A DNA stretch of 64,000 bases from an uncultured Chloroflexia bacterium. GTDB taxonomy: Bacteria > Chloroflexota > Dehalococcoidia > UBA2247 > RBG-13-53-26. Under the pieces are notes generated by a model that searched no databases, had not been told where the DNA came from, and was given only the letters and a program-made list of their open reading frames with translations. The stretch is taken from NCBI GenBank assembly GCA_963720375.1, contig CAVRFM010000023.1, positions 18,179-82,178 on the forward strand. The letters run 5' to 3'. This document shows positions 1-64,000 of the stretch, one piece after another. Positions within the stretch are counted from its first letter, which is position 1. Each line of letters opens with the position of its first letter. The translations under genes were made by a program, and so were the position numbers.

Positions 1-912
1 ATAGAGACAGCTCTTACAGAGGAAGAGCGGGCTTTGTTCGACATGATGGATCTGGATGAACTGCTTCGGGAGTTTGAGAAGAGGCTGGCTGAACAGACAG
101 AGCAGCATGATGGAGGCAATTACTGGATCGGCAGAGGGGGCACCAGCCCGTTCGGACACTCCGGCTCTCACCCTGCTGGCATCAGGGTTGGGGGGCAGTC
201 GAGGGGCAGGGGGGCCATTAAGATTGCGCAGGAGAGAAGGTTCAGGAACTACCGCAGTGATCTGACCCTGGATGTACGTCAGGTAAAGATGGCCTTGAGG
301 CGGGTGAGGCAGTTGAGTCGTATTGGTATCGAGGATGAACTGGACCTGGAAGAGACGATCGATGCTACTGCCAAGAATGCCGGGGAGGTGGAACTGCGCT
401 GGATGCGGAGCAGAAAGAATGCGGTAAAACTGCTTCTGTTGATGGATGTCGGGGGCTCCATGGAACCATTTGCTGAAGTATGCAGTCTGCTCTTCTCTGC
501 AGCGCATTCCAGTTCGCATTTCAAGGATTTCCAATACTACTACTTCCACAATTGTGTATATGAGAACGTTTATCGTGATATGGAAAAGCAGGAGGAAGTG
601 AGTACCGAACAACTTCTGCGCACGCTGGAGCCGGACTACAAGGTGATACTGGTGGGGGATGCCAGGATGGGGATTACGGAGCTGACGGAAAAATACGGAG
701 CCATATACTATTACCAGCGCAATGAAACTCCGGGAGTAGTGTGGCTGAAGCGGATGGCCGACCACTTCACGCATTGCGTCTGGCTGAATCCGGAGGAGCC
801 ACGATACTGGAATCATCCCACCGTGGCCATGATCGGGAAGATCTTCCCTATGTTTGAGCTCAACCTTGATGGGATTGGAGATTCGGTCAAGAAGCTGGTC
901 AGAAAGAGATGA
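1..912 (+). CDS. CoxE-like VWA domain protein (5'-partial, frame open to window start)
   Basis: ORF 34..912 remains open upstream to nt 1. LMDVGGSM (MIDAS-like) and ILVGDARMG motifs are typical of the CoxE/VWA family. Confidence 0.55.
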   Translation: METALTEEERALFDMMDLDELLREFEKRLAEQTEQHDGGNYWIGRGGTSPFGHSGSHPAGIRVGGQSRGRGAIKIAQERRFRNYRSDLTLDVRQVKMALRRVRQLSRIGIEDELDLEETIDATAKNAGEVELRWMRSRKNAVKLLLLMDVGGSMEPFAEVCSLLFSAAHSSSHFKDFQYYYFHNCVYENVYRDMEKQEEVSTEQLLRTLEPDYKVILVGDARMGITELTEKYGAIYYYQRNETPGVVWLKRMADHFTHCVWLNPEEPRYWNHPTVAMIGKIFPMFELNLDGIGDSVKKLVRKR

Positions 913-1007
913 GCCTTAGTCCTGTTGGCTCTTGGCTTCTTCCTTGAAGCAGTGACAACAGACCGGGTGGTATCACGGGGTAAATTGAATAAAGGCGGGC
1001 AACCTCT

Positions 1008-1970
1008 ATGTGGGAGACAAGAGTAACCAAGATGCTGGGGATAAAGTACCCTATCATTCAGGGTGCTTTTGGGAGCTTTGGCACATCAGCTCTGGCTGTT
1101 CCGGTATCTGAAGCGGGTGGGCTGGGGATGATCACTGCTACGGCCCTGCGCACGCCGGAGGGGCTGCGTCAGGACATACGACGGGCTAAATCTCTTACCG
1201 ACAAGCCGTTTGGGGTGAACCTGACATTGATGGGATGCCCCAACGTTGATGAAATGCGAGAGGTGATTATTGAAGAGGGTGTGCCGGTGGTGGAGACTGC
1301 TGCCTATCGTGCGGATAACCACGGGAAACGGCTGCAGGCTGCCGGGATAAAGTGGATTCATAAGGTGGCTACGATGAAGCATGCCCTGGCAGTGGAGGAG
1401 CAGGGGGCTGATGCGGTGATAATAGTTGGGCTGGAAGGTGCGGGCTTCAAAAGCACGCTTCAACTTCCCACCCTGATATCGATTACCTGGGCAGTGAGGC
1501 AACTGAAGATACCGGTAATAGCTGCCGGTGGCATTGCTGATGGCCGGGGCCTCATGGCTGCTTTGGCAATGGGGGCAGAAGCAGTCTATATGGGGACTGC
1601 CTTCATGGCGACCAAGGAATGCCCCATTTCTGAGCGCCACAAGCAGTCCATGGCAGAAGCTGACCCCACTGAGCCAAAGTACCGGGAACGCTGCCTCGCT
1701 CCTCCGAAGCCTGAGGAATTGGCTAAGGTGATGAGTCAAAGAGGCTCTGTGCCTGCAGAGAAGTGGCTGGCAAGTCTGGAGAGGGTCATGCTGAAGGATT
1801 CTCCGGACATGCCTGATATAACTGAGGAGAACTTAGAGGAGGAGGTGCTGCGGAGCCTTCCAGGGTCACTGGCTGTGGCGGTTATTGATAAGGTGGTCAC
1901 CGTACGGGAACTCATCGATAATATGATCAGTGAAGCTGAGGAGATCCGGCGACGCTGGTCGATATGCTAG
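1008..1970 (+). CDS. nitronate monooxygenase / FabK-like (NMO family) flavoenzyme
   Basis: YPIIQGAFG...GGLGMI N-terminal signature of the 2-nitropropane dioxygenase/enoyl-ACP reductase II family. 320 aa. Confidence 0.6.
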   Translation: MWETRVTKMLGIKYPIIQGAFGSFGTSALAVPVSEAGGLGMITATALRTPEGLRQDIRRAKSLTDKPFGVNLTLMGCPNVDEMREVIIEEGVPVVETAAYRADNHGKRLQAAGIKWIHKVATMKHALAVEEQGADAVIIVGLEGAGFKSTLQLPTLISITWAVRQLKIPVIAAGGIADGRGLMAALAMGAEAVYMGTAFMATKECPISERHKQSMAEADPTEPKYRERCLAPPKPEELAKVMSQRGSVPAEKWLASLERVMLKDSPDMPDITEENLEEEVLRSLPGSLAVAVIDKVVTVRELIDNMISEAEEIRRRWSIC

Positions 1971-2052
1971 CATAAAGTTGACATAACCAGGCCATTTAAC
2001 GGCAAACTTGTTCTGTCCTTCGTTGCTTTGAAGGGGGAATTCAAGGAAGCTC

Positions 2053-2511
2053 TTGTCAAAGGGGTGGGATATGAAACCAAAGGGTGTCAATAGAGTAGTG
2101 ATAGCTGTAAAGGATATCGATAAGGCGATAGATCTCTATTCGAGACTTCTCGGAGCTACTTTTCATGATGCGAGTGCCGGGGCAGAGTCCTATGGGGTGA
2201 GGGTAGCCATAAGCTGGGATGCCGGGATAGAGCTTTGTGCACCGCTGCCCGGACGCAACAGTTACATAGAGCAGATTATCAAAAAGCGTGGGGAGGGTCT
2301 GGTAGGGGTAGTATTCTGTGTTGACGATGTTGATAAAGCACATGAAAAGGCAAAGGACATGGGCATTGGCGTTTTATCCTTGATTGAATATGACCAGCAT
2401 CAGATAGAGCAGCATCTTGGAGGCAGGTTCACGAAGTATAAGGAATACATGCTCAACTCTGCTGACCTTTGCGGTGTAGGGGCGATTGTGGGGCAAATAG
2501 AGCCGAAGTAG
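2053..2511 (+). CDS. VOC (glyoxalase/bleomycin-resistance/methylmalonyl-CoA epimerase-like) family protein
   Basis: 152 aa. VNRVVIAVKDIDKAIDLY pattern and size are typical of the VOC fold. Confidence 0.5.
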   Translation: MSKGWDMKPKGVNRVVIAVKDIDKAIDLYSRLLGATFHDASAGAESYGVRVAISWDAGIELCAPLPGRNSYIEQIIKKRGEGLVGVVFCVDDVDKAHEKAKDMGIGVLSLIEYDQHQIEQHLGGRFTKYKEYMLNSADLCGVGAIVGQIEPK

Positions 2512-2583
2512 CCATCAGATGGAATGCTTAAACGGTCTCTAGTTCGATCAGGTAAAGGGCTAATGAGCGCCCCTCTGTATCCT

Positions 2584-2913
2584 TTACTGAAAATTCACCC
2601 TGGTAGACCCATTGGGACTGGGCCAAAGAAGCTTACTTATCTTCTGCTGTTCCTTCTTGTCTATAATCGGCTCAATTTCCGATAGGGCTTCCCCCTTTTC
2701 ATTTGTCCCATATCTCCAGCGCACTACGTAGCCTCTCACGTTCATGTTCCCTACAAATGGTGTGCCTGAGGCGGTACAAAAATTAACGGCGGTTGCCTCG
2801 GCATAGTGATAGAGGACTTTTCGTCCTTGGTACTCCATTATACCTTCGCTCAGCGTAAACCTTCTCTCATCCAGAATAGAGTCCTGTGGCGGGTGGGCGT
2901 AAACATATGTCAT
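2584..2913 (-). CDS. hypothetical protein
   Basis: 109-aa ORF in an otherwise empty interval. No recognisable motif. Confidence 0.3.
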   Translation of the reverse strand: MTYVYAHPPQDSILDERRFTLSEGIMEYQGRKVLYHYAEATAVNFCTASGTPFVGNMNVRGYVVRWRYGTNEKGEALSEIEPIIDKKEQQKISKLLWPSPNGSTRVNFQ

Positions 2914-3338
2914 AGCTCTTCCACTCCAGTTCTGATACGCCAGGCAAAGGCTGGCCCTTATGCACTTTCAATGATACTGACATAAGTATCAGACATCAAA
3001 TCGCAGTGAAATACGGCAGCATGGCTAGTTGTTGGGAGAGCAATTTGATGCCTGGGAACAAAAGGCTGCTTTTCGTCGTCTATATTAGAAGAGAGGCGGT
3101 CTGGCCACTTGCTTAGTCAGAGGGGGTGTGAAATGCAGAAAGAAGTCATTATTGATCCGAGAGCGGCTTATTACAGGGGACGTTACCGGATCACCATAGA
3201 TTGGTCGAAAGTTGGCAAGGGCCATGGTGATGAAGATTTGCCGATATCCGAAGGAGTTCAGAGCAAACAAAACAAGGTGGCGAAACAATACTCGAAGAGC
3301 GCCTTGCAATCTTAGTTGATCATATAGTTCGATGGACC

Positions 3339-4208
3339 TTATCTCTTGAGTGCTTTGATGCTGGCCCATCTCGCTTTCCCTTTTGCCAGCACCCGCTGCC
3401 CTTCAGTTCTGAATACGAAGTAGTTCTGCTCAAACCTCTTCAGTAAATCCTTTTCCTGCCGGAACCACAGGTTTTCGCGGGCCTGTAGCCAGTGAGGTCC
3501 CATGGGGATTTCCTCGATTCCCTTCTGGTCGAAGGATGACTCTTGAACCTGACAGATCTCAAGTGAAAAACCAGCCTTTTCGTACAGTTCCTTCAATTGG
3601 GACATGGTGAAGAATCTGAAGTCCGGGCCGTGGGCCTCCTGGAAGGCCTCTTCAATTGACTCATTCAGCCTTTTCTCTTCGCTGTCCGAAGGTTCCTGCA
3701 GCACCGGGTCCAGAGAGAAGAGGTAACCCATTGGCTTCAATATGCGGTGCAGTTCTGCTGCAGCTTTTTCAGGCCGGGTGAAGTGGTGGAAACTCATCAT
3801 GAGGCAGGCCGAATCAAAGACCTGTGGCAGGAAGGGCAGTATTTCTGCTTCCCCCCGAACCAGGAAGAAGTTATCTATATTGCGCTTTAAGATCTTTTCC
3901 CTGGCTACTCTGAGCATACCGCGGCCGGAATCTATGCCGACTACAGAGCCACTAGGAAGTCTGTCATGGAGAGCAATACCCAGTCGGCCTGTCCCTGTCC
4001 CCACATCCAATACCCGATCACTGGCTCCAGGGCGCAATCCATCCATTGTGATGCGGGTCAGAGACTCCAGGGCTGCCATTCCGGAAACACGTTGATCAAA
4101 CTGTAATGCCTTATGGTAGTCCTGATAGTCGATCTCGTTAGTCATTGGAATCAGCCTCCCCTTTGATGATGGTCCTTTACTGTATGAACCGGGACTGTCT
4201 TGGGTCAA
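3339..4208 (-). CDS. class I SAM-dependent methyltransferase
   Basis: VLDVGTGTGRLG motif I (GxGxG) of the UbiE/SmtA-type methyltransferase fold. 289 aa. Confidence 0.65.
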   Translation of the reverse strand: MTQDSPGSYSKGPSSKGRLIPMTNEIDYQDYHKALQFDQRVSGMAALESLTRITMDGLRPGASDRVLDVGTGTGRLGIALHDRLPSGSVVGIDSGRGMLRVAREKILKRNIDNFFLVRGEAEILPFLPQVFDSACLMMSFHHFTRPEKAAAELHRILKPMGYLFSLDPVLQEPSDSEEKRLNESIEEAFQEAHGPDFRFFTMSQLKELYEKAGFSLEICQVQESSFDQKGIEEIPMGPHWLQARENLWFRQEKDLLKRFEQNYFVFRTEGQRVLAKGKARWASIKALKR

Positions 4209-4347
4209 AGTATACCACGGTCCGTGAGTGGAATTCTCTCGTTATTGCGAGCGAGGGGAAGCAATCTCTGTGTCTTGGTAAACGCTATCCTTGAGGCTGC
4301 TTGATACTGCCGGGTGTAGCGTGAGAGAATAGATAGAGGTTCTGCTG

Positions 4348-4950
4348 ATGAAAGTCATAGGTCTCACCGGAAGCATCTGCAGCGGCAAGAGTACTGTTGC
4401 CGGTTTTCTGGCGAAGCTTGGTGCGGTGGTATTGAGTGCTGACGAGATTGGCCACGAAGCCTTCAGCCCCCATACCGAGACCTGGCAGCGGGTGGTCGAA
4501 GCCTTTGGCAGGGAGATTGTCACCGGCGGTGATGAGATTGACCGGAAGAGGCTGGGGGAGATTGTCTTCAATAACAGCCAGTCTCTGGAGCGGCTGAATC
4601 AGATAATGCATCCCGGCATGCACCGGGTAGCAGAGAAAAAGCTTGAGGAACTGAGACAGCAGGGGGTGGGAGTGGTTGTGCTGGAAGCACCGCTCCTGAT
4701 AGAAGCTAAATGGCTGGACTTGGTGGACGAGGTCTGGGTGGCTATGGCCAGTGAGTCCACCATGGTTCGCCGCTGCCAAAACCGCTCCGGGCTTCCTGAA
4801 TCTCAGGCTAAGGCGCGTATCCTGTCGCAACTTCCTCCGGGGGAGAAGACCAGGTATGCGGACGTAGTGATAGATACTGATGTCACCTTAGAAGAGGTAG
4901 AAGCCAGAGTGAAAGATCTGTGGGAGCAGAGGTTTTGCTCAAAAGGGTAG
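4348..4950 (+). CDS. coaE: dephospho-CoA kinase
   Basis: MKVIGLTGSICSGKST P-loop and overall CoaE architecture, 200 aa. Overlaps the downstream CoA-pyrophosphatase-type Nudix gene. Confidence 0.8.
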   Translation: MKVIGLTGSICSGKSTVAGFLAKLGAVVLSADEIGHEAFSPHTETWQRVVEAFGREIVTGGDEIDRKRLGEIVFNNSQSLERLNQIMHPGMHRVAEKKLEELRQQGVGVVVLEAPLLIEAKWLDLVDEVWVAMASESTMVRRCQNRSGLPESQAKARILSQLPPGEKTRYADVVIDTDVTLEEVEARVKDLWEQRFCSKG

Positions 4951-5537
4951 AAATAGACAAGGAAAAGATCAGGCAAGCGCTCTCCCAACGGGAGAAGATA
5001 GTTGAAAAGCCGGATGGTTTTACTCCAGCGGCTGTGCTCCTGCCGCTCTACGAGGCGGAGGGAAGCTACCACCTTGTTTTCACCAAGAGGACGGAGAAGG
5101 TTCATTATCATAAGGGGCAGATTTCGTTCCCCGGTGGAGGGCGGCACCCGGAGGATAGATCCCTCATGGATACGGCTCTCAGGGAAACCTGGGAGGAGAT
5201 AGGCCTCAACCCCGGGGATGCGGAGATCCTCGGTGAGCTGGATGACTTTGCCACCTATACCACTAATTTTGTCATATCCCCCTTCGTAGCGGCTATACCG
5301 TATCCTTATGAATTCCGAACAAGTCCGGACGAAGTAGAGGAGATAATCAAGGTGCCCCTCTCCGTGCTCCTGGACAAGAACAATTTCACTGAAGAGGAAT
5401 TGCTCCTGGGGAACAGGCCCATTATGCAGTATTTCTATCGCTATGGCGATCAAGTGATCTACGGGGCTACAGCCAGGATTGTGAAGCAATTCCTGGAGGT
5501 TGTGTTCACAAATGACAGGGCTGGCACTAGCACCTGA
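4920..5537 (+). CDS. Nudix hydrolase, CoA pyrophosphatase (NudL-like)
   Basis: GQISFPGGGRHPEDRSLMDTALRETWEEIGL Nudix box. Genomic coupling with coaE. Confidence 0.7.
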   Translation: MGAEVLLKRVEIDKEKIRQALSQREKIVEKPDGFTPAAVLLPLYEAEGSYHLVFTKRTEKVHYHKGQISFPGGGRHPEDRSLMDTALRETWEEIGLNPGDAEILGELDDFATYTTNFVISPFVAAIPYPYEFRTSPDEVEEIIKVPLSVLLDKNNFTEEELLLGNRPIMQYFYRYGDQVIYGATARIVKQFLEVVFTNDRAGTST

Positions 5538-5680
5538 ACATCCCACGTTCCATCACTTGAAGCCAACCTCTTCTGGCCTCAATCCTTTGTGGTAGAACTT
5601 CAGGCTGCTCCCCTTTGTATCCAGGCTGAAGTAGCATGATATAATCTCGCAGAGGATCTTCTCTAATTCACTAAACCCAA

Positions 5681-6196
5681 TTGCACAATGAAATGAAATA
5701 CAGAGTTGAACATTTCTTCTGTAGCCCATGCCTGCTAAAGAATGTGGATGAAATTAGCGAGGTCTACTCGTGTATAGATCGCATAATGTGGCATTCTGAG
5801 TTCGTGCTCGAGTTTAAGGGTAGGAGATATGAGCACCAGCAAGCATACAACAAAGCACTTGAGATAGAGTTCTCTAGCTATGGATGGAAGCCACACCCTC
5901 TGCTGGTTGACCAACCCAGGCTACTAGGAGACTTTCAGAAGAACAATGTATTCGTTGAGATTCAGTTTGGCAACAGTGCTACAGTCTACAGGGATTACTA
6001 TAAGTTCCACTACGGTTTGACGCACAACCTTCTGGCCCTAGCCGTGTTGATAGTCCCAACTACCCCAAAGAAATTCTTCCCCACTCGTGCTTCCAGTGTG
6101 AGTAACATGGCGGAATTTAACCTGGCCGACAGGTACTTTAAGCTGCTGCCTATCCCGGTGCCTATTCTTCTGATTGGACTACTACCAGAGAACTAA
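5681..6196 (+). CDS. putative PD-(D/E)XK nuclease, BglII/BamHI-like restriction-endonuclease fold (tentative)
   Basis: VFVEIQFGN resembles the E-x-Q/E-x-E catalytic motif of BglII/BamHI-family enzymes, recalled from memory and unverified. The gene sits in a lower-GC islet. Confidence 0.3.
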   Translation: MHNEMKYRVEHFFCSPCLLKNVDEISEVYSCIDRIMWHSEFVLEFKGRRYEHQQAYNKALEIEFSSYGWKPHPLLVDQPRLLGDFQKNNVFVEIQFGNSATVYRDYYKFHYGLTHNLLALAVLIVPTTPKKFFPTRASSVSNMAEFNLADRYFKLLPIPVPILLIGLLPEN

Positions 6197-6236
6197 AGTC
6201 TGAGGCATGGACTATACTTGCGAAGGGGGTTTCTAG

Positions 6237-6935
6237 TTGATGCAGCCTGGAGACATTTTGTCCTACCTTCAGATGTGCTCGCAGGAAGGAGTGAACCTCC
6301 AAAGGGGAATGAATTATCACCTGCGTGGTGGACTGAGCGTTATCCTCATGAGCTTGCGACCAAGAGCACCGTATGCAGACAGAATTGAGGATAATGGCCG
6401 AGTCTTGATCTATGAGGGCCATGACCTACCAAGGCAAAGAGGTAGTCTTGATCCTAAGATGGTTGACCAGCCAATGACGAATCCAAATCATACACTGACC
6501 CAGAATGGCTTGTTCTATCAAGCGGCGATGAGTTATAAGCAAAAAGGTGGTCAGCCCGAGCGTGTGAGAGTCTATGAGAAGGTGCGCCCTGGGATATGGG
6601 TCTACAATGGGTTGTTCAAGCTAGTTGATGCTTGGCAGGAGAAGGACAACTCTCGCAAGGTTTTCAAGTTCAGATTGCAAATGCTGGGTGATTCCGAAGA
6701 CTCGGTCACAACACAAGAGGACATCGATCACACTCGTCTCATTCCAGCATCAGTGAAGCTGCAGGTGTGGCAAAGGGATAAGGGGCGATGCGTCATCTGT
6801 GGAAGTAGCGACAACCTTCATTTTGACCACATAATCCCCTACTCAAGAGGAGGTTCTTCATTGGTGGCTGCTAACATTCGGCTACTATGTGCCAGGCACA
6901 ATCTGGCCAAGAGAGACAGGATAGAATACGCCTAG
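6237..6935 (+). CDS. HNH endonuclease with N-terminal putative DNA-recognition domain (Type IV-like candidate)
   Basis: C-terminal CVICGSSDNLHFDHIIPYSRGG...NIRLLCARHN is a clear HNH motif. An N-terminal domain of about 150 aa is of unknown type (possibly SRA/PUA-like). Confidence 0.45.
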   Translation: MMQPGDILSYLQMCSQEGVNLQRGMNYHLRGGLSVILMSLRPRAPYADRIEDNGRVLIYEGHDLPRQRGSLDPKMVDQPMTNPNHTLTQNGLFYQAAMSYKQKGGQPERVRVYEKVRPGIWVYNGLFKLVDAWQEKDNSRKVFKFRLQMLGDSEDSVTTQEDIDHTRLIPASVKLQVWQRDKGRCVICGSSDNLHFDHIIPYSRGGSSLVAANIRLLCARHNLAKRDRIEYA

Positions 6936-7030
6936 CATATACCTTATCCTCCCTCATAGTCGTCTAAGAATCCCCTTTGTATCCAAGTTTGGGTTGGGAT
7001 GGTACGCTGAGTAACTGATGTGGACTTAGC

Positions 7031-7768
7031 ATGGTAGCGAATCCGAAGGATGCAGCTACCCTGATCCTGTTGCGCAGTGCCAGGCGATCTGAATCAGGGA
7101 TCGAAGTCCTCATGCTGCAAAGGCATGCCAATAGCGCGTTTATGCCTGGTGCTTATGTCTTCCCTGGGGGCATGGTGGAAGTGGCGGACTATGCACCTGA
7201 GGTGGAGCGAATCTGCCATGGGCTGAGCTTCGAAAAGGCGCGGGGTATTATCAATAGTGCTTCCCCTCCTGAGAGGGCGCTCGGATTCTTCGTGGCCGCC
7301 ATCAGGGAGACGTTTGAGGAGGCGGGAATTCTTCTGGCTTGCAGGGAGTCCTCTGCATTGGCAGCTCTCGATGAGGAGCAGAAGGCGCGGTTTGCTGGGT
7401 ACCGTGATAAAGTACACGGTGATCCCGTTGCTTTTATGCCGATAATTGAGCAGGAGGGGCTGAAGCTGGCGACAGACAGCCTCTGCTACTTTGCCCACTG
7501 GATTACTCCGGAGGCGTCTCCTATTCGGTTTGACGCCCGTTTCTTTGTGGCCTCTGCCCCGCCGGATCAGGAGGCTTGTTCTGATGGATTGGAGACGACT
7601 GTGGCTAAGTGGATTTCACCTCAGGAGCTACTGGAAGAACACCGAAAAGGGGCGTTGTTTCTGCCTGTGCCCACGCTGTCCAGCGTGTCAACCCTGGCCC
7701 GGTTCTCCAGAGTTGACGAAGTGATTGCCTCGACGCGTGGTAAAGTGATACATGTTGGTCATGGATGA
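7031..7768 (+). CDS. Nudix-family hydrolase
   Basis: MPGAYVFPGGMVE...IRETFEEAGIL Nudix box. The 3' half lies inside the 395-bp direct repeat. Confidence 0.55.
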   Translation: MVANPKDAATLILLRSARRSESGIEVLMLQRHANSAFMPGAYVFPGGMVEVADYAPEVERICHGLSFEKARGIINSASPPERALGFFVAAIRETFEEAGILLACRESSALAALDEEQKARFAGYRDKVHGDPVAFMPIIEQEGLKLATDSLCYFAHWITPEASPIRFDARFFVASAPPDQEACSDGLETTVAKWISPQELLEEHRKGALFLPVPTLSSVSTLARFSRVDEVIASTRGKVIHVGHG

Positions 7769-7833
7769 CCCGGATTAGCCTTTGCTTGATTCTCCTTCAC
7801 CCGGCGCAGCCAATTCTCTACCCATGACACCAG
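7439..7833. repeat. 395-bp direct repeat, copy A (3' half of Nudix gene + 3' end of meaB)
   Basis: About 97% identical to 10914..11309. Contains about 50 nt matching the meaB C-terminal coding sequence although meaB itself lies 3.4 kb away. Confidence 0.85.
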
Positions 7834-7916
7834 CCTTCAATCCTGCTAACATAGTCCGGCAATTATCTCTATAGCAACATAATTGATTGCATCCGTGTCC
7901 CGTGTCGTCCAATTCA

Positions 7917-8064
7917 CAACTTCAAAGATGAAGGGCAATTGTGGTATAGTATTGCCATTGCTGGTACACGGGCGACATGGATAATATGCGGGTATCTGTG
8001 CAACGCCGAAATCATCTATTTTATTTCTCTTTTGATGCGTACGCTTGGAATGGCAGACATCCCA
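7917..8064 (+). other. conserved noncoding element copy E1 (about 148 nt)
   Basis: About 75% identical to 10208..10350. Ends in the core TTGATGCGTACGCTTGGAATGGCAGACATCCC immediately upstream of the probable PHP gene start (TTG at 8087). No conserved reading frame between copies. Confidence 0.6.
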
Positions 8065-8755
8065 ATCATCTTGTCGAGATTTCATCTTGAAGATCGATCT
8101 CCACGTTCATACCAATCCGCTATCACCCGATAGCTTCATGAGCGCTGAGCAAGCCATCCAGACAGCGAAGGAGATTGGATTAGATGGTATTTGCTTCACT
8201 GAGCATGATCGCGCATGGCCATTGTCTGAAATCCGCCTCTTAAGAGAAAAGCACGACTTCCCCGTTTTCAGGGGTGTCGAGGTCATGCTGCGGGGCGGTA
8301 TTGAAATGCTCGTTTTCGGTTTGAACATCGACTTCACCAGTCTGCTCCAACTCAGAGATCTAAGGAATATGGTAATCGCGGCGAAGGGATTCATGGTCTA
8401 CGCACACCCCTTTCGTGGGCTCCCGGAACTGACAATCAGTGATTCAGATGCTGCATTTCAGATCACGCTTGGCAAGGTAGACATCACCAGCATTGATGCT
8501 ATGGAAGGTCGCAATGGGCGCCACAAAGACATTTTCAACCAACCAGCCCTGGAAATGGCTGCGAGGTGTAGCTTGAAGACCACAGGCGGAAGTGATGCCC
8601 ATGCAGTAGATGAAATCGGCACATGCGTCACGGTCTTTGAGAGCAACGTCACTTCGGATGCCGAACTACTGAACGAGTTGAGTGCCGGCAGATTTGCCAG
8701 CGCACAATTCAGGATCAGGGAGAGATGGACATGGCGGGAACCACAGATAGGATAG
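8045..8755 (+). CDS. PHP-domain metal-dependent phosphoesterase
   Basis: KIDLHVHT...GLDGICFTEHD PHP signature. The likely true start is TTG at 8087 (MKIDLHVHT). Confidence 0.65.
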   Translation: MEWQTSQSSCRDFILKIDLHVHTNPLSPDSFMSAEQAIQTAKEIGLDGICFTEHDRAWPLSEIRLLREKHDFPVFRGVEVMLRGGIEMLVFGLNIDFTSLLQLRDLRNMVIAAKGFMVYAHPFRGLPELTISDSDAAFQITLGKVDITSIDAMEGRNGRHKDIFNQPALEMAARCSLKTTGGSDAHAVDEIGTCVTVFESNVTSDAELLNELSAGRFASAQFRIRERWTWREPQIG

Positions 8756-8976
8756 GTACCCGCGCTGGGGGTCTTAATTGACAACCTGCGTCCCGATGGC
8801 GTAGCATTTTCTTTGAGCCTTGTTCATGAAATGGGACACCGCAGTTTCTCGGAAAGCAAGAAGGTAACCCTATTGAGCGGTGCCGTCGACAACGGGGAGC
8901 CCTGCCTTGATCCCCCAGCCTGAAGTATTGCGGATGTCCTACACAAATAAACGCAAATAGGAGGTGCGGAGCAAAA

Positions 8977-9900
8977 ATGGCAAAGAGACTGGATGGCAAA
9001 GTAGCGATAGTAACCGGTTCCGGCCGCGGAATCGGTGCCGCCCACGCAATGGCGCTGGCCATGCACGGAGCGAAGGTAGTCGTCAATGATCCCGGTGTCA
9101 ATCGCGACGGGACTGGTTCCTCCAACGTGGCTGACGAGACCGTAGCCGCTATCAAGAAGGCCGGCGGAGTAGCCATAGCCAACTATGACAGCGTGGCCAC
9201 TCCTGAAGGCGGCGAGGCCATCGTCAAGTGCGCGGTGGAGAAGCTCGGCGGAATCCACATACTGGTAAACAACGCAGGCTTCCTGCGGGACAAGACATGC
9301 TGGACCATGACTCCGGAAGAGTTTGACTTGGTGGTCAAAGTGCATCTCTACGGGCATTTCAATACCATCAGGGCAGCGGCACCGATCATGAGGCAGCAGA
9401 GGTGGGGAAGGATAATCAACACCTCCTCTGAGGCAGGTGCTATCGGTAATTTCGGGCAGATCAACTACTCGGCAGCCAAGGAGGGCATCGTCGGTCTGAC
9501 CAGGGTTGTCGGCAGGGAACTGGGCAAGTACGGCGTGACCTGCAATGCGATCAGGCCGCAGGCGGCAACGCGTATGACCATGACCGAGGATGTGCTGTCC
9601 AATATCGCGAAGATGACCGGGCTGAAAGACGCGAAAGAGGCCGAGAAAGCATTCATTGCCATGGCCGACCCCAAGTTTATTTCTCCTATCCTGATATTCC
9701 TGTGCTCAGAGGAAGCGGCAAACGTCAATGCGCGCGTATTCAATGTTGGCAGCGGCAAGTTCGGCCTCTACAACGAGCCGGAGGTCATTGCCTTTGTGGA
9801 GAAGCCTGGCCAGGTCTGGGACACTGAAGAGCTGATCAAGGAAATGGTCGCCAAAGTAACTGGCAAACTGGCTAACGTGTCCCCTCCGCAGCAGAAATAG
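8977..9900 (+). CDS. SDR-family NAD(P)-dependent oxidoreductase (3-hydroxyacyl-CoA dehydrogenase-like)
   Basis: TGSGRGIG cofactor motif, NNAG, and the YSAAK catalytic YxxxK. 307 aa with a C-terminal extension. Confidence 0.7.
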   Translation: MAKRLDGKVAIVTGSGRGIGAAHAMALAMHGAKVVVNDPGVNRDGTGSSNVADETVAAIKKAGGVAIANYDSVATPEGGEAIVKCAVEKLGGIHILVNNAGFLRDKTCWTMTPEEFDLVVKVHLYGHFNTIRAAAPIMRQQRWGRIINTSSEAGAIGNFGQINYSAAKEGIVGLTRVVGRELGKYGVTCNAIRPQAATRMTMTEDVLSNIAKMTGLKDAKEAEKAFIAMADPKFISPILIFLCSEEAANVNARVFNVGSGKFGLYNEPEVIAFVEKPGQVWDTEELIKEMVAKVTGKLANVSPPQQK

Positions 9901-10207
9901 ATCGAAGTGGCAATTCGAGCAACCGAAGCCGCTGTAGGTATGACAAACCTGCAGCGGCTTTCATTCCTATGAACTGGCTATCGGCAACGGCTGAGGCATG
10001 ATCACCGAATACGATCTGAGACAAGCCGCAGCATCTACCTGGTCTTGATCCTGATCAGTATGTCTCCCGGGTGGCCGTCAGTAGCCTAGCAGGCGCCGCG
10101 GTGCTTTCGGCTGTGTGCCGACAAAGGACCGAGAATCTGACGACCGGAGAGACCTAGAACGGACAGTCACAGGACTGTGTTGGCCTTGTGTCATGTCCCT
10201 TTGTTCC

Positions 10208-10350
10208 GCAACTTCAAACCTCAAGGCCAACTGTAGTATAGTGCTGCCATTCTTGGTTCACGGACGACGCGAAGAGACTGCCGGTGTCTGTGCGACGCCG
10301 AAATGATTCAGGTAGATCTTGATGCATAAGCATGAAAGGGCAGACATCCC
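10208..10350 (+). other. conserved noncoding element copy E2
   Basis: Aligns with E1. The core is TTGATGCATAAGCATGAAAGGGCAGACATCCC. No plus-strand gene follows directly. Confidence 0.55.
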
Positions 10351-10473
10351 AACCTCAGCTTGGACGTAGAAGTGGATAGGCGGTTTTGATTCCCTCAAGG
10401 CCGTCAAGTGATCCCAAATGGCCTCTTGAATATCGAGGGTATCACAATCTACCGCTGAATTAAGGAGCAGCGT

Positions 10474-10827
10474 CTAGCTAACATTCTCCGGCCCCCAGTA
10501 TGCCCTCATGTGTTGCACCTTGCCATCGGCATTAAGCTCGAACACATCAATCGGGCTGATGGTCATGGCTTTCATCACACCATCAAAACTGAAGGCCACC
10601 GAATTGCCAGCGCAGCGCAGCTTGCCATTCAATTTCAGCTTCATCCCCATGGCAAACCCAGATTTGTACAATCCAAGGATCTCCTCGATGCCGTGGCGCA
10701 CGGGGGAGCCGACCGGGTCTTCCACAGTGGCATCTACAGCAAAGAGTCTGCGGATCATGTTGAGATCAGCTTTCTCAAAGGCTTCAACGTACATTTGAAC
10801 GGTTTTTTGAAGCGTAGCGGTTTCCAT
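10474..10827 (-). CDS. SnoaL-like / NTF2-fold (ketosteroid-isomerase-like) protein
   Basis: 117 aa. YVEAFEKADLNMIRRLFAVDATVEDP pattern is typical of SnoaL-like polyketide-cyclase/NTF2 folds. Confidence 0.5.
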   Translation of the reverse strand: METATLQKTVQMYVEAFEKADLNMIRRLFAVDATVEDPVGSPVRHGIEEILGLYKSGFAMGMKLKLNGKLRCAGNSVAFSFDGVMKAMTISPIDVFELNADGKVQHMRAYWGPENVS

Positions 10828-10883
10828 GCGGCCTCCTCCTTTTGGATAATCACGCAGACATTATACACTTACAGTTTAAGGTT

Positions 10884-10915
10884 TTGATGCGTACGCATGG
10901 AATGGGAGACATCCC
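10884..10915 (+). other. conserved element core copy E3 (32 nt), perfect palindrome ATGCGTACGCAT
   Basis: TTGATGCGTACGCATGGAATGGGAGACATCCC abuts the start of repeat copy B. Confidence 0.5.
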
Positions 10916-11309
10916 GATAATTGTGCAGGAGGGGCTGAAACTGGCGACAGACAGCCTCTGCTACTTTGCCCACTGGATTACTCTGGAGACGTCTCCTATT
11001 CGGTTTGACGCCCGTTTCTTTGTGGCCTCTGCCCCGCCGGATCAGGAGGCTTGTTCTGATGGATTGGAGACGACTGTGGCTAAGTGGATTTCACCTCAGG
11101 AGCTACTGGAAGAACACCGAAAAGGGGCGTTGTTTCTGCCTGTGCCCACGCTATCCAGCGTGTCAACCCTGGCCCGGTTCTCCAGAGTTGACGAAGTGAT
11201 TGCCTCGACGCGTGGTAAAGTGATACATGTTGGTCACGGGTGACCAGGATTAGCCCTTTGCTTGATTATCCTTCACCCGGCGCAGCCAATTCTCCACCCA
11301 TGACACCAG
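10914..11309. repeat. 395-bp direct repeat, copy B
   Basis: About 97% identical to 7439..7833. Here the meaB 3' end is the genuine one and the Nudix portion is a truncated fragment. Confidence 0.85.
10927..11243 (+). pseudogene. truncated duplicate of the C-terminal ~105 codons of the Nudix gene at 7031..7768
   Basis: The encoded peptide is near-identical to the C-terminus of the 7031 product, but lacks the N-terminal half and a proper start. Confidence 0.7.
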
Positions 11310-12246
11310 AGTCCTGTGGCTGAGGATCTCTTCGGCGGCGGAGTAGGGATCAATCTCGCCTTTCTCCACCTTTTCCAGGTAGCAGTTGAGCTGGCTGTCA
11401 CCCTCAACCAATTGTAGAATCTGGGTGGTGATCCTGATTCTCTATGGTGCGAAGCAGGTCTGCCTTGCGCTGCTGCTGACGCCTCAGGGCGAGTTTGCCA
11501 CTCTGTTTAAGGGCCTGATAGTGGTTTTCAACATGTTGATAGAGTTCTCTGGTGCCTACGTCGTTGGTGGCCTGGGTGGCCACAACGGGGACTTGCCACC
11601 ACGATTGTTTTGGGCTCTGGTGGAGCATTGATATCAACTCGCCTACCAGGTAATCCGCCCCGGGGCGGTCGGCCTTGTTCACAGCGAAGATATCGGCGAT
11701 TTCCATCAGTCCGGCTTTCATGGTCTGAATGGTGTCCCCGGCTTCGGGGACCAGGATGACGACGACGGTATCAACGGTCTCCATGACATCAATCTCTGTC
11801 TGCCCAACGCCAACCGTCTCCACGAAGATGATGTCCTTACCGGAGGCATCCATGAGCTTGATTACACTGGAGGCCGTCCGAGGCAGTCCTCCATGGCTCC
11901 CCCGGGTGGCCATGCTGCGAATGAAGACGCCGTCATCAAGGAAGTGCTGCTGCATCCTGACCCTGTCTCCCAGCACAGCGCCTCCCGAAAACGGGCTGGT
12001 GGGGTCAACAGCTATGATGCCGACCTGCAACGCCTTCTCTCTGGCGATGGCAGTCAGTCTGCTGACCATGGTGCTCTTCCCGCCTCCCGGCGGGCCAGTG
12101 ATGCCAACACAGAAGGCCTTGCCTGTGTGGGGATAGATGGCCCTCATTAGTTCGGGCACCTCGTCGCTTTCCCTCTCCACCGTGGTGATCAGCCGTGCCA
12201 AGGATAGCCTGTCACCAGCGAGCATTCTCTCTATAATTTCAGTCAT
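11250..12246 (-). CDS. meaB: methylmalonyl-CoA mutase-associated GTPase MeaB/ArgK, interrupted by an apparent +1 frameshift near 11433
   Basis: GITGPPGGGKST P-loop, NKAD G4 motif and the family's C-terminal LEKVEKGEIDPYSAAEEIL. The C-terminal about 55 codons are only readable after skipping one nt (CAG-G-ATC). Confidence 0.75.
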
Positions 12247-12403
12247 TAACGGCTCCTCGTCAGGTTCTGCCAGGGCGTCATGAGGAAGATGGTATGACAG
12301 TCACTGCGATGCTGCTTTTGCATTGTAGGTCTGCTTGTTGATATTATAGATTATAAGGTAAGAATGAGCCCGATTCAAAGTCGGGGAAGATCGAGGAGGG
12401 TCG

Positions 12404-14011
12404 ATGGCTGAGAACAAAAATGGGCAAATATACTCAGTCTCTGGGATCCCCATAAAGGACATCTATACCCCAGAGGACGTGAAGAATATCAACTACGAGA
12501 AAGACATCGGCGCCCCCGGCAAGCCTCCATATACTCGGGGCGTGTACGCCAGTATGTACCGGGGCCAACTGTGGACCATCAGGCGTCTCACCGGCTATGA
12601 CAGCCCGGAGGCCACCAACGCCCGCTACAAGGAGGAGTATGCCCTGGGGCAGACAGGCTTCTCCATTGCTCCCGATATTTCCACTCCTTCGGGCATGGAC
12701 CCGGATGACCCCAGAGTGGCGCATGATATTGGCCACGCCGGCGTTCCCATCTACTCCATCGAAGATATGGAGGCTGTCTTCAAGGATCTGCCCATAGAGA
12801 AGTGTTCTGCTTTCTTGGCAGACAGGGTTGGTGGACTGCTGACACCTGCATACTTCGTCATGGCGCAAAGGCGAGGCATACCCCTCGATCAGGTCAGAGG
12901 GACAACGGCCAACGACATGCTGACCTGGAGCTCGATGGAGCTGGCCAACCAGCCTCCGCCAGAGGCCTACTTCCGGCTCTCCGTGGACCTCGTCGAGTGG
13001 TGCGCTCAGTACGCGCCGCGGTGGTATCCCATATCCATGAACTCCTACAACCCCAGAGACAACGGCATCAGCGCTATCCAGGAGCTGGGCATGCTCATGG
13101 CGGATGTTATCCAGTATTGCGATGAGGGGAAGCGGCGGGGCAGGGTTCCTTTGGACAAGTTCTGCAAGAGGTTTGCGTTCAACATGGCTGCCAACAACGA
13201 TCTCTTTGAGGAAATATGCAAACTACGTGCGGCCCGGCGCATGCTGCGCAAGATCATCAACGAAAGATTCGGGGTACAGGACCCGGCGTGCGGACAGTTC
13301 CGGGTGCACGTCCAGACCTCAGGCTCCACTCATACGCACCAGGAGCCTCTGAACAACGTCATCCGCATTGCCTACCAGACACTGGCTGCTGTCTTGGGCG
13401 GAGCCCAGTCTATACACGCCAACGGCTATGATGAAGCGGTGTGCCTGCCGACGGAACAAGCCATGCTGCTGGCCATTCGGACGGAGCAGATAGTAGGGCT
13501 CGAGTCCGGTGTTACCAATACCATAGACCCGCTCGGAGGCTCTTACTATGTTGAGTCCCTGACCAATGAGATAGAGAAGAGGGCATGGGAATATATCAAG
13601 AAGATCGAAGACCAGGGTGGTCTCTTGAAGGCCATCACCAATGGATGGATTCACCGGGAGTACAAACAGGCCATCATTGACTACGACAACAAACTGAAGT
13701 CCGGCGAACTTACCATTGTGGGCGTCAACAAGTTCCGCCTCGATCCGGACAAGGTGCCCTACAAGGTGCCCATCTTCAAGTCCGATCGGACCTCTGTCGA
13801 GTTTCTCAAGCAAAGGATCAAGAAGCTCAGAGAGACCAGGGACAAAGCCAAGCATGCCCAGGCCATGAAGAAGCTGGACGAGGTCCTCCGCAGCGACGCC
13901 AACTCTGTCCCGGCTATCAAGGAAGCGGTGGAAGCACATGCTACCCCCGGAGAGTTGGGGGCGGCTGTGATGAAAGTCTACGGCAAGTGGGCCTACCCGA
14001 TCGGTGTCTAG
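12404..14011 (+). CDS. methylmalonyl-CoA mutase-family catalytic (substrate-binding) subunit
   Basis: RGVYASMYRGQLWTIRRLTGY...PRVAHDIGHAGVPIYSIEDM matches the MCM/ICM alpha-subunit TIM-barrel signature. 535 aa, with a separate B12 subunit downstream. Confidence 0.8.
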   Translation: MAENKNGQIYSVSGIPIKDIYTPEDVKNINYEKDIGAPGKPPYTRGVYASMYRGQLWTIRRLTGYDSPEATNARYKEEYALGQTGFSIAPDISTPSGMDPDDPRVAHDIGHAGVPIYSIEDMEAVFKDLPIEKCSAFLADRVGGLLTPAYFVMAQRRGIPLDQVRGTTANDMLTWSSMELANQPPPEAYFRLSVDLVEWCAQYAPRWYPISMNSYNPRDNGISAIQELGMLMADVIQYCDEGKRRGRVPLDKFCKRFAFNMAANNDLFEEICKLRAARRMLRKIINERFGVQDPACGQFRVHVQTSGSTHTHQEPLNNVIRIAYQTLAAVLGGAQSIHANGYDEAVCLPTEQAMLLAIRTEQIVGLESGVTNTIDPLGGSYYVESLTNEIEKRAWEYIKKIEDQGGLLKAITNGWIHREYKQAIIDYDNKLKSGELTIVGVNKFRLDPDKVPYKVPIFKSDRTSVEFLKQRIKKLRETRDKAKHAQAMKKLDEVLRSDANSVPAIKEAVEAHATPGELGAAVMKVYGKWAYPIGV

Positions 14012-14444
14012 AGAAGGAGAAGAAGCAATGACTCAGAAGAAAGTCAGAGTTCTAATGGCCAAGCCGGGGCTGGAGGGTCACTGGCGCGGATTGATTTCCG
14101 TCAGCCAGGCTTTCAAGGATGCCGGCTTTGAAGTGATATACGGTGGCAGCATGCCTCCGACTGAGATCGCTGCGACCGCTCTTCAGGAAGACGTTGATAT
14201 AGTTGGCCTCAGCATACTCTGCTCCAACTACATGGAGCTGGTCACCGAGGTCATGAAGGAGCTCAAGGCCAAGAAGAAGGATGACGTAATCGTCATATTG
14301 GGTGGCATCATCTACGAGGAGGATTTTGATGCACTCCACAAGATGGGCGTCGATGGGATATACATTCCGGGCACTCCTCTGGACGATATAGTGGCCTCGG
14401 TCCGCCAAATCATTACCCGGGGCAAGAGGAAGGTTACCAGGTAG
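14004..14444 (+). CDS. cobalamin-binding small subunit of acyl-CoA mutase
   Basis: 146 aa. B12-binding Rossmann-like domain (VIYGGSMPPTEI, DIVGLSIL). 8-bp overlap with the catalytic-subunit gene. Confidence 0.75.
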   Translation: MSREGEEAMTQKKVRVLMAKPGLEGHWRGLISVSQAFKDAGFEVIYGGSMPPTEIAATALQEDVDIVGLSILCSNYMELVTEVMKELKAKKKDDVIVILGGIIYEEDFDALHKMGVDGIYIPGTPLDDIVASVRQIITRGKRKVTR

Positions 14445-14564
14445 GATTGGCCCACCGGGGGGAGTACCACTATCCATACTCCCCTTATGGCTGGCTTACT
14501 CCTACATCCACAGCAAAGTCGGGTAGGCTGGAGCATTGCGGCTCCGCCTCCCCGTTTCCGTCAC

Positions 14565-14579
14565 AGGGGCTTCGCCCCT
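14565..14579 (+). terminator. GC hairpin AGGGGC-TTC-GCCCCT after the mutase genes (weak, no U-tract)
   Basis: Perfect 6-bp stem seen directly. It starts a 580-bp gene-free AT-rich spacer. Confidence 0.3.
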
Positions 14580-15029
14580 CTGCACTCCCCAGTTGCTAAA
14601 CAATCTCACTTCCTCAAGTTTGACACTTAGAACGAGCCTATCTTATACTTAAGCTGCGATCAGCTTCTAGACTCAATCTCTGGACTCAGTTTTTGTAACT
14701 AGCGAGGAAGAAATATTGGTGCCGACTGCGGCTGTAAAGCAAGGCCACATACTGGGGTCTGATTACAATGGGTTTGTTTTGACTATAGCTGGAGTCCAGG
14801 TATCTGATCCTTCAACCAGTTTTCTCCGACTTAACTACACCTGCGATTCTATATACTATGTCCGGAGATGTTTTGATTCCTGCCAAAGGTAATCATGTGG
14901 GGGATGATAGGTTTTCAAGACTATCGGGTTTCGGTGTTCAAGCTGTGGTATCGGACGGAATGTCTTACCAGTGTTGATAGGCTTGTCTATAGTATATATC
15001 CTTGTGGTCTATAATCGAGGAGGGAGTGA

Positions 15030-15500
15030 ATGAGTGTAAAGGATCCATTGTGGTTGGCGAAGCATCTACATAGCAGGAAAAGGGTCCTGATCATGGCCGG
15101 TGCCCTGTGCGATCAAATAGAGCTGGAGGGCAAGAGCTTATTGGATTACGTAGCAGAGATATCCAAGAAGATAAATGCGCCCATTGCTGCTACGGGGAAT
15201 ACGGTTAATGGCTTGAGACAAAGAGGCATCGATACAAAAAAGGCATGGGCGATCGAAATGGTGAATTTCACGCGCTATGACTGGAAGCACCCTATCATGA
15301 ATGGAAAACCTGAAGTAATGGTCTTCATAGGCTATAGCCCGACACTTGCCAGCAACCTGGTCTCCGCGGTCAAGGATGTGGAGACTGTTGTGCTGGGCAA
15401 TACGTGTGTTGATGAGGCGACTTACTCTCTTCCTGATACCACCAGCTTCAAGGCGTGGCAGAAGGAACTGACGGATTTGATCCAGGCACTGGGGAAATAA
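15030..15500 (+). CDS. cdhB: CO dehydrogenase/acetyl-CoA synthase epsilon subunit (CdhB-like)
   Basis: 156 aa. VLIMAGAL...INAPIAATGN...MVFIGYSP pattern matches archaeal CdhB (PLLMVGTL...IPIAATG...MVIAIGF, recalled from memory). Confidence 0.6.
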   Translation: MSVKDPLWLAKHLHSRKRVLIMAGALCDQIELEGKSLLDYVAEISKKINAPIAATGNTVNGLRQRGIDTKKAWAIEMVNFTRYDWKHPIMNGKPEVMVFIGYSPTLASNLVSAVKDVETVVLGNTCVDEATYSLPDTTSFKAWQKELTDLIQALGK

Positions 15501-15509
15501 TAGCGCGAA

Positions 15510-16079
15510 ATGAACGATCAGGCTGCGATACCGAAGGAGCGGGCCAGTGACGGTGAGTTCCGGCACTACGTATTCAGTGTGTCGGAGGTGCGTGCTGAGA
15601 CAGAGCGATTTCTGGGGCAAGTAGGATACGAACTCAAGCCTCCAAAGTACATTGGCCTTGTTCAGCCTGATTTTCGAGCAAAGCGCAAGACGAGCAGTGG
15701 TACCTATGAACTTGTTGGGATGGTGCGTGACAATTTGGATCAGGCAGTTGAGGCGCTTACCAAGCTGGCTGCCGTAAAGGCTGCCAATCGTAATGTTGAC
15801 TGTGTCCTGGTTTTGCCTCCCATAAACGAGTACCTCTTGATCGAATGGCTGACAGAGGAGAGCGGTCGATGGTACTTTGGCCTGAAGGACTGCAAAATCG
15901 TGGTGTGGTTCTGCAATCCGGACAATAAGACAACGATATGCGTTATTGGAGCGCCGGCAGACAGGGACTTCCAGAAGCACTTCTATATGAGTACGATGAG
16001 TTTCGATGACTACATGTCTATCAGAGCGTCTCACCTCATTAAAGAGAGGCTTCTGGCAGAAGAAGAGGAAGAAGAGTAG
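15510..16079 (+). CDS. hypothetical protein with poly-Glu C-terminus
   Basis: 189-aa ORF tightly packed between cdhB and the SDR gene. No recognisable motif. Confidence 0.4.
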   Translation: MNDQAAIPKERASDGEFRHYVFSVSEVRAETERFLGQVGYELKPPKYIGLVQPDFRAKRKTSSGTYELVGMVRDNLDQAVEALTKLAAVKAANRNVDCVLVLPPINEYLLIEWLTEESGRWYFGLKDCKIVVWFCNPDNKTTICVIGAPADRDFQKHFYMSTMSFDDYMSIRASHLIKERLLAEEEEEE

Positions 16080-16127
16080 GCCGAAGAAGGCCTTCTAGAT
16101 CAAGCAAAAGATACTCTTGAGGAGGAG

Positions 16128-17054
16128 GTGAGAATGGCTAAACATCTGGAAGGTAAGAATGCTGTGGTCACCGGCGGAGGCCGGGGCATAGGAAGAGCAG
16201 TGGCATTGGAATTGGCCAGGAATGGCGCCAAGGTAGTCGTATCTGATCTCGGCGGCAGCGCGGCTGGAGAAGGCTCTGATGCGACGCCGGCGCAGCAGGT
16301 GGCAGATGAGATCAAGAAGGCTGGTGGGCAAGCGGTTGCCAATCATGATAACGTCACCGATTTCGCTGCGGCAGAGCGGATCATCAAGACATGCGTGGAC
16401 AACTTCGGCAGGATAGACATTCTGGTCAACTGCGCCGGTATTCTGCGTGATCGCATGATCTTCAACATGACGGAACAGGAGTGGGATGCCGTTATCGCTG
16501 TTCATCTGAAGGGCATGTTCAACATGTGCCGCCATGCATCCAGACTGATGAGGGAGCAGAAGTGGGGACGAATTGTTAGTACTACCTCTGATGCCTGGCG
16601 GGGTGCGCCGGGACAGCCTAACTACAGCGCCGCCAAGGGCGGCATTGTAAGTCTCACCTACACCATGGCGGGAGAGTTGGGCAAGTATAATGTGACTGTG
16701 AATGCCATTGCTCCAATAGCAGCTACCAGACTGACGATGAGTGATGAGGTGAAGGCGAGATTCACCAGGGCTCTTGAAGCGGGCATGATGAACAAGGAAC
16801 AGTATGAGGAGGCAATAAACATGCCCGGGCCGGAGTTTGTGGCTCCAATAGTGGCCTACCTTTGCACGGAAGAGGCAAAAATCATCAATGGTAAGGTTAT
16901 CGGGGTCAGCGGTGGTCGCGTGGCTATCTATACCAAACCATTCGAGATTGCGGGCCTCCATAGGCAGCCTAGGAAAGATGGTGCCTGGACAGTGGACGAG
17001 CTGATCAAGTTAGTCCCCGGGACTTTGATGGCTACACCATTGGTCATGATGTAG
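16128..17054 (+). CDS. SDR-family oxidoreductase (paralogue of 8977..9900)
   Basis: TGGGRGIGRA, NCAG, YSAAK motifs. Domain layout matches the 8977 product. Confidence 0.7.
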   Translation: MRMAKHLEGKNAVVTGGGRGIGRAVALELARNGAKVVVSDLGGSAAGEGSDATPAQQVADEIKKAGGQAVANHDNVTDFAAAERIIKTCVDNFGRIDILVNCAGILRDRMIFNMTEQEWDAVIAVHLKGMFNMCRHASRLMREQKWGRIVSTTSDAWRGAPGQPNYSAAKGGIVSLTYTMAGELGKYNVTVNAIAPIAATRLTMSDEVKARFTRALEAGMMNKEQYEEAINMPGPEFVAPIVAYLCTEEAKIINGKVIGVSGGRVAIYTKPFEIAGLHRQPRKDGAWTVDELIKLVPGTLMATPLVMM

Positions 17055-17082
17055 TTTGTGATCTTAAAGCGGATTTAACCTC

Positions 17083-17112
17083 GGTGCACCGTGCCTTAGA
17101 CCACGGTGCACC
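17083..17112. promoter_or_regulatory. perfect 11-bp inverted repeat GGTGCACCGTG-N8-CACGGTGCACC
   Basis: Seen directly between the SDR stop and the cdhC-1 start. No U-tract, so it is more consistent with a regulator binding site or an attenuator than with a simple terminator. Confidence 0.4.
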
Positions 17113-17241
17113 GGGATTTGGTTGTCTGGAGGAACAAGCAAAAACTGGCCTGTTTGAGAAGGCGCTTGTCTAAGGGTCTTCTCAAGCATGGCACAGTCTG
17201 ATATCTGATATATGTATGGATCTATGTAGAAGGAGGTCAAT

Positions 17242-18606
17242 GTGAGTGTTGCGGAAAGTGCCGAGATAAAGATACCAGCCGGAAGGGAGTATCAGTTGCC
17301 GACCGACCCTGATCATCTGTGGGATGGGTTGAAGGATATCGGGTTGGGGATAAGATGGGTAGCTGAGGTAAAAAAGGCCGACATGCAAATTGAGCTGTCG
17401 GGGCCAAAGTGGGAATACAAGAGTTACACCATCCTTGAGATCGTAGAAGAACCGGGGAAGGTCAGGAACGGCATAGTTAACCTTGTTGGCCCGGATATAC
17501 ATGAAGTCCCGCCTGGGAGTTCCTTCCCTATGGCATGGGACATCAAGGTCTATGGCCATGGGATAACCCAGAGACACCGGGAATACATTGAAAGACAAAT
17601 GGCCATGTCATTACATGGTATAGAGGGCTATATGGCCTTTGGCTCATTCCAGGCCCCCTGGATGCGCTTCAGCAAGGCTATCGTTGGACGACTCACCTTT
17701 GCGAAGCTGTGCCAGGTCATACATGCCTACGTCAAGACCGTTGTCCCGCAGGTGGAGGCGATGGAGTTCCGCTGGATCATTGCATCGGAGGAAGTTGGTG
17801 GCCTCAAGCTGATTGAGCCACTTTACAGGTTGGGTATCCAGAGGCTGAAGGCGCAGGAGCTGTCGGTCTCTCTTGAAGATGCTGATGTGGATATCTTCTA
17901 TGGCTGCACTATCTGCAAGTCGCTGGCCCCCAACCACGTGTGCGTCATTACACCGAGCCAGATACCGTACTGTGGCATCCTCTCCTATAATGGAGCGCAG
18001 GTGACGGTGGAGCTTGATCCGGAGGGCTATATCTTCCGGATGAGCAAAGGCGAGTGCAAAAATGAACAAATGGGCAGCTACACCGGTGTGGATGAGGCAG
18101 TCTACGAGAGGTCTAACCATCAGATAAAGCATGTGAATGTCTTCAGTGCCATAAAGTATCCTACTACCAACTGCGGTTGCTTCGAAGGGGCGGCATTCTA
18201 CATTCCTGAAGTAGATGGCCTTGGCCTGGCTATAAGACGGTACATTGGGGTAACTCCGTTGGGCGTAAAGTTCTCGCGTCTGGCCGGCATGATTTCGGGC
18301 GGCTCTCAGAATCATGGAAATAAGGGCGTATCCATGCGGTCCATGCAAAGCAAGACCTTTCTCAAGGGCGATGGAGGTTGGAGCAGGATAGTGTGGATGC
18401 CCGCCGATTTGAAGAAGGAAGTCGCGGAATACATTCCCGAAGAGATCTACGATAAGATTGCCACTGAGCAGGATACCGTTGATCCTATCGAGCTGAAAGA
18501 GTTTCTAAAGAAGAAGAAGCATCCGATAGTAGAGAAGTATTGGAAGAATGGCGAACCACAGCCACTGAAAGTACCACTCCCCGGAGCGAAGTGGCCCGAC
18601 GAATAG
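17242..18606 (+). CDS. cdhC: acetyl-CoA synthase catalytic subunit, archaeal short type (CdhC/AcsB-like), copy 1
   Basis: 454 aa. Contains the A-cluster Cys-Gly-Cys motif (NCGCFE) plus upstream Cys residues (CTICKS...CGIL). Confidence 0.75.
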   Translation: MSVAESAEIKIPAGREYQLPTDPDHLWDGLKDIGLGIRWVAEVKKADMQIELSGPKWEYKSYTILEIVEEPGKVRNGIVNLVGPDIHEVPPGSSFPMAWDIKVYGHGITQRHREYIERQMAMSLHGIEGYMAFGSFQAPWMRFSKAIVGRLTFAKLCQVIHAYVKTVVPQVEAMEFRWIIASEEVGGLKLIEPLYRLGIQRLKAQELSVSLEDADVDIFYGCTICKSLAPNHVCVITPSQIPYCGILSYNGAQVTVELDPEGYIFRMSKGECKNEQMGSYTGVDEAVYERSNHQIKHVNVFSAIKYPTTNCGCFEGAAFYIPEVDGLGLAIRRYIGVTPLGVKFSRLAGMISGGSQNHGNKGVSMRSMQSKTFLKGDGGWSRIVWMPADLKKEVAEYIPEEIYDKIATEQDTVDPIELKEFLKKKKHPIVEKYWKNGEPQPLKVPLPGAKWPDE

Positions 18607-18622
18607 CCTTTGGAGGTGGACT

Positions 18623-18838
18623 ATGGGAGAGAAGACCTGCGGTGTTTGTCAGAAGAAGGTAGCGGAGTTTGCATGTAGTGTGTGTGGCGTACCTCTGTGT
18701 GCTGAATGTGTTCGAGAGGTAGCCATAGAAAACCCTGGTCAGAGAGTTCTGGGTGTATTAACCAGCCCTTTGAAGTCCGGAATGAAGAAGCAAAAAGTAT
18801 GTGAGAAATGCATGAAGGAAGTGGACTTTGTTGAGTAG
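18623..18838 (+). CDS. Cys4x2 zinc-ribbon small protein, copy 1
   Basis: 71 aa with four CxxC pairs (CGVCQ, CSVCG, CAEC, CEKC). A paralogue sits at the same position in module 2. Confidence 0.6.
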   Translation: MGEKTCGVCQKKVAEFACSVCGVPLCAECVREVAIENPGQRVLGVLTSPLKSGMKKQKVCEKCMKEVDFVE

Positions 18839-19120
18839 CGCGGCTCCTTCTTGCTGTTGTTTTGGTGACCCTGTAATTTACAGCAAGTCACTTGATTGCC
18901 GAGAGGCTTTGACTTATTTGCTGGTGTATTCACTTTCTCAAGGTTCTTAAAGACGAAATTCAGTGGTATTTCGAACACGACATTGAAGAAGATCTCTACA
19001 CACTCTGCAGTGAATACCGGGAAGGTCTGCCAGGTGAATAGAGGATATATGTGTTCTGAATCGGTCGTCAATTGTTTGTTCTGCTGACTCAATTAAGCGA
19101 TATCTGGGAGGGAGAAAGCT

Positions 19121-21622
19121 GTGAAAGATAAGAGAATTGCTCATGTCGGATCTCTGGAGGTCGATATCAGCACAGTCGTGCGTGACCCGCGCGGTCATGA
19201 AGACGAAATTGTCGAGATAATGGAGAACGACTTTGTTGAGGGCCGCCATAGTAATTTTGGAGGATGGATAACTCTACTGCCCGATGCGGCAGACATAGCA
19301 GAACTGGATTATGCTCTGTTGAGCAGGTATCCGCCGTTATACACTCAGCCCAATGGTGTTTGCACTGACTGTGGCCTGGGCCCCTGCAACTTGAAAGAGG
19401 GTCAGGGAAAGTGCGGACTGGATATGGAGGCTTTCCAGGGCAGGTTAAGCTTACGGAAAGCATGCCGGGGTTGTATGACTCAACTAGTGGCCAGCCGACA
19501 ATTGCTGAACTACGCTCTCAAACGCTGGCCGGAGGATACGCCTGTCAGCATGGGTGAGATTCTCGGTATCTCAGATCATGCTCCTGCCATAAGCGTGTTA
19601 TCCGGGATACACGTAAAGACTTTAAGAGATCTTAACAGAGCGCTTTCTTATGGAGAGGAACAACTGGCCAAGCTCTTTCAGGCGAGTTATTCGGGCACTG
19701 GAACGGCGGTGAATTTTGAAAGCATGGTGCTGCATGCCGGGTCTGTTTTGCTCCTCACCATGGGTGTGGCTGAGCTGCTGAAGATCTCCTGCTATGGCTT
19801 TATCAGTGCTGCCAATCAGCCACTGGAGGCGATCGAGCAGTTTCCTCCTGCCACTTTAAATGGTGGGTGGGCATCCATGGAGAGTGGGAAGCCTGTCATA
19901 GCCTTTGTTGGGGATGACTTCCTGCCGGCATGGTGTGCCATCGATCATATGAAGCAGAACGGTCTGACAGAAAAGATTGAGATATGCGGCATGGGTTCAG
20001 CCGGTGATGACATAGTGAGATTCTACGATAGGTGCCGGATCGTGGCCCCGATGGTGAGGGCGCCAAAGGCGATCAGAAATGGCCTGTTTGATGTGGTTGT
20101 GGTCAGTCCAGGATGTATTCCCCTGGACCTTCTATCCCAGGCGGAGCGTGTCGATAGCAAGGTTATATGGGTTGGTCACAATGGAATCAGCAATCTAGCG
20201 GATAGCACGGATGAGCCATCAGACAAGATAGTAGAGGCCTTACTTCATGGAGGAAAGGCAGTCTGGATCAGGGACGTAGAGAAGGCTGGTGAGGTGGCGG
20301 TGAAGTTGGCACAGAAGGTCAAGAGAAGTGGTAATTACATTATCTCTGACGATGAAGCAATAAAACAGGCAAAGGGCCATAAGCAGGATTGTGATATTTG
20401 TTCCAGTGTCTGTCCCAATAATCTGCCTGTATCCAGGGCGGTCAGAGAATTGGGTAAGGGTGACTGGAAGGGTTTCTTCGAGGTGGAGAAAGGATGCAAT
20501 TTCTGCGGCAAATGTGATGAGGCCTGCCCCAGCAAGGTTCAACTGCGCGATATCATTGTGGCTGCCGAGAGAAAGCAGGCCGGCACCGATAAATTCATAA
20601 TGAGGCCAGGCAGGGGGCCGATATCAATAACTGAGCTGCTGCAATCTGCTTTCGCAGTAGGCTGGGGCAGCATACCAGCCATGGTGACCATCTTTGGTTG
20701 CGGCGATGCCAAGAAGGAGGAGATCGCCTGGATAGCCAGTGAGTTGCTTAACGGCGGTTGCATGGTCTTTGTGGCAGGGTGTGCCGGAGCTGAAGTAGCT
20801 CGATCTTTCAGCCAGGCGAAGAAGAAGTACCTCTTTCAAGAATATGCTGGCACTTGTGCCTCGAGAAATATTGTGAATTGCGGCAGTTGCTCTGCTATTT
20901 GCCATGCTGTCCCGATGTATCTCATGCTGCGGCCTTCTGGTGGCATTCCTCTGTATGGCAATCTACCACCGCTGGGAGATTCCATCAGTCTTGGTGGTGC
21001 TCAGTCTGTGATCATGTGGGGGGCATTGCCGGACAGAATGTATGCGGTGGCAGCTGCCTGGGCTCGGCTTGGATCAACGGTCATTGTAGGGCCTGCCTCA
21101 TCCTCAGGATGGAACCGCTACCTGGTTGGTGATAGATATGATCGCAGCAAGTGGTGGGTCTATCATGGTGAGACGGGTAAGAGGCGTGAGGTTGAACCGG
21201 TAAAGGAACACTGCATTGTGCCCGTGGAAACTAAAGAGGAAGCGTTGACTATGCTGGCAAGGTCTGTGTTGAATGTAAAGGACTACAGAGAGAGCCGAGC
21301 TACTCACCTGGAGGTGATGATTGACTACTTTGAGCGCTTCTATCAGCAGTTGCCGGAGGATTGGCCTCTCTTTGTGAGGTCAGATTTCGAACTGCCGCCG
21401 AGATACAGACGACGCATGGTCAATCTCCTGGGATCCGAGTATGGATGGGAGACTGAAGGTGTGAAGGTTAAGAGAGCAAAGAATAGAGATGGCAAGCTAA
21501 TGACCATGTCTGAGTTCGCAGCTAACTATGGGATGGAGCAAGGGATATATAGCACAAGGCTTCGCACCCAGTTACCCCTACGTCTCAGGGGTGTGGCTGA
21601 TGAAGGTAAGTCTAAAAAGTAA
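19121..21622 (+). CDS. cdhA: CO dehydrogenase catalytic subunit, archaeal CdhA-like, copy 1
   Basis: 833 aa. N-terminal CTDCGLGPC...GKCG Cys cluster. Two internal ferredoxin motifs (CDICSSVCPNN; CNFCGKCDEACPS) are typical of archaeal CdhA. Adjacent to cdhB and cdhC. Confidence 0.65.
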   Translation: MKDKRIAHVGSLEVDISTVVRDPRGHEDEIVEIMENDFVEGRHSNFGGWITLLPDAADIAELDYALLSRYPPLYTQPNGVCTDCGLGPCNLKEGQGKCGLDMEAFQGRLSLRKACRGCMTQLVASRQLLNYALKRWPEDTPVSMGEILGISDHAPAISVLSGIHVKTLRDLNRALSYGEEQLAKLFQASYSGTGTAVNFESMVLHAGSVLLLTMGVAELLKISCYGFISAANQPLEAIEQFPPATLNGGWASMESGKPVIAFVGDDFLPAWCAIDHMKQNGLTEKIEICGMGSAGDDIVRFYDRCRIVAPMVRAPKAIRNGLFDVVVVSPGCIPLDLLSQAERVDSKVIWVGHNGISNLADSTDEPSDKIVEALLHGGKAVWIRDVEKAGEVAVKLAQKVKRSGNYIISDDEAIKQAKGHKQDCDICSSVCPNNLPVSRAVRELGKGDWKGFFEVEKGCNFCGKCDEACPSKVQLRDIIVAAERKQAGTDKFIMRPGRGPISITELLQSAFAVGWGSIPAMVTIFGCGDAKKEEIAWIASELLNGGCMVFVAGCAGAEVARSFSQAKKKYLFQEYAGTCASRNIVNCGSCSAICHAVPMYLMLRPSGGIPLYGNLPPLGDSISLGGAQSVIMWGALPDRMYAVAAAWARLGSTVIVGPASSSGWNRYLVGDRYDRSKWWVYHGETGKRREVEPVKEHCIVPVETKEEALTMLARSVLNVKDYRESRATHLEVMIDYFERFYQQLPEDWPLFVRSDFELPPRYRRRMVNLLGSEYGWETEGVKVKRAKNRDGKLMTMSEFAANYGMEQGIYSTRLRTQLPLRLRGVADEGKSKK

Positions 21623-21700
21623 ATACGAACCCCCCGCCAGGTTCTGTACCCTGGCACGGTAGTCACGGGAAATAGGGGTTTCTGAACGTAGAAACCGATT

Positions 21701-23101
21701 GTGTTGTGTAGGTTCCACGAAAGGGGTATACAAATGGCTATTCCAGAGGAAGAAGCAGTATCCAAACTCCCACCGGGAAGGATATTTCAGTTGCCGACAG
21801 ACCTTGATCACCTTTGGGACGGGCTGGATGACGTCGGGCTCGGTCTAAGGTGGTTGAGTGAGGTGAAGAAAGCTGACATGCACATTGAGTTGGGTGGGCC
21901 TAAGTGGGACTATAAGATGTTCTCCATCTTCTACATTGAGGAAGATCCGGAAAAGGTCAGGGATGGAGAAGTCAAGTTGATCGGCCCGGACGTTCCAGAA
22001 GTGGCAGCAGGCACCTCATTACCCGGCGGGTTTACGATAAGGATCTATGGTAAACAATTGACTCAAGCACATCAGGGCTATGTATCCAGACAGATAGGAA
22101 CTGCGCTGCAAGGCATAGAAGGATTCATGCTCTTTGGAACGCCGGATGCTCTGTGGATAAGGATAAGCAAAGACGTGGCGAACAGGTTGACCTTTGCCAA
22201 GATATCTCAGTTTTGCTATGCCACCGCGAGAACGCTGATCCCTCAGGTAGATGCCATAGCATTCTTCTGGGCAGTAGGAGCTCCTGAAGTCGGTGGTGTT
22301 GAGATGATAAACCCGCTGGTTACCTGGGCTAAGGAGAAGTTTAAGATCATAAGTGCCAAGGAGCTCTACGATGATGAAGACGTAGATACCTTCTATGGTT
22401 GCACGATCTGCAAATCCCTGGCGCCAAATCATGCCTGTGTCCTTACGCCAAGCGCGCTGCCTTACTGCGGCATCATCGGCTATGATTCGGCTAAGGTAAC
22501 AGCAGAAATAGACCCGGAAGGGTATGTTTTTACTATTCCTAAAGGTGAATGCTTGGATCAGGAGAAAGGGCATTACACGGGAGTCGACCAGGCCATATGG
22601 GAGAAATGCAATCATCTGGTAAAGCGCGTGAACATCTACAGCAGCATAAACTATCCGACTACCAATTGTGGGTGCTTTGAGGCAGCATCTTTCTACATAC
22701 CGGATGTTGATGGTATCGGTCTGGCTATGCGGCGCTATACCAAGATGACACCGCTCGGTGTCAAGTTTTCCACTTTGGCAGGTATGATCTCCGGTGGGGC
22801 TCAGAATCATGGGTTCAAGGGATTGTCGATTGCCGGTATGGCGAGTAAGAACTTCCTGCGAGGAGATGGCGGTTGGAACCGGGTAGTCTGGATGCCTGCG
22901 GATTTGAAGAGGGATATCGCGGATGTGATTCCAGAGGAGGTCTATGACAAGATTGTCACTGAGGAAGAGACTATTGATCCTCTGGAGCTCAAGGAGTTGC
23001 TCCGCAAGAAAGGACACCCAATAGTCAAGCTGTTCTGGAAGAATGGCGAACCCCAGCCATTAAAGTTGCCGCTTCCCGGTGAAGACTGGCCGGATAACTA
23101 A
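21701..23101 (+). CDS. cdhC: acetyl-CoA synthase catalytic subunit (CdhC-like), copy 2
   Basis: 466 aa, about 60% identical to copy 1. NCGCFE A-cluster motif retained. Confidence 0.75.
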   Translation: MLCRFHERGIQMAIPEEEAVSKLPPGRIFQLPTDLDHLWDGLDDVGLGLRWLSEVKKADMHIELGGPKWDYKMFSIFYIEEDPEKVRDGEVKLIGPDVPEVAAGTSLPGGFTIRIYGKQLTQAHQGYVSRQIGTALQGIEGFMLFGTPDALWIRISKDVANRLTFAKISQFCYATARTLIPQVDAIAFFWAVGAPEVGGVEMINPLVTWAKEKFKIISAKELYDDEDVDTFYGCTICKSLAPNHACVLTPSALPYCGIIGYDSAKVTAEIDPEGYVFTIPKGECLDQEKGHYTGVDQAIWEKCNHLVKRVNIYSSINYPTTNCGCFEAASFYIPDVDGIGLAMRRYTKMTPLGVKFSTLAGMISGGAQNHGFKGLSIAGMASKNFLRGDGGWNRVVWMPADLKRDIADVIPEEVYDKIVTEEETIDPLELKELLRKKGHPIVKLFWKNGEPQPLKLPLPGEDWPDN

Positions 23102-23342
23102 ATTTAGATTTGGGGGAATGTTTATGGAAAAGATGTGTGATCTATGCCAAAAAAGGGTAGCGCCGTGGACATGCCATGAATGTGGTATCGCTTTGTGTGA
23201 CGAATGTTCCCGTGAGGTTCGTATTGATTCTACCAGACCTGGCCAGAGAATGATGGGCCGGATCACCAGCCCCATGAAGTCAGGGGTGCAGAAACTAAAG
23301 GTCTGCGAGAAGTGCTTCAAGGAAAAGGAGTTTCTCGGATAA
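23079..23342 (+). CDS. Cys4x2 zinc-ribbon small protein, copy 2
   Basis: 87 aa. CDLCQ, CHECG, CDEC, CEKC. Overlaps the cdhC-2 stop. Confidence 0.55.
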   Translation: MKTGRITKFRFGGMFMEKMCDLCQKRVAPWTCHECGIALCDECSREVRIDSTRPGQRMMGRITSPMKSGVQKLKVCEKCFKEKEFLG

Positions 23343-23365
23343 GAGGTACCCTTTTCTGGTGATGG

Positions 23366-25871
23366 TTGCTGAGGAGAGAAGTAATGGAGAAAAAGAGGAT
23401 TGCCCATGTAGGGCCTCACAAAGTTGACATAAGTGAAGTGGTGCGTGATCCCCGTGGTATTGAGGATATAGTCACGGAGATACTGGAGAAAGACTTTGTT
23501 GAGAGCCGCTATTCACAATTTGGGGCGTGGTTGAATATCTTGCCCGACGCGGCGGATATCGGTGATTGGGATCGCACTCTGCTGGAAAGATATGTGCCGC
23601 TATATACTCAGCCTCAAGGCACGTGCATTGATTGTGAGTTGGGTCCTTGCAGATCTCAAGGTAAGCAAAGGTAAATGCGGATTAGAGATGGATTCGTTTC
23701 AAGGCAGGCTGAGTTTGCGCAAGGCCTGCCGTGGCTGTATGGGCCAGATGGTAGCTACTCGTCATTTGTTGAACTATGCATTGAAGTTATGGGATGAAAG
23801 CAAGGCTGTCAGCATGGGTGAGCTCTTGACCATGTCGGATGCCTGCCCTCCTGTAGGCACTTTGAGCGGCATCTATGTGAAAACCCTCAAGGACTTGAAC
23901 AGGGTGCTCTCATATGGAGAGGCGCAGTTGGCTAAGCTGATGTCTGCGAGCTATTCAGGCACCGGAGCAGTGGCGGATTTTGAGAGCATGGTGATGCATG
24001 CTGGTTCTGTTCTGCTTCTGGCTATGGGAGTGTCTGAGATGATTAAGGTCGCTTGCTTCGGCTTTACGTCAGCCGCTAACCATAAGATTGATGAACTGGA
24101 GAATTTCCCGCCGGCCAACGTGGTTGGAGGATGGCCGTCCATAAAGGAAGGTAAGCCGGTAATTGCCTTTGTCGGCGATGATTTTCTGCCGGCATGGTGT
24201 GCCATAGAGTATCTCAAGCAGAATGAATTGTTGGACAAAGTCGAGATATGCGGTATTGGCCCTGCAGGTGATGACGTGGTGCGCTTCTATGACAAGTGCC
24301 GCATAATCGCTCCGATGGTGAAGGCGGGCAAAGCTATCAGAAATGGTGTCTTCGATGTGGTTGTAGCTGCGAACGGATGTATTCCTTTGGATATGCTATC
24401 TGAAGCGGCAAGGGTAAAGAGCAAGTTCATATGGGTAGGAGCGCAGGGAGTTGGCAATCTGGTCGATAAGACTGATGAACCTCTGGACAAGATAGTGAGT
24501 GCTCTGGTTGATGGTGAAGAGGCAGCTTGGATTAGAGATGTTGAGAAGGCTGGCCAGGTAGCAGTCAAGGTAGTCCAGCAAGTGAAGAGAACACGGCAAT
24601 TTATTCTAAGTGATGAGTTGGCAGTTGCGCAGGCTAAGAAGTGTAAGGATGATTGTGATCTTTGCTCTAGTGCTTGCCCCAATAGCTTGCCATTATCAAA
24701 GGCGGTCAGACTGTTACGCGGCGGTAACTGGGATGGTTTCTCAGAGGTGGAGAGAGGGTGCTATTTCTGTGGAAAGTGTGAAGAGGCTTGCTCGGCTGGG
24801 GTGAGGCTGCGTGACATAATAGTAGCGACTGAAAGGAAACAAGCGAAGAAGGACAAATTCATTATGAGAGCGGGAAGAGGTCCTCTCCCCCTCACTGAGA
24901 TACTGCAGTCGGCTTTTTCCATGGTCTGGGGTAATGCTCCCGGTATCGTGGTGATAGCGGGTTGTGGTGATGCTTCCCGCGATGATATCGGATGGCTGGC
25001 TCAAGAATTAACCAGACGAAACTGCATTGTCTTTGTGGCTGGATGCGCCGGTGCTGAGATTGCCCGCAACTACAGCGAAAGGAAGGGTAAGTATATTTTT
25101 GAGCAGTACCTGGCTTCTATTGAGCCACGGTCTCTCATCAACTGCGGTGGCTGCACCGCAATTTCCCTGGCGAACAACATGTATATGTACTCGCGTGCTG
25201 CCGGAGGCATTCCTCTCTATGGGGGCATACCAGAGGTAGGCGAAGGGTCACTTTATACTACCTTCACGTTGCTTGTGTGGGGTGCTCTGCCTGACAGGAT
25301 GTATGCAGCAGCAGCAGCATATGCCCGTCTTGGGATAAGGGTTGTAGTGGGTCCGGCTTCGGGTTGGACTTGGGGTCGCTATTTGCCTGGCAATAGGTAT
25401 GATCGGAGCAAATGGTGGGTCTATCATGGAGACAATGGTAGTAAGAGGGAAACCGAACCTGTTCCGGAGCATTTTATTATCCCCGTGGAAACCAAAGAGG
25501 AAGCACTGACCATGATGCCCCACACTTTCTTCAGTACATCTGAGATGAGGGAGGGTCGGGCTGCTCGTCTTGACCTGCTTATTGAGTTGTATCGGCTGTT
25601 CTATGGCCAACTTCCCGATGATTGGGATTTGTTGGTGAGGTCCCATTTGGATATCCCGACTAGGCACAGGATCAGGTTGGTTAAGCTACTTCGGGATGAA
25701 TATGGTTGGGAAGGCGATGGATTGAAGATTACCAAGGCCAGGAATCGTGATGGGAAACTGTTAACCCTGTCGGAATTCAATACCAGCTACGGTATGGAGC
25801 TGGGAAGATACCACTGCAGACTGAAGAGACTATTGCCAAAGAGTGTGAGAGATAGAGAAAAGGGCAGTTAG
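23366..25871 (+). CDS. cdhA: CdhA-like CO dehydrogenase subunit, copy 2, with apparent +1 frameshift at ~23651
   Basis: ORFs 23366..23674 and 23562..25871 together reconstitute a CdhA-1 homologue. The frames join directly after CELGPC (TGC-A-GATCTC). Confidence 0.6.
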
Positions 25872-26365
25872 TCCTCCTCATCCTTAGTTTCCTCCGATTT
25901 TACGAGGTCAAGTGCGCTGAAGGGGCATTTTTCAGCGCATAGGTTACAGATATCAAGACCCGGTACTGCGCGTTTACAGCTTGACCATTCTACTACGTTA
26001 AGATTGCCGTCTATCACTTTAATGACTGGTGGTACGGGGGCGCGCTGAGAGAGCCTGCCGCCGGAAGTGATAGTGGTAAGTGCTCTATCGCAGACGGCGA
26101 CGCAATCACCGCAACCGGTGCATCTCGACCTATCAATGACGTGATCTGTACCTTTGATGCGCTCTCCTTCCCCCAACATCTCCTTCAGCATATCGTATGA
26201 ATCACGGAATTCTTCCTTGAGAAGGAGGGGGCAGTCAGCCGGCTTCTTATTCCTGCTTATGAGGTCGAAGGCAAAGGCATAACACGTGGGAGAACCACAG
26301 AGCTTACAATTGGTGCGTGGCAATAGCCTGTACATCTGGAGCGGTTGAAGATCTTTCTTAGGCAA
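25868..26365 (-). CDS. RnfB-like polyferredoxin
   Basis: The N-terminal LPRTNCKLCGSPTCYAFAF motif is the Fe-S domain found in RnfB and the AcsC N-terminus. Two CxxCxxCxxxC(P) ferredoxin motifs follow. Confidence 0.6.
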   Translation of the reverse strand: MPKKDLQPLQMYRLLPRTNCKLCGSPTCYAFAFDLISRNKKPADCPLLLKEEFRDSYDMLKEMLGEGERIKGTDHVIDRSRCTGCGDCVAVCDRALTTITSGGRLSQRAPVPPVIKVIDGNLNVVEWSSCKRAVPGLDICNLCAEKCPFSALDLVKSEETKDEED

Positions 26366-26762
26366 CTTTCCTCCTGACCAGGAGGTCTGAGGGCGTGGTA
26401 ATATTCTTTTCGGTCGGTATGGCTGTCACATCTATCATCTTAAGGTTTGGCAGTTGCGATACCGATGGATCGTAGCTTCCCAGGTAGTTAGAATACAGGC
26501 TGGACGGCATATGGCCTATGCCTTCTTCGATAGCGGTTTCTGATTTTGCTGCCACCACCACGGAGCCTGATTTGCCTCTGATCTCGATAGGGGCGCCACT
26601 CTTAAGCCCCAGCTTTTTCAGATCAGCCGCGGATAGGTGCACCACGGCAGACCTGGTCTGATATTCATCGCCCAATCCATCTCTCTGCCTGGCAATCGCC
26701 TGGTGAATATCGTCATAGGTCACGATGGTCAGACTAATACCCTGGTTAGATGAATCCATCAA
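26358..26762 (-). CDS. fwdD: formylmethanofuran dehydrogenase subunit D-like (molybdopterin-binding domain)
   Basis: 134 aa. Overlaps fwdB by 4 nt. Size and context match the FwdD family. Confidence 0.5.
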   Translation of the reverse strand: MMDSSNQGISLTIVTYDDIHQAIARQRDGLGDEYQTRSAVVHLSAADLKKLGLKSGAPIEIRGKSGSVVVAAKSETAIEEGIGHMPSSLYSNYLGSYDPSVSQLPNLKMIDVTAIPTEKNITTPSDLLVRRKVA

Positions 26763-27982
26763 ATGCTCCCTGCCAATTGTTTCAGGACTTCCTCCTCGGT
26801 AGGCTGATCTACTTTTTTTGGCCCGGCTAATGCTACCTCAGCCCCATCCATTCTTATCATTGAGCCACCGTATTCTACGCCGGGCAGTGCTGTTGGTATG
26901 ACCACATCAGCGGAGATCGTGGTAGGTGTACGGAAGTGATCCAAACAGATGACGTTTATGCCCTGCAGATTCTTCATTATGGACTGAGGCAGAGCTGAAA
27001 ACGGATCTGCCCCCATTATTAGCAGGCATTCGGGGACACGGTTTCTTACTTGTTCCAATAAGGAGAACTCACTTCCGTGAGAAATGCTGCCGGCAAAGCT
27101 TATGCTGTTAACATATCCCGTCTGTTTGTAGAGCGATTGATGGAATCCTCTCATGTTGGCTTCTGCGATCATGGGAATCACAGCAACCCTGGTCGACTGA
27201 CTGAACGTATGTACCATCTTGCTGAATGAGGTGAGATCATTGTCAAGAGAGTAGATCAGGCCGAGCCCGCAGAAGATGACGCAAAAGCGAGATTTTGCCA
27301 CCATTTCTCTGAATTTTCTGGCTTCCTCACGTGCGTTTTGTCCCTCATCGAGGATGGTATTGATGAATCCCTTATCCTGTCCAGGCTTGATTCTGAAGGG
27401 CGGCTTACACATTGAGCTTAACTCAGTCTGTCTAACCTCGACGCAGCTTAGTGTTACCTTGGGGTACCATCCGGCGGGATTATAATCAGCATAGGCATAG
27501 TAAGTGTACTTCGAAAGGTGCCTCGGGTGGGTGTGGGGAGGATTGGCACCCCAGTAGATTAGCAGATCTGCATTATCTTTTACTTCGGAGAGAGAGCATG
27601 TTGGCAGATCCTCGGTAAGGATTTTCTGCATCATGACACCATATGAAAAGGATGAGGCGTCATCGATAGTTCCGCCAAGCCTTTTTGCCAGATCGATGGC
27701 AACCGCCTGTGATTCTAAGGTCGAATTATCAAGACCAAAGACGAGGAGATTCTTTGCCTTGGAAAGGAGGTGCACTGCCTCTTGAATGGCTTCTTCCAAA
27801 GAGCGCCTTTGGCCTCTAATGAGGGCCTCTGCCCGGCGCTGCGGATCGAAGCTGGAACGGAGATAGGTCGCCCCCTTGGCACAGGCGTTCTCGATACGGC
27901 CCAGATTGGCACCGTCGATCTCAACCCGGATATCGTCGCATAGGCAACCGCATCCGGTGCAGACCAAGTTCTGAAAGCTCAA
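26759..27982 (-). CDS. fwdB: formylmethanofuran dehydrogenase subunit B-like (bis-MGD oxidoreductase fold)
   Basis: N-terminal VCTGCGCLCDD Fe-S motif and downstream blocks (DLLIYWGANPPHTHPRH) align with archaeal FwdB as recalled from memory. Confidence 0.65.
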   Translation of the reverse strand: MSFQNLVCTGCGCLCDDIRVEIDGANLGRIENACAKGATYLRSSFDPQRRAEALIRGQRRSLEEAIQEAVHLLSKAKNLLVFGLDNSTLESQAVAIDLAKRLGGTIDDASSFSYGVMMQKILTEDLPTCSLSEVKDNADLLIYWGANPPHTHPRHLSKYTYYAYADYNPAGWYPKVTLSCVEVRQTELSSMCKPPFRIKPGQDKGFINTILDEGQNAREEARKFREMVAKSRFCVIFCGLGLIYSLDNDLTSFSKMVHTFSQSTRVAVIPMIAEANMRGFHQSLYKQTGYVNSISFAGSISHGSEFSLLEQVRNRVPECLLIMGADPFSALPQSIMKNLQGINVICLDHFRTPTTISADVVIPTALPGVEYGGSMIRMDGAEVALAGPKKVDQPTEEEVLKQLAGSI

Positions 27983-28100
27983 TTGAAGACCTCACTTAAC
28001 ATTGCGGATATCATCTGTATGCCCGATGATTTGTTCCGGCCCTTCACTATAAGTTGCAGATTGAATGACCTGGTCCAATGAGATACTCAGTTGGTGAGCT

Positions 28101-30311
28101 TCATGAATACGAAGTGCGAGCTGCTGCTGCTTCTTCGACCAAGGTGGCAGGCAGTTCCTCAGGTCCGACAAGGTAGATTCTCCCCTTCCCTACTTTGGCA
28201 ATCCTTCTCATCAACTCCGGATCGGCGGATCGCTGGTTGATACAGACGCAGGAAATTGTAATACCTCGGCGAGCTACCCTGGCAGCTTGCCTGAGGGCGT
28301 ACTTCTGTGGGGATGGATGGGGTGCTGTCGCATCGCCATCGGATATGAGGATAATATGCTGCTTTGCTCTTCCCTTGGGGTGATGTTCCAGCAATTCACA
28401 GGCCTTCAGCAAACCATAGCCGATGTTGGTAAAAGCGTTCTCATGCAGCTCGAGTTCAATTACACGGCGAGTCACTCTGTGAGGGCTGGCGGTTAGATCG
28501 ACCACAATATCAGCCAGGTTGGAGAATGAGACCACTGCCACCCTGTCTTTATATGCAGTCGCGGCCAGTGAGAGAGCCATCGCGCTTTGCTTAGCGAACC
28601 AAAATTTCTCGAGTTGCAACATAGTGCCGGAGACATCGATCACCAAGACAATATCCATTCTGGTGCGGATGTCTTTGATATTGACGATGATATCTTCTCT
28701 GGTGATGTATTGTCTTCGGTGGCGGATTGCCTCTCTCATGGTATTTCTGAATGATATGTCGCGGTATTTGTCCCCGAAGCGATAGTGGCGCATTCCCACC
28801 ACTCTGCCCTCGCCCAAGCTCAACTTCTTACCCGAGCTGTGCTTCCCATATCCATATAGATAAGCTCCCTCGTCCAACCGTGGCGTCAACTTCTCCAATA
28901 GCATGTTAATGCCACGCTGGCTGAGCATCCAGCCGCTGCTGGTACGCTCCAGGATATCTTCCTTCTCCAGAAATTCAAGGGTTTTGGCCAGCGCTTGCTG
29001 CTCTATAAGCTTGGCTATCATTTCCTTTTCTTTTCTGTATTCTTCAACTTCCTTAAGCAACTCATCATCGAGATTATCGGCTTTGTATCGTTCCGGGTAG
29101 AGCTCTGGCAAGCGACAGGCAATCTCTCTGTATAGCTGGGCCAGTTTGGAGTCAGGGAATCGTTTGATTCTCCTTAGCAGTAGATCGAAGGAGCCATATT
29201 TCAGAGGTTTCCTGAACTTATCTTCCCGGACAATCTCCTCGATCAGGGCCAGAACATCATCTTTGGTCAGGGTAGCCAGCTGTTCCCTGGCTTCATGTTT
29301 GCCGGTTACCTTCTCGACAACTTCCTCAACAATTCGCTCTCTCTTCCCGGGCAGATCGACCTCCGGGGCCAGTTTAAGGCGGTGGGGCAGCGAGACTGCT
29401 GCTGCGACAGAAAGTCTTCTATCGGCGTCCTCGTATTCCTCCAATTCAGGGAAGTGGGCTAGAAGCTCAGCATTTCTAATCATGCCGCGCGTTCCTACTC
29501 CCCTTTCTACCTCGCTGTGTCTTCTCGTCTCGTTAACTATGCGAATTGCCTGCTCAAGAACTGGTTCGGCTAAGGTTTCTGTATCACGGCCGATGTGGGC
29601 AAGAACAATCCTCTTTTGCTTATCAAGATCGTCAACGTAGTCAAGGTGGATAACATCAAAGTTGTCCAGCAAGTCCAGTGGTAATGACTTTAATGCTCCC
29701 TCTCCGCCAGTGGCTACTACTAGGGTATCCAGTTTGATCTTTTGTTCCAACACACCAATGGTTATTGTTCCATCTTGGAGGGCATACATAACTACATTGA
29801 GCACTCGCTCAGGGATTCTATCGATGAAATCAATCAGCAATATGCCTCGATTAGCCCGTAACAGTTTTCCGGGCAGGAAAGCACGAGGAGAGTAAATACC
29901 TTCTTTAAAGGCTATTTCTGGATCAAGGTCTCCGATCAGATCTTCAACCGTTAACCCTCCGCTTCCTTGTATCTTCACCAATCTCCTGGCTGCAGGGAGG
30001 ATGGTGCTGTGAAGTATTTCACCTCGCTTTTTCCTGTCTATACACCAGGGGCAGGGATCATCTTTAGGAAAACAATGTAGGGGACAGCCTTCTACTACCT
30101 CAATATCATCCAGAATAACAGGTAGGCTGTTGGCTAAACTTGTTTTACCACTTCCGGGGGGGCCAAGAATAAGCAGGTGGTGTGCACTGCAGAGACTGCT
30201 TAGTAAGGCCAGCTTCTTCGCATCTTCTATTTGAAGATCATCAAAGACTGACCGGCTAAACTTGTCAGTGCCTATTCTGTCTAGGGTGGTAAGGATTTCT
30301 TCCAGAAGCAA
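28101..30311 (-). CDS. ChlD/BchD-like protein: AAA+ N-domain with Cys4 insertion + C-terminal VWA domain
   Basis: GPPGSGKTS Walker A. CPLHCFPKDDPCPWC insertion. C-terminal VLVIDVSGTM...ILISDGDATAP is a VWA domain with a MIDAS motif. 736 aa. Confidence 0.7.
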   Translation of the reverse strand: MLLEEILTTLDRIGTDKFSRSVFDDLQIEDAKKLALLSSLCSAHHLLILGPPGSGKTSLANSLPVILDDIEVVEGCPLHCFPKDDPCPWCIDRKKRGEILHSTILPAARRLVKIQGSGGLTVEDLIGDLDPEIAFKEGIYSPRAFLPGKLLRANRGILLIDFIDRIPERVLNVVMYALQDGTITIGVLEQKIKLDTLVVATGGEGALKSLPLDLLDNFDVIHLDYVDDLDKQKRIVLAHIGRDTETLAEPVLEQAIRIVNETRRHSEVERGVGTRGMIRNAELLAHFPELEEYEDADRRLSVAAAVSLPHRLKLAPEVDLPGKRERIVEEVVEKVTGKHEAREQLATLTKDDVLALIEEIVREDKFRKPLKYGSFDLLLRRIKRFPDSKLAQLYREIACRLPELYPERYKADNLDDELLKEVEEYRKEKEMIAKLIEQQALAKTLEFLEKEDILERTSSGWMLSQRGINMLLEKLTPRLDEGAYLYGYGKHSSGKKLSLGEGRVVGMRHYRFGDKYRDISFRNTMREAIRHRRQYITREDIIVNIKDIRTRMDIVLVIDVSGTMLQLEKFWFAKQSAMALSLAATAYKDRVAVVSFSNLADIVVDLTASPHRVTRRVIELELHENAFTNIGYGLLKACELLEHHPKGRAKQHIILISDGDATAPHPSPQKYALRQAARVARRGITISCVCINQRSADPELMRRIAKVGKGRIYLVGPEELPATLVEEAAAARTSYS

Positions 30312-30329
30312 TTTGTATATCGTCCGACT

Positions 30330-31091
30330 TCAACTGTAGCTCAGTATCTTCTTGCAGATTTCATCTATCGCAATGGATGCTGGAGAGTCTTTTGGAATCT
30401 CGCTCACAGGTTTGCCTTCGCCATCAAACTGTGCCACTAGCGGTTCGAAGGGGATATAGGCTGCTATCTCGAGACCGTTTTCCTTGGCCAACTCGTCTAC
30501 TCGAGACCTGTTTTCCTCCGTCACTCTGTTGGCCACTATCAGGATGGCGCCAAACTCGATATTGAGCTCTCTTGATATCTCCACAATTCTCTTAGCAGTT
30601 TGAATGGCATTTTTTGTAGGATCGGTAACCACCAGCATGATGTCAACATCCCGGGTAGTGCGCCGGCTAAGGTGCTCCAGCCCTGCGTGACAGTCGATTA
30701 TAGTGAAATCATAACCCCTTGCTCTAGTGTCTATTACCTGTCGGATGACGTGGTTGACGGCGCAGTAGCATCCCTCACCCTCCGAACGCCCCATTACGAG
30801 TATGTCGAATTGAGGGAACTCCTCAATAGCTTCGTGGAGGGCCAACTCCAGATGTTCTTGTTTAGAATTTGTCACCTTGCTACGAGCTGGTGCGTTTATA
30901 ATTGCCTCCCGGCTCTCTCCTACATTCTTGGTCACTGTCACACCAAGGGCTTGGGGGAGGTTGGAATCCGGGTCGGCATCAATTGCCAGTACACTACCGT
31001 GCTCCGATAACTTCTTTACCAGCATGCCTGACACAAAGGTCTTCCCTACTCCGCCCTTTCCGGAGACCGCAATAGCAAGTCCTCTGCTCAT
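30330..31091 (-). CDS. cooC: CooC-type Ni-insertion ATPase (MinD/ParA family)
   Basis: Deviant Walker A AVSGKGGVGKT. GCYCAVN CxC Ni-binding motif characteristic of CooC/AcsF. Confidence 0.75.
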   Translation of the reverse strand: MSRGLAIAVSGKGGVGKTFVSGMLVKKLSEHGSVLAIDADPDSNLPQALGVTVTKNVGESREAIINAPARSKVTNSKQEHLELALHEAIEEFPQFDILVMGRSEGEGCYCAVNHVIRQVIDTRARGYDFTIIDCHAGLEHLSRRTTRDVDIMLVVTDPTKNAIQTAKRIVEISRELNIEFGAILIVANRVTEENRSRVDELAKENGLEIAAYIPFEPLVAQFDGEGKPVSEIPKDSPASIAIDEICKKILSYS

Positions 31092-32128
31092 GAGTACTTC
31101 CCTTCCAGAACGCTATTTACCAGTTCATTAATCAAATTCATGGGGTCATCGTAGAACTTGGACTCAGGCGATGGCTTGATTCTGCTACCAAGAGAGGAAG
31201 CGGCCATATTTCGTATATCATCCATATTTGCTTCAGATCGGTTTTCCAGCTTTGCCACAGCCTGTACCTTCTCATAAAGCGAAAGTGTAGCTCTTACACT
31301 GGCGGCTTGATCCATCTCCTTCGACCAAGGCTCTTCACGTGTAGCTCGTACCAGGGCAACCACGGCATCAAGTACTTTATCCGGCACTCTTACGTTATCA
31401 ATCCTGAGGCCATATCGGACTACTATCTCCTTCTCTTTTTGCAGAGATTCAGGATAGCCCATCTTGACTACATCAAATCTATCGAGAAGGACATCGGAAA
31501 GCTCCTCGACCCCAGCCCGTTCTCTCGGATTCATGGTAGCTATCATCACAAAATCAGCCGGGTAGTCTACGTCGTAAGGCCCTATCGTCGCGATGCCCTC
31601 TTCAAGGACCTCTAATAGAGCATTTTGAAGTTTCTCTGTAACCCTGTTAAGTTCATCGAAGAAAACGATCCCTCGATTGCCTTTGAGCAATTTCCCCGGC
31701 AAGAATGCTCGGTAGTCCTGGGGACCATACTTGAAAGCCTGTGTTGGATCGATATCTCCCAAGAGGTCCTCAGCCGTAAGGTCAGGAGAACCCTGCAACC
31801 TGACGAACCTTTGCTCACCAGGAATTATAGTGGACTCCAGTTTCTCACCAGTGGAAGCCTTTGCCTTGCACTGTGGGCAGACAGGCTGTTCCGGGTGGCA
31901 ATGGTAAGGACAACCCTTCACCACCTTTATAGGAGGCAAAGCTGCCGCTATGTGCTTGGCGAGAGTAGTCTTGCCAACTCCAGGCGGTCCCTCAATCAGC
32001 ACGTGATGGCCAGCCAGCAATGACGCAAGGATCCTTTTCTTGGCATCATCCTGGCCCACAATGACTGAAAGCATGTCATTCCCATCGGTCGCAGATTTCA
32101 GGATCGTTTCTCTTAGTCCCTCAATCAT
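31088..32128 (-). CDS. ChlI/BchI-like AAA+ ATPase with Cys4 zinc-ribbon insertion
   Basis: VIVGQDDAKKRILASLL + GPPGVGKTT + LPPIKVV matches the magnesium-chelatase I-subunit N-terminal pattern. CPYHCHPEQPVCPQC is inserted after it. 4-nt overlap with cooC. Confidence 0.7.
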   Translation of the reverse strand: MIEGLRETILKSATDGNDMLSVIVGQDDAKKRILASLLAGHHVLIEGPPGVGKTTLAKHIAAALPPIKVVKGCPYHCHPEQPVCPQCKAKASTGEKLESTIIPGEQRFVRLQGSPDLTAEDLLGDIDPTQAFKYGPQDYRAFLPGKLLKGNRGIVFFDELNRVTEKLQNALLEVLEEGIATIGPYDVDYPADFVMIATMNPRERAGVEELSDVLLDRFDVVKMGYPESLQKEKEIVVRYGLRIDNVRVPDKVLDAVVALVRATREEPWSKEMDQAASVRATLSLYEKVQAVAKLENRSEANMDDIRNMAASSLGSRIKPSPESKFYDDPMNLINELVNSVLEGKYS

Positions 32129-32192
32129 CTCTCCTCCTAATTAAGAAGTATACTATACAATCTCGATCCGAACCAATCTCAGGGGTGATTGA

Positions 32193-33131
32193 TTGCAGGG
32201 GCGGTTGCTGGGTATCAGGAGGCTTCTCTGGGTCAGTGAAGGAACTGAATATTGGTGTTTTGACGCTGCAGATAGTGATTGTTATAATGGCCTCGTGGCA
32301 CGAACAAATGGGGTTCCCGCTAAGATGCTGACGGTAGGTGAAGTCAACAGTACTTTTGCTGAAAAGGGAGTGGATATTAAGCTGCCGTTGCCCACTCACT
32401 TTTTGGTAAAGAATCTGCAGGTTCTTGAGAGAAGGAAAGTCCCGGGTGGGGTGGGGCTACTTTTGAGCGTAGAGTTCATAAATGATAATGGGGAGGAAGT
32501 TACCGATCTGTTTCACTGTGAAGGAGGGGTAAAGGTAGAGGGTAGAAAGAAGACTGAAACAGCAGAGATCCAGCAGCCACCCCTGACAGACCTGCTGCCC
32601 CTGCGCTCGAAAGAGGAATTTGAGAGCGATGACGAGGTGAAGTCTTATTTGAAAGAAGCTATCAGTCACCTGCTGCAGGATAAGGGGTACCGGCTTGGTG
32701 AGCGCGGCGATGTTGATTTGTATTTTGAGCGGCAGGAGCAGGGGTTCTTTATTAGTCTGGCAGTACGGTGTGACGAGTCACTCCTTGAAAAGGCGAAGAG
32801 CTTAGTAGAACTAAGGCAGAGGTATGGTGTTGATAATGAGTATGGCCTTATAGTCCCAGCCTTTCAGGATTCTCTGGGGGTTCCGCTTCTAAGTCAGGAG
32901 CGCTGGATATTGAGAAACCAGGAGTTCCTGACAATAAATCGGATCGGGGTCTATGCTGTTGATAATTGGAATCCAAATCTGCTCTATGCTTTTACTATTC
33001 ACCCTTCCCCAAGAGATCTCAAGAAATACTTCATGACTACGGGACCTAAGTGGTCTCTGGTTCGTAGCCGCTATGTTCTGGGCAGATCTAAGAAGAAGGC
33101 GGCTGGTCTTGAGTCTCCATCGGATGGTTAG
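32193..33131 (+). CDS. hypothetical protein (true start probably internal, about 32325)
   Basis: Long ORF, no recognisable motif. Confidence 0.35.
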   Translation: MQGRLLGIRRLLWVSEGTEYWCFDAADSDCYNGLVARTNGVPAKMLTVGEVNSTFAEKGVDIKLPLPTHFLVKNLQVLERRKVPGGVGLLLSVEFINDNGEEVTDLFHCEGGVKVEGRKKTETAEIQQPPLTDLLPLRSKEEFESDDEVKSYLKEAISHLLQDKGYRLGERGDVDLYFERQEQGFFISLAVRCDESLLEKAKSLVELRQRYGVDNEYGLIVPAFQDSLGVPLLSQERWILRNQEFLTINRIGVYAVDNWNPNLLYAFTIHPSPRDLKKYFMTTGPKWSLVRSRYVLGRSKKKAAGLESPSDG

Positions 33132-33291
33132 GGACAAAGGCAGTATGACCTGTGGTAAAATGAAGTGGGAGCCTGTTAAGGATCGGTAGCAACAGTTATT
33201 AACCTTTGTTGCTCGCCCCTGCAGCAAAACCAGACGGAAACAGGATCTTATATTTCTTCCCTAAAATAATCTAAGGAGTATTCTCAGAAGC

Positions 33292-35718
33292 ATGACATCT
33301 ATGAAACCAGAGAGGTTAACGGAGCAAGCCCAGCAGGCGATAGCTGCTTCACAGGAGCTTGTCAGGCGCTATCGGCACAGCCAGTGGGATGTTGAGCATG
33401 TGTTGTTAGCCCTATTGGAGCAAGAGGATAGCCTGACAGCCAAGATAATGAAGGAGCTTGGGGTGGATGATGGGGTAGTGAAGCAGCAGGTAGAATTGGT
33501 TTTGGAGAAGGCACCAAAGGTTACTTATGAAGGTGCTCAAATCTATGCAACCCCGCGCATTCCTCGTCTTCTTGAGTCCGCTGCATCTGAGGCAGACAGG
33601 CTGAAGGATGAATTCGTCGGCATTGAGCATCTTCTTATTGCTATAGCCATGGAGCCGAATGGGGAAGCAGCGCGTATTCTCAGGTCGGCAGGTGTGGATC
33701 AGGAGGGTATTTATCGGGCTCTGCGCAATGTGCGGGGAAGCCATAGAGTTACTGATAGAAGAGCTGAAAGCAAGTACCGTAGCCTGGAGAAATACGGACG
33801 TGATCTGACGGAGATGGCGAGGCAGAGCAAGATAGACCCTGTGATCGGTAGGGAGGACGAGATTCGCCGGGTCACGCAGATCCTATCTCGGCGCACTAAG
33901 AATAACCCCATAATCATTGGTGAAGCTGGAGTAGGTAAAACTGCTATCGCTGAAGGTCTGGCTCAGAAGATTGTTGCTGAGGATGTTCCTGATTCATTGA
34001 AAAACAAGAGGATGATTGCCTTGGACATGACCTCTCTGGTGGCTGGCAGCAAGTTTAGAGGTGAGTTTGAAGACAGGCTTAAAGCTGTGATTGACGAAGT
34101 ACGCCAATCCAACGGAGAGATTATCCTTTTCATTGACGAATTTCACACTGTGGTTGGTGCTGGAGCGGCTGAGGGGGCTATAGATGCCAGTAACATACTC
34201 AAACCGGCTCTTGCCAGAGGGGAGCTTCAGTGTATAGGAGCCACTACCCTGAATGAGTATCGGGAGCATATTGAAAAGGACAAGGCTTTAGAGAGGAGGC
34301 TTCAGCCTGTATTTATCGAACAACCTAGTGTTGAAGCTACGGTAGAGATGCTTCGGGGGCTTCGACCCAGATATGAGGCGCATCATAAGATTGAGATTGC
34401 TGATTCAGCCCTTATCGCTGCTGCCAAGTTATCGCACAGGTATATCACTGATCGATTCTTGCCTGACAAAGCTATTGACCTTATCGATGAGGCAGCCAGC
34501 AAACTTCGCATTGATCTGGAGAGTGCGCCACCACCGGTAAAGAAACTGGAGCAGGAACTCAAGCACTTGACCAACGAGGAAGAGGCGGCATCGCAACGGC
34601 GTGACTATCAGCGTGCTGCTGAGCTTAAGTCACAAATGTTGCGACTCGAGGAAGAGTACAAAGAGGCCAAGAATGAATGGCTTCAGAGCAGGAAGATTGA
34701 CCGTGTCGTGGATGAGAGTGACATTGCTGAACTCGTTTCTAAATGGACCGGAATACCGCTTTCTCGCATGCTGGAGAGCGAGTCAAAGAAGCTAGTCCAT
34801 ATGGAGGAAGAGATCCATAAAAGGATCATCAATCAGGAAAGAGCTGTGGCAGCTGTTTCAGAAGCCATTCGGCGGGCTAGAGCCGGACTAAAAGACCCGA
34901 AGAGACCTATTGGCAGCTTTATCTTTCTCGGCCCTACAGGGGTGGGTAAGACAGAATTGGCCCGTGCTTTGGCGGAGTTTCTATTTGATGATGAAAATGC
35001 TTTGGTACGCCTGGATATGTCAGAGTACATGGAGAAACATACTGTCTCGAGGCTTATTGGTGCTCCACCGGGGTACGTTGGGTATGATGAGGGAGGACAA
35101 CTCACTGAATTGGTACGTCGTCGTCCATTCAGGGTTATTCTTTTTGATGAGATTGAAAAAGCTCACCCAGACGTATTCAATATAATGTTGCAGATTCTGG
35201 AAGATGGGCGATTGACTGATGGACATGGCCGAGTTGTGGATTTCAAGAATGTTGTAGTCATAATGACCAGCAACTTGGGCACACAAGAAATACAGCGTCA
35301 GAGGATTGGCTTTCGTCTGGAGAAAGAGCTTGATCAGGAACGGTTACGGCAGACAATCAGCACTGCTCTGAAGCAGACATTCCGGCCTGAACTCCTTAAC
35401 AGGATAGACGAAATAATTATCTTTGATTCACTGACTGAGCAGCATCTTCATCAAATCATTGAGCTGCTGCTAAAGGAAGTGCAGAAACGGCTTTCTGAGC
35501 ACAGGATAACAGTCGAGTTGAGTGAATCTGCTAAGGCGTGGCTTATTAAGGAAGGCTATGACCCTGTTTATGGTGCAAGACCATTGCGGCGGGCAATTCA
35601 GCATCATGTAGAGAATCCGCTTTCTAAAAGAATCCTGGATGGTGAATTTGTGGAGGGGGATGTTGTCTTAGTTGACTCTGTGCCTGATGGGTTGACGATT
35701 ACGAAGAAAAGTAGTTGA
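33292..35718 (+). CDS. clpC: ATP-dependent Clp protease ATP-binding subunit ClpC (class I Hsp100)
   Basis: Two AAA modules (GEAGVGKT; GPTGVGKT). Short M-domain. RIGFR ClpP-docking loop. 808 aa. Confidence 0.8.
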
Positions 35719-35724
35719 CGATCG

Positions 35725-36168
35725 ATGAGGGTATTGCTGCAGCGGGTGACCCAGGCCTCTGTTAGTATTGATGGAGAAGAAGTAGCCCGGATCGGCAAGG
35801 GACTGGTGTGCCTGGTGGGTGTAGCTCAGGGAGACACGGAAAGCGATGCACGATTCTTGGCCGAGAAGGCAGCCAACCTCCGTATATTCTCAGACGAGGC
35901 AGGCAAATTCAATCTCTCACTGGTGGATGTCAATGGAGAACTGTTAGCGGTGAGCCAATTCACACTACTGGCTGATGCTCGCAAAGGTCGACGACCCAGC
36001 TTCACTCAGGCAGCATTGCCAGTTGAGGCTGAAGCTCTATTCAACAAGTTTGTGGAACTGGCGAGGGCTACGGGCCTGAGAACGGAGACAGGGCGATTCC
36101 AGAAGCACATGCTGGTGGAAATCTACAATGACGGCCCAGTTACCGTTCTCCTAGATAGCAAGCTGTGA
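35725..36168 (+). CDS. dtd: D-aminoacyl-tRNA deacylase
   Basis: MRVLLQRV...SQFTL pattern and 147-aa size match Dtd. Confidence 0.8.
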
Positions 36169-36185
36169 GAAGCTATCAAGTTATG

Positions 36186-39100
36186 CTAGTTTGATTCCTT
36201 TGATTCCTCTGAAATATCCCCTGTGGCAGCAGCCTGTAACTGGGGCTCAGCCTGGCCCTCAAGTTCTTCTGGCTTGCTTACCACTTCTTCTAGGATGACT
36301 TCTTCCTGCTTAATGAGCTGACCTTGTAAGGCCTGTAAGTCTTCCGGTTTGAGACAGCGAGCGGGGATGAGTCTCCCTATAATCACATTCTCCTTAAGCC
36401 CCAGGAGTCTATCCACCTTTCCGTTTATGGCTGCCTCTGTGAGTACTCGAGTGGTCTCCTGGAAAGAAGCTGCAGCCAGCCAGCTATCCGAATTGAGGGC
36501 AGCCTTTGTTATCCCTAAGAGGGCAGTCTGAGCTGTGGCTGGTTCGCCTGCTTCAGCTACCACTCTAGCATTGATATCCTCAAAGGCGAAGCGATCTACC
36601 AGGTCTCCGGGAAGTAATTCGGTATCACCAGGGGAATCGACCCTTACCTTTTGCAGCATTCGGCGGCCTATAATCTCGATATGCCTATCGTTGATGGTAA
36701 CTCCTTGAGAGCGATAGACTTTCTGTATTTCGTCCACAAGATATCGCTGCACAGCTTCACGTCCTTTGATACGCAGGATGTCCTGGGGATTAGCATGGCC
36801 GTCAGTAAGTTGGTCACCGGCCTTCACATGAGAACCATTTACTATTCTAATATTTGATGTAAAAGGAATGATGTATTCTTCCTCTTCCTTTTCCTCATAG
36901 CTGATGATGAGGTTGTCGCCTTCAATGTTTACCTTGCCACTCACAGGAGCTAACAGGAGGGGGACTGGTGACGACACATCTGCTTCTTCTTCAGCCGAGG
37001 CTGTTGAGGATTGCTTGGCTAAAACTGTTCCTACATCTACCCATTCACCATCGCTGACCTGCGGTTCTGTGCCGGGGGGCAGAGGGTATTCGTTACGATA
37101 TAACTCAGAGTTAGTAATCCTTATTTTGTAACCTTCTTCGGTGGGTAATACCTCTGCCACACCGTCAATTTCGGAAAGGATGGCTTGCCCTTTTGGTATT
37201 CTTGATTCAAAGAGTTCTTCTACTCGTGGCAATCCGGTGGTGATATCCAAACCCAATACGCCGCCGGTGTGGAAGGTACGGAGTGTTAGCTGTGTTCCTG
37301 GCTCCCCGATACTCTGGGCGGCGATAATGCCGACTGTGGTACCCTCCTCTGCCAAGCGACCTTTGGAGAGGTCATTACCGTAGCAGGACTGGCAGATGCC
37401 GACCCTTGCCTGACAGCTAAGTGGCGACCTGGCGTAGACCTGACTTATTCCTGCTGAGACAATCTGCTTTGCCTTCTCCTCGGTTATTTCCTCGTTTCGA
37501 TCTACGATAACCTTACCGTCAGAGGGGTCAGTTACTGCAGCTGCGGCCAAGCGTCCTACTATGCGCTCAGAAAGATGAGGCAGAAAACTGTCTTTGGACT
37601 CTGTGCACCAAATACCAGAAGTTGTGCCACAATCCTTCTCAGTAATGATGACATCTTGAACAATGTCTACAAGGCGTCTGGTAAGGTAGCCCGCATCTGA
37701 GGTTCTCAAGGCAGTATCTGCCAGTCCCTTACGGGCGCCATGCGTAGAGATAAAGTACTCCAAGACGGAAAGTCCTTCGTTGAAGCTGGACCTGATGGGG
37801 AAGTCTATAATCTTACCCGAAGGATCTGTCATCAAGCCGCGCATGCCTGCCATTTGCCTTATCTGAGACATGTTTCCTTTTGCTCCAGAGGTTGCCATCA
37901 TGTAGACCCCCCCGTAGCGATCCAATGATTGTGAGACAAGGTCGGTGATTTTATCAGTAGTCTCTGTCCACAGGTCCACTGTGCTGCTATACCGTTCCTC
38001 ATCAGTGATTAGTCCCCGATAGTGCTGGTCTTCTATTTGAGCAATGACCTTTTCTGCCTCCCGGAGAACCTGAGGTTTTTCTTGTGGGACTTTTACATCG
38101 TTAATACTGATGGTGGTACCCGATTTGGTGGCATATCTGAATCCCAAATTCTTGATATTGTCAGCCATAATAGCGGCATCTACATTGCCCACTAATTTGA
38201 TGCAGTCTGCGATAAGCCGCTTCAGACGTGTCTTGTCTACTGTTTCGTTAATGAACCCAACTTCTTTGGGCATGATGCTGTTAAAGATAATACGTCCCAC
38301 GGTTGTCTTAATACGCTTATTCTGATCATCATCATGCATCCGTACTTCGATCTCTGCACCCAAGTCAACGATGTCCAGGTTGTAGGCCAACTCCGCTTCA
38401 CTGAAGCTGCCGAAAGATTTTCCTTCCCCTTTAGCCCCTGGCTTGGGGGATGTCAGGTAATAGCAACCAAGGACCATGTCAAGAGTCGGTGCTACTGCAG
38501 GTTCTCCGTTGCTAGGCAAGATCATGTTGTGGATACTGAGCATTGCTTTTCTGGCCTCCATGACTGCAGCCCTGGATAGGGGAACATGCACAGCCATTTG
38601 GTCTCCATCGAAGTCTGCATTAAAGGCAGTGCACACCAGAGGATGAAGTTGAATAGCACTGCCTTCGATTAACACAGGCTCAAATGCCTGAATGCTAAGT
38701 CGGTGCAATGTTGGGGCTCGGTTGAGCAAAACCGGCCTTTCTTTAACGACTTCCTCCAAGATACTCCAGATTTCTGGTCTTGCTCTCTCTACCATTCTCT
38801 TTGCACTCTTGATGTTGGTAGCAAGACCCTGTTGTACCAGGCGAAACATGAGGAATGGTTTGAAGAGTTCCATGGCCATGCGCTTGGGCAATCCACATTG
38901 ATGAAGCCCCAGTTCAGGACCCACTATTATTACTGAGCGCCCGCTGTAATCGACTCTCTTGCCCAGAAGATTCTGGCGGAAACGTCCCTGTTTGCCTCGA
39001 AGTACATCTGATCGTGACTGCAAAGGTCGGTTGCCTGCGCCAGTAATAGCCCTTCTTTGTCTCCCATTGTCAATAAGAGAATCCACTGCCTCTTGCAGCA

Positions 39101-40085
39101 TCCTTTTTTCGTTGTGGATAATTATCTCGGGGGCACCTACGTCCAGCAGCCTTCGAAGGCGATTATTCCGGTTGATTACCCTTCGATAAAGATCATTGAG
39201 ATCGCTGGTAGCAAATCGTCTCCCATCTAGCTGTACTATGGGCCGTAAGTCAGGGGGCAGAACGGGGAGGATGGTCAAAATCATCCATTCGGGCTTATTG
39301 CCGCTGCGACGGAAAGCTTCAACTACCTGTAATCTCTTAATGGCTTTCTTCCGTCGTTGTCCTGAGGCAGATATTATTTCCTGATGTAAGGCTGTATGTA
39401 GTTCTTCCAGATGAAGCTTGCGGAGGATAGTCAGGATAGCTTGAGCACCTGAATCTGCTTCGAAGAAGTTGCCATGTTTCCTTTTAAGTTCGCGGTATTT
39501 GCCATCCGTTAGCAGTTTCAGAGGACGCAAATCCTCTATCTCTTCAATCTTTTCCTCGATTTCCTTCTCTAACCGAATCCGCTCCTCGACATTGACATCT
39601 TCCTTTTGGGATATCTGCTGTCGCTCTTCCTGTAGTTGCTGGATCAGTCTTTGTTTTGGCTCTTCGTCTACACTGGTTATGATGTACTGGGCAAAGTAGA
39701 TGATACGCTCTAGACTGCGTGGTGAAAGGTCAAGGAGTAATCCTATTCTGCTCGGTATTCCTTTCACAAACCAGCTGTGAGCCACCGGGGCGGCTAATTC
39801 TATATGCCCCATGCGCTCCCGGCGCACCTTGGAGAGAGTAACCTCTACGCCGCAGCGGTCACAGCGGATACCCTTATAGCGTACCTTCTTATATTTCCCG
39901 CAGTAGCATTCGAAGTCCTTGGTGGGTCCAAAGATCCTTTCGCAAAAAAGGCCGTCTCTCTCTGGTTTCAGACTACGGTAATTTATAGTCTCCGGCTTTG
40001 TTACCTCACCCCAGGACCAGCTTTTGATCTGCTCTGGTGAGGCAAGAGAGATTCGTATTCCGCTAAGGCTATCGGCACTAAACAA
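36186..40085 (-). CDS. rpoC: DNA-directed RNA polymerase subunit beta'
   Basis: 1299 aa. N-terminal Zn-binding CYCGKY...CDRCGV. Universally conserved NADFDGD active-site motif. Confidence 0.95.
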
Positions 40086-40132
40086 AGCGTTGCCTCCTTG
40101 GAAATGCAGTTTCCATTATGCTTATGCTGTGG

Positions 40133-43100
40133 TCAGATTTTCTCTTCGCTGGATAACTCTACTGATAATCCTAGACTCTGTAGTTCGCGGACCAGAACGT
40201 TGAAGGATTCCGGCAGTCCTGGAGGATACACATCCTCACCCTTAGTAATAGCTTCATAGGCTTTAGCTCTTCCAGCGATATCGTCGGACTTGATGGTGAG
40301 AAGCTCTTGGAGGGTGTGGGCAGCTCCATAGGCTTCTAGTGCCCAGACCTCCATCTCGCCAAAGCGTTGCCCTCCGAATTGAGCCTTGCCTCCCAATGGC
40401 TGTTGTGTGATCAGTGTGTAAGGACCTGTTGAGCGAGCATGTATCTTATCCTCCACGAGGTGGATTAGCTTCATCATATAGACATATCCCACTGTTACAG
40501 GCTGATCAAATGGCCGGCCAGTGCGTCCGTCGTAAAGTATGGTTTTACCGTAGATTGGTGGAGAAACGGATCTTTCTTTAATCACCTTCTCTACCTGTTG
40601 TTGTATTTGTTTATCAGTGAGTCCTTCAGTTGAAACCCCCAGCTCTTTAAGCCAGAGGCGAAGGCATACCAGAGTAGCTTCGGAGGTGAGATCCTGGCTG
40701 AATACCTTATCGCCATCGAAGCCCTGAGTTTGAAGCCATGTTTTTGCCTTTTTAAGCCTCTCCTCGGGGTTAGGATCATCGTTGCTGGAATCAGCCTGGC
40801 GGATAATCCAAGCTCTTGCCAGGGCATTCTCAATCACCGCCGTATCAGCTCCCTCAAATACAGGGCAGTCGACTTTGAAACCAAGCTCGTGGGCGGCCCA
40901 GCCAAGGTGGGTCTCGAAAATCTGCCCCAAATTCATTCGAGAGGGTACTCCGATAGGGTTGAGGATGATATCAACGGGTGTGCCGTCGGGCAGGAAGGGC
41001 ATGTCTTCTTCGGGCAGTATACGAGCTATAACACCCTTATTACCATGCCTGCCGGCCAGTTTGTCTCCCTCTGAAGCCTTCCTCTTTTGGGCAATCCATA
41101 CTCTTACCAGCTTGCTGACTCCCTCCTGTAATTCATCACGGTTGGTAAAAATTCTTACCGCGATCACCAATCCCTTTTCACCGTGAGGTACCCGAAGAGA
41201 GGTGTCTTTTACTTCCCGGGCTTTCTCACCGAAGATGACTCTGAGGAGCTTCTCTTCGGCACTCAACTCGGTTTCTCCCTTGGGGGTGATCTTCCCTACC
41301 AGAATGTCTCCTGACTCAACGGTGGCACCGACTTGTATAATCCCGTCATCGTCGAGCTTGCGAAGACTCTCTTCACCCACATTGGGAATGTCCCTGGTAA
41401 TTTCCTCGGCACCTAGCTTGGTCTCTCTTGCTTCAACCTCATACCGTTCAATGTGGATTGAGGTAAATTTGTCGTCTTTGACCATCTTCTCTGAGATTAC
41501 AATCGCATCTTCGAAGTTGTATCCTTCCCAGCTCATGAAAGCACAAAGCAAATTTTGCCCCAGTGCCAGTATTCCCTTGTCAGTGGCTGAGCTGTCGGCT
41601 AGTACCTGACCCAAGTGAACCCTGGAGCCTTTGCTTACAATGGGATGTTGGTTGACACAGGTTCCTTGGTTAGTACGCATGAATTTCGTCAGGGGATAAA
41701 CATGTTCTTCGCCGCTATCACTTCTGACAACAATCTGTTTCCCAGTGGCAGAGACAACCTCACCGTCGCTGTCACTCAGGATCAACTGGCCACTATCTCG
41801 GGCCACTTGTTGCTCTATTCCTGTTCCTACTATCGGAGACTCAGAGCAAAGCAAAGGCACTGCCTGGCGCTCCATGTTTGATCCCATCAGCGCTCGGTTA
41901 GCATCATCATGTTCCAAGAAGGGAATTAGGGAGGCAGATATACCTACTATCTGTTTTGGGGAAACGTCCATAAGGTCGATGTTCTCAGGGGCCTCTGAAA
42001 AGAATCGTTCCCCTTTTCTCACCTCGATTTTGCTCTCGCTGAATTGGCCACCAGACCCGATGGGGGCATTGGCTTGGGCGATGACATAGTCCTCTTCTTT
42101 ATCAGCCGGAAGGTAGACAATCTGGTCAGATACGAAAGGCAGCACCTTCACATCTCTTGGTGATAGCTCGGAGACTTGCTCAGCAATCTTAGGGGTGATA
42201 CGCGCTCCCTTTTTAGCAATTTGATGGCCATCCTCGTCAGATATCGGCTCTCTGAGGGTTCTATTGAGCAACTCCTCTGGCGTATTTCTTACCTCTCGGA
42301 CTACTTTTCGATATGGAGTTGTTATGAAACCATATTCATCAATGGAGGCGTAGGTAGCCATGGAACTTATCAGGCCGATATTTGGCCCCTCAGGTGTCTC
42401 AATAGGACAAATCCTGCCGTAGTGAGAATGGTGAATATCACGGACCTCGAAGCCAGCCCGTTCTCTTGATAGTCCTCCGGGACCCAGTGTTGATAGACGA
42501 CGTTTATGGGTTAATTCCGCCAGAGGATTAGTCTGATCCATGAATTGACATAACTGGGAGCCACTAAAGAAGTCCCTTATTGCGGTATTTATAGGTCGTG
42601 TATTGATGAGGGCGTTTGGTGTAACAGTTTCAGGGTCAACGATGCTCATGCGTTCCTTTACCATTCGCTCTAGGTTCAGAAGGGCAATATGGAACTGGTT
42701 CTGAATTAGTTCACCGACGGTGCGCAGTCTTCGATTGCTCAAATGATCAATATCATCAGGTGCTTCCATGCCATTGTTGACCATGATGATGTGATGTACT
42801 ATGGCTACAAGGTCTTCTCGGGTGAGGGCAGAACTACTATGGTTATTCTCTAATGTCTCTTGCCCCAGCCTCTTGTTGAGCTTGTAACGGCCGACCTTGC
42901 CCAGATTGTAGTGTCTGGGGTTAAAGAACAGGTTGTTCAGTAAGGTCTTGGCATTGTCGATATTAGGGAGATCTCCGGGGCGCAGACGTCTGTGGATTTC
43001 GAGTATAGCCTCAGTTTCATTCTTGATAAAAGAGTCCTGTTTAGCGCTAGCTGCAATGAAGGAGTGGTCTGGATTTGTATCTACATCTTTGAATAGCTGG

Positions 43101-43741
43101 AGTAAATCCTCGGTACCGGCATAGCCTACAGCGCGCAGGATGGTGGTGACAGGAAATCGCCTCTTCCCGTTTACCTTCACCCATATTACATCCTTGGTAG
43201 TGGTTTCAAAATCGAGCCATGATCCATGCTCTGGTATTAGCTTTCCATAGCAGAGTTCACGCCCGCTTGTTATATCTGTCTCGCTAGTAAGGTAGAGGCC
43301 TGGAGAACGGATCAATTGGCTTACTACTACTCGCTCTGCCCCATTGATAATGAAGGTCCCGTTGGGGGTCATTAATGGTAGATCAATTATGAAGATATTC
43401 TGCTCTTTAACTTCTCCTGTCCCTTTAACTACCAACTGAACCTTGGCATAGAGTGGTGTGGCATAAGTCAGGTCACGTTCCCGGCAATCCAATATCGAAT
43501 TCTTTGGCGGTCCGAACTCACAGTTGAGGAAACGCAATTCAAGCCGTGCACCAGTCAGGTCTTGGATAGTCAGGTCCTGGAAAAGCTCTCTCAGTCCCTC
43601 CTCCTGGAACCTGCGGAAGGAGTTGAACTGTACTTGAATAAGGTTGGGTATTTCTAATACTGGTGAAGTTCTGGCGAATGATTTTCTGGCGACGCTTTGT
43701 GTCTGAGAAACAAGATTAGTAGAAGTCAAAGCTTTGTACAC
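40133..43741 (-). CDS. rpoB: DNA-directed RNA polymerase subunit beta
   Basis: 1202 aa. Conserved beta-subunit blocks. Immediately upstream of rpoC. Confidence 0.95.
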
Positions 43742-43993
43742 ACTCCTTTGCTGGCTTTAATGGGCATAGTGTGCCTCACAGTAACAAATCAAAACAAAAC
43801 AGGACACACCTATACCAAGATGGGAACACTTAATGAGGAACAATATTGCATAGAATGCAAATGCAAAAGGTTAGTATAGCGTACTATATAATCTGTGTCA
43901 AGTGGCTTTTGTGCTGGAATTTATAGAAATGTGGGTTATGGATAACTTCCGTTGAAACATCGGCATCTGTGTTGGAGATAGCGTTCACCGAAA

Positions 43994-44032
43994 GTAATGA
44001 AGGCCTGCGATTTAACCACAAGCCTTCATTAC
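43994..44032 (-). terminator. 11-bp perfect-stem hairpin downstream of hybB (GTAATGAAGGC-N17-GCCTTCATTAC)
   Basis: Seen directly. Followed by TTTCGG in minus sense. Lies between the hydrogenase operon and the rpoB leader. Confidence 0.45.
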
Positions 44033-44056
44033 TTGCTCTAGTTAATGTCTATTGGG

Positions 44057-45247
44057 CTACGATGCATCGGCCTTGGTTGTAGCAGTTTCATCTGACTTGT
44101 GCTCTGCGGACTCTTCATGATGCTCGGCGATGGGCAGGAACCTGTTGGCCAGCATGAAGACTAAAATGCCGCCCGACACGATACCGATTGACACGGCGAA
44201 CTCGCCGAAGCTGGGGAAGTAGGAATAACCCGGACGTATCGCCAGTTGCAGCAGGCTAGAATTGAAGCGGTTGAACACCAAGCCGCCGATGACGAAGATG
44301 GAACTGATGAACAGGCCTTTCCGGCTCTGCTGGATCTTGGGTATGGAGAATAGGATGATGGGCACCACGACGCCAAGGATAACCTCAGCGAACCAAATAA
44401 GGTTTTGTGGATATTCAGTGCCCAGGGCCTTCAACTCATTAAAATGAGGCCAGCCGGCGAATACAATGTCGCCGACTTTCAGCACCAGGTAGAGTGCCAA
44501 GGGGTAGCGAAGTATCTTGCCCAAGCCGCTCAAGACCTCCAGTCCTATCTGGTGGTGGAAAGCCTTGCCGCTGAGGGTGGACTCGAAGATGACCATAGCT
44601 GGCCCCACGGCTACTGCGGAGACGAAGAACAGCAGGGGCATTATTGGCGTGTACCACAGGTGGTTGAGAGTGTTACCCATTATGAGCATCATGGATCCCA
44701 ACGAGTTCTGATGGCCGGTGGAGATGACGATGCCGGCGATGACCAAAGGGATCTGTATCATGCGGATGAACTTCAGGGGGATGCTCCAGTGGAGCTTCTC
44801 GAAGACTGCCGGGCTGATTTCCAATGCCAGCACAGCGGTGTACAGCATGACGCACCAGCCCACTTCATATAGTGGAGAGTGGATATTCGGATTGAAGATC
44901 ATCTTCCAGATGTACCAGGGTTGTCCGAGGTCAACCAGCAGAGCGAAGACGACCAGCAGATATCCCAGGAAGGCGGTTAGGATGGCTGGTCTCACCACCG
45001 GATGGTACTTCTCCATATGGAAGATGTAGACGATGGCTGCCAGGGTGAATCCGCCTGCTGCCAGCGCCACACCGCAGTAGAGGTCGAAGCTGATCCATAG
45101 GCCCCAGCCGCGGCCATCACTCATGTTGGTCATGGCCCCAAGTCCCATGCCGTAGCGGACCACTGCCGTTGCCAGGAAGATGACCACCAGGAGGGCCAGG
45201 AAGAGGGTGCCGACGGGTAGTCTGCGTTCTTTCTGTTGCGTTGTCAT
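44057..45247 (-). CDS. hybB: hydrogenase membrane-anchor subunit, NrfD/HybB family
   Basis: 396 aa, polytopic hydrophobic protein. Sits at the operon position of hydrogenase cytochrome-b-less membrane subunits. Confidence 0.6.
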   Translation of the reverse strand: MTTQQKERRLPVGTLFLALLVVIFLATAVVRYGMGLGAMTNMSDGRGWGLWISFDLYCGVALAAGGFTLAAIVYIFHMEKYHPVVRPAILTAFLGYLLVVFALLVDLGQPWYIWKMIFNPNIHSPLYEVGWCVMLYTAVLALEISPAVFEKLHWSIPLKFIRMIQIPLVIAGIVISTGHQNSLGSMMLIMGNTLNHLWYTPIMPLLFFVSAVAVGPAMVIFESTLSGKAFHHQIGLEVLSGLGKILRYPLALYLVLKVGDIVFAGWPHFNELKALGTEYPQNLIWFAEVILGVVVPIILFSIPKIQQSRKGLFISSIFVIGGLVFNRFNSSLLQLAIRPGYSYFPSFGEFAVSIGIVSGGILVFMLANRFLPIAEHHEESAEHKSDETATTKADAS

Positions 45248-45251
45248 CTCG

Positions 45252-46206
45252 TCAACCCTCCTTCTTCTCTTCTTGCTTGGTGGCGGCCAGTTTTTGGCGG
45301 CGCTTGGTGTACCAATAGGCGCCGGCCATAAGGATTATCACCCCCCCGGCGTAGAAAGGCAGTGTGCCCATAGCCTTTCTGGCATTCTTTGGCGCTGCTT
45401 CATCGCTGACCTGAGCGAAATGCAACTCTTCGAAGGAAACTGGAGAGATGTATATCCAGGCTGTGCCACCTACCTCTTCCTCTCCATATACGTGATCGTA
45501 ATACAGTTGCGGCTGAGCCGCGATTCGGCTGTGTGCCTCATTAATGAGGTCATTGCGATTACCGAATTTAAGTGCTCCTGATGGGCATGTCCCGGTGCAG
45601 GCTGGTTGGAGATTCTGGGCCTGTCTATCGGCGCAGAAGGTGCACTTCCTAATCCATGGTGATGCCTTCTCCCATTGATAGGTCGGAATGCCAAAGGGAC
45701 AAGCCGACATGCAATAGCGACAGCCGATGCATTTGTTTTGGATGTATACTACCGGCCCGTCTTCATGTTTTCTCAAGGCGCCGACTATGCAGGCCCCGGC
45801 GCAGGCTGGCTCATTACAGTGCATGCACTGCCGTTTCCAGTAGACGAAGTCTTGATCTGGCTGGTCAACCTCCACTGTGTTTATCGTAGTGAATGTGTTG
45901 CTGTCCAACCCCGGCGGGTTGTGCTGGTTAGTCCCTCTATCGGGAATGGTTGACATCTGGTAGCTGGTTCCACTGCTTACAGGCTATTACGCAAGCTCTG
46001 CACCCAACACACTTGGTTATGTCGACCAACACCCCGTGGCCGTTCTCTCCATTGGTACTGGAGCTATGCTGCTTCAGGGAGCCATCGTTCTGATCAGAGG
46101 CCACACCTGAAACTGGTAGCCCGATGAAGGATCTTCTGGTCAGCTCCACTTGATCGCTCCTTTCTGATAGCCGCAGAGCCACAAGCAAACAGAGGCGATT
46201 CGCCAA
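45252..46206 (-). CDS. hybA: hydrogenase 4Fe-4S ferredoxin-type subunit (HybA-like), apparent +1 frameshift at ~45940-45960
   Basis: ORFs 45937..46206 (Tat-like RRSFIGLP, CVGCRAC) and 45252..45956 (CMHCNEPAC, CIGCRYC, CTFC, C-terminal TM helix) overlap in different frames. Confidence 0.6.
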
Positions 46207-46250
46207 CTTTGGCCAGGAATGAATGCTCGGTCAACGGTCATCATTGTTAT

Positions 46251-46781
46251 CTAAACACCAGCAGTTGACGGGGCTGACACCCCCAGTTCGCTAAGTACGA
46301 GTTCAATCACTCGCGGTATCATTGACTTCACTTTAGGTGTAAGTTCCAATCCCCAGCCCAATTCCTCAGGCTCTATGCCATAAAAGACCACGCTCTGTGG
46401 GGCATGGCCCAGGTACTCCACATGAGTTAAGGCATCTAACACACCAAGCTGGTGCAACGAAGTGATGATTTCCTTGTGGACGCTGATGTCACCTGGGGTG
46501 AATCGGTAGAGTGTTCCCGGCTCATGGTCAGCTTTGACGGCGTCGATGATAATGACCTTGTCGCGATCCCTGAGAATATCAAGGAGAGCCATAGATGCCG
46601 TGCCACCGTCGAGAACTTCCACGTTGTCCGGCATCTTCATCTGCTCCATAGCCTCCACAACCCGAACCCCTACCCCCTCATCGCTGAGGAGGATATTGCC
46701 CACACCCAGAACAAGCATAGGGGCACGGGTGGTTTTGTCTTTCTCTCCTTGTCTCATCGCTACGTTTGGCATCATCAGCAA
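46251..46781 (-). CDS. hupD: hydrogenase maturation endopeptidase (HyaD/HybD/HupD family)
   Basis: LVLGVGNILLSDEGVG N-terminal signature. 176 aa. Confidence 0.75.
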   Translation of the reverse strand: MLMMPNVAMRQGEKDKTTRAPMLVLGVGNILLSDEGVGVRVVEAMEQMKMPDNVEVLDGGTASMALLDILRDRDKVIIIDAVKADHEPGTLYRFTPGDISVHKEIITSLHQLGVLDALTHVEYLGHAPQSVVFYGIEPEELGWGLELTPKVKSMIPRVIELVLSELGVSAPSTAGV

Positions 46782-46792
46782 CCGCCTATCCC

Positions 46793-48377
46793 TTAGATTA
46801 CGCGGAACCTGCCTATCTCAGTACCCTTGGGCGTGACCAGATGGATGGCGCAAGCCAAACAGGGGTCAAAGGCACGTATTATCCGCACGATCTCAAACGG
46901 GTTCGCCTCGTCTTTGACCGTGGTGCCGATGATGGCCTGCTCCGCAGGGCCTGGCACGTCGTTGTCATCCTTGGGTGAGAAATTCCAGGTGCTGGGGACG
47001 ACGCACTGGTAATTCTCAATTGCGTGGTTCTTGACGCTTATCCAATGTCCCAGCGCTCCGCGCGGTGCATCCCAGAGTCCCATCCCTTCGCCGTTATCCT
47101 CCAAATCACGCCTGTAATCCAGGTATGTTGGCTCATTCGGATTCAATGTAAGCACCCAGTTTGCCATGTTATCGGCAACAATCTTGCACTCGAGCGCACG
47201 GGCTGCATGCCTGCCAAGGACACTGAACAGTGCATCGGCACCAGCACCGAAATAGCTCAGTACACCATCCACGGCTGCCTTGACAGTGGGATCGCCCGCT
47301 ACGTAGCTCACGACCATACGGGCGAGTGGTCCTACCTCATATGGCATGCCTCCGTATCGAGGCGCCTTTACCCAGCTATAGGCTCCCGACTTGTTGTGGT
47401 CCGGGTCGGTTTGGCCCACGCCGGGATATAGCCCAGATGGGCTGCTATACCAACTGTACTTCACCTGCTCAGTAATCTGCTTAGCATCAATGGCTCCCAA
47501 ATTTGTGAGGTCCGTGAGCGAAACCCTTCCCTGCGTAAACAGTCTCTTCCGCTTTGTCAGGTCGGTCTCATCGGTCTCCAAATCGAAGACGCCGTAAGTC
47601 ATGAGATTACCACAGCCCTTGCCGATACCGAAGTAATCGGAGTAGACCCCGGCCACTGCCAGAACATCGGGGATATAGACATTGTCAATGAACTGGCGCA
47701 GTTGATTCAGCTTCCACAGGAAATTGGTCATCCTGTCGGTTGTGGCGTTCTCAGTGGCACCGCCGGGGACGATGCCAACGTTGTGCGGCATCCTGCCGCT
47801 GAAAATGGCGGACATCTCGTGAGCCAGACGGCGCATGTCCAGCGCCTGCACGTAGTGAGCCACGGCCTGCTGGTTCACATCAGGTGGACAGGCGGTAGTC
47901 ACCTTCATAGCGAGGGAAGAAGGGCCCTAGCTTAGCCGTATCCGTGCCGGCTCGCTCGATGAAGTTGCTGACCGAGATAAGGGCAGGATCATTGCCCGTA
48001 TATCCGGCGGCTGCCGTGACATCGACGTAGTCCAGAGCCGTGAGGTGGTAGAAGTGAAGAATATGAGACTGTATATAGTTCGCACCCTGGATCAAGTTGC
48101 GAATTATGCGGCCATTGTCCGGTATCTGATCAGCGATACCGAAGGCGCTGTCGAGGCATAGCGCTGAAGCCAGCGCATGGGCCGTCGGTCAAACCCCGCA
48201 GATGCGCTGCACCAGAAATTGAGCATCAAAGGGTTCTCGCCCCTTCAGGATGGTCTCGATACCCCTGAAGAGCATGCCAACACTTTTGGCGTCTTTGACC
48301 ACACCACCCTCAACCGTCACCTCTATCTTCAGGTGGCCCTCTATACGAGTTACCGGGTCAATAACAATCGTTCCCAT
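46793..48377 (-). CDS. hupL: [NiFe] hydrogenase large subunit, interrupted by in-frame TGA (48189..48191) and a +1 frameshift (~47888)
   Basis: N-terminal RIEGH...RICGV-TGA-PTAHALAS. Middle block NGRIIRN... C-terminal DPCLACAIH. Three track ORFs; the first two are in the same frame, separated only by TGA. Confidence 0.75.
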
Positions 48378-48474
48378 AGATCACTCCTTCTTCGCGATTC
48401 GTGATTTGTGAAGCTTTGTGCAGTGGAGCAGGGCCTTATTTCACCTTCCTCGCGTCAGTCCTGCCAAATGCTCC

Positions 48475-49671
48475 CTATTGCTCCTTTTTCTCCTCTTGGC
48501 TTTCGGGCGTGCCCTCAGAGGAACCCTTGGCCTTGTTGGCCACGTACAGGCCGCCTCCTACTACTGCAGCGCCTACTGCAGCGCCAACGACTCCACCCAC
48601 AACTCCAGCCACGACGGGGTTGAATCCTTTCTTCTCCTCGGTTTGCACTTGCAGCGCCTCCACTTCCCAACTTGCGGGCTCTCGTCTGATCGAAGCTGAA
48701 CCTTCAGGCAAGTAGCCGGCGAAATCCGGGAAGGTGGGTTCGGCGCAGCCATGGCAGAGGCTGTTGGCTCCGACGCACCAGTTAGTGCCGCTGTTCCACA
48801 GCCTCTTGGGGCAATCGGCGTGGGTTACCGGCCCCTTGCACCCCAACTGGTACATGCAGTAGGGATCAGAGAACTTCTTGGAGAACTGGCCTCTCTCGAA
48901 ATAGCTGTATCGTGGGCAGTTGTGGTGAATGAGCTCTCCGTAGAACATAGTTGGTCGGCCTTGGTCATCCAGGTTGAGCGCTGCCAATCCCCCTATAAGG
49001 TATGTAGCTACTGTGCCAACAAACCAGTCGGGATGAGGCGGACAGCCGGGGACATTGACGACTGGGGTAGTGATCCCTGCATCAGAGAATACTTTCCGGG
49101 CGCTCACGCAGCCAGAAGGATTGGGCTTGGCGGCGGCGATGCCACCACCGACAGCACAAGTCCCTAGAGCGATGACTGCCATGGCATCTGCACCCAGGGT
49201 CTGCACCCAGTGCAGGCCAGTCACATCATTGCCGTTGCTGTCTTGCCCGAATTCGCAGTAGATGCCATCATCTTTGGTTGAGATGCCACCTTCCACCACT
49301 AGAACATAGCCACCTTTGTTTTCGGCGGTGTCCGTCAGTGCCTTAATGGCTTGGTCTCCTGCTGCTGCCATGATGGTAGCGTGATAGCGTAGACTGAGGT
49401 GGTCGCCCGGCACAACCTCGTCTACAAGGACATTCTGAATTCTGGGGCTGAGAGAGTTGAGGACTGACACCGAGCATCCAGTACAGGTGCCGGTCTGTAT
49501 CCAGACTACTGGCACCTCGATCGTAGCGCTGGCGTCAGCAGCCCGAGCTACTCCATTTCTCCCCTTAAGATTAGGGATACTAACGTAAAGCAGGCTCACT
49601 GCCAGCGCAGAACCTCCGGCAACTTTCAGAAAATCGCGGCGTGACCATTCTTTAGTATTTGCCATCATCAA
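48475..49671 (-). CDS. hupS: [NiFe] hydrogenase small subunit with Tat signal and C-terminal membrane anchor
   Basis: SRRDFLK twin-arginine motif. CTGCS and GCPP Fe-S blocks. C-terminal hydrophobic VVAGVVGGVVGAAVGAAVVGG. Confidence 0.85.
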   Translation of the reverse strand: MMMANTKEWSRRDFLKVAGGSALAVSLLYVSIPNLKGRNGVARAADASATIEVPVVWIQTGTCTGCSVSVLNSLSPRIQNVLVDEVVPGDHLSLRYHATIMAAAGDQAIKALTDTAENKGGYVLVVEGGISTKDDGIYCEFGQDSNGNDVTGLHWVQTLGADAMAVIALGTCAVGGGIAAAKPNPSGCVSARKVFSDAGITTPVVNVPGCPPHPDWFVGTVATYLIGGLAALNLDDQGRPTMFYGELIHHNCPRYSYFERGQFSKKFSDPYCMYQLGCKGPVTHADCPKRLWNSGTNWCVGANSLCHGCAEPTFPDFAGYLPEGSASIRREPASWEVEALQVQTEEKKGFNPVVAGVVGGVVGAAVGAAVVGGGLYVANKAKGSSEGTPESQEEKKEQ

Positions 49672-49959
49672 CCCTCATCTGTAAAAATTTGACCCTGAGA
49701 CAAACACATTGTCAGTAGTTTACCAAAATCGCGTTTTTCGGTGCAAACGATTGTACTCGTCCATTACACATAGGGTAGTTAGGGAGATAGAGGCATCTCC
49801 GGGGAGACTGTCGCCTAGCCATTGCTGGCAGTTCGGGCAGAGCACCCGAAGCCACAACAGCAACCACGGCTGTTCCCGATAGCTTCAGGAAGTCTCTGGG
49901 GTCTAGTTCCACGGGTCGTCCTTCTTTCTCTGGGTTATAGGGTCGTAATCAAGTACCAA

Positions 49960-49993
49960 AAAGGGCAATTCAATGTTTGTCGAATTGCCCTTT
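49960..49993. promoter_or_regulatory. perfect 12-bp palindrome AAAGGGCAATTC-N10-GAATTGCCCTTT
   Basis: Seen directly, about 290 bp upstream of the hupS start. T-runs on both sides. Either a bidirectional terminator or an operator. Confidence 0.4.
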
Positions 49994-50323
49994 CTTACCC
50001 GCTCCGGTGTCCTTGTCATGCCGTCTTTGCTATTTTCCCCATCCAGTTCCGAAGGCCACCACCTCAGATGCGTTTATCTACGCTGCTTTACACAAATACT
50101 TTGTGTTTTGTGTATCGAATATATTGTATCAGGTCGCCTTTTCGGAAGCAAACAAAGCCAGTAGTATGCTGGATGAACTGCATTGAATGTCCTTTGGGTT
50201 GCAGGCGATTTTGTGGCTGGTTTGGTTACCTTACGGAGGATGATTAAGAGCAGGGGGCTGAAGTCTCCTCTGATCCCGAAGTCCCTGGTCTGAATTACAG
50301 TGTCAATCGACTTACGCTGTATT

Positions 50324-50734
50324 TTAGGGGGATGGTTTATTTTGTGCGTGGTCTTGTGGCGACTGTAGATACTCAGTGCCCCATATCTCTATCTGAGCAC
50401 CGGGGTGTTGCTGCTGCAAAGACTGTCTGATGTTGTTGCGGTCATTCTCATCCTGGATTATTTCTACTTTGGAAACGGGTTGTGCGGTCCCCTTGCCACG
50501 TATGTGTCTCCTGACCAGATAGCCTGGCACCTGAATGTAACCCCAGTTTGCTCCGGCACCACAGCATGGCCTTTCCAGACGGGCGTAACCTAGTATGTAG
50601 ATGACCTCTCGCCCATTATGAGTTAAGGTATGTTCTTCTATAGGAATGTAGTAGCCGGCACGGCCCTGCACGTCCTCACCTAATTCGGGATGGATAAACT
50701 CTATTACCATATCTTGTTTTCGAGCCCGTGCCAT
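50324..50734 (-). CDS. hypothetical protein
   Basis: 136-aa ORF, no recognisable motif. Confidence 0.35.
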   Translation of the reverse strand: MARARKQDMVIEFIHPELGEDVQGRAGYYIPIEEHTLTHNGREVIYILGYARLERPCCGAGANWGYIQVPGYLVRRHIRGKGTAQPVSKVEIIQDENDRNNIRQSLQQQHPGAQIEIWGTEYLQSPQDHAQNKPSP

Positions 50735-50880
50735 GGCTTTATTATAACACCCGGTGCCCCACAGGGGGCATCGTCTTCAGGAGCTTCCTGGGCCCTTATC
50801 GGTTTCTGCGGTGAACAGCTTTCCTTTGGATACTGTAATGGGTGAGGACAGACCGAATTTGATGTCGGTGCTGGCTTGGT

Positions 50881-51750
50881 TCATGCGGCAGGCGGAATCC
50901 CTGCCAGTACCTGGATCACTCGCGGGATCAGATAGTGAGCGAGGTCGCGGCGGCTTCCTCCACACAGGACGACTATAAGCCTGCCTGAGCAGAGCTGGTC
51001 AGCCGTCTCCTTAAGCTCCTCGGCAAGGCGGGTGTGGAGATAAGGGGTGATCCCAATGTCACCGTAGTCGCCCTGGGTTCCGTCATAGCCCCAATTCCAG
51101 AAGATACACTGTGGCTGGAACGCTGTTGCGAGGGGGACAAAGCTCTGCGTGACCAGATGGAGATAGTCATCGTCGCTTATTCTCCAGGGCACGCGGACGT
51201 TTACCTTGTTCTTTCTTTCCGAGGAAGTGCCTGAGCAGAGGCATACATAGAGTACCTCCGGATCATTTTCAAAGATTTCCCACGTGCCGTTGCCATGATG
51301 GGCGTCAGTGTCTATGATGGCTGCCCTTTTCACTCCGAAGTGGCGTCTCAGCTCATGAATGGCTAACGCTGTGCCGTTGAAGTAGCAGCCGCCACCAAAG
51401 AAATTACTGCCGGCATGATGATCGCCGTATCCGGTGAAGACAAAGGCATTATCTATCTCATCGTGCCATATTCTGATGGCTGCTGAGACTGTGCCTGCTG
51501 CCGAGAAGAGCGCCCCCTCATATTCGCCACTGGCTTTTACCTGCCGGACCATCTCCGGAGTATGGACTTGGCAGAGGATTTCCTCGGAGATGGGCTCCAG
51601 TTCGAAAGATGAGGGAGGTTTCAGGGGGTAGAAGGCATCATAGAGGAAGACGTTTTCCTTATCCAGGATTCCTTCCAGCGCCTGAGGAAAGTCTCGGAGT
51701 CTCTCTCCATACTGATAATGGAAGAATATGCCGGTTCGGCGTCTAAGCAT
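50881..51750 (-). CDS. histone-deacetylase-family (Zn-dependent) deacetylase, AcuC/AphA-like
   Basis: IIDTDAHHGNGT motif of class I/II HDAC-fold enzymes. 289 aa. Confidence 0.7.
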   Translation of the reverse strand: MLRRRTGIFFHYQYGERLRDFPQALEGILDKENVFLYDAFYPLKPPSSFELEPISEEILCQVHTPEMVRQVKASGEYEGALFSAAGTVSAAIRIWHDEIDNAFVFTGYGDHHAGSNFFGGGCYFNGTALAIHELRRHFGVKRAAIIDTDAHHGNGTWEIFENDPEVLYVCLCSGTSSERKNKVNVRVPWRISDDDYLHLVTQSFVPLATAFQPQCIFWNWGYDGTQGDYGDIGITPYLHTRLAEELKETADQLCSGRLIVVLCGGSRRDLAHYLIPRVIQVLAGIPPAA

Positions 51751-52324
51751 TCCCTGATGTCAACTGCTCCAGGGTCTTACGATATGTCTCATAGGCTGTA
51801 GCATCAAAGAGGACGAAGACTACTTCGTTCAAGGATTCTTCCTGGCGGAGGAAGCTGATGACTGTCTGAAGGGCTATCTCTGCGGCTGGCGCAACAGGGT
51901 AACCATAGGCGCCGGTGCTTATGGAAGGGAATGAGACGCTCTTCAAGCCATTGACCACTGCTATCTTGAGGCTCTCTCGATAGGCACTGGCCAGAAGGTC
52001 GGACTCGCTGCGGTGACCACCGTGCCAGACAGGACCCACAGTATGGATGACATATTTTGCCCCCAGTCTCCCTCCTGTAGTAATGACAGCCTTGCCAGTT
52101 GGCAGCCGGCCCTGCCGGGAAACGATCTGTTTACATTCTTCAAGGATAGCCGGCCCTCCAGCACGGTGAATGGCACCATCAACGCCGCCACCGCCCATCA
52201 GGCTGGAGTTGGCGGCGTTAACTATGGCATCTGTACTCTGACTGGTGATATCCCCTTGAATTAGTGAGAGCCTGGTCTTATTGATGGTTACTCTCATTTC
52301 CGTTAGCTCTTCTTGTCGATCCAT
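51743..52324 (-). CDS. macro-domain protein (ADP-ribose / O-acetyl-ADP-ribose processing)
   Basis: IVNAANSSLMGGGGVDGAIHRAGG macro-domain signature. 8-nt overlap with the HDAC-family gene. Confidence 0.75.
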   Translation of the reverse strand: MDRQEELTEMRVTINKTRLSLIQGDITSQSTDAIVNAANSSLMGGGGVDGAIHRAGGPAILEECKQIVSRQGRLPTGKAVITTGGRLGAKYVIHTVGPVWHGGHRSESDLLASAYRESLKIAVVNGLKSVSFPSISTGAYGYPVAPAAEIALQTVISFLRQEESLNEVVFVLFDATAYETYRKTLEQLTSGNA

Positions 52325-52519
52325 TATAGCCGACTTGCTCGGTGGATTCTATGAGCTTTGGGTGCAGGTGGAATTTTGTGGAAAGGCGGCAGGAACTGGC
52401 CACAATATTCAGAGGAAAGGTACAAAATCGTACGTTGGTTTCCAAACAGCGAGCCCCATGCCAAATGCGCATGGGGCTCGTTAATGCCTGTAGCTTTGAT
52501 GTCTCTTGATTGGAGCTGG

Positions 52520-52906
52520 CTAGTCGCCTGGCTGGGCCAGAGACCATACCACCCTAACGGCATTAATGATGGCTGCAGGATCATAAGAACAGCTATATAG
52601 GCCACCATTCCGTTCAGAACTCTGCCCAGTCCGTCGATAACGTCGTCCAGGGGACTGAATGGTCTGCACTGCGCTTCCAACTACCACTAAGGCAATAGCT
52701 GCTACCAGGAAGGGTATCATCTCCCTGCCGGTGATGTTGAACAGTCCGATGATGATGCCCATGATGACCAGGATCAGGACAATGGTACCGTTGTCCCGGG
52801 ACACGCCACCTCCGATGATGGCCAGGAGCATGCCTGCGAAGAACGCTATGGCGCCGATTATGCCTATCATGCTCCTTTGTGTCTTGGATGATGATGTGTT
52901 GACCAC
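52520..52906 (-). CDS. small membrane protein
   Basis: Several hydrophobic helices (IGIIGAIAFFAGMLLAIIGGG; ILVIMGIIIGLF). Confidence 0.4.
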   Translation of the reverse strand: MVNTSSSKTQRSMIGIIGAIAFFAGMLLAIIGGGVSRDNGTIVLILVIMGIIIGLFNITGREMIPFLVAAIALVVVGSAVQTIQSPGRRYRRTGQSSERNGGLYSCSYDPAAIINAVRVVWSLAQPGD

Positions 52907-53098
52907 TAAATACCCTCCTTTCTAGAGCACCTTAGCTCTGGGGCAGAAGTCTAGCAACAACGTGTGATGCTGTCAAGCATTGGACTGCTAGGTGTCATAT
53001 CTTTCTCCCTGTGTTTGCGGAATAAGAAAAGCTTGACAGTGAGAGGAGTTTTGTCTGAGAATGGGAGCAATAAGGACTAAGCTCCCGATTCTTGAATC

Positions 53099-54664
53099 AT
53101 GCGAACGCGAGTTCTGTTTATCAATACGCCCTTCCCCCGTGAAGAACATCCTGTACCACCGCTCGGTTTGACCTACCTTGCTGCGGTACTTGAAAAGGAA
53201 GGGATGGATGTCCACATCCTGGATCTTCTTGTAGAGCAATACTCCCCCGAGAAGCTGAGGAGAAACCTGCAGGAATATCGGCCTCAATTCGTTGCGGCTA
53301 CATGCTCGACCCTAAATTACGGTATTGCCTCTAGAATCCTCAAGGTATGCAAAAACTTCGATGCCAGCCTGGTTACACTCATTGGGGGGCCGCACGTGAG
53401 TTTTGTGGCCAGTCAGGTAATTGAAAAAGCCCCATGGATTGATTTTGTTGTAAGAGGAGAAGGCGAATATACGCTGGTAGACCTGCTGCATACTCTGGTA
53501 AATGGGAAAGACTTGAGGGAGGTTTTGGGCATTGCCTTTCGAAGAGATGGGAAGGTTATTCTTACCCCCCCTCGTCCCTTGATTAAAGAACTCGATAAGC
53601 TGCCTTTGCCTGCCCGTCACCTGCTTCCCCTATCGAAGTATCGAGCCCTCAAAGCGCCCACCACTGTTATCACCAGCAGAGGGTGTCCTTTTGGCTGCAT
53701 CTTTTGCTCAGCACCGAAGATGTTTGGAAGGGGTGTCCGCTTCCGAAATCCCAAGCTGGTGGTTGATGAGATAGAGATGATTTACCGAGAATTCGGCTTC
53801 GAGCAAATAAATATTGTCGATGACACCTTTACGGTGAAAGAACAGCATGTGCAGAGTATTTGTGATGGATTGATGGCTCGCGGTCTCAAGATCAGATGGT
53901 CGGTTTACTCCAGGGTGGATACGATCAGCCCGCGTCTACTGAGCATTATGAAGGAGGCCGGCTGTTCCTGGGTCTGTTTTGGACTGGAGTCAGGATCGCA
54001 GGAGATTCTGGATAGGATCAAGAAGGGGATTACGATAGCCAAGTCAAGAGAGGCGGTGAGGATGGCAAAGGAGGCTGGCATAAATACCATGACCTCCTTC
54101 ATGCTGGGTCTGCCTGGTGAGAATCCGGAAACCGCCAGCCAGACAGTCGAACTGGCCAAGGAACTATTCGGTAAGTATGGTGTCAGTTATGGGTTCCATA
54201 TCCTGGCCCCTATGCCTGGTACGGAGGTGTGCGAAAAGGCCGATGAATATGGCATCAGGATACTCACCCACAACTGGGCGAAGTATGATGCGAACCGCCC
54301 GGTGGCCGAGACCACTACCTTCAGCGCTGCCCAGATGATACGCATAGTCGAGGACTACGAATATGAGATCAATGAAGCCTGGAAGGAGATGAAGTCGCAG
54401 GCGGAATGTGGGAATACCCAACTCATGGAGAGGGTAGCTGGAATTATTACCCAGGATTTTGTGTGGAAGATGTTGAAAAGCGATGCAATTGAGCGTGTGA
54501 GGCGCTCTGATGGCCATCAAAGTGAATTGGCCCGGAAGATATCTCAAAGACTGGATGTTCCTTTAGACCTGGCGGAACAAGAACTGGCGAAACTGATTGC
54601 GGCTGGGAATATCACCAGGACCAAAGTGGATGGGGAGAAGCGTCCTGTTTGGAAGTGGGCCTGA
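53099..54664 (+). CDS. B12-binding-domain radical SAM enzyme
   Basis: N-terminal B12-binding-like domain. CPFGCIFCS radical-SAM CxxxCxxC. 521 aa. Confidence 0.75.
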   Translation: MRTRVLFINTPFPREEHPVPPLGLTYLAAVLEKEGMDVHILDLLVEQYSPEKLRRNLQEYRPQFVAATCSTLNYGIASRILKVCKNFDASLVTLIGGPHVSFVASQVIEKAPWIDFVVRGEGEYTLVDLLHTLVNGKDLREVLGIAFRRDGKVILTPPRPLIKELDKLPLPARHLLPLSKYRALKAPTTVITSRGCPFGCIFCSAPKMFGRGVRFRNPKLVVDEIEMIYREFGFEQINIVDDTFTVKEQHVQSICDGLMARGLKIRWSVYSRVDTISPRLLSIMKEAGCSWVCFGLESGSQEILDRIKKGITIAKSREAVRMAKEAGINTMTSFMLGLPGENPETASQTVELAKELFGKYGVSYGFHILAPMPGTEVCEKADEYGIRILTHNWAKYDANRPVAETTTFSAAQMIRIVEDYEYEINEAWKEMKSQAECGNTQLMERVAGIITQDFVWKMLKSDAIERVRRSDGHQSELARKISQRLDVPLDLAEQELAKLIAAGNITRTKVDGEKRPVWKWA

Positions 54665-54850
54665 AACCTGCTGTGAACTGCTGCTCTGGTATTCTTCTGT
54701 TCCCTGACAGTCATGGCCCTCCTAGAAATGTCCTCTGAGTAACCCTCCTGAGATCTCTCTTTGCTACCAGCCTTTTCTCCGCTCAGGGCCAACGCAAATT
54801 TGAAGAATCAGAAGTGACTTGTTCTACCTTTGCAGATGAATGATTCCCTA

Positions 54851-56278
54851 TCAGCGATTGCCTACCTGATGGAAGGCGTAGTATTCGGTTACGCGTTTCA
54901 GCGCCTTGGCCGCTCTTTCGAAGTTAGTAAAACTGGGTATGCCCCTCTCTATCAACTTGTTTCTGATATCCAATGCTTCTGCTTCCAGTTGCCCTGCAGA
55001 AATAACGGTCAAAAAGGACTTGGGGCATCTGTTCTTGAATTCGGACAGAGCCTCAACCAAGGTATCGATATAAGAGGGGTAGTATTGCCAGATTTGAGAT
55101 AGAAATGGCAGGGATAACTCGAAGACCAGGGAGTCTGTATTGGCGTCAGCGCTCAGAACATCCAGTATCCTGATGGAATCTTCTATTGAAGGCGCATGCC
55201 AGGAAATATCCAGCGGATTGAGGTAACTGCCACCTATGATGTTAAAGAAGGAGGCAAATTGCCGATAGGAGCGATCGCTGAGTTTTGGAGCTGTAAGTCC
55301 CATCCTGGTGAAGGCATCTGCGATCACCACGGACTGTCCCCCGCTCTGTGCCACCAGGGCCACCCTGCCCCCGAGAGGAGCTTTGAGATAAAGGAGCGCT
55401 TTCACACAATCGACCATCTCGTCAAGGCTGTCGACCTTGATGGCACCGCACTGTTTGATAACGGCCTCCCATATAGTGGGTTTGGAGGCTAGCGAACCGG
55501 TGTGGCATGCTATTGCCCTGTATCCCTCTTCGCCTTTACCCCCCTTCCAGACAAGCACTGGTTTGCTTCTGGCCGTTTCCATGAGGGAGTGGAAGAACCT
55601 CCTCCCATCCTTTATGCCTTCTATGTACATACCTATTATTTTTGTTTCCTCATCCTGGGACAGATATTCCAGGTAGTCTGTGCTGTCTAGGACTGCTCCG
55701 TTACCATAGCTTACTGATTTGCTTATCTTGATTCCGTTTGGTGCTCCTACAAGGCTGAAGAAGATGGCGTGGGTGCCGCTCTGAGAGATGAAGCCTACCG
55801 GGCCGGCTATCCCATGGTATTGGTCTGGATCATGGCGCAACCCGAGAATCGGGTTGAAGATACCCATACAATTTGGCCCGATAAGGTTGAAGTTAGCGTC
55901 CTTCGCCATCTTGACAAGGAGCTTCTCCAGTCTGAATCCCTCCTCAGTATTTGTCTCGGCAAAACCAGAGGTAAACAGTGTTGCCCCACCTACTCGCTTC
56001 TGAATGCAATCGTTCAGGACACGAGGGGCTACTCCCCTGGGAACGGCGATAAGTACGTAGTCCACCGGCTCTGGTATATCAAGCAAGCTGAAGTAGTTCG
56101 GTATTCCCATGCTCTCTATGCCGGGCAGTTCTTCCGGGTCAATCTGGACGGAGTATAGCTTGCCGGTGAAGGTGCTCAGGCTTCTGAGCCACACATAACC
56201 ATTCCCCCTCTTATCGCCCACTACTGCTACGCAGCGAGGGTTAAAGGCCCTATCCAGTTCCTTCCGGTTTATACTCAA
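54851..56278 (-). CDS. CoA-binding / ADP-forming acyl-CoA synthetase-family protein
   Basis: N-terminal CVAVVGDKRGNGYVWLRSL CoA-binding Rossmann pattern. 475 aa. Confidence 0.55.
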   Translation of the reverse strand: MSINRKELDRAFNPRCVAVVGDKRGNGYVWLRSLSTFTGKLYSVQIDPEELPGIESMGIPNYFSLLDIPEPVDYVLIAVPRGVAPRVLNDCIQKRVGGATLFTSGFAETNTEEGFRLEKLLVKMAKDANFNLIGPNCMGIFNPILGLRHDPDQYHGIAGPVGFISQSGTHAIFFSLVGAPNGIKISKSVSYGNGAVLDSTDYLEYLSQDEETKIIGMYIEGIKDGRRFFHSLMETARSKPVLVWKGGKGEEGYRAIACHTGSLASKPTIWEAVIKQCGAIKVDSLDEMVDCVKALLYLKAPLGGRVALVAQSGGQSVVIADAFTRMGLTAPKLSDRSYRQFASFFNIIGGSYLNPLDISWHAPSIEDSIRILDVLSADANTDSLVFELSLPFLSQIWQYYPSYIDTLVEALSEFKNRCPKSFLTVISAGQLEAEALDIRNKLIERGIPSFTNFERAAKALKRVTEYYAFHQVGNR

Positions 56279-56568
56279 CGGATAATCCTCCTGTCTGATA
56301 CCATAATCGTCATTCGTTGCTACATTGGAATTGGTTTAACCAATGTCCCAGGGGTTTTCGAAGTCTAGTCGATTATTCTATCACCTCACATTCGAAAAGG
56401 CATTTTGATCTGGCATGATTGTAGTAACCGTAGCAGCCAGAATACTCTGCTTGGCTGGTTTGCCCAGGCAAGTGAGCTTGCGGTATCATATCCTCTAGTC
56501 TGCATAAAAGAACCGGAGACTTATCTCATTCTATCTTCGGCCATTGCCGATAAAAGAGGAGGATCAAA

Positions 56569-57783
56569 TTGGCATCAGCGCTTAGTGGTATTAAGGTAAT
56601 CGACATCTGCGGCTTAGGGCCAGGTTCGCTTGTTTCCATGACCTTGGCAGACATGGGGGCTGACGTCATTAAGGTTGACATGCCACCTGGGGGTGGACAT
56701 CGAGGTGTCGGCGATGGTCTGGCTTATTTCCCGGAGGCGGAAGATGAAGCCGAGAAAATGGTTGCCTACGGGGCGGTCAACCGCAATAAGAAGAGCATGG
56801 CGATCAATTTTCGAACTGAGGCAGGGCAGCGTGTCTTTCATAAGCTCGTCGGGACTTGTGACGTTGTCATCGAAGCCTTCCGGCCAGGTGTGATGGATCG
56901 TATGAACGTGGGCTATGAGGCCCTGTCTAAGACAAACCCCAGGATCATCTACTGCGCGGTTTCCGGTTATGGGCAAACTGGCCCGTATCGGAGCTTCCCT
57001 GGACATGATGCCAATTATGCTGGTTTCGGGGGCATATTAGGCTTGACCGGCGATCGCCGTGATGGCCCACCGGTTATGGCGCTCAATATAGTGGCTGATA
57101 TGGCTGTTGCATATCTGAACGCTGTTATTGGTGTGCTGCTGGCCGTTTGTGCTCGGGAAAGAACAGGTAAAGGTCAGATGGTGGACATATCAATGCTGGA
57201 TGGTGTTGTGGGGCTTCTGGCTGGTGTGCCTGGTACGGCAGAGTATCCCTACAACGGAGTTTTACCACAGCGTGGTGATACACTGACCAGCGGCAATAAT
57301 CCCTTCTACTCTGTCTATCAGACCAAGGATGGCAAGTATCTCAGTGTTTGTCCGATCGAGCCGCGCTTCTGGCAGAACCTGTGTCGGGTGCTGGGGCGCG
57401 AGGATCTGGCCCCTCATGAGTTTGCCCCGAGTCCTAAGAAAGAAGAGATGTTGGGGGACTTAAAGAAGATCTTCCTCACCAAGACCAGGGATGAATGGTT
57501 TGATCTTCTCATCAAGGCTGATGTGCCGGTAGGCAAGATTCTTGATGTGGATGAAGTATTCAAGGACCCCCAGGTACTTGCTCGGAAGATGGTAATTGAA
57601 GTACCTCATCCCAAATTTGGCAAAGTGAAACAGATTGGCATCAGCGTCAAACTCTCCGATACACCGGGCGAGGTACGCAGTCTGGCGGTCCGTCTTGGCA
57701 AGCATACTGACGAAGTCCTCTCGGGGTTGGGTTATTCCAAGGCTGAGATCGAGAAACTGCGGCATGACGGAGTAGTTGGCTGA
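56569..57783 (+). CDS. family III CoA-transferase (CaiB/BaiF)
   Basis: GIKVIDICGLGPGSLVSMTLADMGADVIKVD N-terminal signature. 404 aa. Confidence 0.75.
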   Translation: MASALSGIKVIDICGLGPGSLVSMTLADMGADVIKVDMPPGGGHRGVGDGLAYFPEAEDEAEKMVAYGAVNRNKKSMAINFRTEAGQRVFHKLVGTCDVVIEAFRPGVMDRMNVGYEALSKTNPRIIYCAVSGYGQTGPYRSFPGHDANYAGFGGILGLTGDRRDGPPVMALNIVADMAVAYLNAVIGVLLAVCARERTGKGQMVDISMLDGVVGLLAGVPGTAEYPYNGVLPQRGDTLTSGNNPFYSVYQTKDGKYLSVCPIEPRFWQNLCRVLGREDLAPHEFAPSPKKEEMLGDLKKIFLTKTRDEWFDLLIKADVPVGKILDVDEVFKDPQVLARKMVIEVPHPKFGKVKQIGISVKLSDTPGEVRSLAVRLGKHTDEVLSGLGYSKAEIEKLRHDGVVG

Positions 57784-58115
57784 GCCCCAGGTCTTGTTCT
57801 TTGCAGAGAAATCTCGTCTGAAGAAGCTGTCTGTGTCCTGAGCAGTGGTTGACGGGGAGATACGGGTTACATTTCAACCGGATTCTCCCCTTTACCTTAT
57901 GCTGCTCTTGTGATGTAGGAATCTCTTCCATATATGGGGTTCTGGATATCCACTGCCGCGTGCCGGATTGCCGTAGTTGATTATGTGGCATTTCCCCTCG
58001 TATTGCGGTTGTTGCCTATATACATATATTTGTTGGCTGTTCGACGGGCAAAGCTGACATAGTTAACCTCATAGTAGAAGTCTAGATCGGGCGAGCCGAT
58101 TGCAGGAGGGACGTT

Positions 58116-58781
58116 ATGGATGTCATTGAAGCTATCAACAGCCGGAGGAGCGTTCGGGCATTCAAGGCTGAGCCTGTGCCCAGGGAGGTCCTCCGGTCGA
58201 TCATGGAGGCTGCTCTGCGGGCGCCTTCCTGGGAGAACACTCAGCCGTGGGAGTTTGCTGTTCTGGGGGGGGATGTCATGAAGAATGTGAAGGCAGCCAT
58301 TCTAAGTATGATGATGGCTGGGGAGAAGCCCAGTCTTGACCTACCCTGGCCCAAGTTTACCGGACGGCATCTCGAACGGGCGAAGACAGATGGCAGACGC
58401 CTTTTCCTTGAATTAGGTATATCGAAAGAGGATAAGAAGGCAATCATGAACTGGCGGTTGTCCATGTCCCAGTTCTTCGATGCCCCTAATGGAGTAATAG
58501 TATATATGGATGCTTCATTGGGGCAGTGGTCACTGGTCGATGTGGGGATAGCGCTGCAAAACCTGATGCTGGCAGCGTGGCACTATGGCGTGGGGTCATG
58601 CCCTCTGGCAGCTGCGGTGGTGTATCCTGCAGTTCTACGCGGTCTTCTGGGAATACCTGAATCAAAGCGTTTTGTTTTAGGTGTGGCTCTGGGGTACCCA
58701 GACCTCTCGAAGCCAGCGTCGCAATTCCATGCTAGCCGGGAGCCTCTGGAAAGCATGGTGACCTGGCATGGCTTTGACTAA
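58116..58781 (+). CDS. nitroreductase-family FMN oxidoreductase
   Basis: INSRRSVRAF...PSWENTQPW signature. 221 aa. Confidence 0.75.
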   Translation: MDVIEAINSRRSVRAFKAEPVPREVLRSIMEAALRAPSWENTQPWEFAVLGGDVMKNVKAAILSMMMAGEKPSLDLPWPKFTGRHLERAKTDGRRLFLELGISKEDKKAIMNWRLSMSQFFDAPNGVIVYMDASLGQWSLVDVGIALQNLMLAAWHYGVGSCPLAAAVVYPAVLRGLLGIPESKRFVLGVALGYPDLSKPASQFHASREPLESMVTWHGFD

Positions 58782-59170
58782 TTATGGCGAAGCGTCATGC
58801 AGGTTCAGTGATTTGAGACGGGAGTGGCTTGTGGTGGGCAGGTTTGATGGCTTGGACAAGTGATAGAATTCGCTGTCTGCCAGTATGCTGACTTAGTTGG
58901 GAGAGTAGGCAACCTCAACTCATCACCAAAAATCATGCTTGCGGTATTGTGCTTTGCCTAAGCCCCCCTTTGTATCCAGGCTGGTGTTGACACCCTTTGC
59001 CCCACCATGCTATTGTTCGAGCCGATCTGCACCGTTGAGCAAAGTGGATTGTGGCCCGCCAACGCCGCACTATTCGGAGTTGGTACCCTGGGGAGAACTC
59101 GGGGCTACCCTCATCTCCTATTGGAGGAACTATCTCTTCCTGTTTCCGTCGAGACAGGTGATGGAGGGGA

Positions 59171-59908
59171 ATGACAAATAAAGAGGAGTCGCCAATGCTG
59201 ATCTTCTTCATTCTCGTTCTGATCGTCATAGTTGTTGCCGTCATCGGTGTTGCTGTCTGGAACCGCCGACTCAGAGACAAGCGCCGGAAGGAGTTGGCCG
59301 AGTGGGCACGCCTGAACGAGTTTGGCTTCCTCCCTGCAGAGGACTATTCAATAGGCTTCCGTTATCAGTTTTTTAAATGCTTGCAGCGGGGAGATAACCG
59401 CTACGGCTACAACATCATGGAGGGGATCTCCGGCAAACGAGTAGTGTGCGCCTTCGATTACCACTATGAAACGCACTCCAGCGACAGCAAGGGCAATCGG
59501 CAGACTCACCATCACCATTTCTCGGCCGTTGTTGTGGAAGCTGGCCTGCCGCTCAAGCCCCTGTTCATCCGCCCCGAGGGTTTTCTTGATAAAGTGGCCG
59601 AGTTCATCGGGTTCGAAGACATCAACTTCGAATCTGCAGAGTTCAGCAAACGGTTTTTTGTCAAATCCCCTGACCGTCGCTGGGCTTATGACGTTCTGCA
59701 CCAGGCCACCATGGAGTTGATGCTGTGCTACCCCGCCTTCGTCATTGACTTCCAGGGCAGCCAGGTCATGGCCTATTGGGACAACAAGACGTTCTCCCTG
59801 GGGGATTTCGGATCGGCACTGAAGGTGGTGACGGGTATCCTGGATGGGTTGCCTGACTCTGTGGTGCGGGAACTGAAGGAAATTCGTTCAGGAGGTCAGC
59901 CGTCATGA
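59171..59908 (+). CDS. membrane protein with N-terminal TM helix (LemA-associated, DUF3137-like?)
   Basis: N-terminal hydrophobic helix. 4-nt overlap with the lemA start. Confidence 0.4.
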   Translation: MTNKEESPMLIFFILVLIVIVVAVIGVAVWNRRLRDKRRKELAEWARLNEFGFLPAEDYSIGFRYQFFKCLQRGDNRYGYNIMEGISGKRVVCAFDYHYETHSSDSKGNRQTHHHHFSAVVVEAGLPLKPLFIRPEGFLDKVAEFIGFEDINFESAEFSKRFFVKSPDRRWAYDVLHQATMELMLCYPAFVIDFQGSQVMAYWDNKTFSLGDFGSALKVVTGILDGLPDSVVRELKEIRSGGQPS

Positions 59909-60465
59909 CTCTGATAATCGGCATTATCCTTGGCGTCGTCTTGTTGCTGGTGCTCTGGATAGCTGTGATGTACAACGCCCTGGTGCGGGGCCGCAACCAT
60001 TGTGATGAGTCGTGGTCGGACGTTGATACTGAACTGAAACGGCGCTATGATCTGATCCCCAACCTGGTCAACACAGTCAAAGGTTATGCCGCACATGAGA
60101 GGGAAGTCCTAGAACAGGTGACTCAGGCGCGGAGTGCTGCTGTGGCCAGTCAGGGCTCGCCTTCTTCGCAGGCGCGCGACGAGAACGTTCTGGTGGACAC
60201 CCTGCGGCAGTTGCTAGCTGTGGTCGAGAACTACCCTGACCTGAAGGCCAGCCAGAACTTTCTCAAACTTCAAGAGGAACTGGTCAACACGGAAGACCGT
60301 ATTCAGAGAGCACGCCGGTTCTACAACGGCAATGTGCGGGACTACAACAACCGCGTGGAGCTGTTCCCGTCCGCCTTGGTAGCCGGATGCCTAGGCTTCA
60401 AGGAGCGAGAGTTTTTCGAGATCAAGGTGGCGGTGGAGCGCAAAGCGCCGCTGGCGAAGATGTAG
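59905..60465 (+). CDS. lemA: LemA-family protein
   Basis: N-terminal TM helix followed by MYNALVRGRNHCDESWSDVDTELKRRYDLIPNLV, typical of LemA. Confidence 0.75.
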   Translation: MTLIIGIILGVVLLLVLWIAVMYNALVRGRNHCDESWSDVDTELKRRYDLIPNLVNTVKGYAAHEREVLEQVTQARSAAVASQGSPSSQARDENVLVDTLRQLLAVVENYPDLKASQNFLKLQEELVNTEDRIQRARRFYNGNVRDYNNRVELFPSALVAGCLGFKEREFFEIKVAVERKAPLAKM

Positions 60466-60600
60466 GGCAGATTGCCTGACGGGAAGGCCATAGCAGAGTC
60501 CTCTCGAAGCTTAGGATTAATGGCCACAGAACCGAACTACGGAATTCGCTGCCTTCGGATTGGATGCCGGACAGGTTTATATTTCCGCAGCCGAATCCAG

Positions 60601-62070
60601 CTATAAGGTCGCTTGCCGGAAGCGATGGTACTGGAGGACCATGCGGGCTGTTTTGATCCCTCCGCCCGATGCCTTATGGGTGCCCATGCCGGCGATGCCA
60701 ACGTCGGCACCGGTGTAGAAAAGCCCTCTGATCGGTGCCTTTGGTGATGGCTGATACTTGCCACACTGGCCTGCAATCTGGGCCAGGCCAACACACTCAC
60801 CCCCCTGCCCCTCAACTACATGATCGCGGGTAAAGTGTGATACCTCAGCCGGCCCCTCCACTTCCTTGTACATAAGGGCGTCCATGACCCCGGGATATAA
60901 CTTGTCCCACATTTTGTCCATCTTGTCGTATAGCATCTTGATTTCTGTGGCATCCGGGTCTGGTGAACAGATGGTGCCAGCAATAATACACTGCTTACCC
61001 GGGGGTGCCATGTTGGGGTCAAAGTTGGAGGGGATTGTGGCGAACATCATTACCTCGTCGGGTACTTCGCCGGCCCTCATCTTGAGGAAGCGCTCCAGGT
61101 TCATGGTCGTGTCATCGGCCCAGATGTTGTACATCTGATCTTCCAGGACTTTCTTATTGAGAAAATACTTGACGCCGGTGAATGCCCAGCCCGGGACCAG
61201 CCCCTTAACATAGTTTACATAACTTTTATCGAATTGGTTTTCACCCACCAGTTTGAGTACTGTGGGCTGGATGCCGACATCACTTATGACAATAGGTGCC
61301 TCGTAAGTGTCGTCCCCGGTGGTTACGCCGGTCACCCGGCCATCGCTGATCTTTATCTTTTCTGCCCTGGTGTGTGCTCGTATCTCCCCGCCATTGGCCT
61401 TGATTGCCTTGGCTAAGTCATCAAGCACACGTCCGAAGCCGCCGATGTAGTACCCTGCAGCTCCACGGAGAGCTATGTCCTGCATTATCACTATTTGCTC
61501 TGAGGCTGAAACAAGATCAATGGGTTCAGCCAGCGAGCCATTGGCGTGCATTGCAAAGTAACTGTAGAGGGGCAATGGTAAATCCGCAAATTGAGAGAGC
61601 CATTGATCTCCAGTGAGATCATCCAGGGCATTGATCTGATCTGCGGTCATCATGGCCACGTCAATCATGAACTTCAGTGCAATCTCACGTTCCTTGCTTC
61701 CAATGTCCCAGAGATCAAAGAAAGGATCGGGCTGCAGTCCGGTGGTCGCAGGCAGAGTACCCCTCTTATATTTTCCTGATCGACCTCTATATGCTAATCC
61801 GGCGACATTCAAGGGGAGCGGCTTAAGTTGAGACTCGATGCCCAGTTCTTTGAAGGCCACGGCAAAACTTGGTCCTTGAGCCGGTACCTGAAGCTTGGGC
61901 CCCAGTTCATAGGAGAAGCCGTCTTTGTTGGTTGGCGTGACCGCCTTGCCGCCAGTCGTGTCATTTTTCTCCAGCAGCAGGACTTTAGAGCCCCATTTGG
62001 ATAGTAAAGCGGCAGAGGTAAGACCACCCGGCCCTCCTCCTATCACTATCACGTCATATTTCTTTGTCAT
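60601..62070 (-). CDS. FAD/NAD(P)-dependent oxidoreductase, phytoene-desaturase (CrtI)-like
   Basis: YDVIVIGGGPGGL dinucleotide-binding motif. 489 aa. Confidence 0.65.
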   Translation of the reverse strand: MTKKYDVIVIGGGPGGLTSAALLSKWGSKVLLLEKNDTTGGKAVTPTNKDGFSYELGPKLQVPAQGPSFAVAFKELGIESQLKPLPLNVAGLAYRGRSGKYKRGTLPATTGLQPDPFFDLWDIGSKEREIALKFMIDVAMMTADQINALDDLTGDQWLSQFADLPLPLYSYFAMHANGSLAEPIDLVSASEQIVIMQDIALRGAAGYYIGGFGRVLDDLAKAIKANGGEIRAHTRAEKIKISDGRVTGVTTGDDTYEAPIVISDVGIQPTVLKLVGENQFDKSYVNYVKGLVPGWAFTGVKYFLNKKVLEDQMYNIWADDTTMNLERFLKMRAGEVPDEVMMFATIPSNFDPNMAPPGKQCIIAGTICSPDPDATEIKMLYDKMDKMWDKLYPGVMDALMYKEVEGPAEVSHFTRDHVVEGQGGECVGLAQIAGQCGKYQPSPKAPIRGLFYTGADVGIAGMGTHKASGGGIKTARMVLQYHRFRQATL

Positions 62071-62344
62071 TTCGCCCCCCTTTTTATTTTGGTTACATGC
62101 CTGGGATTGGTGTTGGCTTTGGTGCTAACGCATGATAAACTATGCATTTCTTTTTTGCAATTTCGTAATTGGCGAGCGAAAGGATATGATAGCAGCGAGC
62201 ACAGAGGACTAAGGTTGACCAAAGTCGGCCAATAGTGCTACTTTAAGGAGGAGACAGGAACATTGCATAGCGGTTTGCGGCGTGTATTGAATGTAGAAGA
62301 GAGCATGATCCTGTCCAGTACCCAGGCAGCCATAGGAGCATATA

Positions 62345-62438
62345 GGAGGGATCGCATAGTGGTCTAGTGCGGGCGCCTGCTAAGCGCTTACAGGGGCTAA
62401 AACCTGTGTCGTGGGTTCGAATCCCACTCCCTCCGCCA
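62345..62438 (+). tRNA. tRNA-Ser (anticodon GCU), class II with long variable arm, CCA encoded
   Basis: Hand-folded. Acceptor GGAGGGA/TCCCTCC. Anticodon stem GGCGC/GCGCT, loop CTGCTAA. Variable arm ACAGG-GGCTAAAA-CCTGT. T-arm GTGGG-TTCGAAT-CCCAC. Ends in GCCA. Confidence 0.85.
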
Positions 62439-62542
62439 TATTGACAGGGCACTGCTTCAAACGAAACGAAAGGTCTTTCTCTCCCGGTTCTGGTTTAATT
62501 GCGTTGATCTTACATTCCAGCCGATTCTGAGGTAGGAAACCC

Positions 62543-63868
62543 GTGCCGAAATACTATATTTGGACTATTGGTTGTCAGATGAATAAGGCTGATTCGGACT
62601 ATATGGCCAACTACCTGGAGGATTTGGGATACTCTCGCGCAGAAATGGCTGATGAGGCTGAGGTGATTTTGATCAATAGCTGCGTGGTGCGTCAGAATGC
62701 CGAAGATAAAGTAACCAACAAGCTCAACTCCCTCAGGGGTCTGAAGAGGAGGTCTCCAGGTGCGGTCATTGCTCTCACTGGCTGTATGGTTGACTCTGAA
62801 ATTGACGACCTTAGTAAGCGCTTCCCCTGGATTGACCTTTTCTTTCGGCCACAGCAATGGGAAGTCTTATCCCAATGGGCTGGAAGCCACGGATTAGGCA
62901 GCGCCGACACCAAGGGCTTTCTCATCTCTCAGCGACCTCCTGTGAGTGCGTTGCTTCCGATCATGCATGGTTGCGATAGTTTCTGCTCCTATTGCGTTGT
63001 GCCCTATCGCCGCGGAAGGGCGAAGAGCCGTGACCTGCGTGATATTTGCTGCGAGGTAGAAGCGCTCGTTCAGCGTGGTGTAAAGGAAGTCACCTTGCTT
63101 GGTCAAATTGTCGATTCGTATGGGCTTGACCTGCCGTCAAGGCCTGATCTGGCGGATTTATTGGCAGAACTGAACAAAATCGAAGGACTTCTGCGAATAC
63201 GCTTCCTGACCAACCATCCAAACTGCATGAGCTACAAGCTTATCCGGGCGGTGGCTGGACTGGAAAAGGTCTGCGAGTATATCAGCCTGCCTGTTCAGGC
63301 TGGTGACAATGAGATACTGAAGGCAATGCGGCGTGGCTATACAGTGGAGCATTATTGTGACTTGGTGGGGCAGATACGCGGGAACATCCCCCATGTTTCA
63401 TTGAGCACCGATGTGATTGTTGGTTTCCCGGGTGAAACAGGGGAGCAGTTCACCAGGACACTGGACATCCTGCGTCAGATCAGATTTGATAAAGTCCATA
63501 TAGCTGCCTACTCGCCCCGGCCTGAGACCATTGCCTCCCGAAAACTTGATGACGATGTCTCTTCTGAACGAAAGGAGCTGCGGCGTTTGCAGACTGAAGC
63601 TGTACAACAGCGTATAGCCACTGAAATCAATGCATGCTTTATGGGCAAGATAGTGGAGGTTCTGGTGGAGGGCAAGAAAAAGGATAAATGGCAGGGTCGC
63701 ACTAGAGGAGACAAGCTAGTATTCTTTCCGGGCGGTGACAGCCTGGTTGGGCAATTGGTGATGGTGAGAGTTGAGAAGACCAGTGCCTTTGCACTGCAAG
63801 GCGTGCCGGAAGAAAAGATTAAGAATCCAGTAGTTGGAAGGAGTTCTTGCCCAGGAACTCCTTCATAG
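62543..63868 (+). CDS. miaB: tRNA-i6A37 methylthiotransferase
   Basis: N-terminal MTTase domain (YIWTIGCQMN), radical SAM CDSFCSYCVVP, C-terminal TRAM domain. 441 aa. Confidence 0.85.
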   Translation: MPKYYIWTIGCQMNKADSDYMANYLEDLGYSRAEMADEAEVILINSCVVRQNAEDKVTNKLNSLRGLKRRSPGAVIALTGCMVDSEIDDLSKRFPWIDLFFRPQQWEVLSQWAGSHGLGSADTKGFLISQRPPVSALLPIMHGCDSFCSYCVVPYRRGRAKSRDLRDICCEVEALVQRGVKEVTLLGQIVDSYGLDLPSRPDLADLLAELNKIEGLLRIRFLTNHPNCMSYKLIRAVAGLEKVCEYISLPVQAGDNEILKAMRRGYTVEHYCDLVGQIRGNIPHVSLSTDVIVGFPGETGEQFTRTLDILRQIRFDKVHIAAYSPRPETIASRKLDDDVSSERKELRRLQTEAVQQRIATEINACFMGKIVEVLVEGKKKDKWQGRTRGDKLVFFPGGDSLVGQLVMVRVEKTSAFALQGVPEEKIKNPVVGRSSCPGTPS

Positions 63869-64000
63869 AGTCAAACCATTTGGCCTTCAGGTCGTCTGGC
63901 CACTCGGTGTTGAAGGAAGGGAACTTATCCATTAGAAACATCATGGTCTGAAGACGGTCGAACCATTCCTCTCGGACATCTTTAGGCCAATTTGGATCAA
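63819..64000 (-). CDS. 3' end of an unannotated minus-strand ORF entering from beyond the window
   Basis: Frame open from nt 64000 to a TAA at 63819..63821 (…KAKWFDSMKEFLGKNSFQLLDS*). Overlaps the miaB 3' end. Identity unknown. Confidence 0.25.
   Translation of the reverse strand, partial: DPNWPKDVREEWFDRLQTMMFLMDKFPSFNTEWPDDLKAKWFDSMKEFLGKNSFQLLDS

Follow-up and report, generated by a model that had tools for sequence, protein, structure and literature searches.

The textbook Type II restriction enzymes BglII, BamHI and BstYI are each accompanied by a protective methylase. The locus described here, in a 64-kb stretch of a Chloroflexota chromosome (hereafter the window), raises the question of what a nuclease of this fold does when its gene adjoins that of an HNH endonuclease and no DNA methyltransferase is encoded alongside. 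A sequence-only reading had placed the two genes, ORF A and ORF B, in an AT-richer islet and had offered three explanations for them: a modification-dependent (Type IV-like) defence pair, an orphaned restriction-modification remnant, or a novel two-nuclease system. The ORF list of the window contains both ORFs on the plus strand, and the flanks are as that reading had them, with Pfam identifying coaE (4348-4950) and a Nudix gene (4920-5537) on one side and a further Nudix gene (7031-7768) on the other. The slot between the two housekeeping Nudix genes of this chromosome is variable. It contains or adjoins the following features:

5609..5623, plus strand: 15-nt direct repeat TCCCCTTTGTATCCA, upstream copy and exact repeat of 6971-6985, a likely promoter-proximal motif
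5637..5645, plus strand: TGATATAAT, extended -10-like element and putative promoter some 45 nt before the start codon of ORF A, read from the sequence
5693..6196, plus strand: ORF A, 167-aa reader-less PD-(D/E)XK nuclease of the BglII/BstYI/BamHI fold (Pfam, AF2 model, Foldseek, motif)
6222..6229, plus strand: GAAGGGGG, Shine-Dalgarno-like site for ORF B within the 43-nt A-B spacer, read from the sequence
6240..6935, plus strand: ORF B, 231-aa SRA-HNH endonuclease of Type IV modification-dependent architecture (Pfam, alignments, AF2 model)
about 6243-6683, plus strand: SRA domain of ORF B (Pfam SAD_SRA)
about 6789-6917, plus strand: HNH domain of ORF B (Pfam HNH)
6971..6985, plus strand: 15-nt direct repeat, downstream copy, native to the sequence preceding the Nudix gene at 7031 (L146 comparison)

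Composition, inheritance and expression signals of the cassette

The AT-richer block is real, although the dip is modest in size. Positions 5681-6935 have a GC content of 0.477 where the whole window averages 0.513 (sd of equal-sized windows 0.025), which places them at the 4.5th percentile. ORF A (0.458) and ORF B (0.492) can be set against flanking genes at 0.52-0.56, and GC3 is 0.55 in the cassette versus 0.59-0.64 in coaE and both Nudix genes. A syntenic relative, L001, shares 94-97% nucleotide identity with the window across both the cassette and its flanks, with equal dS. Recent horizontal acquisition is rejected, since cassette and flanks resemble L001 equally. With a small GC dip and a cassette inherited vertically together with its flanks, the compositional argument for an islet is weak. 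An origin from a phage or plasmid likewise finds no support: in PHROGs ORF A has no family and ORF B only generic HNH ones, and tblastn searches of 72,556 plasmids and 50,697 phages gave no match for ORF A and only HNH-domain matches for ORF B.

Comparison with L001 yields dN/dS values of 0.22 for ORF A and 0.10 for ORF B, and ORF A is under purifying selection. In another relative, L147, ORF A has been deleted while ORF B is intact, indicating that the two genes are separable and that ORF B can do without ORF A.

The spacer between the two ORFs is 100% identical in L001 and contains no terminator-like site, and for this latter reason we infer that they are co-transcribed. The putative promoter TGATATAAT was not reported by a consensus scanner because there is no good -35 element at 16-18 nt. 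Regarding the 15-nt repeats, both flanking copies are kept in L001, a third exact copy (14 nt) lies at 58965, and the window contains four matches with up to two mismatches where 0.57 are expected. Moreover, L146 lacks the cassette, yet the motif is found there (one mismatch) upstream of the orthologous Nudix gene. In view of the third copy and the L146 motif, a promoter-proximal motif is likelier than an insertion scar, and duplication of the repeat on insertion is possible but less likely.

Folds and active sites of the two proteins

ORF A had been given a TTG start at 5681, which is probably 12 nt too early. ATG 5693 fits, because all homologues are about 167 aa long with the N-terminus MK(Y/F). 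The remainder of the claim for this protein, that it is a BglII/BamHI-like PD-(D/E)XK nuclease with a catalytic motif, is borne out by Pfam, by Foldseek and by invariant residues. Pfam detects Endonuc-BglII (E 1.4e-8), and the protein contains GDFQKNNVFVEIQFGN, from which D80, E89 and Q91 are predicted to be the catalytic residues of an intact D-X8-E-X-Q motif. This motif aligns with D119/E128/Q130 of BstYI (BstYI motif TDFVKDRVAIEVQFG). The AF2 model of ORF A (pLDDT 83.9) confirmed the nuclease fold: searched with Foldseek against the PDB at E <= 0.001, it matched solely BglII, BstYI, OkrAI and BamHI (E 3e-8 to 1e-4, TM 0.59-0.74). Five residues, D80, E89, Q91, N94 and R100, are invariant among 32 homologues. 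N94 and R100 align with N116 and R122 of BamHI, which in the BamHI-DNA structure read the GATC core. Because this Asn and Arg are kept, ORF A could perform ordinary sequence-specific cutting of unmodified DNA.

No reader domain was found in ORF A by Pfam or in the AF2 model, and the protein ends at 167 aa. Nuclease and SRA are consequently not joined on one polypeptide here; that fusion occurs solely in two relatives, P0381 and P0419. NCBIfam returned no match for ORF A, and PADLOC-DB gave a weak generic REase_II match (E 5.6e-4) and no significant system match.

For ORF B the most likely start is ATG 6240, because homologues are 230-231 aa long. Its N-terminal part, described earlier as an unknown domain of about 150 aa with a guess at an SRA, PUA or EVE-like fold, is a SAD/SRA domain (Pfam SAD_SRA, E 2.5e-11, 44 bits against a Pfam cut-off of 30.7), and the guess was right. 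The domain aligns with the SRA domains of SUVH5 and UHRF1, and the AF2 model matches these structures (E 4e-7) as well as ScoMcrA. In characterised SRA domains the pocket for a flipped 5-methyl- or 5-hydroxymethyl-cytosine consists of two Tyr walls and an Asp (PMC6212794). The corresponding ORF B residues Y45, D47 and Y58 are invariant among 28 homologues and fall inside the stretch aligned with the SUVH5 SRA core.

The canonical HNH motif noticed at the C-terminus is also there: Pfam gives HNH (E 5.9e-8), above its threshold like the SRA domain, and HNH_5 (E 6.2e-7), and the HNH/zinc residues C184, C187, D196, H197, N212, C217, H220 and N221 are invariant in the same 28 homologues. Model confidence in this part is low (pLDDT 32-81), so the HNH assignment rests on motifs. 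An RNA-guided nuclease was considered and rejected, since NCBIfam gave HNH-level matches alone to IscB and Cas9d, far under the cut-offs. PADLOC-DB yielded weak generic matches only (REase_II or mREase_IV, E 1e-3 to 2e-2).

TagI, a characterised SRA-HNH enzyme, was absent from the PDB-sequence matches of ORF B (single-sequence E <= 1, profile E <= 0.01). Because these searches did not retrieve it, we regard ORF B as belonging to a separate sequence subfamily and as a member of the group by architecture. Judged from its sequence, ORF B appears to be an ordinary further member of the known SRA-HNH Type IV kind. Its family gave more than 7,700 matches, about 15 times the ORF A family (about 500), and the subfamily is abundant in Chloroflexota and Bathyarchaeia. 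ORF B homologues usually occur without ORF A, and they are found beside other, unrelated restriction genes, including a BsaWI restriction-modification system, GmrSD_N and a second HNH gene.

Methyltransferases, readers and other neighbours of the ORF A family

The claim that no methyltransferase accompanies the pair held up: a motif scan of ORFs of at least 80 aa and a Pfam analysis of ten large ORFs, which returned housekeeping enzymes only, found no DNA methyltransferase in the 64-kb window. The scan produced one candidate of real size, a 407-aa ORF (26759-27982) without a Pfam match, together with two short ORFs. The sole adjacent methyltransferase (3339-4208, minus strand) is of the UbiE/Methyltransf_25 small-molecule type and not of the DNA type. 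Across the family, a DNA methyltransferase within 3 kb is absent from 118 of 119 non-redundant ORF A loci; a single one of the 424 ORFs of at least 150 aa within 3 kb of these loci resembles such an enzyme, and none was seen in the called-gene tables. The exceptional locus, L018, carries a D12-class adenine methyltransferase about 0.9 kb from the ORF A relative. In the window, GATC occurs at 301 sites (observed/expected 0.82), AGATCT 20 times where 20 are expected and GGATCC 5 times against 13.6 expected; palindrome avoidance over the 64 kb is uninformative about a GATC-core site.

The ORF A family is small and occurs in bacteria and archaea; Methanococcoides alaskense DSM 17273 and Methanolobus vulcani B1d are carriers in culture. 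Mean column identity is 73% across members from Chloroflexota, Methanosarcinales, Bathyarchaeia and delta-proteobacteria, and identity is 50-75% from Chloroflexota to methanogenic archaea. If ORF A were a classical Type II enzyme, BglII/BstYI-like and directed at a GATC-core site, its methyltransferase would be encoded elsewhere in the genome or would have been lost, leaving an orphan. The fold, the catalytic motif and the conserved Asn and Arg are consistent with this explanation, as are the L018 methyltransferase and the public annotation of the relatives as 'BglII/BstYI family type II restriction endonuclease'. However, Type II systems do not travel as a horizontally mobile family without a linked methylase at all loci but one, and AGATCT is present in the window at its expected frequency. 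Furthermore, a remnant is expected to decay, yet conservation in this family is high and purifying selection acts on it. We judge it very improbable that ORF A is a classical Type II enzyme, and the orphaned remnant proposed from the sequence is rejected, given the missing methylases together with this conservation.

Several kinds of linkage tie the family to proteins that read modified bases. A reader-HNH gene directly adjoins ORF A on the same strand at 15 loci, representing 10 of 68 lineages. The two genes are separated by -35 to +62 nt, and by 139 nt in one case where the ORF is partial. They occur in either order, scattered over the family tree, and the reader domains of the HNH genes are SRA, EVE or MrcB_N. 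At L003, a locus of a Methanosarcinaceae MAG, ORF A is preceded at a distance of 75 nt by a stand-alone SRA gene, whose product has no nuclease of its own. In the cluster representatives P0381 (found on 6 contigs) and P0419, an ORF A-like nuclease is followed by an SRA domain in one polypeptide. The SRA part of these fusions is 42% identical to the L003 SRA protein (E 2e-36), and this SRA, whether fused or a neighbour of ORF A relatives, is of the ScoMcrA type. Nucleases with PLD-DpnI_C, a reader of methyl-GATC, lie near ORF A at four loci of one clade, to which Methanoperedens and ANME-2 belong. Pfam recognised nothing in the N-terminal extensions of more distant BglII-like proteins. Two candidates from the family survey were discarded: the 223-aa neighbour in L023 showed a weak similarity to the N-terminal domain of HNH_2 proteins that did not hold, and P0377 (1362 aa, 13 matched stretches) was a TPR-repeat false positive.

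In about 85% of its lineages ORF A adjoins no recognisable reader, so the linkage could reflect clustering in defence islands rather than function. Two independent nucleases would then share a mini defence island, with ORF A solitary, restrained by unrelated means, and adjoining the Type IV enzyme ORF B because restriction genes cluster and co-travel. Such independence is consistent with the many other contexts of ORF A (integrases, transposases, Cas1, BrxC/D), with the lack of a reader at most of its loci, with the loss of ORF A alone in L147 and with the unrelated restriction genes beside ORF B homologues. Overlapping or near-abutting ORFs, in both orders and in 10 lineages, are nevertheless hard to obtain by loose island clustering, and the SRA fusions, like the split SRA/ORF A pair, point to a direct functional link with readers. 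Independence would also leave without explanation how the host is spared by a BglII-type nuclease that has no methylase. We regard it as rather unlikely.

An obligate heteromeric A-B enzyme, with the SRA domain targeting the complex and the HNH and PD-(D/E)XK sites each cutting one strand, would fit the tight operon with its conserved spacer and the recurrence of ORF A beside reader-HNH genes. It would also fit L003, where ORF A is the adjacent candidate to supply the reader-only protein with a nuclease. However, ORF B remains intact and conserved after the deletion of ORF A in L147, its far larger family usually lacks ORF A, most ORF A genes have no HNH neighbour, and the characterised SRA-HNH enzymes are homodimers that break both strands (PMC6212794). 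This arrangement is improbable. As for the novel two-nuclease system among the earlier proposals, L147 contradicts its obligate form, whereas a facultative partnership is possible, given that the family recurs in operons with readers and is fused to SRA in two relatives.

A further neighbour raises the notion that ORF A is a nuclease of the toxin-like or abortive-infection kind, which a partner protein restrains until infection frees it. One monophyletic archaeal clade, with Methanoperedens, Methanococcoides and ANME-2 among its members, has at 15-16 loci a 60-aa AbrB/MazE-like gene downstream of ORF A, at a constant spacing of about 55 nt. Against this, the MazE match is weak (E 0.006, under the Pfam cut-off), and AbrB-type proteins are just as often transcription regulators. 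The small gene is absent from the window and from most other lineages, and ORF A was lost in L147 without loss of its neighbour. A toxin-like role is scarcely credible.

A candidate modification-directed pathway

Weighing these observations, we place somewhat better than even confidence in ORF A and ORF B forming a methyltransferase-free, modification-dependent (Type IV-like) restriction cassette in which ORF A acts in the same modification-directed pathway as ORF B. This was the first alternative put forward from the sequence, and it is favoured by the identification of ORF B as an SRA-HNH fusion with the architecture of ScoA3IV and TagI. The biochemistry of these two enzymes has been described (PMC6212794, PMC6765204). 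By analogy with them, the SRA domain of ORF B would flip 5-methyl- or 5-hydroxymethyl-cytosine of incoming DNA into its Tyr/Asp/Tyr pocket, and the dimeric HNH domains would then cut nearby, making ORF B self-sufficient. The host would be spared by ORF B because its own DNA presumably lacks the mark.

For ORF A, the ties of its family to readers, through SRA fusion, a stand-alone SRA neighbour and reader-HNH operons, make a place in a modification-directed pathway most likely. It may be licensed or recruited by a reader protein, here ORF B, or it may itself cut modified DNA only; we infer its modification dependence, the substrates of both proteins and any physical contact between them from these associations and from the analogy above. 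A more specific proposal, possible but doubtful, is that the family constitutes the BglII/BamHI-fold nuclease module of an undescribed modification-dependent class, itself reader-less and recruited or licensed in trans by interchangeable readers (SRA, SRA-HNH, EVE-HNH, MrcB_N-HNH). The window pair would in that event be able, but not obliged, to form a heteromeric Type IV enzyme whose two nuclease active sites differ.

The ORF A family may represent a new type of modification-dependent restriction nuclease. If so, the BglII/BamHI fold would have been re-used for modification-dependent restriction, a new nuclease module would join the known set of such enzymes, which serve the mapping of 5mC and 5hmC, and the window would offer a natural example of reader and nuclease divided between two genes. 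ORF B, for its part, adds to the SRA-HNH family a large subfamily of environmental sequences, with more than 7,700 relatives and no detectable sequence similarity to TagI.

Comparison with known systems

ORF B has the domain order of ScoA3IV/Sco5333, TagI and TbiR51I, with an N-terminal SRA domain bearing the Tyr/Asp/Tyr flipped-base pocket and a C-terminal HNH domain. It shares with the ScoA3IV/TagI type the beta-beta-alpha-Me type of HNH domain with zinc ligands and the absence of a cognate methylase. Unlike that group, ORF B is shorter (231 aa) and probably co-transcribed with a second nuclease, and its subfamily is abundant in Chloroflexota and Bathyarchaeia rather than in Actinobacteria. 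The ORF B model also aligns over about 300 columns with ScoMcrA (SBD-SRA-HNH, PDB 5zmm/5zmn); the sulfur-binding domain of that enzyme is absent, so that nothing points to phosphorothioate dependence of ORF B.

ORF A has the fold of BglII, BstYI, BamHI and OkrAI in common, and its D-X8-E-X-Q site is as in BglII and BstYI, although the protein is 35-55 residues shorter than these four enzymes. Further differences from them are the lack of a partner methyltransferase, both in the window and at 118 of the 119 loci, with linkage to modified-base readers instead, and an unusually high sequence conservation across phyla. Pairing of a PD-(D/E)XK nuclease with an SRA domain is known from PvuRts1I and AbaSI and, in the reverse order, from MspJI, AspBHI and LpnPI (PMC6765204). 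In P0381 and P0419, relatives of ORF A, the two parts are arranged exactly as in PvuRts1I and AbaSI, with the nuclease first; in the window, unlike in those enzymes, nuclease and SRA belong to two polypeptides, and the one with the SRA also has an HNH domain of its own. A literature search found no description of a BglII/BamHI-fold nuclease in modification-dependent enzymes.

Modification-dependent nucleases without a methylase also stand side by side in the immigration control region of E. coli (McrBC, Mrr). In contrast to that region, the locus in the window is a compact two-gene operon in a housekeeping neighbourhood with no large island, and its pairing of ORF A with a reader-HNH gene recurs across phyla.

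Gene layout, composition and a flanking repeat

The islet at 5681-6935 holds two ORFs on one strand, between a coaE/Nudix pair (4348-5537) and a second Nudix gene (7031-7768).

Features of the nuclease cassette (ORF A plus ORF B)
about 45 nt 5′ of ORF A: extended -10 element TGATATAAT, read in the sequence
5693-6196: ORF A, BglII-like nuclease gene
43-nt spacer between ORF A and ORF B: ribosome-binding site GAAGGGGG
6240-6935: ORF B, SRA-HNH gene

ORF A most likely starts at the ATG at 5693, predicting a protein of 167 aa, and more than 500 homologues share this length and an N-terminus MK(Y/F). For ORF B the most likely start is the ATG at 6240 (231 aa). A promoter is predicted at TGATATAAT, 5′ of ORF A, and no terminator-like site was found between the two genes. 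Upstream, the coaE and first Nudix ORFs share 31 nt at 4920-4950 as listed (16 nt between the called genes in L001, a Chloroflexota MAG), and this overlap suggests that the pair may be translationally coupled.

The sequence-only reading had described an AT-richer islet lacking a methyltransferase. The GC dip is real but small (0.477 versus a window mean of 0.513; 4.5th percentile among equal-sized windows). The second point was borne out, as neither a window-wide motif scan nor Pfam searches on ten large ORFs found a DNA methyltransferase; the neighbouring methyltransferase (3339-4208, minus strand) is of the small-molecule UbiE/Methyltransf_25 type. A 407-aa ORF (26759-27982, minus strand) adjoining a Mg-chelatase/VWA gene was flagged solely through a chance (D/N/S)PP(Y/F/W) motif and has no Pfam match at E ≤ 1e-5. 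Housekeeping genes make up the rest of the window, among them paralogous ACS/CODH-type genes and genes for methylmalonyl-CoA mutase and a ClpB-like ATPase, together with two very large ORFs. Within it, two paralogous CdhC/ACS-beta genes (17242-18606, 21701-23101) and two large Prismane/CODH-family genes (19121-21622, 23562-25871) look like a duplicated carbon-monoxide dehydrogenase/acetyl-CoA synthase set.

A motif of 14-15 nt, (T)CCCCTTTGTATCCA, occurs in three exact intergenic copies in the window.

Copies of (T)CCCCTTTGTATCCA
2570-2583: copy with two mismatches
5609-5623, plus strand: exact copy
6971-6985, plus strand: exact copy
58965-58978, plus strand: exact copy
L001, 5918-5931 and 7277-7290: copies in the related locus

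The copies at 5609-5623 and 6971-6985 bracket the cassette and could be read as a duplication on insertion. The third lies just 5′ of a TTGACA-N18-TATTGT promoter-like site, and L146 (Chloroflexi bacterium RBG_13_53_26), a locus without the cassette, carries a one-mismatch copy 5′ of the orthologous Nudix gene. The motif is probably a promoter-proximal regulatory element, and duplication on insertion is the less likely explanation.

Folds and active sites of the two nucleases

ORF A matched the Pfam family Endonuc-BglII (E 1.4e-8). At E ≤ 0.001, the only PDB structures matched by its AF2 model (pLDDT 83.9, pTM 0.83) were those of BglII, BstYI, OkrAI and BamHI (E 3e-8 to 1e-4, TM 0.59-0.74), and the motif G-D80-FQKNNVFV-E89-I-Q91-FGN, in which D80, E89 and Q91 are invariant across the family, aligns with BstYI TDFVKDRVAIEVQFGK. 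Given these structure matches and the catalytic motif, the nuclease fold initially proposed for the first protein holds.

The second gene had been read as an HNH nuclease with an uncharacterized N-terminal domain. Pfam confirmed HNH (E 5.9e-8, residues 185-227) and assigned SAD_SRA, a 5-methylcytosine reader domain, to residues 3-149 (E 2.5e-11). The SRA domains of plant SUVH5 and mammalian UHRF1 align with this part. In the AF2 model (pLDDT 72, with poor stretches in the linker and within HNH) the same two domains were matched, as was ScoMcrA (alignment of about 300 columns). Among 28 homologues, the HNH/zinc residues C184, C187, D196, H197, N212, C217, H220 and N221 are invariant, as are Y45, D47 and Y58, which fall inside the stretch aligning with the SUVH5 SRA core and match the Tyr/Asp/Tyr pocket that holds the flipped base in TagI and UHRF1 (PMC6212794). 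ORF B shares its architecture with ScoA3IV, TagI and TbiR51I, Type IV enzymes that need no methylase and cleave 5mC/5hmC DNA as HNH-mediated dimers (PMC6212794, PMC6765204). By this analogy ORF B would very probably be an autonomous Type IV nuclease directed at 5mC/5hmC, and it is a further member of an already known kind of enzyme. TagI was not recovered with ORF B in PDB sequence searches, which places ORF B in a subfamily of its own. This subfamily is large (more than 7,700 matches; identity 66-97% for the best 120), with members in Chloroflexota, Dehalococcoidia and Bathyarchaeia.

History of the locus

L001 is syntenic with the window, and its cassette shows 94-97% nucleotide identity, the same as the flanks, with equal dS; a recent arrival of the cassette is thereby ruled out. 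Together with dN/dS values of 0.22 (ORF A) and 0.10 (ORF B), compared with 0.14-0.21 in the flanking genes, this indicates that the cassette was vertically inherited and maintained.

L147 (GCA_017885485.1), a more distant relative, has the gene order coaE-Nudix-SRA/HNH-Nudix. At 1386-1405 it retains the last ~16 nt of the ORF A coding sequence (ACTACTGCCAGAGAAC), with the stop codon mutated, directly 5′ of an intact ORF B; this remnant is a deletion scar, ORF A having been deleted and ORF B kept. In L146 the slot between the Nudix genes (3077-4725) is occupied by unrelated genes encoding a DUF4328 protein and a 236-aa protein with no Pfam match. The slot is a variable hotspot. Elsewhere, ORF B homologues occur without ORF A, next to restriction genes of other kinds (BsaWI R-M, GmrSD_N or a further HNH gene). 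In L142-L145, a second HNH protein of 195 aa (about 2864-3451 in L142) is encoded 49 nt 5′ of the SRA-HNH homologue, so the extra nuclease that accompanies SRA-HNH genes varies. Because ORF A was lost in L147 and ORF B homologues exist without it, an obligate complex of the two proteins, the strict form of the two-nuclease system first suggested, is unlikely.

The ORF A family and its link to modified-base readers

ORF A relatives were found in just 43 of 185,579 species genomes, and just 196 of 1.84 billion cluster representatives matched at E ≤ 1e-3. Identity remains 46-74% over Dehalococcoidia, Methanosarcinales, Methanoperedens, Bathyarchaeia, Syntrophomonadaceae, delta-proteobacteria and Latescibacterota. 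We sampled 119 non-redundant loci, representing 75 lineages at 85% identity, 68 of them with at least 700 bp of flank. The surroundings are mobile or defence-like (integrases, DDE and IS200 transposases, Cas1, BrxC/D, RES domain). Among 424 ORFs (≥150 aa, within 3 kb of ORF A) the sole DNA methyltransferase is a D12-class enzyme, encoded in L018. This argues against classical Type II systems, as these do not travel without their methylase. An orphaned restriction-modification remnant, another of the original proposals, does not fit, since a remnant would decay, whereas mean column identity is 73% (32-sequence alignment). At two loci the BglII-like gene is preceded, 15-16 nt away, by a gene for a stand-alone RNase III-like protein. 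In L004 (5506-5985) this gene encodes 159 aa and adjoins BrxC/BrxD-like and helicase genes, and in L089 (396-560) a fragment of it coding for 54 aa is present.

A reader-HNH gene stands directly beside ORF A on the same strand at 15 loci (10 of the 68 lineages), in either gene order, with gaps of -35 to +62 nt (139 nt at one partial ORF). These cases occupy at least eight scattered places on the ORF A neighbour-joining tree.

Reader-HNH partners of ORF A
SRA-HNH: window, L001, L027
HNH-HIT fusion, N-terminus aligning with ORF B: L015, L134, L136, L131
HNH_2 protein, N-terminal domain without assignment (303 aa in L031, L109): L031, L109, L110, L126, L123, L083
EVE-HNH_2: L130
MrcB_N-HNH: L033

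In L134/L136 the HNH-HIT N-terminus is weakly similar to that of ORF B (25-26% over 203 aa). The HNH-HIT proteins of 326-336 aa (L015 5526-6506, L134 356-1336, L136 1038-2048) adjoin the BglII-like gene and consist of an N-terminal region, an HNH nuclease and, at the C-terminus, HIT (histidine triad); we know of no description of this three-part architecture.

In one monophyletic archaeal clade (Methanoperedens, Methanococcoides, ANME-2), a 60-aa AbrB/MazE-like gene follows ORF A at a fixed distance of ~55 nt (L020 902-1084, L024 1635-1817 and ~14 further loci). Near ORF A, four loci of this clade encode PLD nucleases with a fused methyl-GATC reader, the C-terminal domain of DpnI (e.g. L018 1091-1942, L020 1124-2029). 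L018 is also the locus with the D12 adenine methyltransferase.

The most telling evidence comes from a direct fusion and from a locus where the two parts are encoded separately. P0381 (330 aa, six contigs) and P0419 (273 aa), both cluster representatives, join an ORF A-like region to an SRA of the type found in L003, a Methanosarcinaceae MAG locus in which a nuclease-free, stand-alone 133-aa SRA (SRA_ScoMcrA) is encoded 75 nt 5′ of ORF A. P0381 retains the D-X8-E-X-Q motif, and its C-terminal half, 42% identical to the L003 protein (E 2e-36), also aligns with the SRA domain of ScoMcrA.

In its host, ORF A must leave unmodified DNA unharmed. It probably acts in modification-directed restriction, as suggested by the lack of a methylase together with the SRA fusions, the split SRA pair and the reader-HNH operons. 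Against this, most family members have no recognisable reader beside them, and the Asn and Arg aligned with BamHI N116 and R122, which recognise the GATC core in the BamHI-DNA structure, are still present in ORF A. Recruitment by a reader such as ORF B, instead of ORF A reading the modification itself, is a tentative idea and the looser form in which a two-nuclease system might survive. The modification-dependent, Type IV-like reading offered at the outset is thus the one favoured for the cassette, through ORF B and, putatively, the reader-linked ORF A family. Public annotation calls the relatives 'BglII/BstYI family type II restriction endonuclease' and 'HNH endonuclease', and as far as our searches show, a methylase-free, reader-linked BglII-fold family is undescribed in the literature searched. 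In the known enzymes PvuRts1I and AbaSI the nuclease likewise precedes the SRA domain (PMC6765204), as it does in P0381 and P0419.

Follow-up and report, generated by a model that had tools for sequence, protein, structure and literature searches.

A 395-bp nudix–meaB duplication at a stack of repeat-bounded segments in a Dehalococcoidia-like Chloroflexota locus

Several described systems place accessory DNA between repeats or conserved flanks. The target-site duplication of a transposon is a short direct repeat of fixed length, typically 2–14 bp, that stems from a staggered cut at the element ends. In transposon-held duplications, known from classical Salmonella and E. coli genetics, element copies at two sites recombine and the intervening interval is duplicated; a defined transposon marks the join point, and such duplications tend to be large and unstable. 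Integron cassette arrays include sedentary chromosomal ones whose attC sites are highly similar, as well as integrase-less attC clusters, and defence islands occupy variable "hotspots" between conserved core genes. In ISCR1-linked ("complex") class 1 integrons, accessory DNA is bracketed by duplicated 3'-CS (PMC3575428). Dehalococcoides carries tandem ssrA-targeting genomic islands; the 3'-terminal 20 bp of the tmRNA gene serve as their repeat, and they encode the serine recombinase DsiB, although some of them are without their own integration genes (PMC3146451).

The locus described here lies in a 64-kb stretch of DNA (64,000 nt; the window) from a Dehalococcoidia-like member of the Chloroflexota, in which cassettes are stacked at a variable spot (Table 1). 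Two direct copies of a 395-bp sequence, A and B, match at 383 of 394 aligned columns, with 10 mismatches and one indel (97.5%). The repeat search of the window returned two blocks (7436–7735/10911–11210, 98%; 7779–7833/11255–11309, 96%) between which the offset shifts by 1 nt, and MAFFT gave sharp edges at left and right, confirming the coordinates of the preliminary description. The common sequence begins CC|GATAATTG, the actual junction falling after 7440 and after 10915. The other long repeats in the window are only paralogous stretches of 73–74%; the A/B repeat is therefore non-random, and it is far above chance expectation. We consider it about an even chance (probability roughly 0.5) that the copies are an old inherited duplication, a by-product of stacking repeat-bounded segments between NUDIX200 and meaB. 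On the best reading, copy A is the end of a cassette that was captured, and copy B represents the resident locus, which was cut within nudix at a core-like site.

Table 1. Features of the locus (positions in the window)
Feature	Positions	Strand	Remarks
NUDIX200 (first Nudix gene)	4920–5537		
Core-like heptamer ACATCCC	5538–5544	+	directly after NUDIX200 stop; left junction of segment 1
Segment 1	5545–8063	+	BglII-like, SRA-HNH, Nudix245, meaB scar, linker, E1
BglII-like gene	5681–6196		in segment 1; Pfam
SRA-HNH gene	6237–6935		in segment 1; Pfam
Nudix245, intact 245-aa Nudix	7031–7768		Pfam
Repeat copy A	7439–7833	+	last 330 nt of Nudix245, 6-nt spacer, 59-nt orphan meaB 3' end
Orphan meaB 3' end in copy A	7775–7833	minus (coding sense)	59 nt, 1-nt deletion relative to copy B
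Linker, meaB scar to E1	7834–7881	+	similar stretch in L087 ~46 nt past its E2
E1, full-length E element	7882–8063	+	nhmmer E 5e-59
Segment 2	8064–10350	+	PHP, SDR, terminator hairpin, dnaJ-like scar, linker, E2
PHP phosphoesterase	8087–8755		Pfam
SDR	8977–9900		Pfam
dnaJ-like 3' scar, orphan	10038–10094	minus	19 codons, in-frame stop; tblastn E 1e-6
E2	10176–10350		end of segment 2; nhmmer E 1e-49
Segment 3, variable slot	10351–10915	+	SnoaL-like gene and E3 remnant
SnoaL-like gene	10474–10827	minus	Pfam
E3, 3' remnant	10852–10915		ends in GGGAGACATCCC; full-length E3 in L111 (nhmmer)
Repeat copy B	10914–11309	+	headless Nudix 3' half, 6-nt spacer, true meaB 3' end
meaB	11250–12246	minus	MeaB end at 11250; Pfam
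MCM	12404–14011		Pfam

Pfam bears out the earlier gene assignments (Nudix, PHP, SDR, SnoaL and meaB), and two lengths are corrected. The convergent stops at copy B (11241–11243 for the Nudix fragment, 11250–11252 for meaB) are separated by 6 nt rather than 7, and the orphan meaB piece of copy A, previously put at about 50 nt, measures 59 nt. The duplication had rightly been set apart from target-site duplications: the repeat is 395 bp long, and neither terminal inverted repeats nor a transposase were found inside it.

Three segments follow one another at the locus, each closed by an E element, a ~184-nt non-coding repeat that stands at every segment boundary and has ACATCCC as its final bases. 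The "E-elements" formerly noted between the repeats are thus present, and they resolve into three copies of one family. The 3.1 kb between copies A and B is not a single unit. Its reading as one element fails because L086–L091 lack exactly 5545–8063, which includes copy A, and because PHP–SDR bears a scar from a different native neighbourhood. In L086–L091 the absence is precise from core to core, TGAACATCCC being joined straight to AATCATCTTG, so that the ACATCCC heptamer at 5538–5544 meets window position 8064. The native PHP–SDR context is seen in L114–L116; in L114 and L115 a conserved region of its own lies upstream of the pair, and a dnaJ-like gene converges on the pair. Segments 1 and 2 share the same anatomy, namely genes, a ~60-nt 3' scar of a former convergent neighbour, a linker and E. 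L084 has segment 1 with its left part truncated. After the ACATCCC of E2, at least five different sequences follow among close strains: L084, L096, L105, L107 and L111 have DNA other than the window's 10351–10881, and in the last four E2 is followed by other genes, then by E3 and copy B. The strain differences are whole segments, with the cuts exactly at the heptamer. The window and L084, which have segment 1, form the sister group of the L086 strains, which do not, and gain and loss of this segment are therefore equally parsimonious. PHP–SDR–E2 diverges by 0.2–0.7% among strains whose left flanks differ by 1.3–5%, and its spread is therefore recent.

The preliminary description had expected relatives without the insert to show nudix directly convergent with meaB. 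This is the arrangement in L081, L082 and L083, where Nudix245 and meaB converge 18 nt apart; these contigs share MCM/B12/SDR/CdhC synteny with the window, and no E element was found in them. Their uninterrupted arrangement implies that DNA was interposed between nudix and meaB and that the interruption is derived, although at ~70% Nudix identity they are distant, and no uninterrupted site was found in a close relative. The ancestral order was NUDIX200, (SRA-HNH), then Nudix245 convergent with meaB. Relatives with both repeats had been named in advance as the sign of an old, fixed duplication, and this is in part what we found: L084, an independent 1.84-Mb contig diverged by 2.5–2.8%, has both copies with identical boundaries. 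The duplication is therefore old and inherited, not the outcome of a recent integration.

Copies A and B show concerted evolution: they are 97.5% identical within the window and 96.4% within L084, versus 94.7–94.9% between orthologous copies. At eight sites the two window copies agree with each other and differ from the two L084 copies, which also agree, while no site sets A/A against B/B. With four further strains as reference, private derived alleles occurring in both copies of one genome were called at position 16 (window) and at positions 31, 164, 166 and 209 (L084). Such private mutations, common to both copies within each genome, indicate gene conversion, although assembly polishing could homogenise the copies and imitate part of the signal.

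It is highly improbable that the structure arose from metagenome assembly joining two strain variants into a chimera. The window does come from a metagenome-type contig, deposited at NCBI/ENA (97,881 nt) with a truncated MeaB (280 aa); short-read assemblies break at E elements and at the repeat, many matches lie at contig ends, and L117 stops inside the repeat, 64 nt beyond the meaB stop. Suspicious, too, is a 1-nt insertion at ~11437, missing from four relatives, which splits meaB into a 280-aa ORF (11404–12246) and a C-terminal part out of frame; meaB is intact in L084 (331 aa). Copy B holds the true meaB 3' end, as had been claimed, but the gene is frameshifted in this assembly. Against an artefact, the full architecture recurs in L084, from an independent sample, which largely refutes this alternative as first raised. 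Moreover, E1–PHP recurs in L085 and E3|copy B in four JGI contigs, and copies A and B are non-identical, unlike a collapsed repeat. The E3|GATAATTG junction of copy B is found again in L096, L105, L107 and L111, and in a degenerate form in L084; independent confirmation of the copy A|linker junction comes from L084 only.

The preliminary description proposed, beside a duplication-insertion event, a Campbell-type event, in which a circle bearing a 395-bp copy of the nudix–meaB junction together with 7834–10913 integrates by a single homologous crossover. Its topology fits, with an intact gene and an orphan fragment on each side of the insert; the interposition of DNA and the uninterrupted junction in L081–L083 (Nudix identity ~70%) stand, and a precedent is offered by class 1 integrons in which 3'-CS is duplicated around ISCR1-linked regions (PMC3575428). 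However, the insert is composite, its parts differing in origin and turnover, and strains vary by 5545–8063 and by the E2–E3 slot, whereas none of about 15 related contigs differs by exactly one repeat plus insert (7834–11309). The circle, whose junction would read E3-core|GATAATTG...CACCAG|CCTTCAATCC closed on itself, would already have to bear two illegitimate joints (E3|nudix-mid as well as meaB-60nt|linker), and the model therefore displaces the problem. Any such event would be older than the window/L084 split. We regard this origin as unlikely; one homologous exchange inside the repeat may have taken place, but the data neither require it nor support it specifically.

We are similarly doubtful of a duplication and insertion in place, whereby one repair or replication event would copy foreign DNA between template switches 395 bp apart, through microhomology-mediated template switching or homology-facilitated illegitimate recombination. 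The latter variant would restore an intact Nudix245 beside a locus earlier disrupted at ATGCC|GATAATTG. Selection for this restoration would explain why copy A is under purifying selection, its private changes being synonymous, while those in the Nudix fragment of copy B are all non-synonymous in the window and the fragment is frameshifted in L084. Microhomology exists at E3|copy B, where E ends are usually followed by GAT(G/A)..TTG and native nudix reads GCC|GATAATTG, and the NUDIX200–SRA-HNH–Nudix245 synteny, as in L083, is simplest if the left side stayed put. At 7833|7834, however, microhomology was looked for and none was detectable. Such an event would also leave unexplained both the anatomy of cassette 2 (genes, convergent-gene scar, linker and E, with no duplication) and the exact core-to-core indel of 5545–8063.

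The stacking of segments could have produced the duplication as follows. E elements would have inserted twice, in independent events, with 395 bp between the two points: once within Nudix245, at a core-like site (ATGCC|GATAATTG), creating E3|copy B, and once 60 nt within the meaB 3' end, creating copy A|linker–E1. Recombination of the E core with the core-like site after NUDIX200 would have made the NUDIX200-core...E1 segment movable. Once both states were united in one chromosome, either by insertion of the movable unit or by an exchange inside the shared array, the 395-bp interval would be left on each side. Later RecA-type gene conversion may have held the copies ~97% alike, while the redundant halves, the Nudix fragment of copy B and the meaB scar of copy A (indel), decayed. 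As in transposon-held duplications, two insertions 395 bp apart and one exchange would yield interval, element array and interval; this scheme gives the same structure, and a 395-bp staggered cut is therefore unnecessary. Unlike those duplications, the present one spans only 395 bp and has been retained over a divergence of at least 2.5%.

In the weight-matrix ranking, native sequence resembles the E core at the left boundaries but not at the right ones. The Nudix245 site ranks 5 of 4002, the NUDIX200 3' site 1 of 5354 in the window (2.7 kb) and 12 of 5954 in L081, and the PHP upstream site 45–49 of about 6400–7150, whereas the right boundary of the repeat (7833) has no core similarity (264 of 4002), and the scheme does not account for the arrival of E1 and its linker at that point. 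The 7-nt match at the deletion ends and the core-like left boundaries are, however, also expected from microhomology-mediated illegitimate recombination. No recombinase or transposase was found among the 30 scanned proteins of the 64-kb window, and the site-directed steps proposed above are therefore without a candidate enzyme.

The E terminus occurs on 22 metagenome contigs in many contexts, and wherever a contig has at least two copies they are in direct orientation. E1 contains the palindrome ATGCGTACGC and terminates in GGCAGACATCCC. The ends of E, TAGATTGCATCC... and ...GGCAGACATCCC, form no inverted repeats, and no duplication flanks the copies; we rejected a miniature inverted-repeat element or insertion sequence, for which terminal inverted repeats and target-site duplication are lacking. 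Rfam and tRNA searches gave no match to E even at E-values up to 10; with no RNA-gene match and no integrase found, a tRNA/tmRNA-targeting island was also rejected. Single-strand folds of E have z-scores of −0.8 to −2.3 (+0.2 for E1 of the window), and RNAalifold on 18 diverse E 3' parts predicted six pairs, none with compensatory changes. A structured non-coding RNA was rejected, as conserved pairing has no compensatory support in this set. The 3' flank of E has the consensus N-A-T-G-T-T-N-G, the inverse of CAGACAT, and inverted heptamers ATGTCTG...CAGACAT enclose the final ~80 nt of many copies.

A tentative further reading, which we hold to be improbable on balance, is that E elements are the sites at which an integron-like system for gene capture, as yet undescribed, recombines DNA in Dehalococcoidia-related Chloroflexota, with the 395-bp duplication as its footprint. 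A recombinase encoded in trans would act on the core GGCAGAC-ATCCCNAT-GTYTGYC, pairing the E core with similar sites that occur in ordinary genes; pieces of the chromosome, together with scars of adjoining genes, would be excised as circles, and these would be stacked in one orientation at the hotspot after NUDIX200. As in integron arrays, the E repeats share one orientation, each at a segment 3' end, strains differ by whole segments, and a weak inverted-repeat consensus lies on both sides of each E junction. Unlike in those arrays, no integrase (IntI) was found among the 30 window proteins, E (184 nt) does not look like an imperfect palindrome over its whole length and folds unconvincingly as a single strand (z about −2 or worse), the segments are multi-gene, hold genes in both orientations and include pieces of neighbouring genes, and E carries a promoter-like motif (in E1, TTCAAA-N18-TATAGT at 7921–7950).

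The likeness to ISCR1-linked integrons lies in the direct duplication of several hundred bp of resident sequence, with accessory DNA beside a precise element end, and in the combination of one precise and one arbitrary boundary, as when one end of an element mobilises the DNA next to it. The present locus differs in that no IS91/ISCR or other transposase was found among the 30 window proteins, a 184-nt non-coding E stands at every boundary and the host is a Dehalococcoidia-like member of the Chloroflexota. The ssrA islands of Dehalococcoides come from the same bacterial class and likewise form tandem, strain-specific units in a region of high plasticity, each delimited by a short sequence that recurs as a direct repeat; by contrast, E matches no RNA gene (Rfam/tRNA) and no recombinase was found in the window.

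As at defence-island hotspots, the slot between conserved flanks varies among near-identical strains. The interval 10351–10915 is differently occupied in L084, L086/L105, L087, L091, L096, L107 and L111, with some defence-like genes, and what lies between the conserved flanks in near-identical strains is often of this kind (OLD-family nuclease with PIN, BglII-like, SRA-HNH). Unlike at such islands, a specific repeat family, and not core-gene flanks alone, marks the boundaries, and the PHP, SDR and SnoaL genes of the window look metabolic. PADLOC gave no match for SDR or SnoaL, and for PHP a weak one, to PDC-M49A (E 6.8e-05).

The 395-bp direct repeat was recovered by a repeat search of the window as two blocks, 7436-7735/10911-11210 (98% identical) and 7779-7833/11255-11309 (96%), between which the register moves by one base. 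Pairwise alignment of copies A and B gave 394 aligned columns with 10 mismatches and one indel, that is, 97.5% identity, confirming the repeat as first described. The homology starts abruptly at CC/GATAATTG and ends as abruptly at ...ACACCAG, and copy A has no significant match to meaB past 7833. The gene layout of the preliminary description was reproduced by Pfam, except that the convergent stops at copy B lie 6 nt apart rather than 7. L081, a contig of a relative without the insert, matches the repeat at about 73% identity, just as it does the remainder of the Nudix gene; that the repeat and the Nudix 5' half form a mosaic was therefore rejected, since the 84.6% match to L081 comes from the conserved meaB.

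Features around the nudix-meaB region; E1 to E3 are copies of the E element, a non-coding repeat
Feature	Position	Strand	Remark
Segment 1	5545-8063
Segment 2	8064-10350
Segment 3	10351-10915		variable slot
BglII-like gene	5681-6196		upstream of Nudix245
SRA-HNH gene	6237-6935		upstream of Nudix245
Nudix, 245 aa (Nudix245)	7031-7768		Pfam
Copy A	7439-7833		intact Nudix245 3' part and orphan meaB end
E1	7882-8063		full ~184-nt family member
PHP/PHP_C	8087-8755		Pfam
SDR (between repeats)	8977-9900		Pfam
E2	10176-10350		E family
SnoaL_2 protein	10474-10827	minus	Pfam
E3, 3' remnant	10852-10915		full length in L111
Copy B	10914-11309		headless Nudix and true meaB 3' end
MeaB	11250-12246	minus	Pfam
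Methylmalonyl-CoA mutase (MCM)	12404-14011		Pfam

The uninterrupted nudix-meaB junction is the ancestral state, and that of the window is derived. The best Nudix245 homologues among 5.8 billion proteins are only 72% identical, and in all three of the contigs read for them, L081 (Chloroflexi RBG_13_53_26), L082 and L083, Nudix245 is directly convergent with meaB at a distance of 18 nt; the polarity follows from this uninterrupted arrangement. The preliminary description had anticipated it in relatives without the insert, and its view that DNA was interposed between nudix and meaB, and that the repeat is not a target-site duplication, holds. Downstream, L082 keeps the order MCM, B12-binding protein, two small genes, SDR and CdhC of window 12.4-18.6 kb, and its SDR matches the resident one of the window (16128-17054) at 84% identity. 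For the SDR enclosed by the repeats, a recent paralogous origin from this resident gene was considered and rejected, as it is 48% identical both to the resident gene and to the L082 SDR. No E element was found in L081-L083, and a scan of genome contigs with Nudix245 returned only relatives of at most 63% identity, none with nudix-meaB synteny. The SRA-HNH gene also precedes Nudix245 in L083; in the window (5681-6935), the BglII-like endonuclease gene adjoins it with no methyltransferase between.

Closer genomes were reached with the PHP protein as query. L084, a 1.84-Mb contig from another sample and 2.5-2.8% diverged from the window, holds both repeat copies with boundaries exactly as in the window, and in a further close strain (L117) the contig end falls inside the repeat. 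Given L084 and the JGI contigs, the alternative that the duplication was created in assembly is highly improbable. Elsewhere L084 has 164 nt in place of 5507-7093, leaving Nudix245 without 26 codons, and 1.1 kb of other DNA in place of 10351-10907. In six contigs of other strains (L086-L091), the stop codon of NUDIX200, the first Nudix gene, and ACATCCC are joined straight to AATCATCTTG, the PHP leader. These contigs lack exactly segment 1, which starts after the ACATCCC at 5538-5544 and ends with that at 8057-8063; the strain tree does not polarise its gain against its loss. The BglII-like and SRA-HNH genes are both absent from L084 and L086-L091. When L086-L091 were compared with window 4300-5500 and 8070-9900, PHP-SDR-E2 differed by 0.2-0.7% among the strains of this group and the left flank (CoaE/NUDIX200) by 1.3-5%, an alignment pattern suggesting that the PHP-SDR-E2 segment recently spread across diverged strains.

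For the 3.1 kb between the two repeats, the preliminary description considered a Campbell-type crossover of a circle that carried its own copy of the nudix-meaB junction, or a duplication-insertion event. A Campbell-type integration would accommodate interposed DNA flanked by a homologous repeat, and its circle would be E3-core/GATAATTG...CACCAG/CCTTCAATCC, self-closed. However, L084 has both copies with the same boundaries and the strains differ by other units, so that one recent integration of the 3.1 kb does not hold, and we consider a Campbell-type origin unlikely.

The small internal repeats of the window form one family, the E element of about 184 nt. E1, E2 and E3 all terminate in (G)ACATCCC, and strain sequences diverge directly after the ACATCCC heptamer, with at least five different continuations after E2 among strains otherwise 94-99% identical. 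In L096, L105, L107 and L111, E2 is followed by 2.3-5.2 kb of unrelated genes, E3 and copy B, and the genes in this slot include an OLD-family nuclease with PIN, a treble-clef zinc-finger/CapR protein and a sigma-70 region 4/alpha-CTD protein. A metagenome scan found the E terminus on 22 contigs, in varied contexts and often at contig ends, and where a contig carries at least two copies, all have the same direction. Clusters of E copies in one orientation, spaced 0.5-5 kb, were seen in many metagenome contigs (L092-L113). The 30 distinct E 3' flanks read N-A(29/30)-T-G-T-T-N-G(22/30), an inverse copy of the CAGACAT lying before the terminus, and each E junction therefore resembles a short inverted-repeat core. 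Further features are a palindrome (ATGCGTACGCAT), the terminus GGCAGACATCCC with a conserved NATGTTNG after it, and a predicted promoter-like TTCAAA-N18-TATAGT within E. A second E subtype (L084 13290-13356; also L096, L098, L103 and L113) has the 5' part GGGTATGATGGTTACC...ACAGAGACGATATCCC/AATGTTCTCG with an internal core-like site. In L084, E3 joins copy B at the internal ATATCCC and not at the terminal one, ACATCCC, which is what loss of the ~70 nt separating the two cores would produce.

Several identities for E were tried and rejected. A known RNA found no Rfam match, either at the gathering threshold or at E-values up to 10, and a novel structured RNA found no covariation; single-strand folding of E is marginal only. 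A leader of a downstream gene does not fit, as the flanking genes lie in either orientation, convergent pairs included. E had no match among viral contigs. None of the 30 window proteins scanned is a recombinase or integrase, and the neighbour of the tRNA-Ser at 62345, a candidate place for one, encodes a radical-SAM/TRAM enzyme.

Segment 2 carries a trace of its origin. Three relatives at greater distance, with PHP 78-89% identical, have the PHP-SDR pair in other neighbourhoods without E; there it is preceded by a conserved region of its own that ends ...TATACAATGATACC/AATCATCTTG. A dnaJ-like gene is convergent on SDR in L114 and L115, two of these three. In the window, 10038-10094 (minus) codes AC*ATDGHPGDILIRIKTR, the last 19 codons of the dnaJ-like gene with an in-frame stop (tblastn E 1e-6), and the gene is absent from the rest of the window. 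This stretch is a scar left by the earlier surroundings of the pair. Segment 2 is thus made up of PHP, SDR, a terminator, the ex-neighbour scar, a linker and E2, and segment 1 of genes ending in Nudix245, a 59-60 nt convergent meaB scar, a linker and E1. Mainly because of this shared anatomy, we take copy A to be the end piece of a captured segment and not a flank of a duplicated target. Duplication of the junction in place, together with an insertion, would also leave two copies of the 395 bp; set against the shared anatomy, it appears about as doubtful as the Campbell-type integration. In L115 and L116, the pair stands beside a MoxR-AAA/CbiA-ParA/VWA cluster (with ClpB and D-Tyr-tRNA deacylase nearby in L116), and window 28101-36168 holds the same cluster without PHP-SDR, a hint that, within this lineage of genomes, the pair moved by about 22 kb.

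The segment boundaries were scored with an E-core weight matrix (positions -7 to +8, 25 independent sites, tested sites excluded). Native sequence at the left boundaries scored very high. In the locus reconstructed without interruption, the Nudix245 site, ATGCC/GATAATTG, has rank 5 of 4002; the site that follows NUDIX200 takes first place of 5354 in the window and rank 12 of 5954 in L081, and the PHP upstream site ranks 45-49 of ~6400-7150. The right boundaries rank low (meaB site 7833, 264/4002; dnaJ site, 1720/6366). As the left boundaries are core-like whereas the right ones are not, one end per event is core-directed, by an enzyme or by microhomology, and the other arbitrary.

The repeat is a well-documented small segmental duplication that persists through strain divergence, gene-converted and with its redundant halves decaying. 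Identity between the copies within a genome is 97.5% in the window and 96.4% in L084, and that between orthologous copies of the two genomes is 94.9% (A copies) and 94.7% (B copies). Eight sites split the genomes yet unite both copies, with no site showing the opposite pattern. When B copies of four additional strains served as the reference, derived alleles private to one genome and present in both its copies were found at position 16 in the window and at 31, 164, 166 and 209 in L084. Together with the identical boundaries, which indicate one origin, these shared private alleles point to gene conversion after the lineage split, with homogenisation of repeats during polishing as a caveat. In the Nudix part of the window copies, every change private to copy B is non-synonymous (E to V, P to L, A to T) and those private to copy A are synonymous; copy B of L084 has a frameshift, and the meaB scar of copy A an indel, as expected from decay of the redundant halves. 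At 10903-11243 (plus), an in-frame ATG from the E3 end (GGAATGGGAGACATCCCGATAATT...) could allow translation of the headless Nudix half, a predicted ~110 aa; the L105 equivalent starts MADIPTIEQEG.... Because the L084 copy is frameshifted, the fragment is probably dispensable.

In the account that we prefer, DNA carrying E would have come into the ancestral locus at two points separated by 395 bp, either in different lineages or at different times. Entry at the core-like site inside Nudix245 would have produced the joint of E3 with copy B, and entry 60 nt inside the meaB 3' end that of copy A with the linker and E1. Exchange between cores would make the stretch from the NUDIX200 core to E1 a discrete unit, the observed indel. 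Union of the two states in one chromosome would then place the 395-bp interval on either side of the array, and gene conversion would afterwards hold the copies alike. Two copies of a transposon can hold duplications, an analogue of the 395-bp interval flanking the array. Of this account, the data show the ancestral state, the age of the repeat, its concerted evolution, the segment units, the scars and the core-like left boundaries; the order of events, circular intermediates and any dedicated recombinase are inferred. If segments do behave as cassettes, the circle junction of segment 1 would be GGCAGACATCCC then ACGTTCCATC, and that of segment 2 the E2 end ...ACATCCC then AATCATCTTG.

Among known systems, those most like the locus are ISCR1-linked integron regions that have a duplicated 3'-CS, integron cassette arrays, and the tandem ssrA islands of Dehalococcoides, with which the locus has in common the host class and tandem islands bounded by a short direct repeat. 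ISCR1 is a one-ended capture system (PMC3575428), and here too one end is core-directed and the other arbitrary. The ssrA islands use an RNA-gene target and a serine recombinase, unlike the window locus (PMC3146451). The locus belongs to none of these systems: their defining integrase, transposase and RNA-gene target were not found here, and single-strand folding of the attC kind is marginal in E.

Taken alone, the repeat is useful rather than surprising and of moderate interest, and the array of E-bounded segments is the more novel lead. The surroundings of the repeat form a hotspot that is compact and defined by sequence, in an uncultivated lineage of Chloroflexota; near-identical strains differ there in entire gene segments, cut at a single heptamer, and two segments keep scars of their origin. 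If a dedicated enzyme lies behind the array, it would represent a new way to capture ordinary chromosomal genes into an array, and the core sequence, the E family and the 1.84-Mb near-complete contig provide handles for finding it. If there is no such enzyme, the locus would clearly exemplify how, in nature, illegitimate and homologous recombination guided by repeats shape a variable island.

The meaB gene of the window is broken by a 1-nt insertion at ~11437 that has no counterpart in four relatives. The extra A at 11437, missing from L084, L105, L111 and L081, shifts the frame to give a 280-aa ORF and an out-of-frame C-terminus, and the MeaB of L084 is intact (331 aa). The deposited MeaB protein (97,881-nt NCBI/ENA contig) is likewise 280 aa; the frameshift reflects a sequencing error or else a genuine pseudogene. 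Two further direct-repeat pairs, 18349-18599/22844-23094 and 21116-21256/25377-25517, are 73-74% identical and 4.3-4.5 kb apart; they sit in the CdhC/Prismane (CODH/ACS-like) region and are probably paralogous genes from a tandem duplication.

Follow-up and report, generated by a model that had tools for sequence, protein, structure and literature searches.

Large serine recombinases (LSRs) are recognised by simple palindromic sites and by a 2-bp crossover that is common to both recombination partners. We know of no LSR that recombines attP with attR-type sites without the help of a directionality factor. SCC elements integrate in rlmH (orfX), and their ccrAB genes lie internal to the element rather than spanning the attachment site. 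The closest known system to the locus described here is that of the ssrA-specific genomic islands (ssrA-GIs) of Dehalococcoides with their recombinase DsiB. This CcrB-like serine recombinase is encoded on islands that occur in tandem, some of them without an integration module (McMurdie et al. 2011, PMC3146451). The 3' end of dsiB always overlaps attL and the stop codon lies outside the island; a complete gene, the authors suggested, may exist only in the circular form or where an adjacent island provides the 3' fragment (PMC3146451). The part of DsiB beyond attL was described as divergent and probably non-functional, and cis-mobilisable islands were discussed for Dehalococcoides (PMC3146451). 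An attachment site inside an ORF is also found in the integration-dependent immunity of mycobacteriophages, where the integrated and free forms of the protein differ in their C-terminus and a C-terminal tag decides the fate of the protein (Broussard & Hatfull 2013, PMC3694055). In that case the split gene is a repressor, the enzyme is a tyrosine integrase and the tag is a degradation signal (PMC3694055).

Here we describe a repeated element, E, that occurs in three copies (E1, E2 and E3) in a window of 64,000 nucleotides, this being the whole stretch of Dehalococcoidia DNA that was analysed. We consider it highly probable that E is what remains of integrative elements mobilised by a CcrB-like LSR of Chloroflexota, and not a regulatory RNA.

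Copies of E, the putative attachment site and the recombination junctions

The E1 and E2 copies (7917-8064 and 10208-10350) share 72.96% identity over 159 nt (blastn, E = 3e-21), while E3, which consists of the core only, is 90% identical to E1 over 40 nt. The repeat as proposed in the first-pass annotation is therefore real, and three further observations in that annotation were borne out: the palindrome ATGCGTACGCAT is present within E3, E1 lies just 5' of the PHP gene (its core ends 23 nt ahead of the TTG at 8087), and E3 abuts a 398-nt repeat of a Nudix 3' part (10911-11309 versus 7436-7833, 98%). The core consensus written there was one base short and matches nothing; the correct consensus is TTGATGCRTAMGCWTGRAAKGGSAGACATCCC. 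This 32-nt core is found three times in the window (8032-8063, 10319-10350 and 10884-10915), where none is expected on the basis of 100 shuffles.

The tail of E is kept over ~115 nt, which is far beyond what a half-site requires, and in E3 it is replaced by SnoaL-side DNA left of 10882. An extra half-site-like block is present in the tail (E1 8000-8011, E2 10286-10297), and also in the tails of L086, L087 and L092. On the recombinase strand this block reads G[CG]ACAGACAYCSGC and resembles a further half-site, ACARACATC-GG, with the crossover ~55 nt away; it may serve as an accessory binding site or else represent an older junction. Pairing of the block (E1 8000-8011) with the core was not above that in shuffles, and one decayed copy had an apparent compensatory change.

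When one genome per species was scanned, three other Chloroflexota MAGs were found to contain the core. Searching with a core profile revealed same-orientation arrays between unrelated genes in L084 (n = 3) and L086 (n = 3) and a single copy in L085. Loci added later contributed a further array of this kind in L087 (n = 3), and more copies in L088 and L091-L093. The copy set used below comprises 18 copies (16 distinct) from seven Chloroflexota contigs. The viral contigs that were searched for E contained no copy.

Read by eye, the site is an imperfect palindrome, CAGACATC-CC-GATGTTTG, of which the core makes up one arm. The whole site can be recognised as an imperfect palindrome because complete copies, as found in L088, L092, L093, L086 and L084, run on into the inverted arm GATGTTTGTTCAATGG. 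In the orientation of the window + strand the complete site reads ...CATGGAATGGCAGACATC-CC-GATGTTTGTTCAATGG..., and its minus strand encodes ...VLTIEQTS/GCLPFHAYAS-xx-stop. The core is described here as the predicted P-arm half of an LSR-type attachment site, located inside the recombinase's own 3' end. A full miniature element is present in L085 downstream of dnaN, where one TPR gene is enclosed by attL (...ACAAACATC-GG-CATGATGATGTG) and attR (GGTATCATCATC-GG-GATGTCT). The palindromic attB reconstructed by eye from these two ends is GGTATCATCATC-GG-CATGATGATGTG, and in another genome (L094) a real LSR gene ends at this same attB. The apparent natural target of this recombinase family is close to the replication origin, immediately 3' of dnaN (L085 ~4800-5660, L094 1400-1560), and this dnaN-side position recalls the origin-flanking plasticity regions of Dehalococcoides.

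Table 1. Features of the E locus, in window coordinates.
Feature	Position	Strand	Description
E1, putative attR-type relic	7917..8063	-	3' flank of the lost LSR gene (7917-8020) plus its last codons and stop (8021-8062)
E1 last codons and stop	8021-8062	-	GCLPFQAYASKEK, stop
E1 P-arm half-site	8054-8061		CAGACATC, ending in crossover CC 8062-8063
E2, second putative attR-type relic	10208..10350	-	anatomy as E1; crossover CC 10349-10350
E2 relic codons	10308-10349	-	GCLPFHAYASRST, stop
E3, putative core-only relic	10876..10915	-	GCLPFHAYASKP, stop; crossover CC 10914-10915 fused to Nudix gene interior
PHP	8087-8755	+	TTG start
SDR	8977-9900	+	PHP-SDR pair 8087..9900
Ancestral 23-nt PHP leader, B' side of E1 junction	8064..8086	+	AATCATCTTGTCGAGATTTCATC
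Promoter-like TTCAAA-18-TATAGT (with TG) in E1 tail	7921..7950	+	consensus match only; reads towards crossover/PHP
Left junction of strain-variable segment	5534..5556	+	CCTGAACATC-CC-ACGTTCCATCAC; CC 5544-5545
Strain-variable segment	5546..8063		in window, missing from L004 (97.5% identical)
E2-E3 segment	10351..10881		SnoaL-like gene on minus strand
Pseudo-attB inside intact Nudix2	7432..7452	+	TTTTATG-CC-GATAATTGAGCA; CC 7439-7440
Nudix2' fragment and flank, B' side of E3 junction	10916..11309	+	98% identical to 7441-7833

Within the window, E1, E2 and E3 are each a recombinant junction at which the site breaks off precisely at its central CC and unrelated DNA follows (Table 1). The partner is the PHP promoter for E1, the interior of a Nudix gene for E3 and a strain-variable segment for E2. 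For E1, the junction CAGACATC-CC-AATCATCT has as its counterpart AATGATA-CC-AATCATCT in the PHP orthologues. The E3 junction GAGACATC-CC-GATAATTG is matched by TTTTATG-CC-GATAATTG in the intact Nudix2 gene, where the pseudo-attB corresponds to GAGACATC-CC-GATAATTGTGCA at E3, and the E2 junction CAGACATC-CC-AACCTCAG is matched in L087 by ...-CC-CATGTTGCTTCAAGG, a relic of the other arm. What had been taken for microhomology between E3 and the Nudix sequence is the crossover dinucleotide CC of the recombinase site, and the E3-Nudix2' junction is shared with L087. The suggestion that E might be the recombinogenic end of an inserted segment was essentially right, a P-arm half-site being fused at the CC to target DNA, and it had come with no mechanism.

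Comparison with closely related strains revealed two polymorphisms at these junctions. In L004 (contig Ga0031655_10028713), window position 5545 is joined straight to 8057. The 2.5-kb variable segment that is present in the window carries a BglII-like endonuclease gene, an SRA-HNH gene, the full Nudix2 gene and E1, and is bounded by ACATC-CC on either side. Its left junction lies directly 3' of the stop codon of the first Nudix gene, the window reading CCTGAACATC-CC-ACGTTCC and the L004 recombinant CCTGAACATC-CC-AATCATCT. The DNA to the right of E2 also varies between strains: after the E2 CC, the genes of L087 are different ones over 5.2 kb, with an additional copy of E among them. L087 and the window have both flanks in common (95% and 93%) and differ in cargo. 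On these comparisons E marks the points of gene-block swaps between closely related Dehalococcoidia strains, events that an LSR would have catalysed.

Could such junctions have arisen by microhomology-mediated deletion or duplication that is independent of any recombinase, with E merely serving as a promoting repeat? The L004-versus-window difference is indeed flanked in the window by an 8-bp direct repeat, ACATCCCA, and one difference boundary (10881/10882) is not at a CC. We nevertheless regard this explanation as very unlikely, since at least eight independent junctions from several genomes are all on the same central CC, which is the centre of a palindrome within a serine-recombinase gene, and since the target halves are similar to the half-site (with GAT.../AAT... 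following the CC). The break at CC/GG was found at E1, E2, E3, window 5544-5545, L004, L085, L094, three L087 copies, the Nudix2 site and the PHP orthologue site.

Several side observations concern the same region. The L004 contig ends at window 10348, where the E2 core finishes and the crossover of E2 is located; this fits E2 as a variable junction, assemblers stopping where the DNA of a population differs after a shared repeat. The cargo of the variable blocks looks defence-like, with the BglII-like restriction endonuclease and SRA-HNH nuclease genes at 5681-6935 of the window and, at 3741-4574 of L087, a gene whose protein resembles GIY-YIG proteins by eye. The full Nudix2 gene of the variable segment spans 7031-7768, and its 98%-identical 3' fragment to the right of E3 spans 10916-11243. 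Because the copies are 98% identical but the E3 junction itself is old (it is common to L087 at 93%), a later conversion or duplication of Nudix2 is suggested. Lastly, a 25-nt direct repeat (CCCCTTTGTATCCARG..) is found in intergenic DNA at 5610-5634, 6972-6996 and 58965-58989, the first two being in the variable segment.

A minus-strand coding signature and its link to a serine recombinase

The way in which the core varies between copies follows a reading frame. Across the 18 copies (16 distinct), one minus-strand frame places 41 of the 51 differences from the consensus at third codon positions, and the variable positions are all three bases apart. Translated in this frame, the differences amount to 38 synonymous versus 9 non-synonymous codon changes, compared with 3-19 synonymous versus 36-57 non-synonymous in the remaining five frames. 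When two decayed copies were left out, 35 of 40 differences were at position 3 (binomial P = 2e-12, a value that overstates independence because the copies share ancestry). Every copy reads [S/L/P]GCLPF(H/Q)AY(A/G)S on the minus strand, followed by 2-4 residues and a stop. The first-pass annotation had stated that the copies have no shared reading frame, which is wrong for the core, where all of them share the minus-strand GCLPF(H/Q)AYAS and stop. This pattern points to purifying selection on codons that span the attachment site, which is the one notable point of the case. The 'palindrome' of the core is simply the codons Ala-Tyr-Ala.

The coding signature bears directly on the idea that E acts from the + strand as a cis-regulatory RNA or operator, a riboswitch or a small RNA with an ATGC-N4-GCAT hairpin as its core. 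This idea draws on the promoter-like TTCAAA-18-TATAGT that E1 and E2 both carry ~110 nt ahead of their core, and on the position of E1 directly 5' of PHP. The three-base periodicity of the variation, however, is on the opposite strand. Rfam searches of the window and seven related loci returned nothing relevant at either gathering or permissive (E <= 10) thresholds, and the folding energies of E1 and E2 were ordinary (z = -0.6 and -1.1), as was their two-sequence consensus fold. Contrary to the earlier impression, ATGC...GCAT pairing is not preserved: E1 reads GCTT, and among 18 copies zero compensatory changes were found, with 11 of these copies lacking the inner pair. Paired cells of the palindrome amount to 76.7% in the 18 copies versus 76.6% in shuffles, and the palindrome shows no covariation. 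Moreover, nothing follows E2, a gene fragment follows E3, and PHP orthologues are without E. Altogether, a role of E as a regulatory RNA is extremely improbable.

The identity of the encoded peptide was traced by protein searches. A word-indexed profile search of 5.8e9 protein clusters found the motif solely in six tiny ORFs, some of which extend it to VLTIEQTSGCLPFHAYAS. An exhaustive HMMER search of 1.84e9 proteins with the tiny ORFs then led to longer proteins that match at their C-terminus, for example with ends such as ...DKKDAYTYLGL.VKATPEGADIKGYLDPKVLTIEQTSGCLPFHAY; the longer matches end ...DKKDAYTYLGL.VKATPEGADIKGYLDPKVLT..QTSGC.... Protein P0143 has the Pfam domain Zn_ribbon_recom (recombinase zinc ribbon), and its 96 homologues contain Recombinase, Zn_ribbon_recom and Resolvase domains (PF07508, PF13408, PF00239) and bear the annotation site-specific recombinase, Chloroflexota. 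Among NCBIfam models CcrB matches best, with a score of 121 bits that is far below the equivalog cut-off of 900 bits, and among solved structures the SPbeta serine recombinase (PDB name: resolvase homolog YokA) is nearest. The recombinase homologues agree as far as ...QT(S/W) and diverge after it, and this is the same point at which the truncated E copies start. We conclude from these matches that the GCLPFHAYAS peptide is the C-terminus of a CcrB-like LSR. An LSR gene or pseudogene body was not found by tblastn anywhere in the 64-kb window, and a full-length LSR with both element ends was not recovered, the homologues all being <=420 aa. Since the window is without a recombinase gene, its E copies are either relics or sites that are used in trans.

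Synonymous-type variation implies a real ORF, and tandem islands with repeated gene ends are common. The core could thus also be viewed as the duplicated 3' end of a host gene that is used as attB, in the style of ssrA or tRNA islands. Such an origin is highly improbable: the motif is confined to the six tiny ORFs among the 5.8e9 clusters, the exhaustive search links it solely to LSR C-termini, and no intact host gene adjoins any of the arrays. A tmRNA or tRNA target was likewise rejected, the window having no tmRNA (ARAGORN, Rfam) and its sole tRNA, tRNA-Ser at 62345-62438, being ~50 kb from the E copies.

Equally hard to sustain is the view that E is an integron attC site, which would be folded as a single strand and recombined by a tyrosine integron integrase. 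This view would account for same-orientation repeats that part gene blocks, for a strain-variable block at the first position of an array, and for an array start with an identity of only 7 nt (ACATCCC). The RYYYAAC/GTTRRRY boxes are absent, however, the GTT that follows the core in complete copies being part of recombinase codons, and long-range pairing between the core and upstream DNA was not above that in shuffles. The window has no IntI gene; an IntI-family gene beside such arrays, or hairpin covariation specific to one strand, was not seen either. The core itself terminates a serine-recombinase ORF.

Four other candidates were tried and rejected. For a dif/Xer site, GC skew shows no switch at 8-11 kb, and one related copy adjoins dnaN. 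When the core was considered as a sigma-54 or ECF promoter, a conserved downstream element could not be seen by eye. A TnpB/omega-RNA right end is contradicted both by the strand of the coding signal and by the end at which it is found, and the E1-versus-E2 mismatches are, by eye, not adenine-specific as for the template/variable repeat of a diversity-generating retroelement.

The PHP-SDR gene pair, its ancestral promoter and a candidate promoter in E1

The PHP-SDR gene pair is conserved in other Dehalococcoidia, and we regard it as chromosomal DNA that lies between two relic junctions and is separate from E. Nearly all PHP homologues have a length of 222 aa and an N-terminus of MKIDLHVHT, which places the start of the gene at the TTG at 8087. 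A look-up of the exact PHP protein returned no record. At ~20 orthologous PHP loci the gene has its own conserved promoter, CCTTTRTTGTTnCCATTCGCATCYTATACAATGATACCARTCATCTTG (TTGTTG-17-TACAAT). The PHP orthologues read TATACAATGATA-CC-AATCATC, and their homology to the window starts only at CCAATCATC, exactly at the end of E1. The E1 event would accordingly be expected to have removed PHP's own -35/-10, the ancestral promoter. The TTCAAA-18-TATAGT motif of E1, which is found also in E2 at 10213-10242, matches 9 of 12 sigma-70 positions in both copies, and a regional scan returned 6 such sites where 3.4 were expected. This promoter-like motif may now drive PHP-SDR. As a side observation, the PHP leader (8064-8089; loci L001-L023) is 23-25 nt long, conserved at the nucleotide level and without a Shine-Dalgarno-like sequence, and the TTG start is conserved.

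The weakest alternative, that E is simply the PHP promoter or 5'UTR duplicated along with the gene (the scenario named at the outset as one that would refute a conserved element), has in its favour that E1 is directly upstream of PHP and is refuted by the different promoter of the ~20 orthologous PHP-SDR loci, by the presence of PHP without E1 in L004, and by the other E copies, which precede unrelated genes or none.

Elsewhere in the window, two tandem paralogous gene pairs for an archaeal-type CO dehydrogenase/acetyl-CoA synthase are present at 17242-21622 and 21701-25871 (454/466 aa and 833/769 aa). The DNA of these pairs is ~73% identical in places (repeat families D2 and D3), and the second large gene appears to be split or has an uncertain start (23366-23674 plus 23562-25871).

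Proposed mechanism and comparison with known systems

According to the mechanism that we propose, attP would lie within the recombinase gene's own 3' end, and integration would cut it at the central CC. The body of the recombinase gene would then be left at one end of the element (attL), while its last 11 codons plus ~115 nt of 3' flank would end up at the opposite end, where they would be joined to the target (attR). All three copies, E1 at the PHP promoter, E2 beside the strain-variable segment and E3 inside Nudix2, would be attR-type junctions. Blocks that no longer encode an LSR would have been moved by one acting in trans, as with the cis-mobilisable islands discussed for Dehalococcoides. 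Because the recombinase genes are gone from the locus, the sites mark the insertion, excision and replacement of gene blocks and probably continue to permit these events in trans.

A more speculative extension of this mechanism, which we put forward tentatively and consider rather doubtful, is that the attachment site is inside the recombinase ORF deliberately. The last 11 residues (GCLPFHAYAS..) would then be under purifying selection, and the protein would include them only when the element is an excised circle or is beside another E copy. The two recombinase forms that result from the integration state could constitute a built-in switch that acts on the activity, stability or directionality of the enzyme. 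Landing pads that keep an incoming recombinase gene intact would be provided by orphan E copies, and the outcome would be integron-like arrays built by a serine recombinase.

With E as a relic of LSR-mobilised elements, what looked like a conserved noncoding element becomes a precise map of where a Dehalococcoidia genome has recombined, and chromosomal DNA (PHP-SDR) can be told from imported cargo (the restriction-like genes, Nudix2 and SnoaL). The mostly synonymous variation past the crossover represents sequence evidence for the idea, raised for DsiB in 2011, that a recombinase gene is completed across its attachment site. The analysis also yields a candidate attP and attB for a new CcrB-like recombinase from an uncultured lineage, and such enzymes are of practical interest for genome engineering.

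Arrays of E resemble those of integrons in that direct repeats of ~60-150 nt part strain-variable blocks and recombination takes place at a fixed short core. They differ in having a serine instead of a tyrosine enzyme, a duplex palindrome, no R/L boxes, and a site that is part of the recombinase ORF. Likeness to SCCmec and its CcrB consists in CcrB being the best NCBIfam match, at a score (121 versus 900 bits) far below the CcrB equivalog cut-off, and in site-specific islands with varied cargo that may be in tandem. The integration-dependent immunity of mycobacteriophages is a functional analogue, with the difference that the gene split at our locus is that of the serine recombinase itself, with an 11-residue tail. 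The ssrA-GIs share with the E locus the class Dehalococcoidia and a CcrB-like LSR gene that overlaps attL at its 3' end, the enzyme being likened to DsiB by description. Their target is different, since the window is without a tmRNA gene and without the 20-bp ssrA repeat, and the six-gene module of the ssrA-GIs (dsiB, dsiA, recF-like, parB-like, mom-like ...) was not noticed in the ORF lists of the window. In the system described here the natural attB is downstream of dnaN and several pseudo-sites are used. The difference from DsiB extends to the protein, as the 10 codons past the crossover are conserved at the amino-acid level here.

Follow-up and report, generated by a model that had tools for sequence, protein, structure and literature searches.

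A conserved CdhC-based gene set with CdhA-like subunits lacking C-cluster ligands in a Dehalococcoidia lineage

Which reaction is served by an archaeal-type Cdh gene cluster in a bacterial genome that encodes no corrinoid protein beside it? This question is raised by a 64-kb stretch of DNA from an uncultured Dehalococcoidia bacterium (hereafter the window), for which a first-pass annotation described such a cluster on the forward strand at 15030-25871. Profile searches of the open reading frames recovered all described genes at their coordinates. The bacterial setting (rpoB, TIGR02013; rpoC, TIGR02386; a Clp ATPase, Dtd and a MiaB-type rSAM protein) and the archaeal Cdh-type layout within it were both borne out, and so was the absence of cdhD and cdhE nearby, with zero matches among the scanned ORFs of the window. 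In contrast, the identification of the CdhA-like proteins as bona fide CdhA/CODH did not hold. The locus is a CdhC-based gene set of about 12 genes, conserved across relatives, for which canonical CODH/ACS is not a fitting label. It is probably not an ordinary Wood-Ljungdahl enzyme, and the suggestion that it was recruited for something other than the plain pathway appears probable.

Gene content of the conserved unit

The forward-strand part consists of genes for a CdhB-like protein, an AF2093-like protein and an SDR, followed by two CdhC–zinc-ribbon–CdhA units; the SDR and AF2093-like genes within the cluster had been overlooked in the first-pass annotation. The CdhB (epsilon)-like protein (15030..15500, +) is very divergent, matching PF02552 with 21 bits, which is exactly the cut-off, and TIGR00315 with 36 against a cut-off of 101. 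About 36 related loci have its gene together with that of the CdhA-like protein. AF2093-like protein 1 (15510..16079, +; 189 aa) has a restriction-endonuclease-like fold and is followed by the FabG-like SDR inside the operon (16128..17054, +; PF00106 165 bits, NF005861 292 bits). Between the SDR gene and the first cdhC-like gene lies a strong GC-rich hairpin (17080..17115, +), a pattern match with a stem of 14 pairs, 10 of them G-C, that judging from its sequence could act in termination, attenuation or processing. Each CdhC-like gene is followed by one for a double zinc-ribbon protein, of 71 aa in the first unit (18623..18838, +; weak B-box/FYVE/DZR matches, four CxxC pairs) and of 72 aa in the second (23124..23342, +). 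In 46 loci the zinc-ribbon gene adjoins the CdhA-like gene.

The conserved unit is longer than first described, continuing on the opposite strand past 25871 and reaching 33131. Its next member is an Fe-S protein (25868..26365, -; PF04060 46 bits plus Fer4 matches) that combines a CdhE/RnfB-N-terminal-type [4Fe-4S] domain with a 2x[4Fe-4S] ferredoxin. The CdhE profile NF003195 covers just its residues 5-56, and the protein has neither a TIM-barrel nor a corrinoid-binding part. It is followed by a FwdD-like protein with a molybdopterin-dinucleotide-binding fold (26358..26762, -; PF01568 34 bits, NF042908 FwdD 41 bits) and a FwdB-like protein (26759..27982, -; 5T5I_B 184 bits, TIGR03129 317 vs 328). 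Three ATPase genes come next: a ChlD-like protein with AAA+ and VWA domains (28101..30311, -; PF00092 VWA, PF01078, TIGR02442 120 bits), a putative cofactor-insertion chaperone; a CooC/AcsF-like P-loop ATPase (30330..31091, -; PF01656 CbiA) with the Walker A motif GKGGVGKT and a C-Y-C (CXC) motif at residues 108-110, a putative Ni-insertion factor; and a ChlI/MoxR-like AAA+ ATPase (31088..32128, -; PF07726, PF07728, TIGR02030 100 bits). AF2093-like protein 2 (32325..33131, +; 268 aa from the ATG at 32325) combines a beta domain at its N-terminus with a restriction-endonuclease-like domain at its C-terminus. A TIM-barrel/corrinoid identity was considered for the two AF2093-like proteins and rejected, as their folds are endonuclease-like.

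Upstream of the unit in the Dehalococcoidia lineage, at 11404-14444, lie a MeaB-type G-protein chaperone (11404..12246, -; PF03308 283 bits) and the large (12404..14011, +; PF01642 523 bits) and B12-binding small subunits (14004..14444, +; PF02310, TIGR00640 135 bits) of a B12-dependent acyl-CoA mutase. The closest solved structure of the large subunit is HcmA (4R3U, 372 bits). Its specificity residues are atypical, with Leu at the position of MCM Tyr89/HCM Ile90, Ala at HCM Asp117 and Glu at MCM Arg207/HCM Gln208. MeaB adjoins the module only in Dehalococcoidia loci (L002-L016, L079, L080), to which the SDR gene is limited as well. In related loci the module is flanked by genes for acyl-CoA dehydrogenase, thiolase with DUF35, 3-hydroxyacyl-CoA dehydrogenase, ADP-forming acyl-CoA synthetase and AOR, and in the window itself the alpha subunit of an ADP-forming acetate-CoA ligase is encoded about 30 kb off. 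The acyl-CoA neighbours differ by lineage, with mutase and SDR confined to one clade.

CdhC-like and CdhA-like subunits

The two CdhC-type acetyl-CoA synthase proteins, copy 1 with 454 aa (17242..18606, +; NF003379 382 vs 372, TIGR00316 353 vs 356) and copy 2 with 466 aa (21701..23101, +; NF003379 386 vs 372, TIGR00316 356 vs 356), both carry the NCGCFE motif, as had been noted. Aligned to 9C0S_E and 9FR0, copy 1 retains C-x2-C-x8-C-x9-C and Cys-Gly-Cys; copy 2 likewise retains its A-cluster ligands. Every ligand of the Ni-Ni-[4Fe-4S] A-cluster is present, and none of them varies among 37 partner CdhC-like sequences. In copy 1 Leu takes the place of the gate Phe in CQSFAP; the bacterial partners of A-4 proteins, the Ni-CODH structural group discussed below, have Leu, Val or Ile there.

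His261 and Cys295 (CODH-II numbering) are the ligands of the pendant Fe in the C-cluster of Ni-CODHs, with His93 and Lys563 as acid–base catalysts. These positions are lost in the CdhA-like proteins, which both contain internal Fer4 inserts: copy 1 with 833 aa (19121..21622, +; group A-4) and copy 2, of A-4 type as well (23384..25871, +), reach 450 and 422 in TIGR00314 against a cut-off of 781. In the alignment with archaeal CdhA, GHN is changed to GDD, CCT to GSA, the H of the relay to Q and QKA to DRM in copy 1. Both copies and about 110 relatives have exchanged the pendant-Fe ligands (His to Asp; Cys to Ser, Pro or Ala, the Cys1 position being occupied by Ser in the first copy and by Pro in the second) and the acid–base pair (His to Gln, Lys to Arg), whereas canonical CdhA in the same alignment retain H, CC, H and K. 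As the C-cluster ligands are missing, the CdhA-like proteins do not qualify as genuine CdhA/CODH. What they retain is the Fe-S wire (motifs B, E and F) together with the four Cys that hold the cubane part of the C-cluster; in copy 1 the four are Cys332, 527, 554 and 590, the B motif has four Cys, and the first ligand of the kept E/F motifs is His420. Judging from conservation, Asp265 and a conserved Cys289 ('EICG', 92 of 97 members) could serve as pendant-metal ligands of a variant C-cluster and Arg could stand in for Lys, so that the protein might still convert a C1 compound.

The tandem duplication had been put at about 60% identity, and we obtained 59.9% for CdhC and 62.5% for CdhA at the protein level. 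It is old, as proposed, because a neighbour-joining tree places the two CdhA copies in two sister clades of Dehalococcoidia sequences. The reported frameshift in copy 2 of cdhA is present in this sequence as a 1-nt insertion directly after TGC at approx. 23651, where the two reading frames meet at GPC|DLKVSKGKCG. Every aligned relative has a 1-nt gap at this point, and with the extra base deleted copy 2 becomes an intact protein of 828 aa that is 96.4% identical to P0032, itself intact. As the frameshift is private and a hydrogenase gene of the window contains another one of 1 nt, it is most likely a sequencing error and not biology.

Relatives and known systems

The CdhA-like, CdhC-like, FwdB-like, ChlD-like, CooC-like and MoxR-like genes occur all together in 17 loci from Dehalococcoidia, Thermodesulfobacteriota/Desulfatiglans, Deltaproteobacteria and unclassified bacteria. 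The residue pattern of the CdhA-like proteins matches one already listed by Inoue et al. (2019, Front Microbiol 9:3353, PMC6344411) as structural group A-4 of the Ni-CODHs, so such genes are not new in bacteria. According to the passages of that paper dealing with A-4 (representative OIP92259), its signature is identical to the one found here: D-cluster Cys absent, His replaced by Asp, Cys1 by Pro (Ser or Ala in the copy-1 types), Cys2-5 kept, the acid–base His and Lys replaced by Gln and Arg, E/F clusters present and an ACS subunit in the cluster. The same passages offer a sequence catalogue only and assign no function, the Wood-Ljungdahl role being a guess. The accessory genes (FwdB/D-like, FeS, ChlI/D-like, CooC-like, AF2093-like, zinc ribbon) and the two paralogous sub-clades described here do not form part of that account of A-4. 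In that catalogue A-4 and A-6 are confined to bacteria, whereas here ANME-1/Methanophagales and Ca. Alkanophaga fall within the N-type sister branch. N-type (A-6) loci also encode a FwdA-like amidohydrolase.

Like archaeal ACDS (CdhABCDE; 3CF4, 8RIU, 9C0Q-T), the module joins alpha, epsilon and beta homologues in one operon, with a short CdhC devoid of the bacterial N-terminal domain, an E/F ferredoxin insert in alpha and an intact A-cluster, its subunits being 32-39% identical to the canonical ones. In contrast to ACDS, it lacks the gamma/delta corrinoid subunits, its alpha subunit has neither the C-cluster catalytic residues nor the D-cluster, and additional conserved subunits are present. 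Re-use of the CODH fold has a precedent in ChCODH-V, a clade D Ni-CODH-like protein in which a C-cluster ligand is replaced; it differs, as far as its published summary goes, in being CooS-type and stand-alone, with no ACS partner and only Cys1 exchanged for Glu. An ACS is found without CODH in Dehalococcoides mccartyi, which has an incomplete Wood-Ljungdahl pathway and uses bacterial AcsB with CFeSP. This parallels a Dehalococcoidia ACS operating without functional CODH, but D. mccartyi has no CODH-like partner whatever, unlike the module described here.

Over their full length, the FwdB-like and FwdD-like proteins can be aligned with FwdB and FwdD of formylmethanofuran dehydrogenase (5T5I), the N-terminal [4Fe-4S] Cys motif of FwdB being kept. 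FwdA and FwdC are missing from the module, and the Fwd-like proteins are linked to ACS and not to methanofuran chemistry. The catalytic Cys118, His119 and Arg288 of FwdB are gone in the window (SVCHG reads SFSYG). Arg288 is kept in no member of the family. In lineages other than that of the window, the Desulfatiglans-type loci among them, the metal-ligand Cys persists, in some cases along with the His, a hint that these proteins may be true catalysts. With its metal-ligand Cys lost, the FwdB-like protein is reminiscent of the non-redox FhcB of methylotrophs.

Possible roles of the module

Could the locus nonetheless be a laterally acquired archaeal-type CODH/ACS of the Wood-Ljungdahl pathway, with corrinoid protein and methyltransferase encoded elsewhere and CdhA-like proteins working as CODH with alternative ligands? 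The CdhC–CdhA order with CdhB, the intact A-cluster and the CooC-like maturase resemble ACDS, such genes are routinely scored as ACDS/CODH in genome papers on sediment Chloroflexi, and a 'possible involvement in WLP' was suggested for A-4 because of its clustering with ACS (PMC6344411). We nevertheless consider this unlikely. Four catalytic positions are changed together and invariantly across the family, TIGR00314 stays far under its cut-off (450 vs 781), and the FwdB/D-like, ChlI/D-like and AF2093-like genes are unknown in acs/cdh operons. CdhD/E lies beside the module in none of the loci examined, including six related loci with Pfam annotation. Moreover, single-ligand variants are inactive, ChCODH-V having been summarized as devoid of CO/CO2 activity (Jeoung et al. 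2022, via PMC13056359). It is very improbable that the genes are instead the decaying remnant of a transferred cdh cluster and without function: the frameshift in copy 2 and the missing catalytic residues would fit, but about 110 proteins of several phyla share the identical fixed substitutions and have long uninterrupted ORFs, the Fe-S and A-cluster motifs show strong conservation, the orthologues of copy 2 are intact, and the second frameshift in the window suggests sequence error.

Two further readings assign the module a chemistry of its own, and both strike us as quite improbable. Formate might enter through the FwdB/D-like pair, which would bind it or in some lineages make it; the altered C-site (Asp, Arg, Gln) would dehydrate it to CO without redox change, and CO would be tunnelled to the A-cluster. 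The conservation of the FwdB/D-like genes within the module, the FwdA-like amidohydrolase of N-type loci, FwdB Cys and His retained in some lineages and strictly conserved, carboxylate-friendly C-site residues agree with this, as does the kept CODH-like scaffold, which probably implies a kept tunnel to ACS. However, the proposal is pure inference, the Dehalococcoidia FwdB-like protein lacks Cys, His and Arg (the Arg missing in all members), dehydrating formate to CO would cost about 17 kJ/mol as estimated from standard redox potentials, and we know of no ACS-linked enzyme of this kind. Alternatively, the A-cluster might join CO and CoA to a ketone or a secondary/tertiary alkyl group, the branched acyl-CoA then being linearised by the B12 mutase and oxidised by the SDR, analogous to the route from acetone via 2-hydroxyisobutyryl-CoA and 3-hydroxybutyryl-CoA to acetoacetyl-CoA in sulfate reducers. 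The exchanged ACS gate Phe is in keeping with this, although to our knowledge no ACS accepts such substrates. MeaB, HcmA-like mutase and FabG-like SDR are syntenic across Dehalococcoidia with 74-85% identical CdhA-like proteins, and the acetone clusters of sulfate reducers share the SDR–MeaB–mutase set while their C1 donor is unassigned (PMC7888143). Against it, mutase and SDR are missing from the module in all other lineages, their association could be mere inherited synteny, and Ile90 and Asp117, by which HCM is recognised, are not found in the mutase.

The reading we prefer, to which we give an even chance on the basis of gene content and residue conservation, is an ACS-centred enzyme of acyl-CoA metabolism in which the CODH-like subunit acts as electron wire and scaffold. 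Retention of a full CODH-sized scaffold, presumably with its tunnel, for a wire alone is not parsimonious and weighs against this role, as do the FwdB ligands kept in other lineages and the change of acyl-CoA neighbours from lineage to lineage. The A-cluster would be the catalytic centre, making or breaking the C-C(O)-S bonds in acetyl-CoA or in a closely similar acyl-CoA. The CdhA/CdhB-like pair, the FeS/ferredoxin protein and the FwdB/D-like pair would together provide a docking scaffold and a low-potential electron route for reductive activation, not a CO2/CO catalyst. The CooC-like and ChlI/ChlD-like ATPases would load the metal clusters, while the zinc ribbon and both AF2093-like proteins may be structural or regulatory subunits. 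C1 and alkyl partners would be supplied by, or passed to, enzymes encoded elsewhere. In the Dehalococcoidia lineage, with mutase/MeaB and SDR as neighbours, the ACS-centred module may be tied into acyl-CoA catabolism or fermentation.

Composition of the cdh-like module

All genes between 15030 and 25871 are co-directional on the + strand, and ORF listing together with profile searches bore out the arrangement proposed in the first-pass annotation, namely cdhB plus two tandem cdhC–zinc ribbon–cdhA modules. The CdhB (epsilon)-like protein (15030-15500, +) is very divergent, matching PF02552 exactly at the cut-off of 21 bits and TIGR00315 with a score of 36 (cut-off 101). It is followed by a 189-aa protein without family match in the profile search (15510-16079, +) and a FabG-like SDR (16128-17054, +; PF00106, 165 bits). 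Copy 1 of the tandem unit encodes a CdhC-like protein of 454 aa (17242-18606, +), a double zinc ribbon of 71 aa (18623-18838, +) and a CdhA-like protein of 833 aa (19121-21622, +). Copy 2 encodes a CdhC-like protein of 466 aa (21701-23101, +), a second zinc ribbon (23124-23342, +) and a CdhA-like protein distributed over two reading frames (23384-25871, +). Both zinc ribbons gave weak zinc-finger matches. The remainder of the module comprises genes for Fe-S, FwdD-, FwdB-, ChlD-, CooC- and ChlI/MoxR-like proteins on the - strand (25868-32128) and for a 268-aa protein (32325-33131, +). The presence of rpoB, rpoC and genes for a Clp ATPase, Dtd and a MiaB-type enzyme in the window agrees with the bacterial context initially assigned.

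A very stable hairpin of 14 bp with 10 G-C pairs is located between the SDR gene and cdhC-like copy 1 (17080-17115, +) and could separate two units of transcription or processing within the cluster. A riboswitch and RNA search across the full window returned one tRNA and nothing else, and a scan of the window for promoters and terminators revealed no excess over the shuffled expectation.

The frameshift in the cdhA-like gene of copy 2, noticed at first inspection, is real in this sequence and caused by one extra base at ~23651. The two frames join at GPC/DLKVSKGKCG, and removal of one base after TGC restores an intact protein of 828 aa that is 96.4% identical to an intact database protein (P0032). 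In blastn comparisons with four related loci, each relative had a 1-nt gap exactly at this site, and copy 2 is intact in a locus with the gene order of the window (L080). A second single-base frameshift resides near 47887 (~47880-47900, -) in the gene for the large subunit of a [NiFe] hydrogenase, where GDYRL/PPDVN is distributed over two frames; the ORF at 46793-47908 spans residues ~164-507 only. Isolated indels in two conserved genes suggest sequence error, although very recent true mutation may account for either. Programmed frameshifting in copy 2 was rejected because slippery or homopolymer context is lacking, the orthologues are intact and the second indel in the window looks random. 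The same hydrogenase gene carries an in-frame TGA (48189-48191, -; RICGV*PTAH) at the second Cys of the N-terminal Ni-binding motif RxCGxCxxxH, which could encode selenocysteine at an unusual position; the C-terminal motif is DPCLAC.

Metal sites of the CdhA- and CdhC-like proteins

Residues of the CdhA-like proteins were read from an alignment to solved archaeal CdhA structures (8RIU, 9C0Q) and from a family alignment of 114 sequences. Both copies have Asp at the position of the pendant-Fe His ligand, which belongs to the canonical GHN motif, and GDD or GDN occurs in each of 97 close relatives. A deeper branch of the family has GN[DN], i.e. Asn at this position. Cys1, the second pendant-Fe ligand considered here (canonical CCT), is substituted throughout, reading G-S in copy 1, G-P in copy 2 and G-[PAS] in 100% of the family. 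The catalytic or relay His is Gln in the window copies, and Gln and other residues occur across the family; the catalytic Lys of the canonical QKA motif is Arg within a DRM motif. The four other C-cluster Cys residues (Cys2-Cys5), the ligands of Ni and of the Fe3S4 portion, are invariant (Cys332, 527, 554 and 590). At the N-terminus, the canonical pattern C-x2-CC-x-C-x4-C…C is reduced to C-x2-C-x4-C…C, equivalent to loss of the D-cluster Cys residues, and the E/F ferredoxin motifs are kept. In the same alignment, the canonical controls (P0115-P0120) retained the His, the Cys pair, the second His and the Lys. Both copies scored far below the TIGR00314 cut-off (450 and 422 bits versus 781).

By their predicted ligand sets, the CdhA-like proteins of the window are not canonical CO dehydrogenases. 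The first-pass annotation had taken them for the CODH of an archaeal-type Cdh and had itself named missing C-cluster ligands as evidence against this assignment; with His replaced by Asp, Cys1 by Ser or Pro, the acid–base His by Gln and Lys by Arg, the claim is therefore not supported. The variant as such is already known. Inoue et al. 2019 (PMC6344411) assigned proteins with the residues 'D P C C C C / Q R', with E/F clusters and without a D-cluster, to structural group A-4, which clusters with ACS and whose function they left open. Copy 2 matches this signature exactly; copy 1 deviates by Ser in place of Pro and by a His residue as first E-cluster ligand (His420 in H-x3-C-x2-C-x3-C-P). This His is found in 24 family members, the copy-1-type clade comprising P0001-P0026, whereas copy-2-type proteins and all other members have Cys. 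The alignment thus presents His versus Cys at this position as a systematic difference between the paralogue types.

The A-cluster of the CdhC-like proteins, which was to be verified by alignment, has all its ligands. The C-x2-C-x8-C-x9-C and Cys-Gly-Cys motifs are kept in both copies and in about 35-37 partner sequences from related loci, so that the proteins look catalytically competent as far as sequence can tell. Both copies exceeded the NF003379 cut-off of 372 (382 for copy 1, 386 for copy 2) and lay close to the TIGR00316 cut-off of 355.95, copy 1 just below (353.2) and copy 2 just above (356.3). The CdhC-like proteins form a distinct subfamily: the nearest 50%-identity representative scores 514 bits and every other one at most 284 bits. 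Their motif is TNCGCFE in place of TSCGCFE, and the gate Phe of CQSFAP is replaced by Leu, Val or Ile in the CdhC-like partners of bacterial A-4 proteins.

Conservation, accessory proteins and paralogue history

The conserved unit is larger than first noted. A Desulfatiglans MAG (L001) encodes CdhC-like, zinc ribbon and CdhA-like proteins, followed by proteins of 153 and 191 aa and by MoxR-, CbiA- and VWA/ChlD-like proteins; after these come a protein of 407 aa, a Molydop_binding protein, a ferredoxin and, last, a protein of 258 aa. The window encodes these accessory proteins at 25868-32128 (-) and 32325-33131 (+). A scan with one genome per species yielded 77 distinct loci. According to a phmmer presence matrix, in which absences are approximate since long antisense ORFs confound crude ORF calls, the complete core occurs in 17 loci; alongside CdhA-like proteins, 30 loci have the CdhB-like and 189-aa proteins together, 46 have the zinc ribbon and 20 have the 268-aa protein. 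Hosts include Dehalococcoidia/Chloroflexota, Thermodesulfobacteriota and other Deltaproteobacteria-type lineages, Syntrophales and one Spirochaetota MAG. The nearest loci, from uncultured Dehalococcoidia, share synteny and 83-85% CdhA identity, which makes this class the most probable origin of the window; an exact-sequence search with the CdhA-like protein of the window gave no match. Several source MAGs originate from tar biofilms or the Guaymas Basin, and a link to hydrocarbons was considered, but we treat this as a probable sampling effect.

The Fe-S protein of the module combines a CdhE/RnfB-type N-terminal FeS domain with a ferredoxin domain; its CdhE part covers roughly 50 residues only. 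The FwdB-like protein (26759-27982) aligned to 5T5I_B with 184 bits and stayed below the TIGR03129 cut-off (317 versus 328). Its N-terminal [4Fe-4S] Cys residues are kept everywhere, and Arg288 in no family member. The W/Mo ligands Cys118 and His119 are lost in the Dehalococcoidia lineage of the window (SVCHG to SFSYG), whereas the Cys and sometimes the His are kept in Desulfatiglans-type and other lineages (L001, L022, L025, L029). The role of the FwdB-like subunit may therefore differ between lineages. The CooC-like ATPase has a deviant Walker A motif (GKGGVGKT) and a CXC metal-binding motif (C108-Y-C110).

As first reported, cdhD and cdhE are absent nearby. The scanned ORFs of the window matched neither CdhD/CdhE nor AcsC/D/E models, and a corrinoid Fe-S protein (CdhD/CdhE, AcsC/AcsD) or methyltransferase was found neither in the 64-kb window nor among the related loci with annotation (L001, L079-L083). 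The two proteins of 189 and 268 aa were considered as hidden CdhD/E or methyltransferases and rejected. An hhalign comparison supports their mutual homology (87.5%) and a profile comparison their homology to AF_2093 (E=2e-4); AlphaFold models of the two have pLDDT values of 85 and 86. Their restriction-endonuclease-like folds are neither TIM-barrel nor corrinoid folds, and the module is therefore truly devoid of CdhD/E.

In a rough NJ tree, canonical CdhA falls outside the family, and a long branch leads to the N-type proteins, which comprise bacterial A-6 and archaeal members, and the D-type A-4 proteins. The N-type sister branch, likewise deficient in C-cluster ligands (L042-L064, also L083), includes Methanophagales/ANME-1, Ca. 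Alkanophaga (L050, L057) and Methanosarcinales MAGs; the 2019 catalogue (PMC6344411) gives groups A-4 and A-6 as bacterial only. The Ca. Alkanophaga gene adjoins CdhB-like, CdhC-like, AF2093-like and thiolase genes, and the ANME-1 homologue in L083 is an orphan whose context is uninformative. Within A-4, the Dehalococcoidia proteins form two sister clades, a copy-1 type with D-[A/S]-Q-R and a His-ligated E-cluster and a copy-2 type with D-P-Q-R and Cys. The window contributes one copy to each clade, and in some relatives the two units occupy separate loci (L008/L020, L009/L019, L011/L018). The units thus stem from an old duplication of which both copies have been maintained, which upholds the ancient tandem duplication originally proposed at about 60% identity (59.9% between the CdhC-like, 62.5% between the CdhA-like copies).

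Acyl-CoA context and possible function

Genes for MeaB and a split B12 acyl-CoA mutase ahead of the module, as well as an SDR gene within it, are confined to the Dehalococcoidia clade. In the window, the mutase (12404-14444, +; MeaB at 11404-12246, -) is closest to the 2-hydroxyisobutyryl-CoA mutase HcmA (4R3U). Its specificity positions are Leu (Tyr89 in MCM, Ile90 in HCM), Ala (Asp117 in HCM) and Glu (Arg207 in MCM, Gln208 in HCM), a combination that fits neither MCM nor HCM among the characterised types aligned, and the enzyme may have a new substrate. In other lineages, neighbours are acyl-CoA dehydrogenase and OYE-type reductase (L001), thiolase with DUF35/HMGCS-like proteins and 3-hydroxyacyl-CoA dehydrogenase (L057, L081, L082), AOR and ADP-forming acyl-CoA synthetases (L018, L075) or, at N-type loci, a FwdA-like amidohydrolase (L043, L054, L067). 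At 54851-57783, some 30 kb away from the module, the gene for the alpha subunit of an ADP-forming acetate-CoA ligase (-) adjoins a family III CoA-transferase gene (+), which fits an acyl-CoA-based energy metabolism. The neighbours across lineages and this gene pair point to acyl-CoA metabolism.

At the second-paralogue locus of a Dehalococcoidia MAG (L018, 5201-15078), the copy-2 unit is followed by a gene for an 821-aa protein with a weak quinohemoprotein-amine-dehydrogenase-domain match and then by two ADP-forming acyl-CoA synthetase genes and an aldehyde:ferredoxin oxidoreductase gene. Elsewhere in the window, ORFs for a BglII-like restriction endonuclease and an SRA-HNH endonuclease (5681-6935, +) and a nearby SAM methyltransferase gene (3339-4208, -) together resemble a small island for defence or restriction.

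The sequence of the module shows an intact A-cluster and a CODH-like subunit in which a site with four Cys residues and the Fe-S wire are kept, whereas the pendant-Fe ligands and acid–base residues are gone. It also shows an FwdB-like protein deprived of its catalytic residues in this lineage, dedicated ATPases of the metal-insertion type and the lack of a corrinoid subunit. We give about an even chance to an enzyme in which the ACS subunit would form the centre, the CODH-like and Fwd-like parts would serve as scaffold and low-potential electron path, and acetyl-CoA or a related acyl-CoA would be the substrate. An unusual CODH/ACS that would still work in the Wood-Ljungdahl pathway, and to which cdhD/E and a methyl branch located elsewhere in the genome may contribute, retains the A-cluster in its favour and has the altered C-cluster against it; we rate it as unlikely. 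A decaying relic of a transferred cdh cluster, a reading to which the frameshifted copy 2 might lend itself, is contradicted by conservation; it was rejected and is barely credible.

It is unlikely, but worth spelling out, that the A-4 CdhA-/CdhC-like complex is a new A-cluster enzyme operating without CO2-derived CO or corrinoid-bound methyl. In one version, C1 would be supplied as formate via the FwdB/D-like subunits to a non-redox 'formate dehydratase' C-site. Such formate entry into ACS has the W/Mo ligands of some lineages on its side and their loss in the lineage of the window against it, and seems improbable. In the other version, a non-methyl carbon substrate would be carbonylated to a branched acyl-CoA and rearranged by the neighbouring atypical B12 mutase. 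This reaction, likened to the acetone activation of sulfate reducers, itself still unresolved (PMC7888143), draws on a mutase that accompanies the module in one clade only and strikes us as equally improbable. If true, either version would represent a previously unknown making or breaking of acyl-CoA C-C bonds, and the enzyme would have a wide distribution among the Dehalococcoidia and Desulfobacterota of sediments and be related to proteins of ANME-1 and alkane-oxidising archaea.

In the open-access literature, what we found on a function of A-4/CdhA-like proteins was limited to the 2019 catalogue and to surveys that discard sequences without C-cluster ligands (PMC13240472); neither the conserved multi-gene module with its degenerate Fwd part and AF2093-like subunits nor the two clades of paralogues and the archaeal relatives were found there.

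CODH/ACS genes serve as markers for the Wood-Ljungdahl pathway and CO metabolism. The A-4 CdhA-like family is common in subsurface Dehalococcoidia and Desulfobacterota and is labelled 'acetyl-CoA decarbonylase/synthase alpha' by some pipelines and 'hypothetical' by NCBI. Should the CODH-like subunit be inactive, 'archaeal-type CODH' counts and inferred acetogenesis would be inflated in both groups. With an intact A-cluster, a re-purposed CODH scaffold, a degenerate Fwd part and dedicated maturases, the module would be a natural experiment on ACS without CODH and may harbour new Ni-dependent carbon-carbon chemistry.
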